Assembly (NCBI GenBank): GCA_973895155.1
Contig: OZ316896.1
Span: forward strand, 7,759,278-7,823,277
DNA: 64,000 nucleotides
DNA from: Marsupella aquatica
Lineage: Eukaryota; Plantae; Marchantiophyta
Direction of reading: 5' to 3'
Shown here: positions 1 through 64,000 of the stretch, in pieces
Layout of the letters: each line of letters begins with the position of its first letter
Numbering within the stretch: the first letter of the stretch is position 1
Notes under the pieces: model-generated
Databases searched by the model: none
The model's input: the letters and a program-made list of their open reading frames with translations, nothing else
Told to the model about the DNA's origin: nothing
Translations under genes and position numbers: made by a program

Positions 1-59
1 GGGCCCTGGCTTAGGGCCTTATGTCCACTCTTCTTTTGCTTGAAGATTTCATTGTAATC

Positions 60-560
60 TGGGAATCTGTTTGGCTGCTTCTAGATTGTGGACATAGATC
101 CAAATTCCACCGAAATCTGCAATTATGATTTCTTGGACATTCCAGACTCTTGGGCATTGTTGTTCTGCAATGTATTTGACCGAGAATGCAGCGGTGCCAT
201 TGGCAATCCCATTGGTGTAGGCAATGGTGGTTTGGAGGTGAAGTCAAATGCTTTGATCACTGAACCCTTGCCTTTGCATTCCAAGACCCATTTTTGAATC
301 CTCATTTTATGGCCAGGGATTCTGATTCCAGACTCCTTCAAGAGATCATCAATGTCTTCCTTGGTGCATTGGAAAATTGAACCATTGATATGCAATTATC
401 CAATATAATGTACAACCCAATTGACGTAAGGACTCCAATTTGGCGCCCACCTAGAGCCCAAGGTATATGCTTAATGGGCCCCAAAACAATATTTTCTTGC
501 TTGATCAACCCTCAAAGTCCATTTGGTACTCAATCAGCCCCCTTTGGCAGCTTCTTAATT
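60..560 (-). pseudogene. Degenerate ORF with SAM-domain-like motif, probably an accessory gene of a Mutator-like element
   Basis: ORF 123..395 reads TKEDIDDLLKESGIRIPGHKMRIQKWV, resembling the SAM consensus L..LGI...GH..KI. The upstream frame is broken by stops. It lies downstream of the MULE transposase fragment and a palindrome at 775. Confidence 0.4.
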
Positions 561-774
561 ACTGATAGTTCTTGCAAGGAGCCCCACCTCCGTGATAGGA
601 AACAGGAAACAATAATTAATGATCATAACAGGAAAAAGAGTGCAATAAAACAGGAGATTACCTACTATCATCGAAAAAACACGACATAATTTTGGACAAC
701 AAAGGAGACCAAGTTCAATCGGAACTCCAATATTTTTAGGGCTGAATACAACAATTATCAAAAGACCCTTTTAC

Positions 775-789
775 TAGCGCCGAGCGCTA
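775..789. repeat. Dispersed 15-bp palindrome TAGCGC-N3-GCGCTA (first of ten copies)
   Basis: tagcgccgagcgcta. Further copies start at 15659, 15970, 16818, 18407, 19597, 19703, 19804, 19908 and 40002. Confidence 0.85.
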
Positions 790-929
790 CCCAAATACTT
801 GTTACCGTTAAAAACAACATTCCAAAAATGCCCGTTCAACGTCTAGTAGAGTGCTAAGAATTCCTATAAACCATGCGAATTCCTCCTTCCTATGATGTAC
901 TAGAGTTCTCCAACAGTCAAAATTGGTTG

Positions 930-1892
930 GCTTGGTAAGACCAAATTCAACGGATCAAGCTTGAAGATCGTTTTGTAAACCTAGTACAAATGTTTACAAG
1001 GCATGAAAGGTCTTCCTCAAGAATGCCGGCGAAAGAAGTCCTCACAAGAGCAACAGGGGAATATGCAAATCTACACCCAATAAGTGTTTGCCGTCCTTAG
1101 ATGAGCATGTGTTTGGATGAGTAATCATTTCCCATAAGAGTTCCCCAAGGAAACATCCAATTCTGTGATAAGAGTCATCGTTTCCTTCGCAGCAAATTCG
1201 ATCCTTCTATGGTATTCCTGAGTAAGATTTGATCTGGGGTTCATTGGGCGCCCATTCCTAGTTCGAACACGGATGTTGATTTGTGCCATATTGATCTTCT
1301 CAGGAAAAACATCAATATTGATTTTCAAGTCAAAAGGCGTAGGGTTGGCAGGCATGCTTTGGTGGTGTTGTGTGGAGATTGCAACACCCTGTTCTTCCAG
1401 GAAACGTAACTCCAAGTTCGACAAATATGTTCCTTTTAGTACTGGCAAGGACAATAGATAAGGAGGCAGGTTAGCGATGCCTCAACGTGGGCGGGTCTTC
1501 CAACAATTGCCACTGGGGCAAAACCACACAAACTCGGCATGAGGTTCACCTCTGAACAGGCGATGTCCCTTCACAACAATTCCGATCACACCAGCATTGA
1601 AAGGATATCCAACCTTCTTAATCCAATTTCGACACTCATCACAATCGCATCTCCCGGACAGTATCCCGTTACATTGAGGACCAGGCCCAAGTCTTGAAAT
1701 TTGATGAAGATGCCAAGACTCGGGTTCAACGGTCATCTCCAAAAGCGACGGGTCTGGGAGGACTAGAGTTTGGTCCAAAGAGACTTTGAGTAATGTGGAA
1801 GATGTTGCATGTTGACCAAAAGGTGGTGTGTCCTGCATGGCTCGATATAGGTTTATGTAAGAAACTTGTAATTTTTTTTGCTTTTTGAACAA
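930..1892 (-). pseudogene. C-terminal part of a Mutator-like (MULE) transposase with SWIM zinc finger
   Basis: ORFs 1482..1892 (SWHLHQI..PQC..FVWFCP..CW) and 1125..1454 (PVLKGTYLSNLE). The minus strand then reads CCSCEDFFRRHS*GRPFMPCKHLY at about 984-1056, a CxC...CKH SWIM motif. Several stops. Confidence 0.6.
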
Positions 1893-2328
1893 GGAATAGT
1901 AAGAAAGATGTTTTAGTGTACCAAAGTATTTAGGGTTTGCAACCCTAAGTAACTAGGGAAGGCTAGTAGGAAATAATTTAAGGTAGAAGATATGATGTTG
2001 CAAGAAAGTGTCAAGGGATAACTAAGGTCTTTATGGTAGGGCCGCAAATGTTCCATCCTTAGTTAGAATAGACGACTAAATTGGGCCAGAAAATGATCCG
2101 TCACTTGAAGTTTTAGTTTTGGTTAAAGATTTTTCCTATAGGTGCTAGGAGGTCCTTAGAGCACCCCTGTGAAGTATGACGTTGTCGTGGGGATTCTTTT
2201 TAGAAGGCTAGAATCCATATTGTGTTATTTGAGTTTATGTGAAGAGAGTTTTACTTAAAAGCTTCATAGTAGTACTATTAGAGCATATATGTTATATTCT
2301 ATATGTAGTGTGTACATTCTACAATGGT

Positions 2329-2440
2329 ACACAGTAGTTCCACCATTTACGCATAGTAGTTGCACCAATTACGCATAGTAGTTCCACCAATTACGCGTAA
2401 TAATTCCACCAACTACGCACAGTAGTTCCACCAACTATGA
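2329..2440 (+). repeat. 22-bp tandem array (TACGCATAGTAGTTCCACCAAY), about 5 units
   Basis: Directly visible; the 3' LTR has a longer version. Confidence 0.85.
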
Positions 2441-2743
2441 ATAGTACTAGCACACTTATAGGTGCTTGATGCTTGCCACTTGGCTTCCATCCAAGGGTCA
2501 AGGCATCGATCCATGCCCTCTTGGAAAACACAAAGGGGCACTATAAATAAAGTGAAGAGGAGCACACTCTCCGCATTCGCATTGTTTGATCTATCGTGTT
2601 GGACTCACAACACTGTAAGGAACTCTTCCCCTCTTGTGCACATGTCTTGTTTATTATTTACCTCCATGCTTGGGTACTAACTTGATTGTTAGCCTTAGAA
2701 CTATTTTATGTTTTATGTTTATTAGTCTTGAGATCAATTTAGT

Positions 2744-3232
2744 GTGCTTGTAATGAATAATATGATAAATGGAGTACCTAGAGTTTATCCCCCACCTGCT
2801 ATGCCATTTGTGAATCCTTTCTTAATTAGAATTCATTGTCTTAGCAAGCATACCATGAGAATGCATCTTCTTTATCATTTTGGATTTGAGTTAATGGAAA
2901 CAGTTATGAATAGCGATGCACCATTTGTATACCCGATTGTTGTTTATGGAAATGAATGGAATGTAACTATTTTTATTTTATATTAGATGGATTTTAATAG
3001 AAAATCCATAAATGTACCGGAGTTAGATTTGAATAGGCTTCCTAATAATGTGTATGATTTTCCTTCATCTATTGACATTAGAGTGGTATGCCGAAAGAAG
3101 GTTGATTGTAGAGATGTTTTAGTTAGAAAGTATGGAGATGAAAGATACAATGTTATGCTTAGGATGCCAGAGCCTGTGATTATATCATCTATGGTAAATC
3201 TTAAGATCATAGTCTTTGTTTTCTATAATTGA
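2744..3232 (+). CDS. Two adjacent in-frame ~80-aa ORFs inside the LTR, unknown function
   Basis: ORFs 2744..2986 and 2987..3232 are open in AT-rich DNA, are preserved in the 3' LTR, and resemble each other. Confidence 0.4.
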
Positions 3233-3528
3233 CTTGTCTAATTATAGGATTCGTTGGAAATTGCAATCTATGACTTGACTTGGGAAGTAAGTTATGTGGA
3301 AAGAAGATAGGCCGATTCGAGGCTTAGTGTGAGGAAGCCGCTCATCGTAGAGTGGGACAAAGGCTGTGAGAGATATTTTAGAGGATAATGGTGAGAGAAA
3401 TTGATCGACAAAGGGGATCGCAAGGGTAATGTGAGGTGAGAAAAGACGTATTTTGGAAAGGTTTCTTCCAAGATAGGAAAAACAAGAGCTCGGTGCTTCC
3501 CAAGAACTAAAGACTCCCCCGACATAAG

Positions 3529-3546
3529 TGGCGACCATACTGGGGA
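3529..3546 (+). other. Primer binding site
   Basis: TGGCGACCATACTGGGGA, 4 nt after the 5' LTR end; begins TGG, the complement of tRNA CCA. Confidence 0.8.
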
Positions 3547-3691
3547 ACTCTTGGGGCCTATTTTTGGAAGAAAAAAGGAAGTATTGCATTACTAGAAGAG
3601 GCTAACTTGCTTTACTAGACAATTGGTCTAGGGACACCTAGGTGGTGGACGCCTATTCATTGCGAGAGAGTAAACAAGTTGATATATAGCA

Positions 3692-5926
3692 ATGCCTAAC
3701 AGTACTGACATGGGAGACTCAAGTATGTCCCCCAACACTATGGACATGGATACCATGTCTAGAATGTTGTTAACTTTGATGCAGAGTATGAAACAAACCG
3801 ATACAACAGAAAATCAAAAGAGAGAGCAAGCACATTGTGCAACAAGGTGCTTGAGGAAGGTTCTTGAGAAGAATGGGCAATTTGATGGTCGTAATGTAAC
3901 TCGTTACATGAAGACCTATTGGCAAGAGGCTACTATTGAGCAACTTTCAGAAGAGGTTGCAATTCGTCAATTTTCAACATTGGTGGAGCCAGAATTAAAA
4001 GGGATCGTTGATGCTATAGTTCTTGAGGCATCAAAAGACAAGACATGGAGGTGTTTTGAGAAATGCATGAAGGAGGAATTCCAATTGGAGGATGCTGATC
4101 AAATTACACAAGTGACATTTTGTGATTGGGTCCATGAGAGGAACAAGAAATTGGGGCCACAAGAACTATTGCGAGAGTTCAACAAGAAGTTCAATCAACT
4201 TCCAGATTCAGAGGCACAAGTCATCCGGATGCAGAGGTGTACTCTATTTCTTAGAGCTGCAGATGAGAAGCTAAGGGATGAGTTGGAGAATGCTTTGGAT
4301 CTAATTGATCCAGATCGTACTGACTCTTCTACAAATTGGGAGAACATTGAGAAGGCAGTGATGAAGGTAAGTCATCGACATAGAAGAAGAGACTTGGATC
4401 AAGAGGCTATCAGTGGAGTTCCAAGTCAAACCAAGATATCAATCACTACAAGGATGGATAATACTACTAGTGGGGGTGAGAAGAAGGAGATCAAGTCCAC
4501 AGCACAAGAAGGCAAAGGAGGAGCAGTTGAAGAGCTTGCTGATTTGATGAGGAACTTGACCATTCTTACAACCCAAGTTCTAAACCAGACGCAAGCAACC
4601 AAGACTACAACAACAACAAATCGCACATGGAATTGCATGTGGTGTGACAGCAAGGAGCATAGAAGAAATGATTGCACTGAACTTTCTGCAGCACTTCGAA
4701 ATTGACTTGTGAAGTTTGTTGGTGAGCAAGGACAAAAGAAGCTTGCATACTACAACACTGAGGAACTTATACCACTCAACAATAATCGTGGAGGGATGAG
4801 AGCCTTAGTGGAGAAAAAGTTGGCAATAGAAGGAGTAGACACAGCAACAACTGTAATCGAGCCTAACGTTTTTGCTGCAACAAGTTGTTTTTCAGAAAAG
4901 GTACTTGATGAGACAGGAAAGAAAAAGCTTGCTGACTACATTCGTCAACAAACTGGATGGGATGCTCCTGTGTTAATAGCCCCAATTACTGCAGAAGTTG
5001 GAGCTACATGGGAAGCAAGAGTGGAGGACAAGCGCAAAACTCCTTCAAGTGATGAGCCAAGAGGAAAGATGCCAAGAAGAGAAATTTCAGATTCACCAAT
5101 GGAGGAAGAGAAGAAGAATGAGAAGTCAACCAAAAAGGGACCTGGGTGGATACTAGGCCATGATGTGGAACAAACAATTGAACCAGAGAGAATTGCTGAT
5201 AAGTTTTGGAAGCAAGAAGCCCGTGGTTTTACAAATGAGGAGTTCTTTGGGAGTTTGAGGAAAGACATACAAGAAGCAATTCTTACAAGATCAAAGAAGA
5301 AACGTTTTTACAAAGAGGGTCCTCATGCTCTAGCTGGGGAGATGGAGGATTCAGACAATGAAGGAGAAACTAAGAGCGTGAGCATTTGTGCAGTACAAGT
5401 TGAAGACAACAAAGTTGAGGTAGATTCCTATCATGCTAAATCTATAAAAGAAATGGAGTCATATTGGGCAAGAGCTTGTGATGAAGTTGAGGTGGAGCTG
5501 ATTGGAGTCAAAGGTCCTATCAAGGCACTTATTGATTCAGGATCAGAGGTGAATCTAATGTCAAGGGAGCTCTACAACCAAGGAAGGTGGAAGGTAGACA
5601 TCCAATGGAAAGTGAAATCAGTGAATGCAAATCACAATTCTTTATGGGGAGCTTGTCCTGATGTGAAGCTTAAGGTAGGAAATGTGCTTGAAGACATCAA
5701 TGTCTTTGTTCATGATTCCTTACCTTATCCACTTCTTCTAGGACAACCTTTCATTACAGAATGGAGACTAGAGACTAAGGTTCTTGATGATGGCACTCAT
5801 ATGGCCAAAGTCAAGAGTAAGGATAATCTTCGTGTTATCCAATTTCCAACAGTTCGCCCGGATCATGTGAGAAATAGGAAGGAGCTGAGAGCAAGTGAAG
5901 AGATGAAGGACCAAGAAAATTTCTGA
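3692..5926 (+). CDS. gag: Gag-aspartic protease with one in-frame TGA at 4703-4705
   Basis: ORFs 3692..4705 and 4709..5926 share a frame. CMWCDSKEHRRNDC zinc knuckle; ALIDSGSEVN and LLGQPF protease motifs. Confidence 0.9.
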
Positions 5927-5939
5927 TTGCATCCCGTTA

Positions 5940-8900
5940 ATGAGGGTGAGTAGGCAGGATGCCAATGTGAGTGACTCACCAAACATAAGATTTTCCTCGT
6001 CTTCGTTTGTAGCTATAGGGAGAGATAGAGAGGTTTCATATATGCAAGTTAGAGAGGCATCAAGAAAATTGAAAAAGAGAATTGAAAGAAGTAAGGCTAT
6101 GTTAGTTAGTCAAGGTGTTATGGATTTAAGTGATAACATAGAGGGTGTGCTAGATGAACAAGGTTGTTGTCCCACTTTGCAGCAAGTTATAGTAGATTTG
6201 AATGATGGAAAGGGTGAGATAAAAGTAGGCCCATTGCTATATCAGCATATAGAAGAGTTGGTTGAGGTGAACACAAAGTACAAGACAATAGATAAGAAGG
6301 TTAGACCAGCAGCCACACCTCTACCAGCTGATGCAAGAGATATTTTAAGAAGTGCTAGCAAGGAGCCTAGTTTGAGAGATAAAAGAAAAATTGGACATAC
6401 ATTCACAGAAGATACTTTGAACCAATTGAAAATTGGTGATGATGGACTACTTACCATGATCGAGAAGGAGGCATTCAAAAAGATGATCAAAGAGCATGGG
6501 AGGGCATTTTCCTTTTCTATGGAGGAGATAGGATGTGTGGATCCACAGAAGGTAACACCAATGGTTATTTTTACAGTTCCACACATACCATGGGATTTGA
6601 AGCCAATTTCAGTTCCAAGAGCACTAACACCAAAGTTGATAGCATTGTTGAAAGAGAAGTTAGATGCTAAGATACTTGAGAGATCAGATGCACCATACTC
6701 CAATCGATGGTTCACAGTGCAGAAGAAGAATGGGAAGCTACGTTTCATTCAAGACATGCAGCCACCAAACAAAGTCACAATTCGGAATGTTGGAGTTGGA
6801 CCTGTGGTAGACGAGTATGCTGAAGACTTTGTTGGGAGGGCCATCTATTCCATTGGAGACTTGTACTCAGGGTATGATCAATTCCAACTTTCTCAAAGTA
6901 GTAGGGATATCACCACCATGAGAACTCCACTTGGACTTTTGCGTATGTGCACCTTGCCACAAGGTGCTACTAATTCTGTTGCACATATGCAAAATGCTAT
7001 GAACAAGATTTTGGAGTCTTTCATTCCACAGAAAACTAGACCATTCCTTGATGATATGCCAATCAAAGGATGTTTGGAAGAACTCAAGGATGAGACACTT
7101 CGAAAGGATGGGATACGTCAATTTGTTTGGGAACACATGAAGGATGTAGGGGCTATACTAAAGAAGTTGATTGAGGTGGGAGTTACACTCTCAGGAGAAA
7201 AATCAGCATTTGGCTTAAGAGAAGTCAAAGTGGTTGGGCAGATGTGTGGGCCCTATGGAAGAAAGCCAAGTAAGGAGAAGGTGGAAGCAATCAGCCAAAT
7301 GGAGGATTGTCAAACAACTTCAGAGGTACGAAGGTTTCTAGGAGGTTGTATCTTCTACAGAATATGGATACCACATTTTTCACATGTTTCACATCCATTA
7401 TATGGCTTGCTTAAGAAGAATGTAAGATTTATATGGAAAAGTGAACATGTAGAAGCAATGCAGCACTTGAAAGAAGCTTTGTTAAGTCCACCTGTGCTTC
7501 GCCCATTGAAGTATGATGGTGTACATCCAATAGTTCTTACAATAGATGCGAGTCCATATGGAGCAGGATGGGCATTGGGACAAGATGATGATGATGGGCA
7601 TAGAACAGCTGCTCGTTTTGGAGCAAAGATCTTTAACGAAAGACAACAGAAGTATCCGCAGATAAAGAGAGAGCTTTGGGGAGCAAACTAGCACTTAGGC
7701 AAGAGAGAGATTACTTGATAGGAGCTAACATGATTCTAGAAACTGATTGCTTACCCTTACTTGGGATGATTATAAACTGTGATACTCCCGACATTGCTAT
7801 GCTTAGGTGGATAGCTTTTATCCGAATGTTTAATCCAGAACTGAAGCACATAACTGGAAAAGATAATCCAGTGGCTGATATGTTGTCAAGAGCTAGATAT
7901 AAATCAGGCAAGCATAGTATTGAGTGTTCACATGGTGAGATTGAGGGACAAATTAAGGAGTTGTTATTCTATGAAGATCTATATTCAGGAGAGTTGCTAG
8001 TTATAGGACGTTATTTGAGTACATTGGAGAGAGACACTAGATGGAGTGATGAAGAATTCAGCAAGATTCGAAAGAAGGCTTACAAGTTCTTGGTTCGAGA
8101 TGGATACTTATGGAGGCGTCCAAAGGCAAGGAGTCAAGTACCTCTGAGAGTGCTTGATACTGAGGGAGAGAAAGTTCAAGTATTACAAGAGGCACATGAT
8201 CTTGAAGCAGCAGGGCATCGTGGAGTTCAGGCTACATATGAAAAGTTAAGAAGATTCTACTGGTGGGCTGGAATGTACGTGGATGTTCGAGAATATGTTG
8301 GATCTTGTGAGATTTGCCAATACTACTCAAAGATTCAACATAGAGATGGCTTGAACCCTACACATCCTCTATCTTTACATTTTCAATGGGGTATAGATAT
8401 CGTTCATATGCCACCAGGGATTAGAGGTGCAAAATATTTAGTATTAGCTAGAGAAGACTTGTCTTCGTATGTGGAAGGGAGGGCATTATCTTCTAACAAG
8501 ACTGAAGCCGTATGCAGGTTTGTGTTAGAAGATATCATTGCTAGACATGGATGTTTTAGGCGCATGAGAGCTGACCGTGGAGAGTTAGATAGCAAAGAGG
8601 CAAAGGCATTCTTCAAGAAATTTCATATCCGCTTAAAGCTAACTACATCTTACAATCCAGAAGCAAACGGCAAGAGTGAGAGAGGTCATCCACCAATTGT
8701 TAATGCCTTAGTCAAATCATGCAAGGGAAAGGCATCAAGATGGCCAGACTTACTACCTTTAGCTCTATTAGCAGATAGAATGACTTATAGTTCGGTGACA
8801 GGATATGCACCGGTAGAATTAGTGAGTGGGCATCTACCTTTAATGCCATTAGAGGAGAATGTTTTTAGTTGGAGGACAGTTGACTGGGAAGATCAGATAT

Positions 8901-9301
8901 CACATGAAGAGCTACTTGCAAGGAGGATGGAACATTTCCAAACAACTCCAGAAAAGATTGACATTGCAATGGAGAAAGTGAAGCAAGCACGAGAGAAGAA
9001 TAAGGTCAGATTTGATAAGACTCATCGATTGAGACCTATTCAAATCAAAGAAGGAGATTGGGTTCTTATTGCAGAAGGAGGGTTGGAGCAACAACATTTG
9101 ACAAAAGCTAAGTTTATGAGAAGATGGAGAGGGCCATTTGTGGTTGTTACTATTCACCCAAATGCAACATACACAGTTCGAGAGTTAGATGGAGCAATTC
9201 ATCAAGTTCCTTATGCAGGCAAGAGGGTTAAGCTTTTCAAACAACGTTTGAAATTTCATTTACAAGATGTGTATGATTTGAGTGATGTAGAGGACTTTTG
9301 A
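5940..9301 (+). CDS. pol: Pol (RT, RNase H, integrase), frameshifted near 7680
   Basis: RT motifs DLYSGYDQF, LPQGATNS, FLDD; RNase H IDASPYGAG and ETDC..NPVADMLSR; integrase H-H-C-C zinc finger, DIVHM, ADRGE, YNPEANGKSE and GPF module. Confidence 0.93.
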
Positions 9302-9345
9302 AGCTGGGTCATAAGGTTGGTGCAGACCGGAGGCTGCACAGGTTT

Positions 9346-9358
9346 AGTGGGGGTGATA
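9346..9358 (+). other. Polypurine tract
   Basis: AGTGGGGGTGATA directly before the 3' LTR TG at 9359. Confidence 0.75.
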
Positions 9359-9370
9359 TGTCGTGGGGAT

Positions 9371-10035
9371 CCCTGGGCCCCCAGCATTATTAATAATGGG
9401 CTGGATGTGCGAACGGATGAAGGGTGCAAAAAATCTTATTTGAGATTAATTTTTATAATTGGCTTAGAAATATCAAGGGATGGTTTTATTCAAAGAACCT
9501 TTTCTAACTAATATAGGCTTATATAAATGTCACCCAAGTTAATATGCTTCAAGAGGTGATGTAATATGGATGTGACACGCGTCACAATAAGATTGGTCCT
9601 TGTGGTCACCCTTTATTGGAACATGTGTATATGACATATAATTATGCTTGCAACATCTATGATTCAGAGTAGTTTAGGACTTTGGAGCTTTTGAGCCCTG
9701 ACTACCCTGCCATGTGGTTCAAAAATGCCCCAAAGTTGAAGTTTGGGGTTAAAGGGTCACAAACACAAAAATGTATGTACCCAAAACCCTTCTAAAACAC
9801 TCCCATCAGTTTTAGAACCGTTTGCACATGATAAATTTATAACTTTTCAAGGCTTTCATAAATGGTGTAAAATGTGAAATTATAATATCTCAAAGGGGCA
9901 GATTTATTCTCCAAAATTAAGTTTTTAAGAATAACAAGAGAAATTTTTATAGGCTTCCAAAAATAATAAGGGGTACTAGGGAGGGGGGTGTACGCACGTA
10001 TACCTCTTTAGTTTACAAAGGCTGGGGGCCTAGGG
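9371..10035. mobile_element. 665-bp non-autonomous TIR element (MITE) with 8-bp TSD
   Basis: TIRs CCCTGGGCCCCCAGC and GCTGGGGGCCTAGGG (14/15 match). TSD GTGGGGAT at 9363-9370 and 10036-10043. Absent from the 5' LTR. Confidence 0.9.
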
Positions 10036-10176
10036 GTGGGGATTCCTTTTAGAAGGCTAGAATCCATATTGTGTTATTTGAGTTTATGTGAAGAGAGTTT
10101 TACTTAAAAGCTTCATAGTAGTACTATTAGAGCATATATGTTACATTCTATATGTAGTGTGTACATTCTACAATGG

Positions 10177-10423
10177 TACACAGTAGTTCCACCATTTACG
10201 CATAGTAGTTTTACAAACTAGATGCATAGTAATTCCACCAACTACGCATAGTAGTTGCACCAATTATGCATAATAGTTTCACCAACTACGCATAGTAGTT
10301 GCACCAATTACGCATAGTAGTTTCATCAACTACGCATAGTAGTTGCACCAATTACGCATAGTAGTTCCACCAATTACGCGTAATAATTCTACCAACTACG
10401 CACAGTAGTTCCACCAACTATGA
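10177..10423 (+). repeat. 22-bp tandem array in the 3' LTR, about 10-11 units
   Basis: Same unit as 2329-2440 at roughly double the copy number. Confidence 0.85.
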
Positions 10424-10726
10424 ATAGTACTAGCACACTTATAGGTGCTTGATGCTTGCCACTTGGCTTCCATCCAAGGGTCAAGGCATCGATCCATGCC
10501 CTCTTGGAAAACACAAAGGGGCACTATAAATAAAGTGAAGAGGAGCACACTCTCCGCATTCGCATTGTTTGATCTATCGTGTTGGACTCGCAACACTGTA
10601 AGGAACTCTTCCCCTCTTGTGCACATGTCTTGTTTATTATTTACCTCCATGCTTGGGTACTAACTTGATTGTTAGCCTTAGAACTATTTTATGTTTTATG
10701 TTTATTAGTCTTGAGATCAATTTAGT

Positions 10727-11215
10727 GTGCTTGTAATGAATAATATGATAAATGGAGTACCTAGAGTTTATCCCCCACCTGCTGTGCCATTTGTGAATCC
10801 TTTCTTAATTAGAATTCATTGTCTTAGCAAGCATACCATGAGAATGCATCTTCTTTATCATTTTGGGTTTGAGTTAATGGAAACAGTTATGAATAGCGAT
10901 GCACTATTTGTATACCCGATTGTTGTTTATGGAAATGAATGGAATGTAACTATTTTTATTTTATATTAGATGGATTTTAATAGAAAATCCATAAATGTAC
11001 CGGAGTTAGATTTGAATAGGCTTCCTAATAATGTGTCAGATTTTCCTTCATCTATTGACATTAGAGTGGTATGCCGAAAGAAGGTTGATTGTAGAGATGT
11101 TTTAGTTAGAAAGTATGAAGATGAAAGATACAATGTTATGCTTAGGATGCCAGAGCCTATGATTATATCATCTATGGTAAATCTTAAGATCATAGTCTTT
11201 GTTTTCTATAATTGA
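10727..11215 (+). CDS. 3'-LTR copies of the two small LTR ORFs
   Basis: ORFs 10727..10969 and 10970..11215; a few substitutions relative to the 5' LTR, no new stops. Confidence 0.4.
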
Positions 11216-12805
11216 CTTGTCTAATTGTAGGATTCATTGGAAATTGCAATCTATGACTTGACTTGGGAAGTAAGTTATGTGGAAAGAGGATAGGCCGATT
11301 CGAGGCTTAGTGTGAGGAAGCCGCTCATCGTAGAGTGGGACAAAGGCTGTGAGAGATATTTTAGAGGATAACGGTGAGAGAAATTGATCGACAAAGGGGA
11401 TCGCAAGGGTAATGTGAGGTGAGAAAAGACGTATTTTGGAAAGGTTTCTTCCAAGATAGGAAAAACAAGAGCTCGGTGCTTCCCAAGAACTAAAGATTCC
11501 CCCGACAACGTCAAGTGGGGTCTCAACCTAGGGTTTCCTTGTGTTTCGGTGGGACTTAAATCAACAAAATAGCGGATCTCGGGAAAATAGCTGATGGGAA
11601 AAGGTAGGGGTTCCAAGTTGGAAAGTAGGTTAAATATGGTCCACTCTATCCCTGGAAACTTGTGGGAGAACTTGGTTACCTTTGGTTACTTTTTGGGAGC
11701 ATCTCAAAGTTGAGAAGAATTTTGGAAAACATAAGAATTAACCCTCTTTACCTAATTTTAGAAAATCTTTTATAAGGTTTTGTGTAGATATTAGTAAACC
11801 AGGATATATAACTATGTCTAGAAAATCTTTAGATCTACTCAGAAGTCATTTTGGACTCATGTGTGATGTTTGAGGGCGGTCCAAAACGGCCTGGAAATAC
11901 TGTTTTTCCATCAAAAACATCCAAAAAAAATTCTAAGTGTCAACCGCATCGGCAGCGACCATGACTTAAGCACAAGGCTGGGGAGACTCAAGCACGAGGT
12001 CAGGAACACCATAAGGGTCAATACATGAGATGCTTGCTTCAAATTGGGATCAAGAGGCAGCTACGACATTGAATTGAGCTGCTATAGCTTCAGGCATGGG
12101 ATGCTGATCAGAATTGGCTGGCTGCCTCGATGCTGCTGATTGGAATAGAGCTGCTTGTTATGGAGAAATAGGCTGTTGCTGATCAAGAGATGGCTGGCTG
12201 CGGGGTTGTAGAAATATATAGAGGGCATCAAGGAGGCTCTCGATCGGAATATGTTGTCCGTACTTCTCCGGTTACGTCAATATGCAGTGCATCCTAGCCT
12301 TCCTTTCCTACAAGCAACTGAAGATAAGAAGAAATTTGACGGCGTACTTAGAGATGCTCTCAACAAACATGATTGAATCAAGTTATTGGCAGATCTCCAA
12401 TCAGTTAACATGCAAAGTGCTTGTATAGAATGCAAGGTAAGTATCTTAGCTCTAAGTTTTATTGGTTTGAAGGGAAGACTTAAGAATTTTTGCAAAAGAA
12501 CAATTATAGGGTCTTTTAAATTCAATTTTGAGACTTATAAGAACATTAGGGTCTTTCTAACCAAAATTTTAGAATATTCCAAATTTATAGGCGTTGAAAA
12601 ATAAATTTTGTTTCTTACATTTTAGGAGGTCCCAGGCATAAAATTTTCGCAAAGGATGGGGAGGCATCCATATAGTGAGACCCCCGATCTTCAAATGTTC
12701 ACCAAGACTCCTGAGGTGAGTCAAATTTGTCCATTATCTGACAGCTTATTCATATATACTTTCACATTTTAATTGTAATGACAAACGTTTCTATGGGTTG
12801 TGTAG

Positions 12806-13210
12806 GTGAGCATCGTTCTACTTTCCTTGATGGCAACGTCTACAGGTCTCAACATAACTTGCGCAAATCATGTAGTTCTAGTAGACGGGTGGTGGAATCC
12901 ATGTGTGGAAGACCATGCTATGGACCGGGCACACCATATTGGGCAGACAAAACCAGTTACTGTGGTATGGTTTATTGCTAAGGATTCCATTGAGGTGAAG
13001 ATATTGAAGTTATAGATAATTCCCTCGTGCATCGTTTGCAGATGGCTTTAATTTATAATTAACCTGCTAGTTTCTAACTACATTTCATTTGGATTGTGTT
13101 GATTGTGCAAAACAAGAAGCGAAGGATGATTGGTCAGATTATGTACGGCGGTGTGAGAAACCAGGATGTACCACGAGAAGACTTGGCCTACTTATTTGGA
13201 GTAAAGCTAC
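12806..13210 (+). pseudogene. SNF2-family (RAD5/RAD16-like) helicase C-terminal fragment with intron
   Basis: LLSLMATSTGLNITCANHVVLVDGWWNPCVEDHAMDRAHHIGQTKPVTV..DSIEVKILKL matches helicase motifs V and VI. The next exon reads QNKKRRM..EDLAYLF. No N-terminal ATPase half. Confidence 0.85.
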
Positions 13211-13820
13211 ATCATCAGTTATCAGTGTTTTTCATCAGTCGACTTGATATTTGTCGCCACGTCATCTTAGAGAGGCCACCAAGTTGAGGCGCCAAAAAAA
13301 TATGCGAAAAAAAAAATGAACTTTTTTCTCAAAATTTGATGGAGAAAAAAAATGAAATTTATTTCCCACTATGGGTGTCCGTACCGTACGGATACCACAT
13401 CTCGGCGAGGCCCGCCGAGATAGTCCGAGCTGAATTTTGTCAAAAAAAAATTTGGATTTTTTTTTGTTGGAAATTTTTTTTTTTCATTTTTTTTTGTCCT
13501 TACGCCAATCTTGGCGAGGTCAGCTGAGATTGAGACCACATCTCGGTGAGGCCCGCCAAGATAGTATGATGTCCGTACGGTACGGACGCTGAATTTTGTC
13601 AAATGTTTTTTTTGGAATTTTTTTTTTGTTGGAATTTTTTTTAAAAATGATTTAATTTTTTGTTTTGTTTTTTTGTCCTTACACCAATCTCGGCGAGGTT
13701 AGCTGAGATTGAGTCAATCTCAGTTGCCCTAGCTGAGATGCGCAAAAATGCAAAGGCCCTATCTCAACTGCTCAGCTAAGATTTAGAAATTTCAAAGCGA
13801 CAAAAATGATAACTGATGAT
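13211..13820. mobile_element. 610-bp MITE-like element
   Basis: Perfect 14-bp TIR ATCATCAGTTATCA / TGATAACTGATGAT. Internal ATCTCGGCGAGG..CCGAGAT repeats and poly-T runs. TSD unclear. Confidence 0.7.
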
Positions 13821-16027
13821 CCTCGCTACCCCACTTATTTGCAACTGACAGTTCTCATTCAGATTATGATTAGATGTATATAGCTAGGGGTTCACTTGGC
13901 AACTGAGGAGCAAGCTATATATATATATAGCATAAGAAGTATGTAGAGTTACATTATATTACACACTATGATTTTATATATAAAGGACTACACAATCCAT
14001 TTACCTGATCGAGCGTACTTTTGTTTTGTACATTGCTTTGTACATTGCTGCATTTGATTTCCCTCTCTTGGGATTTCATCATTTTCTTCTATAAACTAGC
14101 TAGGGGAAACAAACTCGTGGAATTTCACCTATTAGTTAGGTATCTTCACACATTAATTGAGGTACATAGGGAATTTAGGGGCATATCGACACCTCCATGC
14201 CAAGGGGATTTGGTCCCCTACTTAATAGGGGAAAATAATTCAATAAACAGGTGCGAGTACACTCTGAGGTTAATTGACTAACATAACCTCTATAATCTAT
14301 CTCCTAGTAGTGCATATATCCTCCTTGTGTATGTTATTGATTATGGTTGTTAATATAGTGTGTTGATAATACATAATGCAAAGTGTCTTAGTTAGTTCAA
14401 TTGTAGGTAGTGAAAGCAGAGACAACTCGACTTCAAAAGGGCAAACATTTCAAGAATTTAATTTGGAGAATTTGACAAGTATTTGGATTCTTGGTTGTCA
14501 TAATGGTTTTGAGGTATATGTTAAGCATAGACAACAATTGTAACGACAAGCCCATGAACCATCCAACGCATAAGTATCAACATCAACAGATATGTGGTTC
14601 ACCTCCAGCCACATGAGGCTACATCCATGAGAATACACAAGAGCTTTATTGCACTCTAGGCCGACTGGCTATACCAAGCATCTACAATATATGGGGGCCT
14701 TCCCATCACCTGCCACGTTTGTAGGCCTCAGACCCCCTAAAATATAAGAATTTTTAAAAAAATTTAACCCCTATAAGGTTGGAATATTCCAAAATTTTGG
14801 ATTAAAAAGACCCTAATATTCTTATAAGTCTCAAAATTAAATTTAAAAGACCCTATCAATGTTCTTCTGCAAAAATTCTTAAGTCTTCCCTTAGAACCAA
14901 TAAAATGACCATATCATTCATCGCAGTGATGTGCCACTTTTATGGAAGTGAAACCCTCTAGCTCTCAACTGACATGGCTCTATTACAATGAGCCTGAGTT
15001 CCTGCTCTTCAAGCAAACACTGTTTGGGTAGAGTGTGTCTAGCGTGACTAACCTAACCTAGTCTGCAACTAAGGTGAGCCCTAATTGTGATATAGTTGCA
15101 ACTCTAGACCTAAGAGTAAATCCTAAGAGTATAAAGATTGAAGACATTTTGAGAACATTGAATAATTTCTGAACACAAGTGTGCAAATTTAGCAAATTGG
15201 TGTCAAAGCAAAATATTTGTATGTGGGGGAGATCCAAAAATAGATTTGTCCCTAGTGGAAAGCATTAGAAAGATTCTCAACAAAGCAACGATGAACATTA
15301 AGGAGATAGCAGCCCAATTTTACTACCTCTAAACTTTAGACTAACCCCTTAGCAAGTGAAGGCCATACTAGTTTTGTCTTCAAATACAAAAGTACCGATG
15401 ACTAGATGTCTGGTGTCATTCAATTCTTATTATGCGCGGATTGCGGGCGGACTCCTATCTAGACACAATTGCAGCGTACCATGAGAAAGATCATTTGCTC
15501 ATATGCTAGAAAATTAGAGTTCATAGTAGTAAAGTCTCCCTTTAGTGCGAGGTTTTTCTCCATGACAAGAAATCATAACAGTAAAATAGGTGAGGAAATT
15601 CACACAATATTTGACACCCATAAACAAAAAACGTGTGTCAAAATGTCAAGTTTATTAGTAGTGCCTGGCGCTACTTAAAAATCTGTGCCACAAATTCCAA
15701 AACATCCGGGAACATGTCGTTGACCAAACTAATTCAGAAAGCGCTCCGGGTAACTGGGATGTAACTTAGTCCGACAAAAAAACTGGCTAGTGCATTACAT
15801 GGTGGCAAAAACGTAAAGCAAGGCGACGATACCTATTTTGACTTCAAGCTCCAAAATGTTAAGAGATGCCGCGAGCAGTAAAATGACAAAACAACTGGGA
15901 AGTTGTAAGCTAGAAAGAAAACATCAAGAACCGACACTACACCCTAACTCCTTCCTTGTTCGATGGCAATAGCGTCGGGCGCTACTATCTTGTAAGTCTT
16001 TGAAAAGACTCCAGATTTCCTACAATC

Positions 16028-16620
16028 TCAGGATGTCGATGATTCACACTCATCATCCAGTCCGGCATTGAAGCAATCCTCATCTTGACAAAATTCATCC
16101 TCCCGCTCAGCAAAAAAATGCAGTCCTAGAAGGTGACTCCTCAGCCTGCAATTTGGTATGTTGGAATCAGAAAATCCAACTCGCTCAGTCCACTGTTGAA
16201 TGTCCCTGAAAACCGCCGTCCGTCCAACCCTATAGACATCAGAAGGATTTGGATTGTGAATAGAGAACCGTTCTCTGAAAGACCGGGGAGGAGACAAATG
16301 AGGGGAAGTATTCAATTTTTCTCAAAGGCTTATCACCTTGTTCGAGGCCAGCCATAGTCGATTCCTCTTAGTTGAGGTCTCAGGGTGAGGAGTCTCATTG
16401 ATGGGGACCTCCAAAGCCAGAGAATCATTTGAAGCTTTGCCTTCCAACATCACGGGGCTGGAAGTTCTCTCATACACGACATGCTTTCCTTTCTCCATGG
16501 TCTCTGGATCATTGTCTTCGCGGCGCGCATGGCAAAAGAGCTACTGGAAATTCTTGAACATAGGCGATATATGTCAAACGGAGAGGGTGTAAAATGAATA
16601 GGGTGTCGAAATGCCTACCG
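16028..16620 (-). pseudogene. Degenerate ORF of unknown function within the MULE-like element
   Basis: ORF 16028..16315 plus upstream broken frames; flanked by palindromes at 15970 and 16818. Confidence 0.35.
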
Positions 16621-16899
16621 TTGCAAAGAAATTTGACCCAGTGTAACGAGTACGTATGACAGTCACGGACATTATGGATTTTCATCGTACATAAGTACAT
16701 GTACTACCATTTTTGGAAGCATTACAGTACACTTGACTTCCAAAAAAGATATATGGAAAATAATACCTTGCCCACTTTGTATTTATATAAAGTAACATTT
16801 GTGATGAGTACAATAAGTAGCGCCGAGCGCTACTATTTTGGAGGAGGTAATTTGTTTTAAAATGATGAATATAACTAATCTAATTTAAACTAACCTAAT

Positions 16900-19343
16900 C
16901 TAATCTCCAGATTTTGACTCACTACTCTCCGATCTATCCGTACTCTCTGCTTCATTGTCTATAAATTCATTTTGTGCCATGTCATCGACAAATGGATGAC
17001 GGATAAACTTTCTATCCAAACCATGTCTCAATCGTAAGCCTTTGTTCTCCCAGGTAAGGGTTCTTCTACTCTCTTCTTTGCGAGCGGCATACTCTGCGTA
17101 TGAAGGCAATACAAATGGTTTCTCAAGGGTAGTGAGGACTTTCCTCAAAAAATTTCTTCCCAGATAAAACCTCTCGCAAAGATTCCACTCTGACCTGCGA
17201 GTCAGTTGAAACACTAAGTATTTCTAGAGATTCCAGTAATTCATGTTTCCTAGTAAAAAAGAATATAGAAAGTGAAGTAATGTAAAGGAGCTTACGACAT
17301 TACTCAGAAGAATCTGAATCTTCCGTTTCTCCTTCTGAATTCCCCCCATCCCTTTTCTCTTCTTCTTTATGTACATCAATATTGCCCTCCTCATCAGCTA
17401 CATCAGCTTCTTCTTCTTTGGAATCAAAATTCAGAATAAATTGAAACTTTATCTTTCACTCTTTTCCCCATGTCTTTTCTCAGACCAGCCTCACTCGCTT
17501 CTTTTGGGAGAAGCAAGTTAGTGTATATCCTCTCAGTAATAGAATCAAATTCCTTGCAATTCTCATTGGACGCCTATACATGCATACAAATCTCTAGAAG
17601 AAGAACCGAGGTTAAAATCATTACAAACGCTTTGCACTAAAGCCTCAAAAGTTTGTACACCTCCTATGACAAGTCGTTCGAGAGGCATGATAGATTCAAC
17701 TTGTGTGAGAGCAGTCTACAACATCCCTATCAAAATTCCTTCAATCCAACTCCACATGTGCCAAGTGTGACACCATTGTTTCACAGGTTCATCATTCACA
17801 CCCGGCGGATGGAAAAATTGCTTGCGAAGTTCAGGCGTGCAATGCGCCACAAAAAGAGTAGAACGCACCTTTGGGTCCAAAGTTGAGACAGCAATAAAGA
17901 GACAAGAACGATCCATCATACAAACCACAGACTCTGCTTTCCGTTCCCGCTTGTTTTTCTCTATCAGCGTGTATATTTTTGCACATGTTGACAGGAAATC
18001 TTCAAATTCGGGACTTAGGAGTGGAATGATCTTTGAGGTCTTCACGCTCCATTCTTTCGTGGCCTCCTTCATCATGGTCGCATGACGCTTGGCGACCTCC
18101 TCCTTTGACCACGGCTTCCCTTGAGAGTTAGCAATCGCCATGTCCAGTTTGAACTAGATAGATTATGACTTGATCTTGTTCTCACACAAGATGTACACAA
18201 GGGCCTCCAAAGGCATCATCTTGGTATACCAAGAGCCTTTCCTTGTCTTTGCACAAATTTCCTCAAAGCGTTTGAAGTTTCTGGAGTCAATTATTGCCTT
18301 GTAATAATCAAGGTCATGGGACAGAATCTAACTGATTTTGTCAGCATCAAGGATCCACGACGGTTCTACCATGGCTTGCCCCAATCTATAAACAACCAGA
18401 ATTCATTAGCGCCAGATGCTAACCAAAATCTCACAATTGAAAATTTGTCCATTTAAGCAAATCAAAGAAAATGACCAAACTTACTGATTGACAATGTGCA
18501 TGGCGGCTTCAATCTTGATAAGAGAACCCCGATCTCCCTTGAATATAGTGCATAGCACACGGGGGTGGTACATGACATTTTTGGGGTTCTCTTTTGTGAT
18601 CTGTGACCAGGAATACAAACGATGATTCCCGTCGAACACATATTCTTGTCTTTTAAGACATGAAAATCTGGATCTGCTTCACAGTTCACTTAAAATTTCT
18701 CGTTTTGTACAGTCCAGACAGCATCCCAACTCTCACAAATTTTGGGGGTACAAAATTGGATGACGCCTTCAGAATCAGCGGGTTGCACGTAGAACCGCAT
18801 CCCAATGGAGGAATTGTAACCATAACTATGAAATGAATCTTTCACCTTCTCAATCGAAGCGCTCTCCTTCTGCAGAGTCCGAACAACTTCCATATTGACC
18901 AGGCGACAAAGCGGTATACGCGGAGGGTCCTTTGGCTCTCCTCTAAAATCATTGCCAAATGACATTACATGTTTGGCAATCACATCTCCCATTGATCGCG
19001 ACCCTTCACTCCCGACCATGGCACCTTGTTTCTGCTTTGGGAAAGTATGCGCAAAGTTCCAAAGTGAATGCGATGCAGTCAAGCCAGTAAGGTGTCGAGT
19101 GTAAACGGAACCAACAAATGATGTCTCCGATGTTTCAGAATTACCCGGAGAAATGTTGTCCATCTCTGGATAAAGAGTCTCTGGCCCTAAAATTTGGAAA
19201 GTTCTCAGCCACTCACGAAGGTCTGCAACGTTATCCTGTAATTGGATAGATACATTCCACGTCCCAAACAACCTGCATGGAGACCATTCTTCACCAACAG
19301 AGTGACACGACAACAAATCCCACAGCAAGATCAGATCTGTCAA
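16900..19343 (-). pseudogene. Multi-exon gene encoding a ParB/sulfiredoxin-like (DGNHR) domain protein
   Basis: ORF 18690..19343 (IPLCRLVNMEVVRTLQ..IEKVKDSFHSYGY..FYV) continues past a stop and a frameshift into EYVFDGNHRLYSW, with DGNHR at 18619-18633. GTAAGT..TAG intron at about 18389-18485. Downstream ORFs 17716..18141 and 16900..17214. Confidence 0.6.
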
Positions 19344-19596
19344 ATTGACCTTTTACAGTAGAAAGATCCAAAATAGACCGACAACTGACTTAAATATGTA
19401 CGTTTTATGATGAAAAGTATAAGCTAATCAAGCAATCAAACCAAAGAGAAGGGGACACTTGGCATATAGTACCGACGTGGTTAGTCAAAGATAATGAAGA
19501 ATCTCTAAATTAACATTCCTTTACGTGGTAAAAATGGTCATACAGACATCAAGCTACCGTTAGAAATATCCGTTGGACTATAATAATCAACAATAA

Positions 19597-19922
19597 TAGC
19601 GCCCAACGCTATCATAAACATCACTCCTTATTAACCACAAACTTAGCCATATTTTCTATCGATCTGACCATAAAATACTAGTAATCCATTGAATTTCCAT
19701 AATAGCGCCCGATGCTATTATTGATTGATGTCTAAAAATGGGTTTTGTCCTACAAATGTTCAAATATTTGTGAAACTCTAGTTTTTTTCATTTTCAGCAA
19801 TAACAGCGCCAGGCGCTATCAATGTATAGTAGCAATTGAAGTCACGTTTAGTACAATTCTGATTCAAAATTTCTCGTATCTGACCAATGTTCTGGTTGGG
19901 TTTTTGCTAGTGCTTGGCGCTA
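19597..19922. promoter_or_regulatory. Cluster of four TAGCGC-N3-GCGCTA palindromes in the divergent intergenic region
   Basis: Copies at 19597, 19703, 19804 and 19908, about 100-105 bp apart, between the ParB-like gene (-) and the transposase (+). Confidence 0.7.
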
Positions 19923-20139
19923 CTAATATCCGTTGTGAAAACTTTCATTAAATTAACAAAAAAAATTTGTTTTCAACGGTCATTCAACGCCATTTATCTC
20001 AAATTTATCCGTTGTATCAACGGTAAGTTTATTATATTTTGGAGGTCTGCGTGTGGTTTTCTTTGTTCTTGATGATTTACTTGTGGGAAATAATAAACCC
20101 AAATTGGAAACAACCCTATCATTTTGCCATTCTGTCACA

Positions 20140-22234
20140 ATGTTGCGGGTTATTAGGGTAAAATGTGTTGTAACGGGTGATGTGATTAGCGTTCCTATGA
20201 CTAACGGAGCAGGTCATCAGCATGTTAGTGAAGATTATCTTTGCGGAAGGTTTGTTGTTAGGAGGAAAGACATTGAAAGCTTAGGGACACCTGCCAACGG
20301 GGCAGTGAATTTTTATTACATTTGTGGTCAGAAATGTTGGGAACTGCACGTAGGTGTCGAGTACACGCTTTCCCTCCAAGGAAAAGGAGTAGTTCACGTG
20401 AAACTAGAGACGGAAGATGCACCAAGGGAATTCATCGACCTCACGTCTGATTGGTGATGACTCATTCTCTGGATCTCAATTGCCGATGGATGTTAGGAAC
20501 ATCAAGAGCAAAGAATGTCATTTTGCAAAGCAATCATTTCCAGTGCATCAGTGTAGCACATCAACGAAAGACATTCATCTTGCGGCTAATAGTGGATGTG
20601 ACAAGCTTCTAAAATCTCCTTCTCTTCCTGTTGTTTACAAAAGAAGTGCAGTAGACGCTCTTTTGAAATCATCTAGTCAAAGTGAGCTATTTCGGTTTGT
20701 GCGATCAGAGACTTTCAAGCACAAGCAAGTAGAATTACTTCCAAAAACTTATAACGGCAATGTCATATTTGAGCTTCCGCCTGTCGATGTGTTGGTTCAA
20801 AGGGGAAACGTCTCCTTAACATGGACCGTTCGAAGGATTGCTATCTCTGACTCAAATTCTCCCTACTTCGGCGAATGTCTTGCCGAAGAAGATGTGGGAG
20901 TTTGGTAAAGTCAGTTGTAGCGGATCACTTGAAGCCAAAACAAGCTTGCAAGTTTTATATCAGAACCTTGGGCCCTCAGTCTTAACTAATACGTGGAGGA
21001 CGTGCAAACACTTGAAGGGTAGTTTTTATTAATTTTTAACTAATAATTATAATTATTACCAGTAATAAGGGAACTTTTTAATAGTAAAATAGAAATAACA
21101 AGGGGTAAACAGGAAAAGGACCCGATCATAGGGGGTCCCACTTCTTTTACACGAAGTGAGGGCCCAGGGTATCAAAACCAATGGTAGGAATAATTGTACC
21201 TCTTGGGAAGGGACCCCCAAGTTAGGAGGCCAACATTGTCCAGGAAAGTTGATTGATTCAAGAGGGATTGTTTGTCGTTATTGTCTTCATCTTCTGTTCT
21301 GTTTGGACTCTTGTTCTGCTGGATTTGGTACCCACAACTTGCGTACCCACAAGTTCTGCTGGATTTGGTGACAACGCAACATATGTCACGACTTGCAATC
21401 CATATGGGTGTCCATAACCATCCTTGTCAAAAGTTCTAGTCTAGAATTTTGGAGATAATAGCAGTCGAAGAGATTCGGAAAGAGCACTTGAAGAATCCTT
21501 CTTCCTCGCCCTGTGTTCTTAAAAATGCAATCACTTGATCTTTGAAGGATGCACAGATAAATCTGTCGATGACATCTCAAAGATGGAAGAGATTGAGATT
21601 TGGCAGTCACTTATGCTTGTTTCGACTCTGCAGAAATTCTTTGCCTTGTTTAAGAGTGTCCGGAAAGATTAGGCGGGGCGAGGAGACCTTGAATATCTGG
21701 TTTGAATGCAGAAGAACGTCAGGTTCCCGTTTGTTCAAAGGTATCTACTTCTAGGGCAAGGCTGTAAGGAGGACCGAGCTCATATTTTCAAAATGATGAT
21801 CAAAGGGCATGGATCCGAAGTAGATTTGTTGCGACAGATGAAAAAGGGTGGACCCCTTGAAGGTGCGTGGGTGAGTTTTGATGTCATGAAATGATTGTCT
21901 TAAGAATGAAGTACTTTTAGCGCCCATGTATATATTTATAACTATCAAGCTTTATGTACAATATTTACGTGTGAGCTAAAAGTGAAGGACACTGAATCTC
22001 TTGAGAAAGCCTGGAGATTAATGATCAAGGTCGCTTTAGAATGGGTTAGATGATGTTCAAATTCACAGATTCATGGCTGATAATGCTTAGTCAGGGTGGC
22101 GTGCGGTCAAAAACATTTTCTTTGGAGGCCATCCAAATCTGGAGAAAGAGAGATTGGATGCTTTTCATTTTTACCAATCTTTGTACCGTCATTCCATTGA
22201 AGGAGTGCTGGAAGACAAACATTTTGAGCATTGC
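20140..22234 (+). pseudogene. Mutator-like transposase, N-terminal and catalytic part, decayed
   Basis: YNGNVIFELPP; Cys/His cluster CRYC..C..C..HMGVHNHP; FKM..GHGSEVDLLRQM..GAWVSFDVMK; FMADNA..GWRAV..ERLDAFHF. Many stops and frameshifts. Interrupted by a solo LTR. Confidence 0.65.
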
Positions 22235-22679
22235 TGTGACACGGATAACGTGTCACTTAACCGAACCCAGGTCATAGATTAGGTCTTATACGGACGTTAG
22301 GACCATAGCCATAGCGTAGAATAGCACGTATAGCCGTCTGTTGCCATTATGAATAGATTAGGAGTAGGTTAAGATGACCGAATGATTACGAGTTCAGGAA
22401 GAGGATTATTACGCGTGACCGAGGTACGGTGGTGGCAGCGGAGTAAAAAATCAGTTAGAAGTCACGCTTGGACCGAGGCGCCAACTTCAGCTCATTATCA
22501 ATGACCAAAACGGCCTGGCCTTCTCACGCTCGGGCTCATCTTGGCACCTCCATAAGAGAGGAGCCAATGGCGCTGCGGGCCATTTGCTCATTTCCACCTT
22601 TTTGGAATTTGCGGACGTTGCCATCCACTCACCTTTCTGATCGAATCAAGTCGACCTTTACAAGGAGATTATCGAGGGA

Positions 22680-25600
22680 TGTGATGCCTAGACAGGAATC
22701 ACTCGGCCGGTTAAGTGGGTAAAGCAGGAAGGCACCCTAGGAACACCTTAGTATAGTGACAAAACAAGGAAAATATAAACAATTAGGGGCAACCATGGAA
22801 CCCGGGCAGAGGCCGGAGGTAAGGCTGAGGGTGAAAACCCGATTAGGGTTAGGGCGCGTTAAGCGTCGGCGGCTAGGAAGGATCAACGGGAAGAAGGACC
22901 AGCAAAGGAGAGGGGTAAGGAGCACTTGCAGGAGATGGTGGCTCATTTGCGAGCACGAACTAGGCAGACGACTACGGGAGGCCAACTACTGTCAGCTGCT
23001 TAGGCAAGCACTTGGGGAGAGAATAGATACCGACGATCGACCTAAGGAGGGTATGAGCAACGTCAATCAAGCGGCACATTTCTGGGGATGCCTGTTCGAA
23101 CGGGCAACTGAGTACATCAAGACTTACGAGGACGAGGAGTCAGAAAGGGCAGCTCGAGAATGGCAGGAGCTCGCTCGATTGTGGGAGCTGCAGAAGACGA
23201 CTTTCTTAGGAGGCGAACTCATCAAGGACGAGTTCCTGTGGACGCCTACTTCCAATCAACTCGACGATCTTCTGTTTTGCAAAGACAGCGTCGTCGGCAT
23301 CCGAGAGGCCATCAAGAACTGCAACGACATACACTGGGAATTAAAGGGTAGCACGGAAAGGTGGACCCAGGCAACGGTGCTAGGAGAAACCTCCACGGCA
23401 GCAGAGGTGAAGAGGAAGGGAGCCGTCAACGATGAAGCCACCCCGGCAAAAAGAACGAGGTCGGCGGCACCAAAGAGGCCAGCCGAGCAGCAGAGCAGGA
23501 GGCAGGGAGAAGCCGAAGAGGAGGAGGTCGATCCCATCAAGGCCATTCCAACCAGGGATGACACCTGGAAGGGCTGGGCGGCAACCCTACCGGTGGAGGT
23601 GCAACTACATTTTGCACGGGAGGAGGATGCATGCTTTACGGCCATGCAGACCAAGAAGTACCAAGGCTTCATGGCCGGATCCGGCTTGGAGGCCTTTGTA
23701 AGATTACCATGGCTGAAGCCGGAGGTACCGGAGTCAGACCTATTAGAATTCGTGGGGTCATGGGAACCCGAGACCAATTGCACGAGGATATATGGGAGGG
23801 ATTTCTATCTTACTCCCAAGGTAATTGCCGAAGTGTTTGGCTTGCCGATAGGCAATAAGACCAAAGTTGATACCAGGAAGACCTTGCCTGACAAGGAGTT
23901 CTGGTCGTTCCCCGGGCCATCAACGAAGAATGGCTTCTTCCGGAACACCTGCACCAACCCGCACATAGGAGAGATGATCGACTTCTTGCGGGTGACCATG
24001 CATTGTAACTTGCCGAGGGCAGAGATCGGCAAGGCACAGGTCTATCTGGCAGAAAGGCCAGACCCAAGCCGGGACTACAACGGGTACCTCCTCAACCAAT
24101 TGAAGAAGATCTTAAAGGAGGAGCAGCAGGTAATCGGCATGGGGAGCGTGTCGCGGCTTGGCTATCACATGCCGCTGTTGTGCCGGTATGCCAGAAGTCA
24201 GACTTTTGCCCCGGTACTTCCCCTGCAGGTAAGGGCACCCGAGGAAGCTCCAACGCCGAGGCCGTTGGCTGAGAAGCCTCAACCACCTGTTAATCCTACG
24301 ATCGAGCAGGCGTTTAGGCCCAGGAAGGAGGACTTGCCGATGCAGCAACCAGGCATGCAGAGTCTGCTGAAACTACTGGAGAAAGAAAAGAAATCGGCAT
24401 CGGCAACAACAACGGCAACGGCAACAATGCAGGACACTACTACAGAGGTAGGCCTACACCGGCTCACAAGAGAAAACCCCTTTGCTGGAAACAAGGAGAG
24501 AATCAGGCCGAAATCCAAGCCAGGTGTTCGAATGTACGTGGGAACCTCAAGCTCCGAATCTGAGGCAGAATTGCCTGAAGCTCCTACCGACGAAGAGGAG
24601 AGGGAGAAGCCGGACGTCCAAGAGGTAGAGGAGGCAGTGGAGGACTGCAGCCATGATAATTCCGGCTATGGGTCGGACCATCACGTTCCAGGAGTAAGGA
24701 CCTGTGGCCGGTTTGTCCCCACACTTCCAAGGGTAGTGCGAGGGGACCCCAACCAGCAGAGTAGCCCTGAGTCTCCCCCACCAGATGTTGCTCCCCCGAG
24801 CTTCGACGGCATAAAACAGACGGTGCAGGAATTTCAGGAGCGAATCAAGCAGGAGGAAGAGGCCGCCCTGGCTAAGGAAAAGGATTTACCAGGAGGAGAT
24901 TGGCCGGAGGACATCAGGCGGCTAGCCGAAAAAGGAAGCAAACCTCTAGCCATGATTGAAGAGATCCGCAGGACGGCGTGGGAGCAGAGGCCACGATGGG
25001 CGATGCCGATCACTTCTACTTACTCCACCTACGCTAAGAATAGAGCCATGGAGTATGGTGAGATGTGTGGGGAACTTGCGCTCGGCATCTTTGGAGAGGA
25101 GTTGGAGATAGGACCCTTTTTCCATAGGGAGCAGTTGGAGAAGCACCAATTAGAAGAAGCGGTGGCTTTAGAGAGAAGCAAGAAGGAAGAGGTCATTCGG
25201 CGGCTTAGGAGGATGGAAGCCGAGATTGAAGATCTAAGGGTGGCCAAGAAAGCCCAAGATGAACTGCGGATTAAACGACATGAGCTGAACATCATGCAGG
25301 GGCAGTTGGACACCGCGCAGGCTGATAATCAGAATATCAAGGATAAACTGACTCAGACGCAGGAAGAGTTGGCCGACACGATCAAAGAGAGGGAGAAGTG
25401 GAAGCAAGAGCTGAAGAATACAGAGGAGGCCCACATAACAGCCAACAGCCGGGCCATGGCGGAGACCCAAAGAAAGGAATGGGCGTTGAAAGGGGAGCTC
25501 GAGAAAATCCGCGGAGCCCTTGAGCAGAAGGAGGTCGAGTTAGGGAAATCCTATCAAGGGATTATGGCGCTGCAACAGGAGCTTGCGTCCCTGACGGCCA

Positions 25601-27315
25601 GCTTCAAGGCCGACCTAAGGGAGAAGGACGAGATGCTCGAACAGACTTACGCCAAGATGAACCAGATGGAGTCTGTCATCATTGCAGAGCTCGACAAGGA
25701 GCTAAGAGCAACCCAGGAGGAGAGGGCTACCTTGAAGAAGGAATTGGAGGAAGCCCACAGGGAGCAGGAGGAGGCCAAAAACGAGCTGGAGGGGGCACGT
25801 AAGGACCTGGATGAAACCCAAGAGGAGTTGGAGGAAATCACGAGGAAGATGGAGAACCTACAGCGGCAGGCCGACAACCAAACAGAGTGGCTGAAGAAAC
25901 AAGCCGCAGTATTTAAATGCTTAGCTGCAGCAGGTCCATCTCCCGTTGGGACAAACCAGTTACCAGGGGTGGTAATTGCCGAAGGACAAGCCACGCCACC
26001 TGCACCAGTGCCGGAAGTAAGTGGGAAGGGGAAGGGACCAGCTGCCGAGCCACCAACAAAGAAGAAGCGGAAACCTTCAGGGTCAAGGAGTAATACGACT
26101 TCACAGGCCGTGGTGATCAAGGAGGTAGACCCAGCACCGACCCCAGACAGGGTCACGGCTAAGGATCCAACTACCCTAGGGGAAGGGGAGGCCGAAGCCG
26201 AGGGAGTGACTGAGGCCGAAGCCGTGGGTATTGCCGAGGCCGGTGTCGAGACTGAAGCCGAAGGTGGACCCAGTCAGGCCGATGGAGAGTTGACTCAGTC
26301 AAGGGCAGGTAATCTGTCAGAGAATGAACCTACGGCAGTGGCTGAGGAGGAAGCGTTGGGGGCGTCCATTAAGGATCCACCACCGGTGTCGTGACGGTGC
26401 AAGGGCACCGTTCCTTTTAGGGAGGGCGGACGTGGAGGGAGGAGGCGTGAGTGGGCAGGGCGGGCGCGGATCTCCACGTTTAGGATTAGGATCAGAACCA
26501 GGAGCGGCCCTGACACTTAGCTTAGTGGGATTGCGGTCCCACTGGTAGGAGCAACACTTGTGCTCCTGCCTTGCTGTACATAGGTAGATTCGGGCAAGTA
26601 GATTACTGTTAAGTAGATTAGGCTTACGATGCAAAGAATGGCGGATCCACTACCAGGATAAGTACCTGGGCAGCGGGGAGCTCAGGGCCTCTTCTTTAGC
26701 AAGTTTTTAGTTTGCACCAGCCGGGCTGGGATCAAGTAGTACGAGAAGCTCTCGGTTAGTCATACAGTGACCCTTGTGTATATTCATGTTTCCTCATGCC
26801 TAAGAGCTGAATAGAGTTGGCCTCACGGCTTAGTTCGCAGAACTTGTGTATGAGATGTACTGTTTGTATGGCAAGTGCATGGTATGACTCAGTCAGAATG
26901 AGTCATTTTGCTATTTGTGTGTCGCATTAACTTGTGTGAAGAGTGCCCACATCAACAGAAGGAAGGAAAGTAAGCAGGGGAGTGAGAGTTGGATGTGTCG
27001 AGCTGAGAGAGGTCTTAGCGGCTTAACCAAGCCTATTGGGGATCATTCCGGCGGCGGAATCCAAACATACCTAACAAGACGGAGGGGAAGACAGGGGAAG
27101 ACAGGGGAAGGCCTATATTAGGCCGGCTACGTATCTCATGACCCGATGAAGGATCTGTCCAATATATGTGTGTAAAATGTTAATAGTAGTAGTAGAAGGT
27201 TAGCAGCGTCCCATGCCGCTAAGCCGCGGAAACGGCCTCGCCAAGCACGAAACCTGCGGGAATCGGCTTGAGCTGGGGGGTTTCTTGGGTTTAGGGAGCC
27301 ATGGGACGCACCACA
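22680..27315 (+). repeat. 5' LTR (4636 bp)
   Basis: TGTGATGCC...GCACCACA, followed by the PBS; near-identical to 31706-36365. Confidence 0.95.
22756..26394 (+). CDS. LTR-encoded large protein (plant-transposon-type globular domain plus long coiled coil), 5' copy
   Basis: 1212-codon uninterrupted ORF entirely inside the LTR. Homology to the solo-LTR ORF suggests the start is ATG 23053 (MSNVN). E/K/Q heptad-rich region at about 25120-25910. Confidence 0.85.
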   Translation: MTKQGKYKQLGATMEPGQRPEVRLRVKTRLGLGRVKRRRLGRINGKKDQQRRGVRSTCRRWWLICEHELGRRLREANYCQLLRQALGERIDTDDRPKEGMSNVNQAAHFWGCLFERATEYIKTYEDEESERAAREWQELARLWELQKTTFLGGELIKDEFLWTPTSNQLDDLLFCKDSVVGIREAIKNCNDIHWELKGSTERWTQATVLGETSTAAEVKRKGAVNDEATPAKRTRSAAPKRPAEQQSRRQGEAEEEEVDPIKAIPTRDDTWKGWAATLPVEVQLHFAREEDACFTAMQTKKYQGFMAGSGLEAFVRLPWLKPEVPESDLLEFVGSWEPETNCTRIYGRDFYLTPKVIAEVFGLPIGNKTKVDTRKTLPDKEFWSFPGPSTKNGFFRNTCTNPHIGEMIDFLRVTMHCNLPRAEIGKAQVYLAERPDPSRDYNGYLLNQLKKILKEEQQVIGMGSVSRLGYHMPLLCRYARSQTFAPVLPLQVRAPEEAPTPRPLAEKPQPPVNPTIEQAFRPRKEDLPMQQPGMQSLLKLLEKEKKSASATTTATATMQDTTTEVGLHRLTRENPFAGNKERIRPKSKPGVRMYVGTSSSESEAELPEAPTDEEEREKPDVQEVEEAVEDCSHDNSGYGSDHHVPGVRTCGRFVPTLPRVVRGDPNQQSSPESPPPDVAPPSFDGIKQTVQEFQERIKQEEEAALAKEKDLPGGDWPEDIRRLAEKGSKPLAMIEEIRRTAWEQRPRWAMPITSTYSTYAKNRAMEYGEMCGELALGIFGEELEIGPFFHREQLEKHQLEEAVALERSKKEEVIRRLRRMEAEIEDLRVAKKAQDELRIKRHELNIMQGQLDTAQADNQNIKDKLTQTQEELADTIKEREKWKQELKNTEEAHITANSRAMAETQRKEWALKGELEKIRGALEQKEVELGKSYQGIMALQQELASLTASFKADLREKDEMLEQTYAKMNQMESVIIAELDKELRATQEERATLKKELEEAHREQEEAKNELEGARKDLDETQEELEEITRKMENLQRQADNQTEWLKKQAAVFKCLAAAGPSPVGTNQLPGVVIAEGQATPPAPVPEVSGKGKGPAAEPPTKKKRKPSGSRSNTTSQAVVIKEVDPAPTPDRVTAKDPTTLGEGEAEAEGVTEAEAVGIAEAGVETEAEGGPSQADGELTQSRAGNLSENEPTAVAEEEALGASIKDPPPVS

Positions 27316-27319
27316 TTTT

Positions 27320-27338
27320 TGGCGCTAGATGGAGGGGG
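27320..27338 (+). other. Primer binding site
   Basis: TGGCGCTAGATGGAGGGGG just after the LTR end; resembles the PBS of Tat-type plant elements. Confidence 0.8.
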
Positions 27339-27384
27339 CATTTCTTAAGCCGTGAGATATGAAGTTAGAACGGAAGCGTAGGTA

Positions 27385-30378
27385 ATGACTGACCTTACGC
27401 CGAGGGAAGAAAGAGTGATTCAACGGGAGAGAGCTCGACTGCAGCAGCTCGCCGGGTGGCATGATACACAGCGACTGAGAGGGGCAGAAAGAGCTGGTAG
27501 CTCCGAAACTGGAAGTGGCGTCAAAGAAGACATACCAGAAGAAGAGTCGGTAAGGAGAAGTGAGTCTCCAACCGACATGGGGGAACCAGAGGCACGGCCA
27601 GACGAGAGGCCAGGGACCAGATTGAGCCAGCGGTCGCGCATACATTACAAGGCATTTCATGGGAGAGGAGATGAGGATCCGGACGAATGGTTGGATGATT
27701 TCGAGGGAACCGCTGCAACAAATGGAGAATCGGCCATCAAGATGCAGATTCTTCCCGGCCTGTTCAAGGGTGAGGCTAGGCCTTGGTACAGAGCATTAGA
27801 TGTGGAAGATCAAGCCATCTGGGATATCTTCAAAACACTCTTTGTTAAGGAGTTTCGACCCATTGGAACTTCAGAACTAGCAGTGCTGAAGTTGGGACAA
27901 CTTCGGTTCAAGGAGAACAAATCCTTCAGGAAGTTCTTGCAACGCTTTCAGAAACTGGTAAGACGTACAAAGACCAATGCATCTGAAGGTATGCAACTTC
28001 AATGGTTGGTGAATGCTTTGCCACAGAAGATGAGTTTTGCAATTAGGAAGGAGAACCCGGAGACTTTAGCCGAAGCAATTAAGGATATTCAATTATACAT
28101 TAATGCAGATATCACAAGCCGGAAGAAACAGCTTAAGTCTGAGAGTTCCTCATCAGAGGAGGGATCACCCCATAAGAAAAAAGATAAGAAGAAGAAACAT
28201 TCCAAGAAGTCTAGAAGTGATAAGTCAAGCTCGGATAGTGGGAGTAGCAAGAGTGAGTCATCTTCTAGTTCTGAAGAAGAAAAAACTAGGAAAAGGAAGG
28301 GCAGAAGGAGAGGGAAGACGAAAGTCAAGATGGAGGCTAAGCCACTAGATAACATCGTAGCCCTTACCGAGCAACTTAAGGCTATCATTGCAGAGGTAAA
28401 ACCAAAGAAGAAGGCAGTACAGGAGGATAGCTCTGTATGGTGTGCCTTATGTTATAAAACCGGACACCATAAAGATGCGTGTCCTAAGCTTAATACTAAT
28501 CATGTTCGGCATGTGGCCGAGATCAGACCATGTCAGGGAGAAGTAGAGTACTTTTTGGGAGATGCCGCTGATAGTGTTTTCGGCATCAGTGAGACTGGAG
28601 CACGAGACCTATCCAACAGACCTGCATCTCTGTGGTCAGGGTTAAGGAACAATCCAGGAGAGATGTATCCTCGGATTATTCAGAACCCGTCAGTACCTCC
28701 TAGGCCGAATGTGCAAAGATTTGCAGCGTGCTATAATTGTGGTCAACCTGGCCATTTTGCTAGAGAATGCCCGAATGCACGCAAACAGGGTGATGGACAA
28801 CCAGCTCAGCTATGTATGGGATGCCGACAGGAAGGTCATATGCTAGGGCAATGTCCTACTTGGTTGGCAGGCCTGGCCGCAAATCATAAGCTTTTGCCGA
28901 TCAAGATCTTACCGCCAGGTACTACCCCCGGAGGAGTTCAAATCAACCACATCGAACTAGGATGGCAAGAGGATGCCGAGGCAGAGTTCGTACCATCTGA
29001 TGATGAGGCCGAAGCCCTATCAACCTTCTCAGAGGAGGATTTAGATCATGATTGCTACCGGGTCTCTACTCGATCTACCAGAAGGAAGGAAAGGTGGGAT
29101 GGGCTGGCCAAAAATAAAGGGAAGGTTACGGAGGAAAGGATCGACTCTTCGTCAACATCAACAGAAGGAGAAGGGAGGGCTCCGGCAATACAGGTAAGCC
29201 ATGAGCCCACCAGTGAAACCAATCCTTCACAAGATAGCGACTTCAATCGAGATCATCCTAAGTTGTTCTACCCCTCTGTTACGGCTAGTGTTAAGGAACA
29301 ACTAAGAGAATTAGAAACCCTGGAGAATACCGAAGCCATTGCCAAGGATGTAAAACGAGCAAAAGCATTGTTTGCTTCGGAAGACCCAACAGCTGTGGAG
29401 ACTAGCGTGGCAAAACTAGCCGAATCCAAGACGGAAACACCACCAGAAGAGAAGCTGATTGTTCCCTATGACCTGGCTAAAGATGTACTAGAATCTAGAG
29501 TCTCGGCAACAGTAGGTCAACTATTGAAAAATAGCCCGTACTTCCGGAAGCAATTAAGGAAGGCTATTCTCGGCAAGCCAAGATTACCCAAGGTAGCAAC
29601 CAGATCCGACGTACTAATGATAGAAGAAGATCAAGGAGCCCCAGCATTACCATTAATGATTCAAGGAGAATTATTACTACGGGTACCCATCGATGGAGGA
29701 TCAGGGGTATGTATTATGATTGATTCAACAGCAAAAGGGTGGGGTCTAACACCGGAGATGACTGGAAGAGTGTTGAACATGGCCAATGGATATCAGGTCA
29801 TTCCGACGGGAGTGTTAACCGGCATCAAGACAGAGATAGGAGGTATCTTCTTTAGCATTAACTATGTAGTAATGAAGCCGGTAAATCCTACGTCATTCCG
29901 GCTATTGATTGGTAGGCCATGGCTGTACCTAGCCGAGGTAATAGAAGATTGGGGTAAAAAGCAGTTCACTTTCGGGACCCCCTCTATCACGGTATCCTGG
30001 GACACTAAGGATGACCGTAGGAAAAGCATAAGGGAAGTAGATGGGTACGACAGTGGACTGGAGTCAGCCGATGAAGTACGTTGGTTAGAATGCCTCACTA
30101 ACCTAACCGAAGAAGGTGTCTTTGGACCAGAGGTACCCCCCAGCGGATTATGGCAAGAACCAATGGAAGGTGACTTGGAAGAAGAAGACGAAGAGGTCGA
30201 GGACTGCTTTACAATAGAATCCACCTTTTTAGCTGCAATTCCGGAGGAAGTAAAGGATGTAGACCAATTGGATGAAACGGCTAAGTGGGGAGCAGTAGCA
30301 GGGACAGTGGATTTTCTGCAGGCGTTGTGGCAGAGCCGACGGGGTCCACAACGCCATCGATCATTGGCAAGGAATTAA
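27385..30378 (+). CDS. gag: Gag (three CCHC knuckles) fused to aspartic protease
   Basis: FHGRGDEDPDEWL..ARPWY capsid region; CALCYKTGHHKDAC, CYNCGQPGHFAREC and CMGCRQEGHMLGQC; PIDGGSGV and LLIGRPWL protease motifs. Confidence 0.92.
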   Translation: MTDLTPREERVIQRERARLQQLAGWHDTQRLRGAERAGSSETGSGVKEDIPEEESVRRSESPTDMGEPEARPDERPGTRLSQRSRIHYKAFHGRGDEDPDEWLDDFEGTAATNGESAIKMQILPGLFKGEARPWYRALDVEDQAIWDIFKTLFVKEFRPIGTSELAVLKLGQLRFKENKSFRKFLQRFQKLVRRTKTNASEGMQLQWLVNALPQKMSFAIRKENPETLAEAIKDIQLYINADITSRKKQLKSESSSSEEGSPHKKKDKKKKHSKKSRSDKSSSDSGSSKSESSSSSEEEKTRKRKGRRRGKTKVKMEAKPLDNIVALTEQLKAIIAEVKPKKKAVQEDSSVWCALCYKTGHHKDACPKLNTNHVRHVAEIRPCQGEVEYFLGDAADSVFGISETGARDLSNRPASLWSGLRNNPGEMYPRIIQNPSVPPRPNVQRFAACYNCGQPGHFARECPNARKQGDGQPAQLCMGCRQEGHMLGQCPTWLAGLAANHKLLPIKILPPGTTPGGVQINHIELGWQEDAEAEFVPSDDEAEALSTFSEEDLDHDCYRVSTRSTRRKERWDGLAKNKGKVTEERIDSSSTSTEGEGRAPAIQVSHEPTSETNPSQDSDFNRDHPKLFYPSVTASVKEQLRELETLENTEAIAKDVKRAKALFASEDPTAVETSVAKLAESKTETPPEEKLIVPYDLAKDVLESRVSATVGQLLKNSPYFRKQLRKAILGKPRLPKVATRSDVLMIEEDQGAPALPLMIQGELLLRVPIDGGSGVCIMIDSTAKGWGLTPEMTGRVLNMANGYQVIPTGVLTGIKTEIGGIFFSINYVVMKPVNPTSFRLLIGRPWLYLAEVIEDWGKKQFTFGTPSITVSWDTKDDRRKSIREVDGYDSGLESADEVRWLECLTNLTEEGVFGPEVPPSGLWQEPMEGDLEEEDEEVEDCFTIESTFLAAIPEEVKDVDQLDETAKWGAVAGTVDFLQALWQSRRGPQRHRSLARN
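30309..30355 (+). promoter_or_regulatory. Putative -1 programmed ribosomal frameshift signal
   Basis: In-frame G_GAT_TTT heptamer (30309-30315), 5-nt spacer, perfect 10-bp stem GGCGTTGTGG / CCACAACGCC. The -1 frame is the pol ORF. Confidence 0.75.
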
Positions 30379-31692
30379 ATACCAAGGGATCGGCATACAA
30401 GCCGATTACGAGGGCAGAACAAATTGAGGCCCTATTAGAAGCCAAGAGAGCACAACGGCCTAACTCTCAGGAGCAAGAGGTGGATGAGATGGACAGACAC
30501 GATCCAGAGCCAAGGCAGGAAGGGGAGCCGACCACTAATTCAAAACCGAATAGACCGGTAAGGGGACAATCTATGGACACCAAGGAAGGGACCGACTCGG
30601 CTAGTCCAGCCGAGATCCCAGTTTATGGAGGTATGAGATTAGAGAGACTGGAAGCCGAACTGGACCCGAATTTGAAGAAGCAGATTAATATGATCCAAGC
30701 ACGGCAATATCGGAAGCTCGACTTAGGAGAGGGAAGAGAACTGAACTTAGGGAGAAACCTAGCACCTGAGCTCGAGAAAGAGATCAGTGACTTATTGATT
30801 GAATTTCAGGATGTGTTTGCATGGAGTCACCAAGATCTAAAGGGAGTAGATCCAACACTAGGGGAACATCGAATTGATCTCATGTTAGGAGCCAAATCAT
30901 TTCGACAACCAATTCGAAGGATGATGCAATTACTACGGCTAGGTTCATGTATGAGCAGATCTTCACCAGGTATGGAGCACCCCTAGAATTAGCTAGTGAT
31001 AGAGGAACCCATTTTTTGAATGATATAATTAGTCGTTTAAATGAGCAGTATTTAGTTAAACATAGGCCTACTACTCCCTACCATCCAAAGGCAAACGGGT
31101 TGACAGAACGAGCAAACGGAATCATAGGAAAGATATTGAACAAGACAGTAGCTCAGAACAAACTCGATTGGGATGATAAATTGTTTGCTGCTGTTTTTGC
31201 TTACAATCTTGCCTATAAATCCACTACCGGTCATACACCCTTCTTCTTAACCTTTGGACAAGAAGCCCTGGTACCCATGCAACTTGAGATACCGACATTT
31301 CAAGTTACAATTGAGGAAAGAGCCTCAGCGGAGGAGAGCCTAAAGGAGCGAGAATATAGGTTAGAAGCTTTAGAGGAAGCGAGAATGATTTCAGCCGAGA
31401 GAGTAGAATATAGACAGAATATCATGAAGCAGCAGTATGATAAAAGGTTAAAAGTAGTTAGTATTCATACCGGTGATCTTGTGCTACTTTATGACAGTAG
31501 GTATAGTAGGTTTCGAGGAAAGCTTTACACTCGCTGGTTAGGACCCTTTAGAGTAACCATGATGTTCCCCAATGGCTCCGTACAATTGGCCAACATTACG
31601 GGAGAGGTATATCCAGTTCGCATCCATTATGACCGCCTCAAGAAATACTATATGGACGAAGATGAAGTTGTTCGCGAGGACGCTTCACAATT

Positions 31693-31705
31693 AAGTGGGG
31701 AGCTA
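31693..31705 (+). other. Polypurine tract
   Basis: AAGTGGGGAGCTA before the TG at 31706. Confidence 0.75.
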
Positions 31706-34700
31706 TGTGATGCCTAGATAGGAATCACTCGGCCGGTTAAGTGGGTAAAGCAGGAAGGCACCCTAGGAACACCTTAGTATAGTGACAAAACAAGGAAAAT
31801 ATAAACAATTAGGGGCAACCATGGAACCTGGGCAGAGGCCGGAGGTAAGGCTGAGGGTGAAAACCCGATTAGGGTTAGGGCGCGTTAAGCGTCGGCGGCT
31901 AGGAAGGATCAACGGGAAGAAGGACCGGCAAAGGAGAGGGGTAAGGAGCACTTGCAGGAGATGGTGGCTCATTTGCGAGCACGAACTAGGCAGACGACTA
32001 CGGGAGGCCAACTACTGTCAGCTGCTTAGGCAAGCACTCGGGGAGAGAATAGATATCGACGATCGACCTAAGGAGGGTATGAGCAACGTCAATCAAGCGG
32101 CACATTTCTGGGGATGCCTGTTCGAACGGGCAACTGAGTACATCAAGACTTACGAGGATGAGGAGTCAGAAAGGGCAGCTCGAGAACGGCAGGAGCTCGC
32201 TCGATTGTGGGAGCTGCAGAAGACGACTTTCTTAGGAGGCGAACTCATCAAGGACGAGTTCCTGTGGACGCCTACTTCCAATCAACTCGACGATCTTCTG
32301 TTTTGCAAAGACAGCGTCGTCGGCATCCGAGAGGCCATCAAGAACTGCAACGACATACACTGGGAATTAAAGGGTAGCACGGAAAGGTGGACCCAGGCAA
32401 CGGTGCTAGGAGAAACCTCCACGGCAGCAGAGATGAAGAGGAAGGGAGCCGTCAACGATGAAGCCACCCCGGCAAAAAGAACGAGGTCGGCGGCACCAAA
32501 GAGGCCAGCCGAGCAGCAGAGCAGGAGGCAGGGAGAAGCCGAAGAGGAGGAGGTCGATCCCATCAAGGCCATTCCAACCAGGGATGACACCTGGAAGGGC
32601 TGGGCGGCAACCCTACCGGTGGAGGTGCAACTACATTTTGCACGGGAGGAGGATGCATGCTTTACGGCCATGCAGACCAAGAAGTACCAAGGCTTCATGG
32701 CCGGATCCGGCTTGGAGGCCTTTGTAAGATTACCATGGCTGAAGCCGGAGGTACCGGAGTCAGACCTATTAGAATTCGTGGGGTCATGGGAACCCGAGAC
32801 CAATTGCACGAGGATATATGGGAGGGATTTCTATCTTACTCCCAAGGTAATTGCCGAAGTGTTTGGCTTGCCGATAGGCAATAAGACCAAAGTTGATACC
32901 AAGAAGACCTTGCCTGACAAGGAGTTCTGGTCGTTCCCCGGGCCATCAACGAAGAATGGCTTCTTCCGGAACACCTGCACCAACCCGCACATAGGAGAGA
33001 TGATCGACTTCTTGCGGGTGACCATGCATTGTAACTTGCCGAGGGCAGAGATCGGCAAGGCACAGGTCTATCTGGCAGAAAGGCCAGACCCAAGCCGGGA
33101 CTACAACGGGTACCTCCTCAACCAATTGAAGAAGATCTTAAAGGAGGAGCAGCAGGTAATCGGCATGGGGAGCGTGTCGCGGCTTGGCTATCACATGCCG
33201 CTGTTGTGCCGGTATGCCAGAAGTCAGACTTTTGCCCCGGTACTTCCCCTGCAGGTAAGGGCACCCGAGGAAGCTCCAACGCAGAGGCCGTTGGCTGAGA
33301 AGCCTCAACCACCTGTTAATCCTACGATCGAGCAGGCGTTTAGGCCCAGGAAGGAGGACTTGCCGATGCAGCAACCAGGCATGCAGAGTCTGCTGAAACT
33401 ACTGGAGAAAGAAAAGAAATCGGCATCGGCAACAACAACGGCAACGGCAACAATGCAGGACACTACTACAGAGGTAGGCCTACACCGGCTCACAAGAGAA
33501 AACCCCTTTGCTGGAAACAAGGAGAGAATCAGGCCGAAATCCAAGCCAGGTGTTCGAATGTACGTGGGAACCTCAAGCTCCGAATCTGAGGCAGAATTGC
33601 CTGAAGCTCCTACCGACGAAGAGGAGAGGGAGAAGCCGGACGTCCAAGAGGTAGAGGAGGCAGTGGAGGACTGCAGCCATGATAATTCCGGCTATGGGTC
33701 GGACCATCACGTTCCAGGAGTAAGGACCTGTGGCCGGTTTGTCCCCACACTTCCAAGGGTAGTGCGAGGGGACCCCAACCAGCAGAGTAGCCCTGAGTCT
33801 CCCCCACCAGATGTTGCTCCCCCGAGCTTCGACGGCATAAAACAGACGGTGCAGGAATTTCAGGAGCGAATCAAGCAGGAGGAAGAGGCCGCCCTGGCTA
33901 AGGAAAAGGATTTACCAGGAGGAGATTGGCCGGAGGACATCAGGCGGCTAGCCGAAAAAGGAAGCAAACCTCTAGCCACGATTGAAGAGATCCGCAGGAC
34001 GGCGTGGGAGCAGAGGCCACGATGGGTGATGCCGATCACTTCTACTTACTCCACCTACGCTAAGAATAGAGCCATGGAGTATGGTGAGATGTGTGGGGAA
34101 CTTGCGCTCGGCATCTTTGGAGAGGAGTTGGAGATAGGACCCTTTTTCCATAGGGAGCAGTTGGAGAAGCACCAATTAGAAGAAGCGGTGGCTTTAGAGA
34201 GAAGCAAGAAGGACGAGGTCATTCGGCGGCTTAGGAGGATGGAAGCCGAGATTGAAGATCTAAGGGCGGCCAAGAAAGCCCAAGATGAACTGCGGATTAA
34301 ACGACATGAGCTGAACATCATGCAGGGGCAGTTGGACACCGCGCAGGCTGATAATCAGAATATCAAGGATAAACTGACTCAGACGCAGGAAGAGTTGGCC
34401 GACACGATCAAAGAGAGGGAGAAGTGGAAGCAAGAGCTGAAGAATACAGAGGAGGCCCACATAACAGCCAACAGCCGGGCCATGGCGGAGACCCAAAGAA
34501 AGGAATGGGCGTTGAAAGGGGAGCTCGAGAAAATCTGCGGAGCCCTTGAGCAGAAGGAGGTCGAGTTAGGGAAATCCTATCAAGGGATTATGGCGCTGCA
34601 GCAGGAGCTTGCGTCCCTGACGGCCAGCTTCAAGGCCGACCTAAGGGAGAAGGACGAGATGCTCGAACAGACTTACGCCAAGATGAACCAGATGGAGTCT

Positions 34701-36365
34701 GTCATCATTGCAGAGCTCGACAAGGAGCTAAGAGCAACCCAGGAGGAGAGGGCTACCTTGAAGAAGGAATTGGAGGAAGCCCACAGGGAGCAGGAGGAGG
34801 CCAAAAACGAGCTGGAGGGGGCACGTAAGGACCTGGATGAAACCCAAGAGGAGTTGGAGGAAATCACGAGGAAGATGGAGAACCTACAGCGGCAGGCCGA
34901 CAACCAAACAGAGCGGCTGAAGAAACAAGCCGCAGTATTTAAATGCTTAGCTGCAGCAGGTCCATCTCCCGTTGGGACAAACCAGTTACCAGGGGTGGTA
35001 ATTGCCGAAGGACAAGCCGCGCCACCTGCACCAGTGCCGGAAGTAAGTGGGAAGGGGAAGGGACCAGCTGCCGAGCCACCAACGAAGAAGAAACGGAAAC
35101 CTTCAGGGTCAAGGAGTAATACGACTTCACAGGCCGTGGTGATCAAGGAGGTAGACCCAGCACCGACCCCAGACAGGGTCACGGCTAAGGATCCAACTAC
35201 CCTAGGGGAAGGGGAGGCCGAAGCCGAGGGAGTGGCTGAAGCCGAAGCCGAGGGAGTGACTGAGGCCGAAGCCGTGGGTATTGCCGAGGCCGGTGTTGAG
35301 ACTGAAGCCGAAGGTGGACCCAGTCAAGCCGATGGAGAGTTGACTCAGTCAAGGGCAGGTAATCTGTCAGAGAATGAACCTACGGCAGTGGCTGAGGAGG
35401 AAGCTTTGGGGGCGTCCATTAAGGATCCACCACCGGTGTCGTGACGGTGCAAGGGCACCGTTCCTTTTAGGGAGGGCGGACGTGGAGGGAGGAGGCGTGA
35501 GTGGGCAGGGCGGGCGCGGATCTCCACGTTTAGGATTAGGATCAGAACCAGGAGCGGCCTTGACACTTAGCTTAGTGGGATTGCGGTCCCACTGGTAGGA
35601 GCAACACTTGTGCTCCTGCCTTGCTGTACATAGGTAGATTCGGGCAAGTAGATTACTGTTAAGTAGATTAGGCTTACGATGCAAAGAATGGCGGATCCAC
35701 TACCAGGATAAGTACCTGGGCAGCGGGGAGCTCAGGGCCTCTTCTTTAGCAAGTTTTTAGTTTGCACCAGCCGGGCTGGGATCAAGTAGTACGAGAAGCT
35801 CTCGGTTAGTCATACAGTGACCCTTGTGTATATTCATGTTTCCTCATGCCTAAGAGCTGAATAGAGTTGGCCTCACGGCTTAGTTCGCAGAACTTGTGTA
35901 TGAGATGTACTGTTTGTATGGCAAGTGCATGGTATGACTCAGTCAGAATGAGTCATTTTGCTATTTGTGTGTCGCATTAACTTGTGTGAAGAGTGCCCAC
36001 ATCAACAGAAGGAAGGAAAGTAAGCAGGGGAGTGAGAGTTGGATGTGTCGAGCTGAGAGAGGTCTTAGCGGCTTAACCAAGCCTATTGGGGATCATTCCG
36101 GCGGCGGAATCCAAACATACCTAACAAGATGGAGGGGAAGACAGGGGAAGACAGGGGAAGGCCTATATTAGGCCGGCTACGTATCTCATGACCCGATGAA
36201 GGATCTGTCCAGTATATGTGTGTAAAATGTTAATAGTAGTAGTAGAAGGTTAGCAGCGTCCCATGCCGCTAAGCCGCGGAAACGGCCTCGCCAAGCACGA
36301 AACCTGCGGGAATCGGCTTGAGCTGGGGGGTTCCTTGGGTTTAGGGAGCCATGGGACGCACCACA
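31706..36365 (+). repeat. 3' LTR (4660 bp)
   Basis: Copy of 22680-27315 with scattered substitutions and a 24-bp in-frame extra repeat near 35225. Confidence 0.95.
31782..35444 (+). CDS. LTR-encoded large protein, 3' copy
   Basis: 1220-codon intact ORF, nearly identical to 22756..26394. Confidence 0.85.
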   Translation: MTKQGKYKQLGATMEPGQRPEVRLRVKTRLGLGRVKRRRLGRINGKKDRQRRGVRSTCRRWWLICEHELGRRLREANYCQLLRQALGERIDIDDRPKEGMSNVNQAAHFWGCLFERATEYIKTYEDEESERAARERQELARLWELQKTTFLGGELIKDEFLWTPTSNQLDDLLFCKDSVVGIREAIKNCNDIHWELKGSTERWTQATVLGETSTAAEMKRKGAVNDEATPAKRTRSAAPKRPAEQQSRRQGEAEEEEVDPIKAIPTRDDTWKGWAATLPVEVQLHFAREEDACFTAMQTKKYQGFMAGSGLEAFVRLPWLKPEVPESDLLEFVGSWEPETNCTRIYGRDFYLTPKVIAEVFGLPIGNKTKVDTKKTLPDKEFWSFPGPSTKNGFFRNTCTNPHIGEMIDFLRVTMHCNLPRAEIGKAQVYLAERPDPSRDYNGYLLNQLKKILKEEQQVIGMGSVSRLGYHMPLLCRYARSQTFAPVLPLQVRAPEEAPTQRPLAEKPQPPVNPTIEQAFRPRKEDLPMQQPGMQSLLKLLEKEKKSASATTTATATMQDTTTEVGLHRLTRENPFAGNKERIRPKSKPGVRMYVGTSSSESEAELPEAPTDEEEREKPDVQEVEEAVEDCSHDNSGYGSDHHVPGVRTCGRFVPTLPRVVRGDPNQQSSPESPPPDVAPPSFDGIKQTVQEFQERIKQEEEAALAKEKDLPGGDWPEDIRRLAEKGSKPLATIEEIRRTAWEQRPRWVMPITSTYSTYAKNRAMEYGEMCGELALGIFGEELEIGPFFHREQLEKHQLEEAVALERSKKDEVIRRLRRMEAEIEDLRAAKKAQDELRIKRHELNIMQGQLDTAQADNQNIKDKLTQTQEELADTIKEREKWKQELKNTEEAHITANSRAMAETQRKEWALKGELEKICGALEQKEVELGKSYQGIMALQQELASLTASFKADLREKDEMLEQTYAKMNQMESVIIAELDKELRATQEERATLKKELEEAHREQEEAKNELEGARKDLDETQEELEEITRKMENLQRQADNQTERLKKQAAVFKCLAAAGPSPVGTNQLPGVVIAEGQAAPPAPVPEVSGKGKGPAAEPPTKKKRKPSGSRSNTTSQAVVIKEVDPAPTPDRVTAKDPTTLGEGEAEAEGVAEAEAEGVTEAEAVGIAEAGVETEAEGGPSQADGELTQSRAGNLSENEPTAVAEEEALGASIKDPPPVS

Positions 36366-36477
36366 AGGGATAAGAGCGGAATGTGGCAAGATTTAGTCAG
36401 GACGAGCGAGGCCTCCACGAGAAAAAGGACCAGCCGGGTGGGAACGTGGACTCAACGAACCGGACTACGAGGTTAGT

Positions 36478-38793
36478 ATGACCCTTACAGCCTTGGGATT
36501 TTGGACCTTGTTTGGCGAGGTAGGTGCTAAGTTCTCCGAGACTTACTGGTACTCTTGTCCCGAGAAAGCCGCTTACGAACGAAGATACGCGAAGCTGGTG
36601 ACCAAGGTAGCACTGGTTAATTGCGAAAGGATAGCCATCACTAGGGATTCCAGCTACAACGAGCTGCGAGACTACATCACCGAACTATATCTCAGCGAGG
36701 ACGGGCTTAGATCGGTAGCAGAGGCGATTCTTGAAGTCCCGGCGAAGTTCTTTAAGCTGAAGGGCAGCCAGCGGCTTACTCAAGCAAAGTTCGACAAGAT
36801 TCCGGGGTACCTAGACCAGCAGATCGCAGCCGAAAAGCATCAAGAAGACATCAGCAGACAACGGGAAGCGGCGCGTAATCTTACGTTCCTCGAGGAAAGC
36901 TCCAACGCCTTCAACTGGGATATGGCTACCCCGATACCACCAGTGCCTCTGCCGATGACCATCGGCTTACCGCCGAACCGGTCCCAAGTCCGTCCAATGA
37001 TCAACACCAAGTGTTCTTCGGGTTCTGAGCGAGTTAGCCCGCAACTCGAACAACGTTCTCGTAAGCGGCCAAGGATGACGACGGCCCCCGAATCAACAAC
37101 GCGAACCAACGCCACGCCTGCACCTGCCCCGGAAAACCCCCCGGCCAACCAGAACCGACGGCCCCCGGATAACCCAAAGTCCAACTTATTACAGGTAATC
37201 CGCGTCCCCGAAGTAGTCTGGATCGCGATCAAGAAACTCGAACACGCGGACTATCTGAAGGAGCATCAGTTGGAGCAGTTCGCTCACTTGCTATGGAGAC
37301 CGTGCACCGCCGGGCCGAAGGAGATTTGTGAGTTCATCTCCAATTTCGACACTGACGCATCGACCACCAAGGTTTCGGGGCAGGCCTTATCACTCACGGA
37401 GCATCGGTTAACGCAAATCTTCTGCCTGCCAACCGGGCCGGTGCCGGTTGAACTCTGAATTCGGGATAAGGAGTATACACCGCGGCACTTCAAACCTGAG
37501 GGTAAGACGGATAACGGATACAAGCAGGGGTCGTGCACCAACTTAATCTGCATGGAGCGTCTTAACTTCATACGGACTACCTTACACATGATTGAGCCAC
37601 GATCCGAGATTTCCCTCTGCACGATCATGCAGGTGGAACAGTACAAACGGCGGAACTGGGCCCAATTCTTCTACCGAAGATTCTCGGGGGAGCTGAAGCG
37701 GGCTCAGGGTGGTATGGCTATTGGGGGGAAAACTTACTTGGGAAGTCATATCGCCATTATCCTCGCCTGGTACAAGGCACGGCGGGAGGCCAGAGGAAAG
37801 AATATGGCCACCTCAGCCCCGACTAATATCACCCCCGCCCCAGAGGAGGCAACCCCGAGTGCGCGGACTACCGTCCCTCGGGCAAACCTCGAGCCGGAAG
37901 CCCCGACTAATACTCCGCCACCTCCTCCTATGGAAATTCCGCCGCCCCCTTCCGTCGAGCCTCTGCTACCCGCAGTACAACCACCCCCAATCCCTCCACC
38001 ATCGGAAGAAACCTTCCTCTCCCCAGCGCAGACTACGGAGGAGCTCGTTGCCCCGCCCGAGGAACCACCGGTACCCGAGAGGATGGAGGACTACCAAGTA
38101 GCCCCGGGGACCATGGCCTACGACCTGGTCCATAAGTTTAGCCAGACTATGTCTGGGGAGCTGGCGACGTACATCGGACAACAAGTCTTGGCGTACTTTC
38201 AACCAGCCTTCTTCATGTTAGAGCACCAACCACGGATCGTAAGCCGCTTAGAAGAAGAACTCATGGCGAAGGGGAATGAGATCGGGTGCCTCCAGATGCT
38301 GGTAGAGCACCTCGAGGAGGAGGCCACTACCCGCCACGAGGAGTTAGTTCGCACCGTCAAACAGAGGGACGGACTAACCCAGGAGTTAAGCGGAGGGCAA
38401 GCAGATCTCAAGAAGCTGGACAACACCGTGCTTCAATTACGCTCAGAATCTTCGGCTCGGGTTACTAGCCTGACCGACCTCAACAAACAATTTCTACAGG
38501 CAGCGCAGCAGGTGGCTAGTCTCTCCGCCGAACGGGATAAATTGTTGGCGCAGGACCAGATCCATCGCGACTCCATTAACCAGCTCAACCTGGAGGTAGT
38601 GCGGCTCCAAATCAAGGCTGATGAAGCTGCAAACGAGGCGGAGGAGGCGGTGCGGGACAACAAGGCCTTGCAGGACCGCGTTACTCTGCTCGTCCTCCAG
38701 CGGGGAAAACCTGGGCCCACCTCTGATCAAGGCGGCTCGAGGTCTCGCCCCGACAAGGGGACCAGCCCTGGTCCAACCACAGCACACACGTAA
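36478..38793 (+). pseudogene. Solo-LTR-encoded homolog of the LTR protein, with one in-frame TGA
   Basis: ORFs 36478..37458 and 37552..38793 share a frame. LEQFAHLLW..EFISNFD..IFCLPTG..NGY..CTN..YLGSH aligns with LEAFVRLPW..EFVGSWE..VFGLPIG..NGF..CTN..RLGYH. C-terminal coiled coil. Confidence 0.8.
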
Positions 38794-39783
38794 GGGGTGG
38801 TTAGCGAAGGGTGGAAGCAGGCGCCGCGCGAGGCAGTTAAGTCAGCGGCATCTTTTGGTTAGGTGCAACGACAGAATGGCTGTCATTAGGCGCCGATTAG
38901 CGGCAGTAGGAAGAATTAGGGTCGGATCAGTTAGGATCAGCCAATGTAGGATGGAGTCCATCAACGAACTAGATTTTTGTCAGTAGGCTTGGCCGCTGCC
39001 ATCCCGGTTGGCACCCTTGTCATCGATGGTCAACCAGTCAGTGCGGCACGGCCAGTAGTCAGAAGGTAGTTAGGCAGTAGGTAGTATCCCGGAAGGTAGT
39101 ATCCTCCGGTTCTCTTCCGCAAACTGTAGTATTTAGGCTTCCCCTTCCGCTAGGAAGGGGGAGAAGGCTTAGTTATCTCAGCAGAAGAAAGGTGAGGCAC
39201 GGGGAGTCCCGGCCTGAGCAGGGTCAGAGCGCACCAAGGAGTGAGAGCCAGAGTCAAGCTTGCTGGGCAAGTGCAAGGCGGGGCCTCGTAGAGACTGGGC
39301 ATCTACTGCCGTTGGGCCTACTGACCCCCTTTGAAGTCGAGTCAACCATGTAAACTGATGCTTCGCTGAGTAAATGTAGTCTTTTCCCTCGAATGTTTCC
39401 GCAAGTAACTGGTGTTGTGAGTATGCTTTGTCTGGGCAAAGGCACCATTTTAAGGGATGTACCGGGTGCGGACTAATGGTAGGGATTGCCACCCATTGTA
39501 TGTCACAAGGTTCTATCGCGTCGATGGCTTGAAAAGCCCCAAGCCGGGAGTTAGTCCGAGTCACTAACTGAGGGAGGATTCCAACGGTGGAAAATAAAAG
39601 ATACCTATGACTAGTACAAATTGCTTAAGTGTTATACCAGTAAGTATATCGGCTTAGCCCGACTTAGGGCTAATCGGGGCCACTACACACCTCCTTGCCC
39701 GAACCCTCACCCCTACTGGTGGTCGAGGTCGCGCCATGGCACTAAACTGGATTTAAGGCCCAGGTTAGGGACGCGACAATTGC

Positions 39784-39960
39784 CTCCTCTAGGATAAGCT
39801 CAAAAATGCATAAACATTTGTCGAAGCGTACAGGATTTCCCGAGAAATTGATTTGTGGTGGAGATCTGGAAATTGCATTCCTGGGAAGCTTTGGATGCTA
39901 CAAGGCTGGATCTCTTGGTGGGTTGTAAGATGGTGGTAGTGGGGAAACTTTATTAGACTT
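39784..39960 (+). pseudogene. Continuation of the MULE transposase after the solo LTR
   Basis: EIDLWWRSG..GWISWWVVRWW*WG, then a GTGAGT splice donor at 39961 and a palindrome at 40002. Confidence 0.6.
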
Positions 39961-40016
39961 GTGAGTATCACCCTTTTCAATTCCTGAATAGACTTCTACA
40001 CTAGCGTCTAGCGCTA

Positions 40017-40215
40017 TTATTATTAATTTTATTTTTTATTCATCTTTATTCCGCGTGAACCCCACGGATGAGGGAACCAGTAGGCCCAAGGCAAAAGGGC
40101 CACAAGGCCAAAAAGGACAACAACAGATGTATCCCTACATACCAGAGGGGAACAACACCACAAGACCAATCCGAGCCAATTCAGGAGCTAAGCAATGATC
40201 CTAATACTCCATGCT
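40017..40215 (-). mobile_element. Probable LINE 3' end with A-rich tail
   Basis: Minus strand ends AATAAAGATGAATAAAAAATAAAATTAATAATAA. Orientation matches the LINE ORF2 ending at 52118, which is separated from it by the CACTA element. Confidence 0.5.
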
Positions 40216-41050
40216 ATAGTGTTATTCGATAGGATTTACATCGGATCCCTTCAGGAAAATTGACGCAAAAATTTCTATCATCTGATGCTATTCCCAACGC
40301 ACTTTGCGATGCGTAAACCATCGCATATTGACCATCGGACTTCCATCGGACTTTCCGATATTTTGGACAACGGATGTTCCGTTGTAATGTGTTACGGATA
40401 TTTTATGTCCGATGTAAAATGAATCGGATAATTAACATGCGACAGCACACGACGATTTCCTATGTCCGATACTATTTACATCGGGATGTCCGATATATTT
40501 GATATGGCAATTTGCGAAGTAATTTTTATCGGACATTGCGTTATTTATAATAACGGAAAGTGCGTTAGTTTTTGTATCGGACTATCCGATATGTTTAAGA
40601 TGGGAACCCTCAAGGAGGGGTTCGATGCATTGGGGATGGGAAAGTTCGAAGGCAGCAGCATCGGACACTGCTATATTACCGATGCAGATGGTAACGGACT
40701 TGCAACGGATTATCAAATGTTCTGGGGGTGGAATACAGGGTTTCATGGGTGGTTTTTTGGGGGTTTGGGTATTGGTTTAGGGTTGAAGGTGACATACACC
40801 AATTAGGAACCAAAGATAATGCTATAAACACGAGGTCAAAATATCATATTCAAAAAGGGGATCACCCTAATATGTACAAAATGGATTAGGCCTACTGGGT
40901 AGACCCATCCTGGTCGTGATGGCACGATAGAAGATGTAAAGAGAGCTTTGACTAGAGACTACACTGAGCTATATACAAGGTACCTCCTAGTGAGTGTCTA
41001 ATCAAAGCTGTCTAGCACTAGATACCCGGCCACCTAAATGCAACTAACCT

Positions 41051-43430
41051 CTAAAAAGGTGTGTTGCGTCCCTTCTTCTTTGGGCGAGAACGAAGGGGTG
41101 GTACAGGTCTAGCATCATGAGAGCCCTCCTCCCTCTGGCTGCCCACAACCGTGGCAGCCACCTGCTCACCAGATGGCATGGGTTGGCCTGATGCCGGCCT
41201 AGACCCTAACCCACTAGATGCACCGCTAGGGTGGTCAGGCAAGGTAGATGTCCAACCAACCCCCGACACGGCAGAGTGAAAGGATGCCTCAGCTCCTCCC
41301 GCAGACCTGCTAGAGTGATGGGATGGTGCGCCGACAGATCTTGTGGGTGGCCCATGTCGTGCTGTACTCCCACCAGACTCACGAGATGGTGCGCGCCCTC
41401 TAGATCCACCATCCGGCACATCGCCACTACCTCGTCGGGAAGGGCCACCTGCACCAGATACTCCTACGCAATCGCCTCGTCCCATGCCATCACCTCTACT
41501 ACCCCCTGAGTGCCTGGGCCCCGCACCCCGTGATGCTCTAGAGCGATGGGAGCCCACACCATCAGCAGCATGTGACCCACCCCTCCCTGCTGATGGGGCA
41601 ACAGCACCAGATGGGGCAACAATACCTCGGACCTGAGGAGTAGGGGTGACTGTGGGCACCCTCCCCAACCCTGCCTCAGCATCCTGCTCAGAATCTGAGT
41701 CCAACTCCTCTGACCCAGACCCCTCCTCATCCTGTGCAATAGGGTTTAATTGCAGTTAGAATGAATGGTCCCGACCATAACTCTAACAAATTCATGACAA
41801 CCTTAAACATTATATCAACCTAGGGTGAACACTTACCTCTCCCAACTCATCCTCAAGGTGGCGCTTTAGAGCGCGGGGTCCATCCGTCTTTGCCAAATTC
41901 CTCTCCAACGGCGCAATAGGGCGACCATACTCCCGCTCCTGAAATTTAAAGATCCAAACCATAGAGGCCAGGTTAATATCAAATCTAGTATTAGCGTGCC
42001 CTACCCTAAACCAAGCCACCCTACATAGCCCTAATGTAACCTTAAACCATAGTTCACCCTAACTTATACTCTACCCTAGTAAAAAATTAATGTTAAGTAC
42101 GTTCATTCAAAAATTTAAATGTTATGCCGAGGGGTCCGATGCAAAGTCCGATACATCCTGCATCGGACGTCTATCGGATGCGTAACAAGAAAAATGGCAT
42201 GACACGGTGTCCAATGTTGCTTCCGATGCAAAACCTATCGGATGAGTATCGGAAAGAACAGGCCCGAGAGCAAAATTGAGTTTTGCAAAGGGTTTAAACA
42301 AAAGACATAAGGCACAAACAACTCATTCTTCGTGCGAGGAGTCAGGTGATCAGGGAGTCGAGGTGGGGAGGAGAGGGAGGGCACTTACAAACTCAGCCTT
42401 CAATCGATTGGAGTCGCCTTGCCCCATCCGGTGAGTGATGGTTGGCCTCCCCTGCACTCTCTCCAATGCTGCTATGATGTGCCTTGGTGGTTTGGGGAGT
42501 CTTGCTGCTTGAGCTGCCCATTGTTGCAGGTTCTGTTGAAGGGGGAGGATATCAACATTCTCCCCAGCCTTTTGCTTCTCCTCTGCCAGCCTAATTTCGT
42601 TGTCCCAATGTCTTCTTTTCAGCCAGGCACGGACTGAGAGTTCCTCCTCAAGCCAAGCCGCCCACTCATCCGGGGAAACATCGTCTGGACAATCCTCCTC
42701 CCTGATCACCTCTGCATCCACTGCCATATCTCCAAGGTACTTTCTGAATTTCTCTCGCTGATGATTGCGCATGTCTGAGAGTGATGCTGAAATTCATTTG
42801 TTTAGGAACCTGTCATCAATGTAGGCCCCGTTCCTGAACCGTTCCTTCACCTGCTCTCTAATTCTCAATCTCTCTTCCTCCTTCTTCTTGCCCCAGTAAT
42901 CCAATGGCCCCAAATTGGCCCTCAGCACCTGCTTGAATTGGCTTTAGATGGTAGCTCTTAGGCAATGGACCACCACCCGAATTGAGAGCTAGCTCAGGCC
43001 TGAGAGCTCTCTCTGCCTCCTTTCGCCTATGCTCCTCCAATCGCACCTTCTCAATTGCCCTAGCTTCTTTTCGAAGCTTTTTCTCTCATTTTCTTGGAGA
43101 CAGTGTCTCCTCTGCATCCCCCTTGCCTCTCTTTGCCTCTTTCTTCCTCTTCTTTGCCTCCTTCTCACTTGCAATGCTTGCAGCAGTAGTCTTCTCTGCC
43201 TCACGCCGAGAGGCATCAATCAGCGTTTGGAGGAGTGGGGCTACTCTCTCTGCATCCTCCACACTCAGCCCTGCCTTGGCCACAAAAATGTCCCTCATAA
43301 CTTCATTGTATGGCTGGGACGGTCCCCCTTGCTCTCCACCACCACCTGATCCCCCTTCGTCTCCCCCACCACCTGATCCCCCGCCCCCTCCATCTCTCCT
43401 CCTCCTTCAAGCTCTCCTCCTTGATCCAGC
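41051..43430 (-). pseudogene. TnpA-like accessory gene of the CACTA element, multi-exon and decayed
   Basis: ORFs 43086..43298, 42350..42772 (CPDDVSPDEW..THRMGQG), 41810..42019 and 41051..41704, with GTAAGT donors near 42385 and 41835. Confidence 0.5.
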
Positions 43431-44629
43431 TTCAAAAAATTTGAAAAACACCAAGTGCGAAACGGGGCCCGACGCGCGGGTCTTCGTACCTACATCGGTT
43501 CTTTTTTCCAAAACAAAACCTGCTGCTTCCGATTCTTTCTGTTTCGGACTTTGCGAAACCAAAGGTATCGGACACGCAATCGGACTTTCCGAAACTATCT
43601 GCTTCGGACCCCTCGTCCTTTTCTTGTGGCCGTGTATTTACCAAGTGTGGCCCGTTTCCTATTGCATCAGACCCCTCATGAAGTTATATCGGATACCTCT
43701 TGGCTTTCCCAAAGGGGGTCCAATATAATGTTTTGAATTTGGGTTGGGTATGGGATTGGAGGGTTTAGAGTATAAGTTAGGATATTTAGGTTTTGTATGG
43801 GGTAAGGGCACATGGTTGGAGTTATTATTTGCTTTCATATTTGAATCCGCGTTTTGTAGGGCTCTACATATGTGAACGGGACAGTGAACGTGTCATGCAT
43901 GTAGAGGGACCTCTTGCAAGTTTCTTTGTTGCGGAGAACAAATTTTGGGGTTTGTACCGGACTTCATAATTTTTTTGATAAGCTATGGTCTTGCATGCTT
44001 AATATATTGGGCTCTAATTAATGATGCAATTGTGTATAGAGTCTTGGTGTTTTAGGGGTGGTTACGTTGTGGTGATGGGAACTCAATACTATGATATGTA
44101 ATATAGGATCAAGAAAATACTACAAGAAGTTTTTGTATGAACCATTTTCGGGTGAAAGCCTTTTGTTTCATTTCTTTATAGGGGATTATGGGTGTACGTA
44201 GAGGTTCTATTAGTATAACATTCTACCTTTTGTTAGGATAATATTAAACCCCTTCATTAGGCTAATCTTTGTGTTTGGATTTGATGTGTAGTACCTTGCT
44301 TTTGGAGGGGTGGTTAACTTTTTTTGAGGGGGTAGGGAGGTTTCGATTTTGGACAATGCACTATGCATGAAACTGTGCATCCAGGAGGTATGATGTCCTC
44401 TTGCAAGTTCCTTGCAAGTTTAGGGATGGTTGTGGTGATGGGAACTCAATACTGTGATATATGATAGACAAAATACTACAAGAAGTTTTTGTACGAACCA
44501 TTTCTTGGTGAAAGCTATTTGGATCATTTCTTTGGAGGGGTTTATGGGCTTAGGGTTATGGGGTTTTACTAGGATAAGGTTACACCTTTTCTTAGGATAA
44601 GGTTCAACCTCCATATATTAGCTAGGCTA

Positions 44630-45481
44630 ATGGTTGTGTTGGATTTGATGCAGAGTACCTTGCGTTTGGAGGGGTGGTTCAATGTTTGTGAGGTCTCTCG
44701 GCCCGAGGTTGTGACTACTAGAGTCCTACGTACACGACCACGATCTGGTAGACGTAGACGGCAGTATGGACCACTGGACCAGGTAGACAGACGAGAGGAG
44801 GTGTTAGGTACTAGTGATCGACCAGCCGGTAACGTAGATTATATTTGCATTGAGGGCAAGTTTGGACTATCCTATCTCACTGGTAGGGCTGCCAAAGTTT
44901 TGAAGGACTTTTCTCCAAGTCTCTTCAAATTTCCAGATTTTATTCCTACAGATGAACCAATTCAAATATGGGGTCGCCCTTGGATAGTGAAGGCATCCTC
45001 TATTGGTCCTGATATAGGATATGGTCTTTTTTCTTTGGAGGATATTGTGGTCCCTCCAAAGCCATGGAGACGTGGTTATGATGGAGAGCACCTCTTTCCT
45101 TACATTGGGGCTGTATATAACTCCAAGAGTTGGAATATTTTGTTGCGTCAACACCCAAGTTGGGGGGTGTATGCATTGAGGATGGACTCAGACCCGGATG
45201 AGGTCTTCACTAGGCCGTGGCATTGCCGGATGATTGATGGTGACCCTATTCGGAACGGTAATTTAGCAGGGTACATCAATAGTACCACAGGTAGAGATAG
45301 AGGTTTGGAGGCTAATGTAGAGTGGATTCAAATGTTTGGTCCACCTAGACATCCATATTTTGTGAAACATATGGACGACCATATCATGACAGTAGCTGTT
45401 AGGACCATTAGAGCTGGTGAGGAGTTATTGTGTGAGTATGAGTGGGATGCACCAAAATTGTCCTTGCGTTGTCGTCCATGA
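44630..45481 (+). CDS. SET-domain protein (putative lysine methyltransferase)
   Basis: VKASSIGPDIGYGLF (motif I), GNLAGYINS..AN (NHS-equivalent lacking His) and AVRTIRAGEELLCEY (ELxxDY motif). ORF is intact, 283 aa. Confidence 0.8.
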   Translation: MVVLDLMQSTLRLEGWFNVCEVSRPEVVTTRVLRTRPRSGRRRRQYGPLDQVDRREEVLGTSDRPAGNVDYICIEGKFGLSYLTGRAAKVLKDFSPSLFKFPDFIPTDEPIQIWGRPWIVKASSIGPDIGYGLFSLEDIVVPPKPWRRGYDGEHLFPYIGAVYNSKSWNILLRQHPSWGVYALRMDSDPDEVFTRPWHCRMIDGDPIRNGNLAGYINSTTGRDRGLEANVEWIQMFGPPRHPYFVKHMDDHIMTVAVRTIRAGEELLCEYEWDAPKLSLRCRP

Positions 45482-47400
45482 TAGTTTCTTGGACTTACAT
45501 ATTTTATATATATATGTCAGTTTATTTTACATGTTTATATGAGAATGATGTTGTTCAACAGTGCATGTGTTGATGAGATTAATTAATTGATGTTGTATGA
45601 TAGAATCAATATGTAACGCCTGATATTGGGGTAATATCACGAGCTATGCAACAACACCTTGTTGAGGCCATGGTGGCCAACCGTGGGCATGAACCGCAAA
45701 GGCAAGAGGATGGGGTACGACATGATGGTGATGATCCTATCCAAGACCATCTTGATGAGGAGAGGGCCATGGATGAGCTCATGGACCAATTCTATGATGA
45801 TCACGATGACATTGGTTTGGAGGACACTGGTTCAACCCATGAAAGGACTAGTCATCCACATCCTTCTAGGGGGTCCCAAGACAAGCAATGGGAGGAGGCA
45901 CAACGTCATGCCCGTACTCGCATATTCGAGGGGAGTAGGTTATCTCGGCTCTCATCAATAATGTTGTTGCTCAACTTGCAGCAAAGACATGGGGCAAGCA
46001 ATCTACTTTTGGATGATGTTTTCCGTACCTTGCATGATCGTATTTTGCCAGTAGGCAATGCATTGCCAGCCTCTTGGAAAGAGGCTAAACAGGTGTTGAG
46101 GTCCATTGGCCTGAAGTATGAGGTGATACATGCATGTGTGGATGATTGCATTCTTTTTAGGGGTGAGCATGAAAATGCCACTACATGTCCTAAATGTCAG
46201 AAGCCACGGTACCGTGATGACATGTTGACGGGGAAGGTACCGCAAAAGGTTATGAGGTACTTTCCTCTTATCCCTCGATTGCGACATCAATTCCGATGTG
46301 CAGAGTTGGCTGAGATGATGGTATGGCACTCACAAAATTGTCCTGATATGGTTGTACCCTCTAGTGCCATGCGGATGATGGTTGACTCTCCTGCCAATCG
46401 ATTTGTAGAGGATAGATGGGGAGAGTTCAAAATTGACCCACGACATGTTCGACTAGGCTTGGCAGCAGACGGTATCAGCCCTTTTGCATTGACAGGAAAA
46501 GCCAAACCATATTCGGTGTGGCCAGTAGTGTTGACAAACTACAACATCCCTCCTTGGATGGCCATGAAGAAAGGTCACCTACTACTCTCCATGATTATTC
46601 CGGGTCCTAAGCAAGTTAAAAAGATTGATGTGTACTTGCAGTCATTGATTGATGAGTTGATACAACTGTGGAGAGGAGTGGATTGTTATGATGGATGTCA
46701 CAACACAAGAGGTTTATCCCGCGTATTTACTCTAAAGGCCATCCTTATGTGGACCATGCATGATTTACCAGGTATGGTAAACCCTTATTTCCTCTAGTAC
46801 CTAAACCTTGTATTTAATTGCAATTATGCAGATTTTTGCCTTGATGAACCTTATTTTATTAATGTGTTTTCTATGCACTGGGCAGGGTTTGGATATGTTT
46901 CTGGATTGCAATCATCAGGCTATCGAGCTTGCTCTACATGTGGACCCGATTTGGAGGGGGTGGCCAGGCCCAAGTCAAGTACTCTGCAAAAAATTGTTTA
47001 CATTGGTCATACTAAATATCTTCCACCAGACCATCCTTGGAGGAGTGATCCATTCCTTTATGATACTGATGAGGGCCAACCTGATATTCGTCCTCAACCT
47101 CAGCGGAAGGATCCAGCATATTGGAGAGAGGTATGGGGGAGAGTTCAGGATCCGAGTGATCCATTACCATTATTCAGATGTGGCATGACCCGTTTGTCTG
47201 CATTGTCACAATTGCCATATTGGTCAGATATGCCCATTAATCACTTGTTAGACCCTATGCACATTGAGGGGAATGTGGGAAAATCATTGATTCGCCATCT
47301 ATATGGGGAGAAAAATAACAATTGGAGAGAAAGTTGTGAGGAGATGGGGATGCATGGTCTTTTGGGTTTTTGGCCATCTTTGGACCCCCCTGGTGCTCCC

Positions 47401-49788
47401 TGTCACGCGATTGACATGGGTCTTAACACCAAAAACGTCACTATGGGTGCCAAAACCATCTCCTTGTACCTGAGGATCACGAAGGGATGTTGTGAATGCC
47501 GGTAAACACCAGTTTATGCCCTTAACACCAGACTATCATAGCAAGACTCTATCACACATCACCCAAGCTCAATCCCAAGGAACCGAGGTTGGGGATCAGA
47601 TCAGAGCTCATGATAGTTCTGGTGAGAAGGGGTCTTCATATCGGGCCCGTACACACAGGGCCTAGCGCTACGGTGCGCATAGGTCTATACATATGCTTAC
47701 TGTCATAGGTATGTTTCTATTCCGCCGCCGGAATGTACCCATAAACCAGTGACTCCTGACTGATTCCCGGCTTAGGGACTTCTAAGCCATTGCCCCACCA
47801 CTCTGCCATTCCACTCTCAACAATCAGAGCTATGACAGTCCTCACCCAGCCCGCTTCAATGCACCCGGTACACCTCTCAGTGGCGCTGCTAGTTCCATCA
47901 TACACTCAGATTGCCTCACACACACACACATCCATGAGAGAAATGAGGCCTGAGAGGAAAACTCAATTAGATTCAAAGATGTGCACAATAGTTCACTGAG
48001 AACACTTGATCCGAACACTAGGGCCGAAGGCTGTCTCCTCCAGATTGTGACGTGCTTGCCCTGCAAGCCCCGTGCTTGCCATGCAAGCTCAATCCTGAAC
48101 TCAACCTCCTTCACTGCACTTCATTCTTGGGGGCACATACAGATCTCACACCTCCAATTCAGAACGTCAAGTTACGCATGCATAGTTGACTCGACTTCAA
48201 AGCTGGTACCAGGCCTAACGGCGATCTACCCCAGACTGCAATGAGGCCCGGCCTCACGCTTGCCCTGCAAGCTCAGCTTTGGCCATAGATCCCTTAGTGC
48301 TCTCCACCAGACAAAGGCCGGGACTCCCCATGGGTCACGTAGCCTTGCCAGACTGAACTGTAAATGCTCCTCCTGCTGCCCCTTAATCAGTACCTCAGCC
48401 TCCCTAATGTGCCCACCGCAAATCGAATTGAAATCCTCCCCACAGTTTACAATCACCAATACATCACCTATCACCAAGGCTCTGTATCGGGGGAAAAGAA
48501 CCCAGTTGTGCTGCCCGCTAGAAAGAGCCACAATCCAGCTCGCAAACCTAGCAACCCGTTGCTGTGAAGCTTGGCTGATTACTCCCTGAGTATAGCACAA
48601 CCAAGCTCTCCCCAACACGCAGCGTCCAAGTCCAGCCTTGCTTGCACAGAGCTCCTCCCCGCTACTCAGTCTAAGTGAGATCACACAACTGAAGTCCCCC
48701 CCTCTGCCTCTACCGGAGGGATGCTCTATATACTCTCTCATTGAGCCCAAATGGGTGGATGCTACGCTGTTGGAGCCCCATCCCAGCCCTAATAGAGCCG
48801 CCACTATCTCTAACTACTGAACCCTAACTCGCAACTTTATTTCTATCTCGAATTGGCTATGTACTTCGGATTCGGCCCTCCTCCATAGTTTTTGCGAGCT
48901 TGCGCCTCCTCTCCCGATTTCTCTATTTAACCATTTTCTGCGTGGATAGCAGCGTTGGAAGCGGCTTGAGCTCCTCTTTCCAACGAGGTCAATTATAGCC
49001 GATTTGGTCAAATACACAGAGAGTTATGCCCCCGTAACCGAGAGGGGGTACTCACTGTTGCGCTAACCCGAGTTACATAGCTAACCCGAGTTCGGCTAAC
49101 CTAGCTATCCTATCTAACCCGAGTAGAGCTAACCCGTGGTCTCGGGTTAGGCCGTCACCCGCTATCCGCTATCCGCTATCCGCTATCCTAGCCTAAGCTG
49201 AGCCCGAACCCGAGCTTACCTATGCTAACCTGACCCCGAGTTAAGTCTAACCCGGGATCAATCTAATCCGAACCCGGGTTAAGCCTAAGCTGAAGCCGTG
49301 CTTACCTAAGCTAAGCTGAAGCCGTGCTTACCTGAGCTAAGCTGAAGCCGTGCTGACCTAAGCTAAGCTGAAGCCGTGCTGACCTGAGCTAAGCTGAAGC
49401 CGTGCTCACATAAGCTAAGCCGTGGTCGAGCTTGGGTTAACCCGAAACTGAAGCCGAATCCGCTAATTCCGGCCACAAGTTAACCCGTCACACTAATCAG
49501 GCCGTATCTTTCTTAATACACCTCCGTTTCCCGAGTGTTTTATATCGATTTTACTCGCCTTGACCAGATCTTTCCAATGCTCTTTACAGATCCGGATTTG
49601 GTGACATATTGAAAGAGATATGGTCGCCGACCACCTGCGACATAGCTTTTATTTCCCTACTCTTAACGCCATGATTGCCCTTATTCTTGCCATCTTGCTA
49701 ATTGTTATGCAATATCAATAGCTACTCCTTGCATACAGCAACCTACTTAATCAGATTACAAAATAAGGACCATGTCATTGGCGTCACA
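47401..49788 (-). mobile_element. Solo LTR (2388 bp) inserted in TnpD
   Basis: TGTCACGC...GCGTCACA ends; CTCCC TSD at 47396-47400 and 49789-49793. Orientation inferred from the internal ORF only. Confidence 0.85.
49060..49460. repeat. Compound tandem repeats inside the solo LTR
   Basis: AACCCGAG motifs, GCTATCC x4, and a 25-bp CTAAGCTAAGCTGAAGCCGTGCT unit about x5. Confidence 0.85.
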
Positions 49789-52117
49789 CTCCCCCTAGCA
49801 TCCATCCTCCTTGGGTTTTGACAATGGCAGAGCGCATTGAGTTTCGCAGACGTATTGGGTTGATGAGGTTTCCCACAGGTTATGGTACCAATCTTAGGAA
49901 GGCATTTGGGGGGGAGGATTCTCCAAAATGGCCATCTTTCTTGAAGACACATGATTATCATCGGTTGCTTGAACATGTTCTTCCAGTTGCTATTATTGGA
50001 TTGGGTAGTGAGGAACTTCGTGATGCCCTTTGGTCATTGGGTAAGCTCTTAAGATGGGTATGTCAAAAGGAGGTACAGGAGGATGACATTGCTGCTATGG
50101 AGATATTTGGAGTAGAGGTTGTCTGCAAGTTGGAGAAGGCACTCCCTCCCTCATTCTTTGATGGTCAGGTTCATTTCCTCATACATTTAGTGCGCGAGGT
50201 TGCAATTGCAGGCCTAGTACATTGTCGATGGATGTATTGGGTAGAGCGTTATATGGGGGTGATGAAGTCATATGTCTTTAATCGTGCTAGGGTGGAAGGT
50301 AGCATTGCGGAGCGTCATCTTGGAGCAGAGAGTATGTTTTACTGTACAAACATAGTTGCCACACTAGATCCTAGTGCTCCTAGGGGATGGATAGATGAGG
50401 CGGCACGAGAGGCTGACTACGAGGATGATAGACTCACTGGGGCATCTGGAGAGCGTCTCATAGGCTCAGCAGAGCGTTTACAGCTCACAACATTTATGTT
50501 GTATAACTCACCCGAGGTTGTCGGGGAGTGGACAACATTTAATGAGGAGGAGAAGCAAAACAGTCGACGCCCATAGTTATTTCCCAAGTTTTACCCATAC
50601 ATGAAGGAGAAGTTGTTAGAAGTGGATGCCCTGGTGGGTACCGGGGAGAGTGTATTACACTACCCAAACGTGACAGATAAACTTCGTACCTTGATTCATG
50701 GTCCACTACTTATAGTCACGACTCGGACTGCCATGTGGTCAAAGGGGAGACATTTTCGTGTGGAACGACTTGATGAGAAGAGGGCAGCTACACAGGATTG
50801 TGGGGTGATGGGTTGGTTCACCCAAGATTCCCAGAGTAGCATGTCAGACATGAATCCCATTCGCTCCACCGTGGCCCATTATGGGAAGATTGAGGAGATC
50901 CTAACAGTGAAATACCATGCACATACTACTTTGGAGGAAGTGGTATTCAAGTGCAAATGGTTCAAGATGAATCTTGTAGGCCACAATCGTACTTGTGAAG
51001 ATGATGCATGCGGTTTTACTCGTTTGAAGACATCTGCAAATAGTGTCATCAGTTCCAACTGGAGGTCCTCAGATCCCTTTGCCTTCCCACATCACCTTGA
51101 GCAATGCTTTTACCTACCCTATCCCAATGACCCCGAGTGGTCCATTGTTATGCCGTATATTCCCAGATCACGGTCCATAGTCCAAGAGAGACCCAACGTA
51201 GTTGTAGTGGAAGATAGAGACATACCCCCCACGAGTTAGTATAAATTGTAGACCCCACCATCTTCATGTATATTTTTACCGGCACTATCTTTTTATCGGC
51301 ATTCTATGATTTTTCTAATTGTCCACAATTTCATGCAGTATACATATCTATTGCTTAAAGTATGCCCCATATCTGAATCCATTAATTCCATGCAACCTAT
51401 ACATTGTAAAACACTAAAGTCCCATATGTCCCATTCAAATACCATCGGAAACATATCGGACACACATCAGTACTGCCAAAGCAAAAAACCCCTTCCCATC
51501 CTCAAAGTATCGGATTTTCCGATACTATAAAAATCGGAAGCCACTATCTGATACTCCACAGATCGGACGCTTAAGCCCGCAGCCGAGGAGGGGTCCGATA
51601 GAAATTTCAACGGATAGTAACCGATCCCTCAGCCTTTGCAAATGATTTCCGTTGTAAATAGTATCGCAAACATATGTCCGATACATTTTGTATCGGTAAA
51701 TGTTCGAAACCAAACCTATCGGAATTAGCTTTCGATACTATTATTATCGAACGTCTGAAAAACATGTCGGCTCTCAATTTGCGATACAGGATGTTTCGGA
51801 CATTGTCCGATATGATGGGTATTGGATAAAGTTTTTGATACAAAACATATCGGATAATAATGTCCGATTTGGGTAGTATCGGAAGTTCCATAGCTGGGAG
51901 TATCGGAAGTTTTCCGTTGTGTTTAGTATCGCAGCGCGTTGAGAAACGCGTGTTTTTAGTATCGGAAAAATGCCTAAAATGTACTAGTTCAGCCAAACCA
52001 GCACATGATTAAATCATCAGATGAACAACAGAGCATTGAAGTATCTAAATGGGTCACTACATTTAATGAAGATCATTCACCGTCATGATCCTGTCCGATT
52101 CACTGGTCATTGGGATG

Positions 52118-53557
52118 TTAGTTTCTATACCCTACCCTAAGTAGCCTACGTTGCTCTGCCTCCACCATAGTCCTAGCCTGGGAAAGCCGCCCAATCTTAC
52201 GGCCAGAACAAGACAAAGCAGCCACAGCCAACAGGTGATCAATAGTCTTCGTGCATATATTAATCTGGTCAAAAACGCGGTGTCTGGTCCGATCAAACGT
52301 TTGGCCATTCCTGGCAAGCCACAGGGACCACAAAGTTTGGTACATCAAGAAAACCTGTAACGTATGCAGAGGGGTCTTCCCCCGCATCGACAACAGGAGA
52401 TGCACCAACCCAAGGGCCCGGTTAAATAATCTCCCATTCAGCCAGCCCTGCATTACCAGCCAGCAAGCCCCCGCATGGCGGCAGTCAAAGAAAATGTGCG
52501 GGATAGACTCCACCACCCCGGAGCAGAGTGTACATACCCCATCAGACTTCCCAATCCTCAGAGCTTTGGAGCCAGAAAATAAACCCTGGGCAAGGATGCG
52601 CCATAAGAAGGTTCTGGCACAAGTGGAGAGATCTGCAGTCCATATAACCTGCCAGACCTCACACCATTCAATCTCAAGCAAGTTCACATTCCAGATCCTG
52701 TTAAGCCTGCAGAAATCAGATCCCTTGGGTCTAAGCAACTCAAACACCTTGAGATTGGGAAGCCCAAATTTAGTCAGGGGCACACTGTCCTTATCGATCC
52801 ATCTCCATAGTCTTGCCCCTGAGTCCCCAGCTGTTTCTCTGTAGATAGTTATGTGAAGAGTGGAAATAAAGGATAGACAAAATCTCCTATCGTCTTCCGG
52901 TAGACCCCTCAGTCTGAGCATCTTCTCATTCATATCCATCCACTGATTATTCAGAGCACACCGCAAATCATTGACTTTCCTGACACCAAGCCTTCCACAG
53001 ATCTTAACTACACCCAAAATGTTGTCCTCAGGGAGAGTGTAAAAGTCCAATAGACAGCGCAAAACATCTTCAATCCCCCAGTGTCCGGGGATGGCCGCAG
53101 TGCCAGGACAAAGGACCAGGTTCTCCCGTACCAAGGTTCTCCCGTACCAAGGTCTCCCGTACCAAGGTTCTCCCGAACCAGGTTCTCCTGTACCAAGGTC
53201 CAGGCACACTTAGTAGAGCGTCAGAATGACTACGGAAGTCCTTCAATCCCAGGCCACCATCCACCTTAGGTCGTGCCAGCTTCTCCTAGGCCACCAGTGG
53301 AATTTTCTTCCCCCCCTGTTTGTTAATCCCCCAAAGAAAAACACGACTGAGTGCAATCAGCTTCTTTGCCAGAGAAGCAGAGGATCGCAGAAACATCATG
53401 TGATATACAGGAATGGCAAGTAAAACATGTTTGATCAGCAGCACCCTTCCAGTGAAAGATAGAAAACAGGTAGACCAAGATGATAGTCTGGCTTCAGTAA
53501 GATCCAAGCCAAAGGGAGCACCCAAATATTTCTGTACCACTCCTCTTTCACTAATAA
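52118..53557 (-). pseudogene. L1-type LINE ORF2, 3' part
   Basis: QKYLGAP, SFTGRVLLIKHVLLAIPVY, GGLGLKDF, FLWRIL, CTLCSGVVESIPHIFFDC (zf-RVT) and LWSLWLARN. Confidence 0.9.
53100..53207. repeat. 108-bp insert of 16-bp tandem repeats with 10-bp inverted ends
   Basis: GTACCAAGGTTCTCCC about x5, bounded by GTGCCAGGAC and GTCCAGGCAC. Confidence 0.65.
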
Positions 53558-56500
53558 CATGGAGCCTTAAGGGATGAGTCCAAGGCCCGAATTCCTTTTT
53601 CAAGATTTTCATGATTTTTCCAAAAGTGCTTTAAAAAAACATATAAAAATGAAACATGTTTTGTAAACTTTGCTATTATAATTCTTTCAATGAAAATCTT
53701 GGGATATTTTCAACATCATTTTCACAATTACCAAAAACAACAAATCCATACTTAATTACAAACATAAAATTTATGGTCTTTGATCTGAGTTTGTGCAAAC
53801 TCAAAATCTTAAGTAGAATGCCACTATCCATTGTAGGTGTGCATCTAAGTCCACTAAATCTCTAAATACAATGCAACTCAACTAATCTAAGGCTTCTCTA
53901 ACCTCCTCTCCACTTCTAGAAGATCCTTGCTTCAATCCGAGCTAGCTCAACAGTTACATCTTCTGTTGCACCCTCTACTCTGGTGCGCTTCACATCCTCC
54001 CCACTCTCTTGATCCATACCAATATTGAAATGTACATCGATTTTGATTTGGGCAGCCACCTGGCTTCATGAAATCATGAAGTCGGGTTCTCACCTGAAAG
54101 AAGCTACCTGATCCTCCTAGCTCCCTCCAGTTAGTTCCCCCAAGCTCGATAGTTCTCTTTGCTTCTGCTCCCAATCCACCCACCTTGGACTCATTTTTGA
54201 CCCAGACCAGGCCTGGTCAACCCTTAATCCTCCCTGGATCAATCTTGATTCCCGATCGGCCCTCCCCCGGTCCCTAATTAGTGAAACCCTTCCCCAATCC
54301 TAAACCCTCCCCCCCGATCTTTTACCGCTCCCCCTCCAATGTTTGATCATCCCCTTGATGCTCGACTGCCCTCCTCCGGTGCTCCATCCCCCTCTGATGG
54401 TTGATCGTTCCCCTGACGGTCGATTGTCCACCCTCCTCCAATCCCTAAATGGCCCCCCTTCCAATCCCCTTCCAATCCCCTTCCACTCCTTATCAATCCC
54501 ATTCCAATCTCCCTTGCTCCCTCTCCCATCCTCCACTCGCTCCCCCTTCAATCCTTAGGTCTGCTCGATTGAGATCTAGCTCTCAAGCTCAATTTTTCAC
54601 AAATTATCCCTGATCCTTTGTGGCTATCTCCCCTAATTGGAATCTGTCTCATTTAATCAGAGTCTACCACAGCTAATTCAAGCAGCAGTCAATCACAGTA
54701 GAAGCTCATTCAATAACCAAATCTGAGAAATCAAAGTCCAACACTCAGGTGAAATCCAGCAATCAAAGCATCAACATCAAACCAGGAATTCAAAATTTCA
54801 GCTTCAGGATTTTGAAGGCGACAGCAGAGATTAGCAGTCGTTCCCAGACCTTAAATTAGGCCTGACCTCAATTGGCAGCTGATGACAGCACCTTGATGCG
54901 ACTTGAGCTTAAGTGAGGGGCAATAGCCCTCTCCAGGCCGCAGCCTCCTTTGCCATAGCCAATTGGCTACCCTAGCCCTTTGTAGGTCATTGAGCTGGCA
55001 ACACAGTCTTTGCCCTTTGTATTTTGTCACAACCAGTTTTGGGCTTCATGAATTCATGAAGCTTTTGGTTTCTCAGTTTCCCAGGTGGTAGCCCCTTCAT
55101 GAATTCATGAAAGAGAATAAGGTATCTTAGGGAGAGAATCTCCAGAATAGCCAAAAGAAAGACTTCAAAAGTGAAAGAAAAGGGGATAAAGACAAACCAC
55201 TCAATCTCAAGAAATGCAAAAAATATGGTGAAATAAAAGCAAAAAGCGCTCCAAATGCCAATATTCCAAAAAGCATATGGAAACAGTAGGTCAACAAGAC
55301 AAACTCTCCAATCATGAGTCATGGAAGTACGTATCTTGGTGGGCAAAAACATATGGGTTTTTAATGCCAATGTTTATCCTCATGAAACGTGGGAATGCAA
55401 ACCTAAAAATGATTTATTTTTCCAAGTAAACTGGATTGCGTAGTCCAAACAATATTGTGAGATTAATAATTGAGCAATCTAGTAAAGGGAGGTATGGGGA
55501 AGGGAAAAGGCCCAAAGAAGCCCTAAGTTGCCCAACAAGCCAAAAAGTCAAAGGACTAAGATACCACCTAGTAGCCAAGAAGACTAATTAATAAAGTGTT
55601 GTGTCATAAAAAACTTTTGGAAATATAATTTTTCAACTTTTTCCTTGACTTGTTCATCTATGTCATGAAAGGATTGGCTTAATTATTGAAAAATGATTTA
55701 AGCATTTCTTATTCATTTAAATTAGAGAAAGGACCAATTAAGTTCAAATAGGCGTCCTCTATTCATGAAAACATGTTATTTCATTTGTTTCAAGTTAAAG
55801 GGTTTTTGCTCTTTTGTGTGTTTTGTCTACATTAAGTTCTTCTCACTCATTTGAGAGCACTAGCCTCCCCGGGCGTTAAGTTTTATCCCATGTGGTTGAG
55901 ACTAGTGTTAATTTGGGTGTCCGACTCAAGGTCTTCAAGATAGTGGACAGTTGAGAAAGCGGACTCATGAATTCATGAAGACTGATTGTAACAAGTTTCT
56001 AAAAACACTAAGTCCTGTCTCAAAACCAGATTGTTGTGCATTTTGGAAAGGTCAAGCGTTGCAACAAGCACCAAGGGGAGAGAGTGAATATGGTCGTCTA
56101 ACATCTCTCAAATTCCAGGAAGGTGTAAGAGCGCTGACACAAGCGGGGACACAAGAAGACCTACTGAGGCTGCAAATAATTCCGGCAAGGAAAGGATCAT
56201 CACAAGAAGGTCACCCGGGCACACTTGCATCATTTGGCTGAGATTGGAAGCCAATCAATATCAAGAAATTAACTTGAAGGGGAAGAATAAGAATTTGGAG
56301 GAGGTCCCCAAGAAGAGGTTGGGGGAGCCCAGTTGGGTCAATATGTTTGTGAAATTCAGATGTTGCCTAACAAATCAAACTCAGGCATGTTGAGAGCCAG
56401 GTTGAGAGTAAAAGAGGAGCCATTGAGTGATCTGATTTGGATCAGAACGGGTACATCTGGAAGCGTAGGTGGTGAATTTGTGGAGATATCATCTTCCATT

Positions 56501-56678
56501 GAAAAGTCTTCCTCAAAGAGTGAAGGGGCGCATGTTGGAGAGTCAAAAAGAGATCATATTTTATGAATTTGAATTTTTCCCAAGTCTAATGAATTATGGA
56601 GGTAATTTGATCGTTTGTTAAAAATACAAATCATGTTTTGGTAAAAATTGCTAAAATGGCATAGTAAAATTATAGGTA

Positions 56679-56846
56679 TATTATGCATCAACCATGGACA
56701 CACATACACCAGCAAGCTCACTTCCTTCATTACTTTGTGGGAGAGTAAACTTCTCCCTATGTAGTACATGGTATATCGGCAGTTATGTAACCTCCGTTTC
56801 CCTACATTCTAGGGTAAGTAGGGTTAGGGTTTTAGCCCTTATAACA
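56679..56846 (-). repeat. 3' LTR of copia
   Basis: Identical to 63187-63354; preceded on the minus strand by PPT AAGGGGGAG (56847-56855). Confidence 0.95.
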
Positions 56847-58169
56847 CTCCCCCTTGGTTGAATGAAAAATATTTCAAACAACCACAAAAGTATGGGGAAA
56901 AACTAACCCGTTTAAGGATATGTCGATTATTTGGCCAAAGTTTTAGTATGGTCTCATTAAAACCATGCTCCAATCATGGAAAGAGTGCCACTACTATTAC
57001 ATGGTCTAAGGCCAAAAAAAATTTAAAAATGGAACATATCAAGAATTAACATGACTAAGGAAAAATGTATGCCTAAACTTAACACAAATTACACTATGGT
57101 ATGTAAAGTAAACAGTAGTCTCTACTGTAAGAGTAAACCTAAATGCAATTGTAAGTGTAAAGTAAATCTATAGATTAGGTATGCATTCGATAGTTTCCTG
57201 TAGTGGAGAGTCCTGTGTGAGTTGAATCTTGATTCGAAAGAACTGTGGAATACATGAGAACTTTGAGTCATCGTTAGGAACATTGGCACCGGAAAGAAAA
57301 ACTGATTTTAGAATGTCGATTTCATCCAGTAGATGGTAACATCTGCGAGAGAGGAAGAGCGGGAAGCTATGCGTTGCTGAATGGTATGCAACTCGCCAAG
57401 GCAAAGCTTCCATCAATAGGCTGTCGAGTATTGCGCTGCAGCCACCTCCAGGAAAGAAAATGTTGAACTGAAATGAACAGGATCGTTGCTACTCGACGTT
57501 GCACTTATCCTTTTGGTTATCGGCTATTGCAAATGTGCATTGTGGGATCGCTGCTCGGATCAGAGAGAATCGGAGGAGAATCGGAGGAGAAGAGGTGAGC
57601 ATGAAAAAGTTGTCGGCTCACTGGATGTTCTGGTTTTACAAGGTCCAGTTGTTTCTCGATTACTGCAAATGTGGGAGAGAACGACTAAGTTGCCCAGTTG
57701 ATTGCAGTTCCTTAATAGTCGATTTAGTCTTGCTGTTCGCGAACCCGGGATAAGCTTCAGACACGGGTCAGAATACTCCTGGCTTGGCTTTCTTGGTGGA
57801 GGTCAGGCATGCTCGGTGGAGCTCGAGAGGAGGAGAGAAGATGCTGATGCTGCTGGTAGTCGACTACTGCTGGTCGACTACACTGGTCCCACTGTGAGTT
57901 CCTTGTCCCTTTGTTCGGGAGTCTTTCTTGTTGGAGCTCAGTCTTGCTAGATGGAGCTTGGTCTTGCTCGCTCGACCTCTGTCTCCCTCAGTTCTTGAAG
58001 TATTTACATATCCTGAGTTCGTCTCTGTTGTTCATCTTACCTTTTCTGAGCTTGATTCTTCATCTTTATCAGCATAAGTGGAATGTCCCGTGATCAGTAT
58101 TCCAGTAGAATATGTCTCCTGGTTTTCTATGAATAATCGAACATGTAATTTGTGTCAAGCAATGTCGAT

Positions 58170-61100
58170 TTATTCATGAATGCCCTGCAGTAGTGATTTC
58201 ATACTCCTCATTCCAATACCATATGTATGTTCCCTGTGTAGGGATGGTGGTAGTGGTTTCGTGAATAAATCTGCTCGATTTTCCTTGCTAGGAATCCACT
58301 GCACATTTACCTGTTCGCCATGCTGCTCATGTGTATAGAAGAACTTGGGTGCTATATGTTTAATTCGATCCCCTTTGATAAATCCCTGCACTATCTGATC
58401 GACACAGGGTCGATTGTCTTTGTATATAATAGTAGGTTTATCAAATCGGGGTCTGCCTGTGTTTTTCTGAATATGATCTATCAAATGTCTTAACCAAATG
58501 CATTCCCTAGTGGCTTCGTATAGGGCAATGATCTCCGAATGATTAGAAGAAGTAGCTGTCAGTGTCTGTTTGCAGCTTCTCCATGAGATAGCAGTACCTC
58601 CTTGAAGAAAAACATATCCTGTCTGGGATTTTGCGTCGTCAGGGTCGGAAAGGTACCCTGCGTCCGCATATCCCACTAATAGATTTTCTGACTGCTTGGG
58701 AAAGAATAGTCCCAGGTCTGTGGTTCCTCGCAGGTAACGGAACACTCGCTTTACTCCATTCCAGTGACGGATAGTTGGTTTTGCACTATGGCGTGCAAGG
58801 AGATTCACTGCGAAAGTTATGTCAGGACGGGACTGGGTAGCCAGGTACATTAGAGCACCTATCGCAGAGAGGTAAGGTTTTTCTGGGCCAAGAATTGCTT
58901 CCGGTGCAGTCCATTTCTTGAATGTATCTTTTGCAGGATCTGAGGATCTTAAATCCATTGGAGTGCTTACAGGGTAAGCAGCAACCATGTTAAACTGTTT
59001 TAATACCTTCTCAGTGTAGGTCGATTGATTAACTAGTATGCCATTATGCAGGTGATTAAATTGTAAGCCCAAGCAATAGGTGGGCTTACCTATATCCCGC
59101 ATCTCGAATGTCTTCTTCAGGATTTCTATTGTTTCCGCTGTGATTTTTGTTGTGCCGAAAATATTGATGTCGTCCACATAAATTGCGATAATGACAAATT
59201 CATTTCCTTCCTGTTTGATAAAGAGGCACGGAGCAATATCATCAGTAATAAAATTCAATGTAATCATTTCAGCTTTGAATCGTTTATACCAGGTCCGCCC
59301 ACTCTGTTTTAAACCATATAGAGAACGAAGTACCTGAACTGCAAGTTCTCTTTTAACTTTCTTTGTTGGTATAATAGGGGTAACCTGTGAGGAAGACATT
59401 CGTTTCCTCTGAGCAGATGTGTGCAGTACATCTTGCTTAGTCGGGACTAAAGGTCCGATTTCAGTCGTCACTGAATTCAAATTGCCTGTAGGACAAGTTT
59501 GATGTACTCCAGGTTGTAGACCTGGGTTTATTTTACCGGTTTTCTCCCCCTCAATGTGAAACGTCAATCGCTTGATGAGTTCCGGGGGTGCCTTCATATA
59601 AATCTTGGTATCAAGGATACCATATAGATAGGCAGTAATCACATCTAAAATATGCATAACTAGTTTGTTCATAAGAGCATATGCGATTAGATATCTATAT
59701 GTGATTGAATCCATTACAGGAGAGTATGTTTGATCAAAGTCTCGGCCGGGGATCTGGGTATAGCCCTTCGCGACCAAGCGCGCTTTATGTCTGATCACTT
59801 CTCCTTTTGCATTTCGTTTTCTGACGAAAATGAATCTGTAACCTGTAAGATGAAGTCCTGCAGGTGCAGTAATAATGGGTCCAAAAACTTTTCGTTTTAT
59901 TAGTGAGTCTAGTTCTGAATTTATAGCTAACTCCCATTGTGGCCAGTCTGGGCGAGTTCGGGCCTTAGCAATCGTTAGGGGATCAGGAATAGTGTTTTTA
60001 ATGTCCTCAGAAATCTTGAATGCAAAGATATCATCAACCTGTGTCTTATCACGCTGCAGTATCTGCCCGGTATGTACATAATTAATTGTAATCTCATCAT
60101 TATCGGCTGTGCCTTGTGAAGATGGTACTGTAGTAGGTATATTTCTGGGAGATAGCATGGGTGTACGTGGCTGTCTAGGGTGAGAATCCTTGGATCCCAG
60201 TGGGCGACCTCTTTTTGCCCTGGGTGCAGTCTCAGTTGCAGATGTAGTCTGTCAAGAAATTCGAGCTGGTACATTTGCTGCCTCTACATGTGAGCGAGTT
60301 ACCTTGGCTGCATCGTTAAAAGCATCTGGAAGTTTCATAAGCATTTGTTGTAAATGGAGAACACGTTGTACTCCTTCATCTGCTTCTTTAGTGCGGTGGT
60401 CGTCTGCAAGCAGGCGGGTAGACAACCATTGTAAGTCTTTTACTTTTACCTTTCCGTTGCTTGTTGGGTCTTCTGTCAGAGTTGGAAATTCATCTTCAAA
60501 GAAATTGCAATCTTGGAACCGTGCTTTGAAAACATCTGCTGTTGAGGGTTCCAAGTATCTTATAATAGAGTGTGAGTCAAATCCCACATAGATGCCTCGT
60601 TGCCTCTGGGGTCCCATTGTAGTTCACTTGGGACCTAAAATAGGGACAAGAACCAGGCATCCAAAAATTCGTAGGTGTGTGATGTCTAGTGGTAACCCGT
60701 ATGCCAAGAAGTGGGGGGTCTGAGAATTAAATGATGATGGTCTCAGTCGAATGAGGGCAGCTGCATGCAGAACCGCATGACCCCAAGCTGATGCTGGTAA
60801 GTTTGACTGCATCAGTAGGGGTCTAGCCACCAGTTGTATTCTTTTGATTATAGATTCTGCAATACCATTCTGAAAATGCACATGTGGAACAGGGTATTCA
60901 GTATCAATGCCTGCTGTTTCACAGAAGGTATCGAAGGTTTTTGAGGTAAATTCCCCCGCGTTATCAACTCTGATTGCTTTAATTGGATTCTCTGGGAACT
61001 GATGTTTTAATTTCAAAATGTGTGATAATATCCTCGGGAAGACTAGATTTCGAGTAGATAGCAGAGAGACTTGTGACCACTTGGTGGAGGCATCAATGAT

Positions 61101-62858
61101 AACCAGGAAGTACCTGAATGGGCCAGAAGGTGGGTCTATTGGGCCACAGACATCTGCTTGGATCCTCTCCAAGAATTGTGGGATCTTATGTATTGTCTTT
61201 GATGGTGCTGGACGAGTTATCATTTTTCCTTGTGAACATGCAATGCATGGTTTGCTGGTGGCTTAAGGGTGAACACCTTGAGGTATGCCCACGGTAGCCT
61301 TTAGGATATTATGATACATAGTTGTACCAGGATGTCCAAGGCGATTATGCCATATCTGTGTTAAGGTAAGTGGAGTACTTGCAGCATAATAAGAATAGAT
61401 CCGAGTGATGTATAGTCCGGGGGGGTATAAAGGTAGTATTTCTCGGACTAATCTCCCTGATTTGGTATTCTCCAGGATATGTAAGACTTCTCGGTTTCCA
61501 CAAGTATCTGTGTGAATATGAAGTCTATTGGCGCGTATGTCACTGAAACTTATAAGGTTTCGAGTGGCCCGTGGAGCATAAATTGCAGATTCTATGTGGA
61601 GGACTGTGCCCTTGGGTAATCTTACTTGTGCTGGACCAAAACCTTCCTCTATATGATTAGGACCAGTGATTGTTGTCATGGATCTGTGGGATGGAGTGAT
61701 ATTTAGGAAGTAATCTTTTTGGCGTAATATGGAATGAGATGTACCGCTATCAACGATACAATTGTGATTATCGTCCAGCATTGAGGGATTATCTCCTAAT
61801 TTGGCAGTATGGACTTTGGGGGCTGTTGAGTCTGGTGCATATCCCTCAATGTTATCTATGATTTCCATGTAGTTACCGTGGGCTTCATTATTGGGTAATT
61901 CCATGCGTTGCTTGTAGAGTTTAACTAGGTGGGCAGGAGTTCGGCAATTTTTCTGTAAGTGTCCTCTTGTGCCACACCTAAAACATTCAATAGGATTCTC
62001 GGGTTCTCTTGCCCACTTATTGTATCCTCTTCCACGGCCTCCTCCACGGCCTCTGCCTCTATATGCAGTTCCTCGTCCTCGTTGTCCTCCTCGTCCTTGA
62101 TTAAAGTTTCCGAATGCTTGGTTTTCTCTCTGGAATTGGCCATAACCTCTGCCCCTCTCTTGGTTTCTGCCTCGGTTATATGTTCTTTGTCCCCTCCCCC
62201 TGAAATTTCCTCTACCTCGTCCTCTAATTCTGTCATTCTGTCTATTGAAATTAATTTCAGGTTTAGGTGGGGGTGCAGATGTCCCAGGTGGGCGAGATTT
62301 GGCATTTTCCAGGAGGAGTAATTGATGCTTCTCAGCAAGAAGCATATGAGCTATCAGCTCTGAATATTTCGTAAATCCCATGTTTCTGTATTGAGATGCA
62401 AGGATGAGGTTTCCTGCACTGAAAGTGGATAGAGTTCTTTCAATCTGTTCGGCATCATTGACTGGGTGGCCACATATGGATAGTTGAGAGGTGATCCGGA
62501 AAAGTTCTCCATTATAATTGGATATAGAAGTGTGGTCCTGCACACGCAAATTGATCCAATCATGACGTGCGGCCGGCAGGGAGACCAGGCGCATGTGATC
62601 AAACCTTGATTTTAGATCTTCCCAGAGAATTCTGGGGTTGAATTGATTCAGGTATTGAATCTTGAGTGGTTCGGCAAGGTGATGTCGTATGAAGATTAAT
62701 ACTCTCGCCTTCTGCGGTACTGTTAGGCCTGCATCTGTGTAAAGAGCTTCCTGTAGGTCTTTTGATGAAAGATATGCTTCGATATCAAGTGACCAGGATA
62801 AATAATTGGCACCATCAGTAGTTAGAGCCTTAAATTGAAGCTTCTCAATAGAATTCAT
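58170..62858 (-). pseudogene. Copia gag-pol single frame with three premature stops
   Basis: Four ORFs in one frame: DGANYLSW gag; CFRCGTRGHLQKNC; IVDSGTSHSI; WHNRLGHP; DVCGP..VDNAGEF..QNGIAE; SLYGLKQSGR; YVDD; GYADAGY..ADLFTK. Stops at 61263, 60624 and 60252. Confidence 0.93.
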
Positions 62859-63172
62859 TGTAATAGGAGTTATGGTAATTTGATCTCAAATTGAGTTATA
62901 TCCAGGAATTTGTGAATTATGTTCTGCCTGGATTCTGTAAATCAGTTATGGCCTTGATGTCTAAGAAATTCAGATGGAAAGAAATTGTTGAGAAAAAGAA
63001 CTCCCTCGCATTGACCAAAGATGCTTGTGCTCCTGATCCTTGAAATTGTCGTTGTAAATCGAATCATATGCAAAAGGTCTTAATTCAATCAACAGTTCAA
63101 AATGTGCACATAGATTCACTGAATCGATTTGCTAAGAAAAATTAAATCAAAGGTTGTGCTCCAAATGTAGAG

Positions 63173-63186
63173 TCGTGCTGATAACG
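63173..63186 (-). other. Primer binding site (Bianca type)
   Basis: CGTTATCAGCACGA immediately inside the 5' LTR. Confidence 0.8.
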
Positions 63187-63354
63187 TATTATGCATCAAC
63201 CATGGACACACATACACCAGCAAGCTCACTTCCTTCATTACTTTGTGGGAGAGTAAACTTCTCCCTATGTAGTACATGGTATATCGGCAGTTATGTAACC
63301 TCCGTTTCCCTACATTCTAGGGTAAGTAGGGTTAGGGTTTTAGCCCTTATAACA
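63187..63354 (-). repeat. 5' LTR of copia
   Basis: TGTTATAAGG...GCATAATA on the minus strand. Confidence 0.95.
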
Positions 63355-63570
63355 AGGTAGTAATTTTATCAAAAGTAAGTTGAGATCATTTTGTAATTAG
63401 GAGATGGTGAAAAAAGTGTCATTTTAATACTTTCAGTTTGTTTTATAATTTTGTCAAAAAACAGGTAGTATTTTTGGCCACTTTTTTGCCATTTTCTTTG
63501 TTTCTGCAATTTTTTTACGAGAGTGCTTAGAGTTAATTTGGGCTTGTTACTCACCCTTTAAGGCTTCTTG

Positions 63571-64000
63571 TTTAATAAGACATCCAGTAGCCAAAAGCCA
63601 GCTCGGGATCACCTCCACAGCAAGGGGAATAACAACTGACTTGTTTAAGTTCAATTTAGCACCTGTGGCATCTTCGTAGCAAGTGAGAGCACTCCTGGCT
63701 TGCTCAAAGGCGGCCGCTGAGGCCGGGATGAACAACCCTAAGTCATCTGCAAAAAGTCTAAAACATATGTGTAGAGAGCTGGAAATCTGCAAACCCTGTA
63801 ATCTACCAGCATTAATCTCCGATGTAAGAAAATCCATCAAGGGCTGAGTAGATATGACAAAGAGAAGAGGTGAGAGAGGGCAGCCTTGTCTCACACCCCT
63901 GGACATCTTCACATCCTCAGTCCAGATGCCATTGACGAGAGCCTTAGAGCAGGCATTGTTGATCAGAGACTTTACTAGAAAAATAAAATGTGAGCCAAGG
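63571..64000 (-). pseudogene. L1-type LINE ORF2 RT domain, continuing beyond the window
   Basis: RGVRQGCPLSPLLF, RLFADD and GAKLNLNKS; contiguous with 52118-53557 once the TIR element is removed. Confidence 0.92.

Follow-up and report, generated by a model that had tools for sequence, protein, structure and literature searches.

Does a Mutator-like transposon of a land plant encode a protein of the ParB/sulfiredoxin (Srx) fold that recognises palindromes scattered through the non-coding parts of the same element? The question is raised by a locus of Marsupella aquatica, where the first-pass annotation had described a minus-strand gene with the signature DGNHR, lying head-to-head with a transposase and accompanied by ten copies of a parS-like palindrome. 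The window analysed here comprises 64,000 nt of contig OZ316896.1, and all coordinates are window positions.

A decayed Mutator-like element with two divergent genes

The head-to-head layout was confirmed, with a fusion gene on the minus strand facing a decayed transposase on the plus strand, and a Mutator-like transposase was also found head-to-head in 10 of 19 related loci. The 5′ part of the transposase (20140–22234, plus strand) contains a Cys/His zinc-finger region, SFDVMK (first D), FMADNA (second D) and DAFH (D-x-x-H), and by eye the signature reads, in order, D, D, D-x-x-H, N-x-x-E and a SWIM-like PCKH; C/DxxH is the signature of MULE-type transposases. Pfam gave no MULE or SWIM match on the decayed frames, and an Atlas search with the transposase N-terminus returned nothing usable. 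A high-copy short insertion (20934–21170) within the transposase is marked by a joint in run X2 that skips 236 bases and by a large depth peak, and nested LTR retrotransposons (22235–39779) with target duplication ATTGC split the coding sequence further downstream. The interrupted exon resumes on the plus strand at 39780, continues to about 39960 and is followed by the next intron (segment 39780–40030), before being broken by other elements. A separate, Cys-rich 3′ transposase fragment (775–1952, minus strand) has a SWIM exon (PCKHLY) near 1106; the E-motif exon that would link the 820–1952 part to the main transposase through an inversion was not found in the window. Neither terminal inverted repeats nor an 8–11-bp target duplication were found, the right side being lost in the nested elements and a flanking inverted pair being absent. 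The element is a decayed copy of a multi-copy plant DNA transposon, likely of the Mutator type.

The fusion gene is also decayed, as had been annotated; it carries stops, a frameshift and an internal deletion. Its ParB/Srx-fold exon (18485–19200, minus strand, 5′ end approximate, fold taken from intact relatives) contains the motifs IPLCRL..VR, GY and DGNHR, with one stop codon at about 18690. DGNHR was located at 18633–18619 within YVFDGNHRLYSW (18642–18607), and the stretch IPLCRL..VVR..KVKDSF..YGY..FYV is present upstream in a different frame, as claimed, with one base lost near 18642 that is still present in two contigs of run X4. The exon is followed by a GT..AG intron of 99 nt (18386–18484, minus strand), at whose borders homologous exons end and begin, and by an exon for the first part of an all-helical middle domain (17612–18385, minus strand), which has three stops and is truncated by the deletion.

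A 46-bp filler (17566–17611) marks the deletion, with contigs diverging from the window at 17565 (runs X1, X3 and X4) and at 17612/17615 (runs X2, X3 and X4). The deleted segment comprised the remainder of the helical domain together with the linker and almost the whole of a methyltransferase-like domain, and contigs of other copies of the same family run on into a methylase strand at the deletion point. The remnant end of the methyltransferase-like exon (17290–17565, minus strand, lower end approximate) reads ENCKEF.. and then an acidic stretch; by hand, the frame at the loose end leads from CGRFILG into I-E, comparable to CGRCCIVAE after motif I of relative P0088. The last exon (16900–17223, minus strand) is a weak match (E 0.28) to a tail, LP.YA..FVDD.A, which in homologues from Riccia sorocarpa lies 3′ of the methyltransferase domain. 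The DGNHR gene is thus real, but its C-terminal methyltransferase-like domain had been overlooked. A putative small two-exon third gene (16030–16700, minus strand) consists of open frames seen by eye, with no Pfam match in the one frame scanned and no counterpart in related loci or proteins. Word-index protein searches with window fragments returned no homologues; these were recovered by a wide HMMER search.

A predicted ParB/Srx fold joined to a predicted DNA-methyltransferase fold

A structural comparison with ParB and Srx, suggested in the first-pass annotation, came out positive with models of the intact relatives P0048 and P0114, which stand in for the window copy. For P0048 (pLDDT 83.9) the best eight matches in the VIA comparison all belonged to the ParB/Srx superfamily, with Z scores of 4.5–6.8 and thus all below 8, and the next, unrelated match scored 3.6. 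The matches were KorB (Z 6.8, rmsd 2.7, 92 residues aligned), PadC (6.7), Srx (5.8), pNOB8 ParB (5.6), SerK (5.2), Atu1540 (5.1), human Srx (4.6) and SbnI (4.5). ParB/Srx matches were likewise on top for the full-length P0114 model, and Foldseek ranked KorB, ParB and Srx first, with weak E values of about 0.1. The conserved DGNHR supplies the phosphate-binding GxxR motif, known as box II in ParB-CTPases (10.1101/2025.10.10.680097); in 29 homologues its N is invariant and D, G, H and R are each at least 90% conserved. We conclude, from models of the relatives, that the N-terminal part of the second gene is predicted to adopt a ParB/Srx fold. The nucleotide used by proteins of this fold is described as not predictable from sequence or co-folding (10.1101/2025.10.10.680097).

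Sequence searches were less informative: Pfam on all homologues gave no ParB match above threshold (only DndB, E 0.07, and DUF1015, E 0.14), PDB sequence searches gave either nothing or trivial matches, and in viral and prokaryotic contigs the ParB domain had no confirmed relative and no close one. As a lead only, the Atlas neighbours of the ParB region were cnidarian clusters along with clusters of fungal DUF3723 (31% and 92% of members) and of ParB_N (11%); no literature linking DUF3723 with ParB was found. The middle domain comprises about 400 aa, and no helix-turn-helix protein was listed for it in the full-length model comparison. A ParA-like frame was absent from the ORFs of the window and from the ORF clusters that recur in 50 loci.

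Residues 790–1068 of the predicted P0114 model matched M.MboIIA (Z 15.1, rmsd 3.3, 196 residues aligned), M1.HpyAVI (Z 14.9), CcrM (14.4), M.PvuII (13.9) and N4CMT (13.2), and a homologue matched PF01555 (E 5e-5). Motif IV precedes motif I in the relatives, as in the beta class, and their C-terminal domain is predicted from these models to have a beta-class N4/N6 DNA-methyltransferase fold. Methylase exons lie 3′ of the ParB exon in 14 of the 18 loci with at least 3.5 kb of downstream sequence. The catalytic (D/N/S)PP(Y/F/W) was found in none of 117 stored proteins, many of which are fragments that do not include the domain, and D[LIM]P[ST]G stands in its place in 19 of the 117; the methylase exons of 16 loci show D/N-[VI]-P followed by no aromatic residue wherever the frame is intact. 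The SAM-binding motif I reads DFAGGWG in several Riccia proteins and is degenerate in others, and for this motif and the acidic residue after the next strand LGR..I.A.E/D is kept in the loci. The PF01555 and PHROG matches span the SAM-binding part, and the fold with its SAM-binding strands is maintained across distant lineages.

Palindromes in the Marsupella element

All ten annotated copies of TAGCGC-N3-GCGCTA were found within two mismatches, but only those at 775 and 16818 are exact. Eight copies have at most one mismatch, against 0.03 expected from shuffles. The consensus could be refined to a 7-1-7 palindrome, TAGCGCC-N-GGCGCTA, from which the ten decayed copies deviate at 15 positions, 14 of them C>T or G>A, a pattern of decay resembling that of methylated DNA. 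Four copies (19597, 19703, 19804 and 19908; 19597–19922) lie in the divergent intergenic region, at the annotated spacing of about 100 bp (106, 101 and 104 bp), and three (15659, 15970 and 16818; 15659–16832) downstream of the fusion gene. One is in the intron of the fusion gene (18407–18421) and one in a transposase intron at 40002, which belongs to the element since the LTR nest at 22235–39779 is flanked by the ATTGC duplication and the transposase resumes at 39780. The copy at 775 is just downstream of the separate, oppositely oriented transposase fragment, outside the main copy. All ten fall outside mappable exons, as had been noted; the corresponding test (9/9 sites non-coding, p 1e-5) is only indicative, the exon model being our own. 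The nested elements had been described as free of the palindrome, and a two-mismatch match was nonetheless present at 47656 in a neighbouring CACTA element, with three mismatches to the refined consensus.

The fusion protein could instead bind the palindromes and, in the manner of KorB, regulate the divergent promoter common to both genes, so that expression of the transposase is limited or timed, with no role in anti-silencing. The divergent region holds the densest arrays, the catalytic motif of the methylase is altered, and KorB is the best structural match, although its Z score is tied with that of PadC, so that KorB is not singled out. We consider such a regulator unlikely, in view of the further sites in introns and 3′ of the gene, and of a complete methylase fold whose SAM-binding strands were kept over distant lineages.

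Palindrome arrays in related loci

The association between palindrome and gene held in part: none of 50 related loci has an array of the palindrome seen in the window, which is therefore private to its family and no universal site, but other, family-specific arrays accompany the gene in its relatives. With a threshold score of -8 or lower, which was picked after the scores were seen, arrays were present upstream of the ParB exon in 11 of 25 windows; one of 29 distant windows and none of 50 shuffles reached the same score (Fisher p 5e-4). One of the 11, that of L043, was rejected as an unrelated AT-rich minisatellite, and the pooled palindromes GGGAAG-N7 and AGTCAA-N9 were discarded because they belong to a repeated insertion whose long flanks are identical. 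Arrays characterise 8 of 15 families when scored by the best member and 6 of 15 by the median member, with 7 of 15 lacking an array at the threshold. The consensus palindrome differs from family to family, and motif types track the ParB tree, as linked sequences would in any case. Family-specific motifs were found in introns and intergenic DNA, the pattern of the VANDAL/VANC type.

Such arrays might be passive remnants of tandem duplication, or DNA prone to form hairpins, next to an accessory gene with an unrelated role. Some are indeed tandem repeats (a 138-bp repeat in the L008 array, and 51-bp units in those of L018 and L029), and about half of the families show none. Set against this, the spacers between the four promoter palindromes of the window are hardly or not at all similar (p 0.57, 0.045 and 0.32; no array found) while the palindrome itself was kept, and arrays of differing sequence recur at the same place with respect to the gene; we regard passive arrays as very unlikely.

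The palindromes could alternatively be sites of the N-terminal zinc finger of the transposase, used in synapsis or self-activation, with the ParB-methylase protein acting elsewhere or with no sequence specificity. One palindrome lies in a transposase intron and another beside the lone transposase fragment, and the AtMu1 transposase is described as binding its own terminal inverted repeats and activating cognate copies (10.64898/2026.08.24.746577). The ends of the neighbouring CACTA element also carry palindrome arrays, which score equally high (-13.9 and -19.7), so that arrays are not exclusive to the ParB-methylase module. The sites in the AtMu1 report are terminal, whereas the palindromes here are internal, and the arrays of L008, L030 and L061 sit between two divergent genes and not at the ends. 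In four loci of one family (L018, L024, L063 and L068) the arrays next to the ParB gene persist, and the 6.7–10.5 kb upstream contain no transposase match; a ParB gene with arrays is also described in another transposase superfamily, Plavaka. Binding by the transposase appears improbable.

A tentative model and its relation to known systems

We put forward tentatively, as quite possible though short of probable, that the ParB-methylase fusion protein binds the palindrome of its own family, loads there and protects the element against silencing by the host. The protein would bind the twofold site as a dimer, via its helical or its methylase-like domain, and the ParB domain may use a nucleotide (CTP or ATP) to load at the sites or spread from them. 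The methylase-like domain, in which the SAM-binding strands are kept and D-[LIM]-P-[TS]-G replaces DPPY, would be more likely to cover or flip bases than to methylate them efficiently, and a non-canonical 4mC or 6mA activity may exist. The outcome would be a divergent promoter that can be transcribed for the transposase, and site and protein may drift together into a private code for each family, by analogy with VANC and VANDAL. Arrays with a different consensus in each family speak for this reading; palindromes in a region common to both genes, and in or beside the transposase (40002 and 775), speak against it, as does the methylation-like C>T and G>A decay of the sites in this copy. A stronger version, which we think doubtful, has land-plant transposons use a nucleotide-gated clamp of the bacterial kind that loads at the family-private parS-like palindrome, slides over the element and, through a non-canonical active site, writes 4mC or 6mA that blocks silencing by host 5mC.

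A design of this kind has already been proposed in print for algae (Ectocarpus and Bostrychia; 2025), in both cases with no test. The Sola1-1_Ec32 element of Ectocarpus is described as having an accessory gene of about 1100 aa, ParB-like with an N4/N6 methyltransferase and on the strand opposite the transposase, whose product was suggested to act on its own element by binding and modifying it (PMC12477816). The Marsupella family shares the fusion and its orientation as described, but concerns a land plant, a Mutator-like transposase and an altered catalytic motif instead of a brown alga and a Sola transposase; palindromes are not mentioned in the available part of that report. PAG3 of red-algal Plavaka elements (Bostrychia) is likewise a transposon accessory gene with a ParB-like domain, and adjoining inverted-repeat arrays were proposed as its binding sites (10.1101/2025.02.11.637652). 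Unlike the protein described here, PAG3 is a fusion with a putative 2OG-oxygenase, with the methylase separate (PAG2) and an EnSpm/Plavaka host element, and the text available gives no test of family-specific sites.

In the VANDAL MULEs of Arabidopsis, VANC recognises short motifs that are specific to each family, lie in introns and intergenic DNA and were multiplied by tandem repeats (PMC5735166), and both the MULE accessory gene with family-specific non-coding motifs and the L008 tandem repeat find a parallel there. VANC motifs differ in being non-palindromic words of 8–9 bp, VANC function was demonstrated experimentally, and the part of that source at hand attributes neither a ParB nor a methylase domain to VANC. 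Fusions of a ParB-CTPase with N6_N4_Mtase are reported from phages and prophages (10.1101/2025.10.10.680097), and viral structure matches included ParB-methylase fusion proteins; the two folds occur in the same order with the GxxR box II, but the plant gene is spliced, encodes an extra helical domain (about 400 aa) and has no DPPY. MpDN4MT1 of Marchantia, a beta-class amino-methyltransferase with TSPPY and demonstrated activity (10.1101/2021.02.12.428880), shows that such a mark is possible in land plants, but is a liverwort host gene and not transposon cargo, and no ParB domain is mentioned in the text available. The accessible part of Iyer et al. 2016 (PMC4738411) does not describe this land-plant family; we found no paper on it, and further prior description is possible.

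The Marsupella family brings the design proposed for algae to land plants. VANDAL/VANC is the only known case in which it is well proven that an accessory protein of a transposon recognises members of its own family and lifts their silencing, and the roughly ten protein-site pairs with different palindromes mean that binding to cognate versus swapped sites can test the idea directly. Srx is described as the common ParB-fold protein of eukaryotes (10.1101/2025.10.10.680097); a ParB domain that worked as an NTP-gated clamp would place such a clamp on eukaryotic chromatin, and a live methylase would add an element-encoded DNA mark to plants. Should the reading of a sliding-clamp writer be true, these families would offer a natural library in plant chromatin, made up of programmable pairs of site and writer.

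The fusion gene and its predicted folds

The minus-strand second gene of the decayed element at about 15659–22234 contains the DGNHR motif and upstream IPLCRL block on which the first-pass annotation had based a ParB/sulfiredoxin (Srx)-like protein, the two lying in different frames. The stop-read-through frame of this gene, searched against 1.84 billion representatives, gave 83 matches, and 7/10 of the matches looked up were Riccia sorocarpa proteins; a full-length Riccia protein used as second query gave 27 matches, all from R. sorocarpa. The Riccia homologues consist of a disordered N-terminus, the DGNHR domain, a long helical domain, a linker, a domain with weak PF01555 similarity and a short tail.

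Structure prediction agreed with the proposed fold, as modelling of P0048 (a homologue with a single exon, 43–48% identical to the window's domain; pLDDT 83.9) gave only ParB/Srx proteins among the best eight VIA matches, with Z 6.8–4.5 compared to 3.6 for unrelated rows. In the model of the intact homologue P0114 (1104 aa, pLDDT 70.9), residues 100–267 likewise matched ParB/Srx proteins (KorB, Z 7.5). These Z values are middling, yet the matches are consistent with each other and with the conserved GxxR motif. Residues 790–1068 of P0114 matched beta-class amino-methyltransferases (M.MboIIA, Z 15.1, rmsd 3.3, 196 aligned; Foldseek E 1e-6), and this methylase-like domain retains the SAM-binding strands, with D[LIM]P[ST]G replacing the (D/N/S)PP(Y/F/W) of active enzymes. 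The language-model neighbours of P0114 residues 95–262 include fungal DUF3723 clusters; since DUF3723 is co-mentioned with 'Starship' in the literature and no literature was found combining it with 'ParB', giant fungal transposons may carry it as a ParB-fold cargo that has gone unrecognised.

Contigs from four runs spanned all 30 bins of 14900–22400, mostly at 80–95% identity, and the element therefore belongs to a multi-copy family. Two short insertions of very high copy number, recognised by depth peaks and loose ends, were located at 20934–21170 and 14985–15126. The match of the window's helical exon to its homologues ends at about 17612, and the contigs part from the window at 17612/17615 and again at 17565. 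Read by hand, the loose end at 17612/17615 carries on the helical domain, and that at 17565 reads CGRFILG and runs into I-E-N-C-K-E of the window, corresponding to the strand that follows motif I (CGRCCIVAE in the homologue P0088). The family thus has a methylase domain, which the window copy lost by internal deletion, with the tail exon (16900–17223) kept; this copy, described before as decayed, is dead.

The transposase and the palindromes of the window

Inspection by eye of the divergent transposase showed a zinc finger followed by D, D, D-x-x-H, N-x-x-E and SWIM-like PCKH, an order that fits the signature of a Mutator-like enzyme. Its decayed frames were not recognised by Pfam and no element ends were found, so that membership of the Mutator-like elements is likely from the motifs but unproven.

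All ten proposed copies of TAGCGC-N3-GCGCTA were recovered within two mismatches, but only 2 are exact; 8 copies lie within one mismatch, versus 0.03 expected from shuffles. The better consensus is TAGCGCC-N-GGCGCTA, and 14/15 departures from it are C>T or G>A changes. As claimed, the palindromes appear to be non-coding, with 9/9 sites of the main copy outside the working exon model. Their reported absence from nested elements did not strictly hold, as the neighbouring CACTA element has a further two-mismatch match at 47656. The LTR nest at 22235–39779 is flanked by the target duplication ATTGC, and the transposase and the palindrome at 40002 therefore belong together. The palindrome at 775 adjoins a separate 3′ transposase fragment (820–1952, minus strand) of the same type, with a Cys-rich region and SWIM-like PCKHLY and oriented away from the main copy, which is either another copy or the 3′ end of the main copy, moved by an inversion.

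Neighbouring elements

The CACTA element (about 40215–51990) has Transposase_21, DUF4218 and DUF4216, a SET-domain ORF at 44573–45481 (PF00856, E 3e-5) and TCCGAT-N9-ATCGGA arrays at both ends. It appears nested in a LINE (zf-RVT at 52118–53209), itself nested in a transposase intron. A Pack-MULE-like element at 12457–14905, with inverted arms of about 227 bp (81% alike) and no target duplication seen, carries a Helicase_C fragment in spliced form (PF00271, E 4e-8), and short inverted repeats lie in its interior. The Gypsy-type LTR retrotransposon at 2187–11507 has a 4-bp target duplication (ACGT) and two LTRs unequal in number of a 21–23-bp tandem unit, and 4.6-kb direct repeats of a Gypsy-type element were seen at 22679–27315 and 31705–36365 (98.9% alike), in each of which a 1200-aa ORF encodes a long coiled coil.

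Family-specific palindrome arrays in related loci

A metagenome scan gave 80 related loci, 50 once duplicates were removed. Methylase exons follow 3′ of the ParB exon in 14 of the 18 loci with enough downstream DNA, and opposite-strand transposase parts lie upstream in 10/19 loci with 5.5 kb or more of upstream sequence. A further conserved opposite-strand gene was observed 4.5–10 kb downstream of the ParB exon (L029, L018, L023, L043, L047, L052, L063 and L069), recognisable by a MEDY..MFTH.MD.FK motif; it had no Pfam match in the three loci scanned, and in L029 a transposase fragment lies beyond it.

The window's palindrome is absent from these loci (one two-mismatch match in 417 kb), many of which have palindromes of their own, such as GAGGTGCC-N6-GGCACCTC in L008 (17 copies), TTCGGCGCCGAA in L005 (6 copies), GCCGTTAACGGC in L032 (7 copies), CAACTTT-N8-AAAGTTG in the L018 group and CATATG-N8-CATATG in L030. 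A GGCGCC/TCGGCGCCGA-like core recurs, flanked by differing arms, in several of the family motifs. Windows of 2.2 kb upstream of the ParB exon, obtainable in 25/50 loci, were scored for palindrome arrays (lower scores being stronger); -8 was reached by 11/25 upstream windows, versus 1/29 windows over 6 kb away and 0/50 shuffles. The corresponding numbers were 13, 3 and 0 at -7, and 9, 1 and 0 at -10. By family, 8/15 have an upstream array by best member and 6/15 by median. The L043 array, among the windows counted, was rejected as an unrelated minisatellite.

Possible function of the site-protein pairs

The arrays are internal, family-specific and densest between the two divergent genes. A twofold site adjoining the gene of a ParB-fold protein suggests that this protein would be its reader. 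That the fusion protein binds the palindromes and protects the element from silencing has, in our estimation, slightly less than an even chance; binding combined with autoregulation is an unlikely reading of the same arrangement. The palindromes could instead be transposase sites, which we likewise consider improbable; in four loci with no transposase upstream, arrays persist next to the ParB gene. Motif types follow the clades of the ParB tree, as linkage alone explains. We consider it very unlikely that the palindromes are passive repeats. Counted against binding with protection from silencing are the equally strong arrays at the ends of the adjacent CACTA element, the ability of transposases to self-activate (10.64898/2026.08.24.746577), the altered methylase motif and the failure to identify an HTH.

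Similar arrangements are described in published reports. An Ectocarpus Sola element has a 1104-aa ParB and N4/N6-methylase gene opposite its transposase, for which self-binding and modification were proposed, citing green and red algal cases (PMC12477816), and Bostrychia Plavaka elements have inverted-repeat arrays adjoining a ParB-domain gene (10.1101/2025.02.11.637652). The VANC proteins of Arabidopsis VANDAL elements are the functional analogue with proven activity (PMC5735166), and the plant fusion probably derives from ParB-methylase fusions of phages (10.1101/2025.10.10.680097). No description of the land-plant family was found in the literature searched. The feature is real. It represents a variant of the recently proposed self-targeting transposon accessory systems that occurs in a land plant, is probably Mutator-like and is altered in its catalytic motif; its value lies in a set of family-specific site-protein pairs, which make the idea of self-targeting testable.

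Follow-up and report, generated by a model that had tools for sequence, protein, structure and literature searches.

The maize En/Spm element, a CACTA transposon, makes TnpA and TnpD from one transcript via alternative splicing. SET or anti-silencing genes are carried by other transposons (PMC12730594; 10.1101/2025.02.11.637652). In red algae, the PAG2 gene of the Plavaka elements (EnSpm/CACTA) is described as an N6-adenine DNA methylase fused to a SET domain, and SET-capturing Helitrons are reported in the same preprint (10.1101/2025.02.11.637652). A histone methyltransferase gene of the SET type is listed for HarbingerS and for Phytophthora MuDR families (Kojima and Jurka, Repbase Reports 2014, via PMC12730594). 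In Arabidopsis, VANC of the VANDAL elements (MuDR) is described as inducing DNA hypomethylation (PMC12730594; 10.1101/2025.02.11.637652), and VANDAL elements are the only ones that the consulted parts of the preprint describe as shown to modify their own sequence (10.1101/2025.02.11.637652). In oomycetes and red algae, SET genes on transposons have been noted from annotation. In bryophytes, transposable elements are reported to lie largely under H3K27me3 in Marchantia and under H3K9me2 in Physcomitrium (10.1101/2022.10.24.513474).

I found a SET-domain ORF ahead of a CACTA transposase gene in the window, which is the whole 64,000-nucleotide stretch of Marsupella aquatica DNA analysed here. Comparison with its relatives indicates that this ORF is a standing part of a bryophyte CACTA family and not a stray capture. 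Like Plavaka PAG2 as described, the family is a case of an EnSpm-superfamily transposon with an accessory SET that has long been kept, while most copies are degenerate. In contrast, PAG2 is a separate gene in elements of 17-19 kb, whereas the bryophyte SET, which has no methylase domain, belongs to an element of about 9 kb, lies beside a TnpD of the classical plant type (PF02992/PF13960/PF13952) and seems to have its first exon in common with the transposase; the SETs themselves are compared here by description. HarbingerS and the Phytophthora MuDR families resemble the bryophyte CACTA in their transposon-borne SET gene and in the anti-silencing role proposed for it, but they and the Helitrons belong to other transposase superfamilies, the MuDR cases are from oomycetes, and no transposase-shared exon is described in the parts of the sources consulted. 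The maize element would be matched by the bryophyte family in the use of one CACTA transcription unit for a transposase and a regulatory protein; maize TnpA, however, is a DNA-binding protein and not an enzyme, whereas the alternative bryophyte product would be a SET protein, with the other conserved gene on the opposite strand. VANC, as described, provides a functional anti-silencing model, since it is a plant DNA-transposon accessory protein acting on element chromatin as is proposed for the SET protein. It differs in not being a SET protein and in having a shown activity, while the bryophyte SET is known from sequence and a structural model.

The features of the locus, by their positions in the window, are as follows.

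40230..40700, no strand: cluster of ATCGGA/TCCGAT repeats in left subterminal position; a CACTA inverted repeat was not found at this end.
41051..43406, minus strand: broken second gene, transcribed away from SET and TnpD, with about 30% identity in relatives.
44066..44693, no strand: non-coding repeat in two copies spaced by about 360 bp (44066-44329 and 44429-44693, 77% alike).
44630..45481, plus strand: stop-free ORF of 283 aa, a chimera of 21 repeat-derived codons and a SET exon remnant.
44693..45481, plus strand: SET exon remnant (codons 22-283) with an Arg-rich stretch, the SET core at about residues 68-273 (GxG, NxxGYINS, GEELxxxY) and the stop.
45482..45603, plus strand: spacer with 74% AT, closed by a conserved phase-0 acceptor, TAG/AAT (the slash marks the splice site), in frame with TnpD.
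45604..47355, plus strand: 5′ part of the TnpD transposase gene (PF02992) with a likely intron at 46772-46885.
47356..49807, no strand: insert of about 2.4 kb in TnpD, including a TG...CA-bounded piece (about 47401-49491) like parts of the neighbouring retroelement.
49808..51239, plus strand: 3′ part of TnpD (PF13960 DUF4218 and PF13952 DUF4216), interrupted in frame by a stop at 50574-50576.
51440..51990, no strand: right subterminal cluster of ATCGGA/TCCGAT repeats, plus a degenerate end candidate.

The original prediction of a stop-free, 283-aa SET-domain ORF at 44630-45481 was reproduced in its coordinates, motifs and Pfam SET score. No comparable stop-free stretch arose in any of 2000 shuffles of 44001-46000. 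The motifs lie at residues 130-134 (GYGLF), 210-218 (GNLAGYINS), 228-229 (AN) and 260-270 (IRAGEELLCEY), and the SET core, at about residues 68-273, is complete. In the PF00856 profile check that had been proposed, the ORF scores 25.1 bits, above the curated cut-off of 22.4. The predicted spacing also holds, as the first in-frame ATG of TnpD lies at 45646, 165 bases past the stop of the ORF. A pre- or post-SET cysteine cluster is absent as stated, and no histidine follows N217 in the ORF.

The ORF had also been called intact, and this has to be withdrawn. Codons 1-21 are non-coding repeat: the ATG at 44630 comes from the second repeat copy (44429-44693), the deletion junction lies at about 44693, and the first exon together with about 50 codons is gone. 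The closest relative (protein P0004) is 80% identical to the ORF, with the alignment starting only at residue 22, and has 52 residues ahead of that point that are without a counterpart in the window; the N-termini of three further proteins (P0002, P0003 and P0010) are similar to that of P0004. Contigs from three of four public runs continue past 44693 into further repeat and not into SET codons, while one long public-run contig joins the SET part at 44692 out of 99 other bases. Five near-fixed differences fall in the SET part among the 40 best-supported of about 1560 difference rows, and all five are nonsynonymous (I74V, K77R, K89E, I111V and D223G). At K77, the other nine sequences of the alignment have arginine. 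The repeat-derived start, the N-terminus of P0004, the contigs and the nonsynonymous changes thus show the window copy as 5′-deleted and drifted since insertion, and it is likely a dead copy of a CACTA element that has lost its front end. An intact SET between damaged neighbours had been envisaged; the neighbours, TnpD and the minus-strand gene, are indeed both broken, but the SET copy between them is itself 5′-deleted and drifting.

Is the SET ORF found elsewhere in this family? A profile search gave 62 relatives among 6646 candidates. The 14 relatives with a species name are all bryophyte hypothetical proteins, from Calypogeia (2), Sphagnum (4) and Riccia sorocarpa (8); the closest of them is a Calypogeia fissa protein with 68% identity, and one Sphagnum cluster of relatives has 360 members. 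Exhaustive searching across 1.84 billion representatives yielded 93 matches, and the weak ones that were inspected carry the family motifs. PF00856 is matched at E<=0.01 by 51 of 64 SET members. The Atlas search with the domain returned SET clusters, and one of them, from Streptophyta, may represent this family itself. Two distant SET subgroups (P0070, P0122, P0127 and P0130; P0110, P0120 and P0134) were seen without genomic context and may point to the origin of the family.

The genomic neighbourhood was compared in 38 metagenome loci with a SET match, 21 of which have at least 600 bases downstream. TnpD comes next in all 16 of these in which the SET match extends to the C-terminus, and the five loci without TnpD are exactly those where SET breaks off early. 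In Riccia sorocarpa, three predicted gene models (P0098, P0129 and P0182) join the SET sequence to Transposase_21. In the window, Pfam identifies the CACTA TnpD domains PF02992, PF13960 and PF13952 on the 3′ side of the SET ORF; the adjoining transposase is thus of the PF02992 and not of the Harbinger type. Of the 38 loci, 36 look as if they belong to a single moss family, the exceptions being L001 and L028. Since the copies compared are 84-99% alike and one locus (L011) reads like a named Sphagnum magellanicum protein (P0034), the moss loci count as one lineage, and the SET-TnpD linkage therefore represents three independent lineages (moss, Riccia and the window), not 16. Two Calypogeia proteins separate in a quick tree: one joins the window and the other joins the Sphagnum family, each with support 99. 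Thus, several old subfamilies coexist in one genome. The tree was made by a quick method from 65 rows remaining after filters (112 full-length cores, near-copies removed, two loci added), and its bacterial outgroup is a long branch.

As the original prediction had anticipated, the SET sequence occurs in other CACTA copies and species (moss loci, Sphagnum, Calypogeia and Riccia). Its view that the ORF does not look like a recently captured exon of a canonical plant histone methyltransferase is likewise supported, as no canonical host methyltransferase was recognised among the matches. The hallmarks of the canonical plant classes (SUVH, ATX, ASH and CLF) were not found; Pfam finds only SET, and the PDB profile matches have E>=6.5e-4. 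The N6-adenine DNA methylase domain (PF01555) is absent from the 64 SET members and from 13 longer proteins. Three alignments found no SET relative in viral contigs. The sole match in a prokaryote genome, with 28% identity, is an ordinary bacterial SET with NHSC and was rejected as a close relative.

It was then assessed how the SET sequence evolves. Pairing L001 with each of four copies from the main moss family gives dN/dS values (Nei-Gojobori) of 0.28-0.34, and the bootstrap upper limits are 0.44-0.53. The window compared with three loci gives 0.35-0.42, with dS near saturation. Within the main moss family, dN/dS is 0.24-0.87 for SET (six pairs) and 0.58-0.78 for TnpD (five pairs). Singletons in the SET of 15 copies of one moss family comprise 68 nonsynonymous, 18 synonymous and 3 stop changes, and many SET copies of the moss family contain stops. 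This is the usual pattern of transposons, in which the transposing lineages are constrained and the inserted copies decay. A captured host exon or a chance frame carried as a neutral passenger is a highly improbable explanation. The near-neutral drift within one moss family and the stops in many copies would fit such a passenger, but TnpD drifts alike there (0.58-0.78), as dead insertions should, while comparisons between subfamilies give a dN/dS of about 0.3 and mosses and liverworts share the motifs at about 40% identity. Neutral passage is thus largely refuted for the family and holds only for the window copy since its insertion. The purifying selection between subfamilies agrees with the expectation that the SET does not evolve neutrally, and it is almost certainly selected transposon cargo.

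Full-length relatives start with a CxCxxC..H..G motif (9 of 158 proteins, including those of Sphagnum, Calypogeia and Riccia), and the moss loci have the motif on an exon of its own. In 14 of 18 motif-bearing loci, a phase-0 donor, an intron of 111-118 bases and a phase-0 acceptor precede the SET exon; the remaining four were not parsed by the splice pattern. Thus, the idea of a stand-alone intronless ORF does not hold, since the native gene has an upstream exon and an intron. A second acceptor, TAG/AAT, follows the AT-rich spacer in 15 of 16 TnpD-bearing loci and is in frame with TnpD in 13; in the window, it lies at 45603/45604, also in frame with TnpD. Because the donor and both acceptors are phase-0, both SET and TnpD are in-frame partners for exon 1. 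These splice sites suggest that exon 1 is probably spliced either to SET or across SET to TnpD. In the simplest reading, SET would be an alternative terminal exon within the first intron of the transposase gene. One promoter would drive exon 1, whose CxCxxC..H..G is a likely zinc motif, and splicing would choose the SET exon with its own stop or the TnpD acceptor. The products would be a zinc-motif-SET protein of about 340 aa and the full transposase. The classical TnpD N-terminus is the transposase-associated cysteine domain PF13963. This domain was matched by one of 13 proteins (E 0.031; 14.9 bits, below the cut-off of 27.7) and by neither of two exon-1 peptides. The own in-frame ATG of TnpD sits just past the acceptor, so TnpD could also start without exon 1.

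The three Riccia gene models that unite the SET sequence and TnpD could also mean that the stop codon of SET is spliced out and that a SETMAR-like SET-transposase fusion is made. The stop, however, lies after the last SET motif both in the window and in full-length moss copies, and two of the models (P0182 and P0129) drop the C-terminal GEELxxxY, because of which they look like a gene predictor joining adjacent exons. A search for longer SET proteins, in which 7997 candidates were scored, gave one fused model and is weak evidence on fusions. Such a fusion is quite improbable, and alternative splicing of exon 1 is the preferred reading.

The remaining parts of the element are less well preserved. 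The apparent TnpD stop at 46795-46797 is inside the likely intron (46772-46885), whose position is common to the moss copies. The ATCGGA/TCCGAT repeats number 12 in 40000-41000 and 17 in 51000-52500, and they also occur at 42000 and 43500. The left end CACTACAACAACAG was found in moss loci with three different flanks. In the window, terminal inverted repeats were not found as a matching pair, and none of the loci yielded a right terminal repeat or spanned both ends of the element. The minus-strand second gene is kept, with about 30% identity, in 10 of the 12 loci long enough to show it. It stands head-to-head with SET/TnpD (41051-43406, minus strand, in the window; 1079-2227, minus strand, in L008) and has a Gly-rich start and a Lys/Glu-rich helix. 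Neither Pfam, run on the broken window and L008 pieces, nor the Atlas gave a family for it. PF03004 and PF03017, which I take to be the TnpA families, had no match in the Pfam scan of the window or the L008 pieces, which are broken. The upstream gene had been named TnpA-like; it is on the minus strand, broken and conserved, and since neither Pfam nor the Atlas assigns it a family, the name stays unproven.

What might the SET protein do? A single-sequence PDB search with the SET ORF gave no match, and an earlier model from 10 sequences (pLDDT 40) was discarded. The model from 64 homologs has a pLDDT of 91.7 and a pTM of 0.87. Its best Foldseek matches are MLL1, LegAS4 and SETD8 (E 1.5e-7 to 1e-6), and in VIA, EZH2, Set1, SET8 and SET7/9 are tied (Z 11-12, rmsd 2.3-3.1, 120-135 residues). 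PR/SET domains (PRDM9-like) and minimal viral and bacterial SETs resemble the bryophyte SET in having a compact fold without pre- and post-SET zinc clusters, and PR domains deviate in the NH motif. They differ in sequence, as the identity in structural matches is just 14-24%, or 14-20% for viral SETs. The conserved residues of the family are G130 (58/61), G132 (59/61), N217 (56/63), E265 (56/56) and Y270 (52/53). The histidine of the NH motif is found in none of 63 rows, where the position holds S (56), N (4), G (2) or I (1). Beyond the SET core, there is no post-SET region except a conserved aromatic residue (W272 in 47/60), and Pfam recognised no chromatin-reader or pre- or post-SET module in the SET members and longer proteins.

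These residues bear on whether the protein is an enzyme. The catalytic tyrosine, assigned here by motif position, is described as central to SET/PR catalysis (PMC4919437). The H/RxxNHxC motif is thought to matter for cofactor binding, while some PR domains without the full motif are reported to be active (PMC4146578). The fold model and its conserved residues suggest with reasonable likelihood that the SET protein is a SAM-binding, lysine-methylating enzyme. A catalytically dead reader or decoy that blocks histone tails or host silencing complexes is distinctly unlikely. It would account for the family-wide lack of the NH histidine and of post-SET cysteines, and a precedent is described in the PR domain of FOG1, which is without the conserved cofactor residues and does not bind AdoHcy (PMC4146578). 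In contrast, the GxG, the asparagine, the GEEL knot and the catalytic tyrosine (52/53) are kept, beyond the expected needs of a dead scaffold.

For an active enzyme, the substrate cannot be read from the fold, because H3K4, H3K27, H4K20 and non-histone enzymes tie. A methyltransferase with a non-histone target, such as the transposase, the second protein or a host silencing factor, would tune transposition; this seems unlikely. In its favour, SET7/9 and SETD8 score equal to histone H3 enzymes in the fold comparison, the SET protein is without a recognised chromatin-reader or pre/post-SET module, and a single transcript would give rise to both it and TnpD. On the other hand, the published transposon SET genes are read, in the sources consulted and from annotation only, as histone methyltransferases. 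Another target would be a repressive mark. The viral enzyme vSET acts on H3K27, and a vSET-like writer could limit the element's own activity or silence host genes. EZH2 shares the top VIA rank and EZH2 chains top the sequence-profile search (E 6.5e-4), but the ranks are tied, the profile matches cover only generic motifs, and PBCV-1 vSET reaches just E 0.84. A repressive writer is thus improbable.

The preferred reading remains a histone-modifying role in favour of the element. The zinc-motif-SET protein would methylate lysine, most likely on histones, at or near the element, and its mark would oppose H3K9/H3K27 silencing and keep the element transcribed. The window would then hold a likely dead, 5′-deleted copy of a bryophyte CACTA element in which a spliced SET exon encodes a predicted methyltransferase marking the chromatin of the element for expression; this is a plausible reading, held with some reserve. 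The whole chain, in which an active SET protein marks the histones of the element and counters silencing, is put forward with slightly more reserve. The full form, in which moss and liverwort CACTA elements make their own histone methyltransferase via alternative splicing, the zinc motif targets it and a SET without the NH histidine writes an anti-silencing mark, is more tentative still.

Among the titles and abstracts listed by the literature searches, none deals with a bryophyte CACTA that carries SET, and Repbase Reports or the supplements of the Bostrychia preprint could already describe one. The word CACTA is absent from the main text of the Riccia sorocarpa (PMC11735767) and Apopellia (PMC12885004) papers. 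Transposons with SET are thus known in kind; what appears new is a land-plant variant in which a CACTA transposase gene has the SET nested inside it. If the proposed role is true, it would be a transposon-encoded histone writer in land plants, directly testable in Marchantia or Physcomitrium. A histone-writing escape from silencing is open to such a test because the family is compact, full-length Sphagnum members such as the 343-aa protein CAK9871772.1 exist, and model bryophytes are available in which transposable elements are silenced by H3K27me3 or H3K9me2. The shared first exon, if true, would couple the amounts of enzyme and transposase. The window adds a liverwort subfamily with the same TnpD acceptor. 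Many annotated SET domain-containing proteins of Sphagnum, Riccia and Calypogeia are likely transposon copies, which would inflate counts of host methyltransferases.

Further elements and repeats were seen in the window. The TG...CA-bounded insert in TnpD (47401-49491) is likely a solo LTR; it carries a 26-bp tandem array (49259-49458) and, when inverted, is similar to sections of the nearby retroelement (39192-39350, 27039-27073 and 36089-36123). A direct repeat of 4.66 kb (22679-27315 and 31705-36365) is 98.9% alike, and each copy has a coiled-coil-rich ORF of about 1220 codons without a clear Pfam family. A gag ORF (27382-30378; PF03732, zf-CCHC) and an integrase remnant (30878-31717) lie between the copies, and the scan of ORFs around 22679-36365 found no reverse transcriptase. 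The region may represent a tandemly duplicated retroelement with an additional long ORF. Inverted arms at 19585-19611 and 40002-40028 (81%) flank the 20-kb retroelement region and could be the ends of a larger element; their motif occurs again at 19593, 19699 and 19800. A Ty3/Gypsy element (3683-9301) has gag, protease, RT, RNase H and integrase, and the LTR-like repeats around it (2187-3524 and 10036-11507) are 98% alike, each with a 22-bp tandem array. A LINE-type fragment (52118-53630, minus strand; zf-RVT PF13966) is split by a 15-16-bp tandem repeat (53115-53216). The Ty1/Copia element on the minus strand (56679-63354) is likely young, since its 168-bp terminal repeats are identical.
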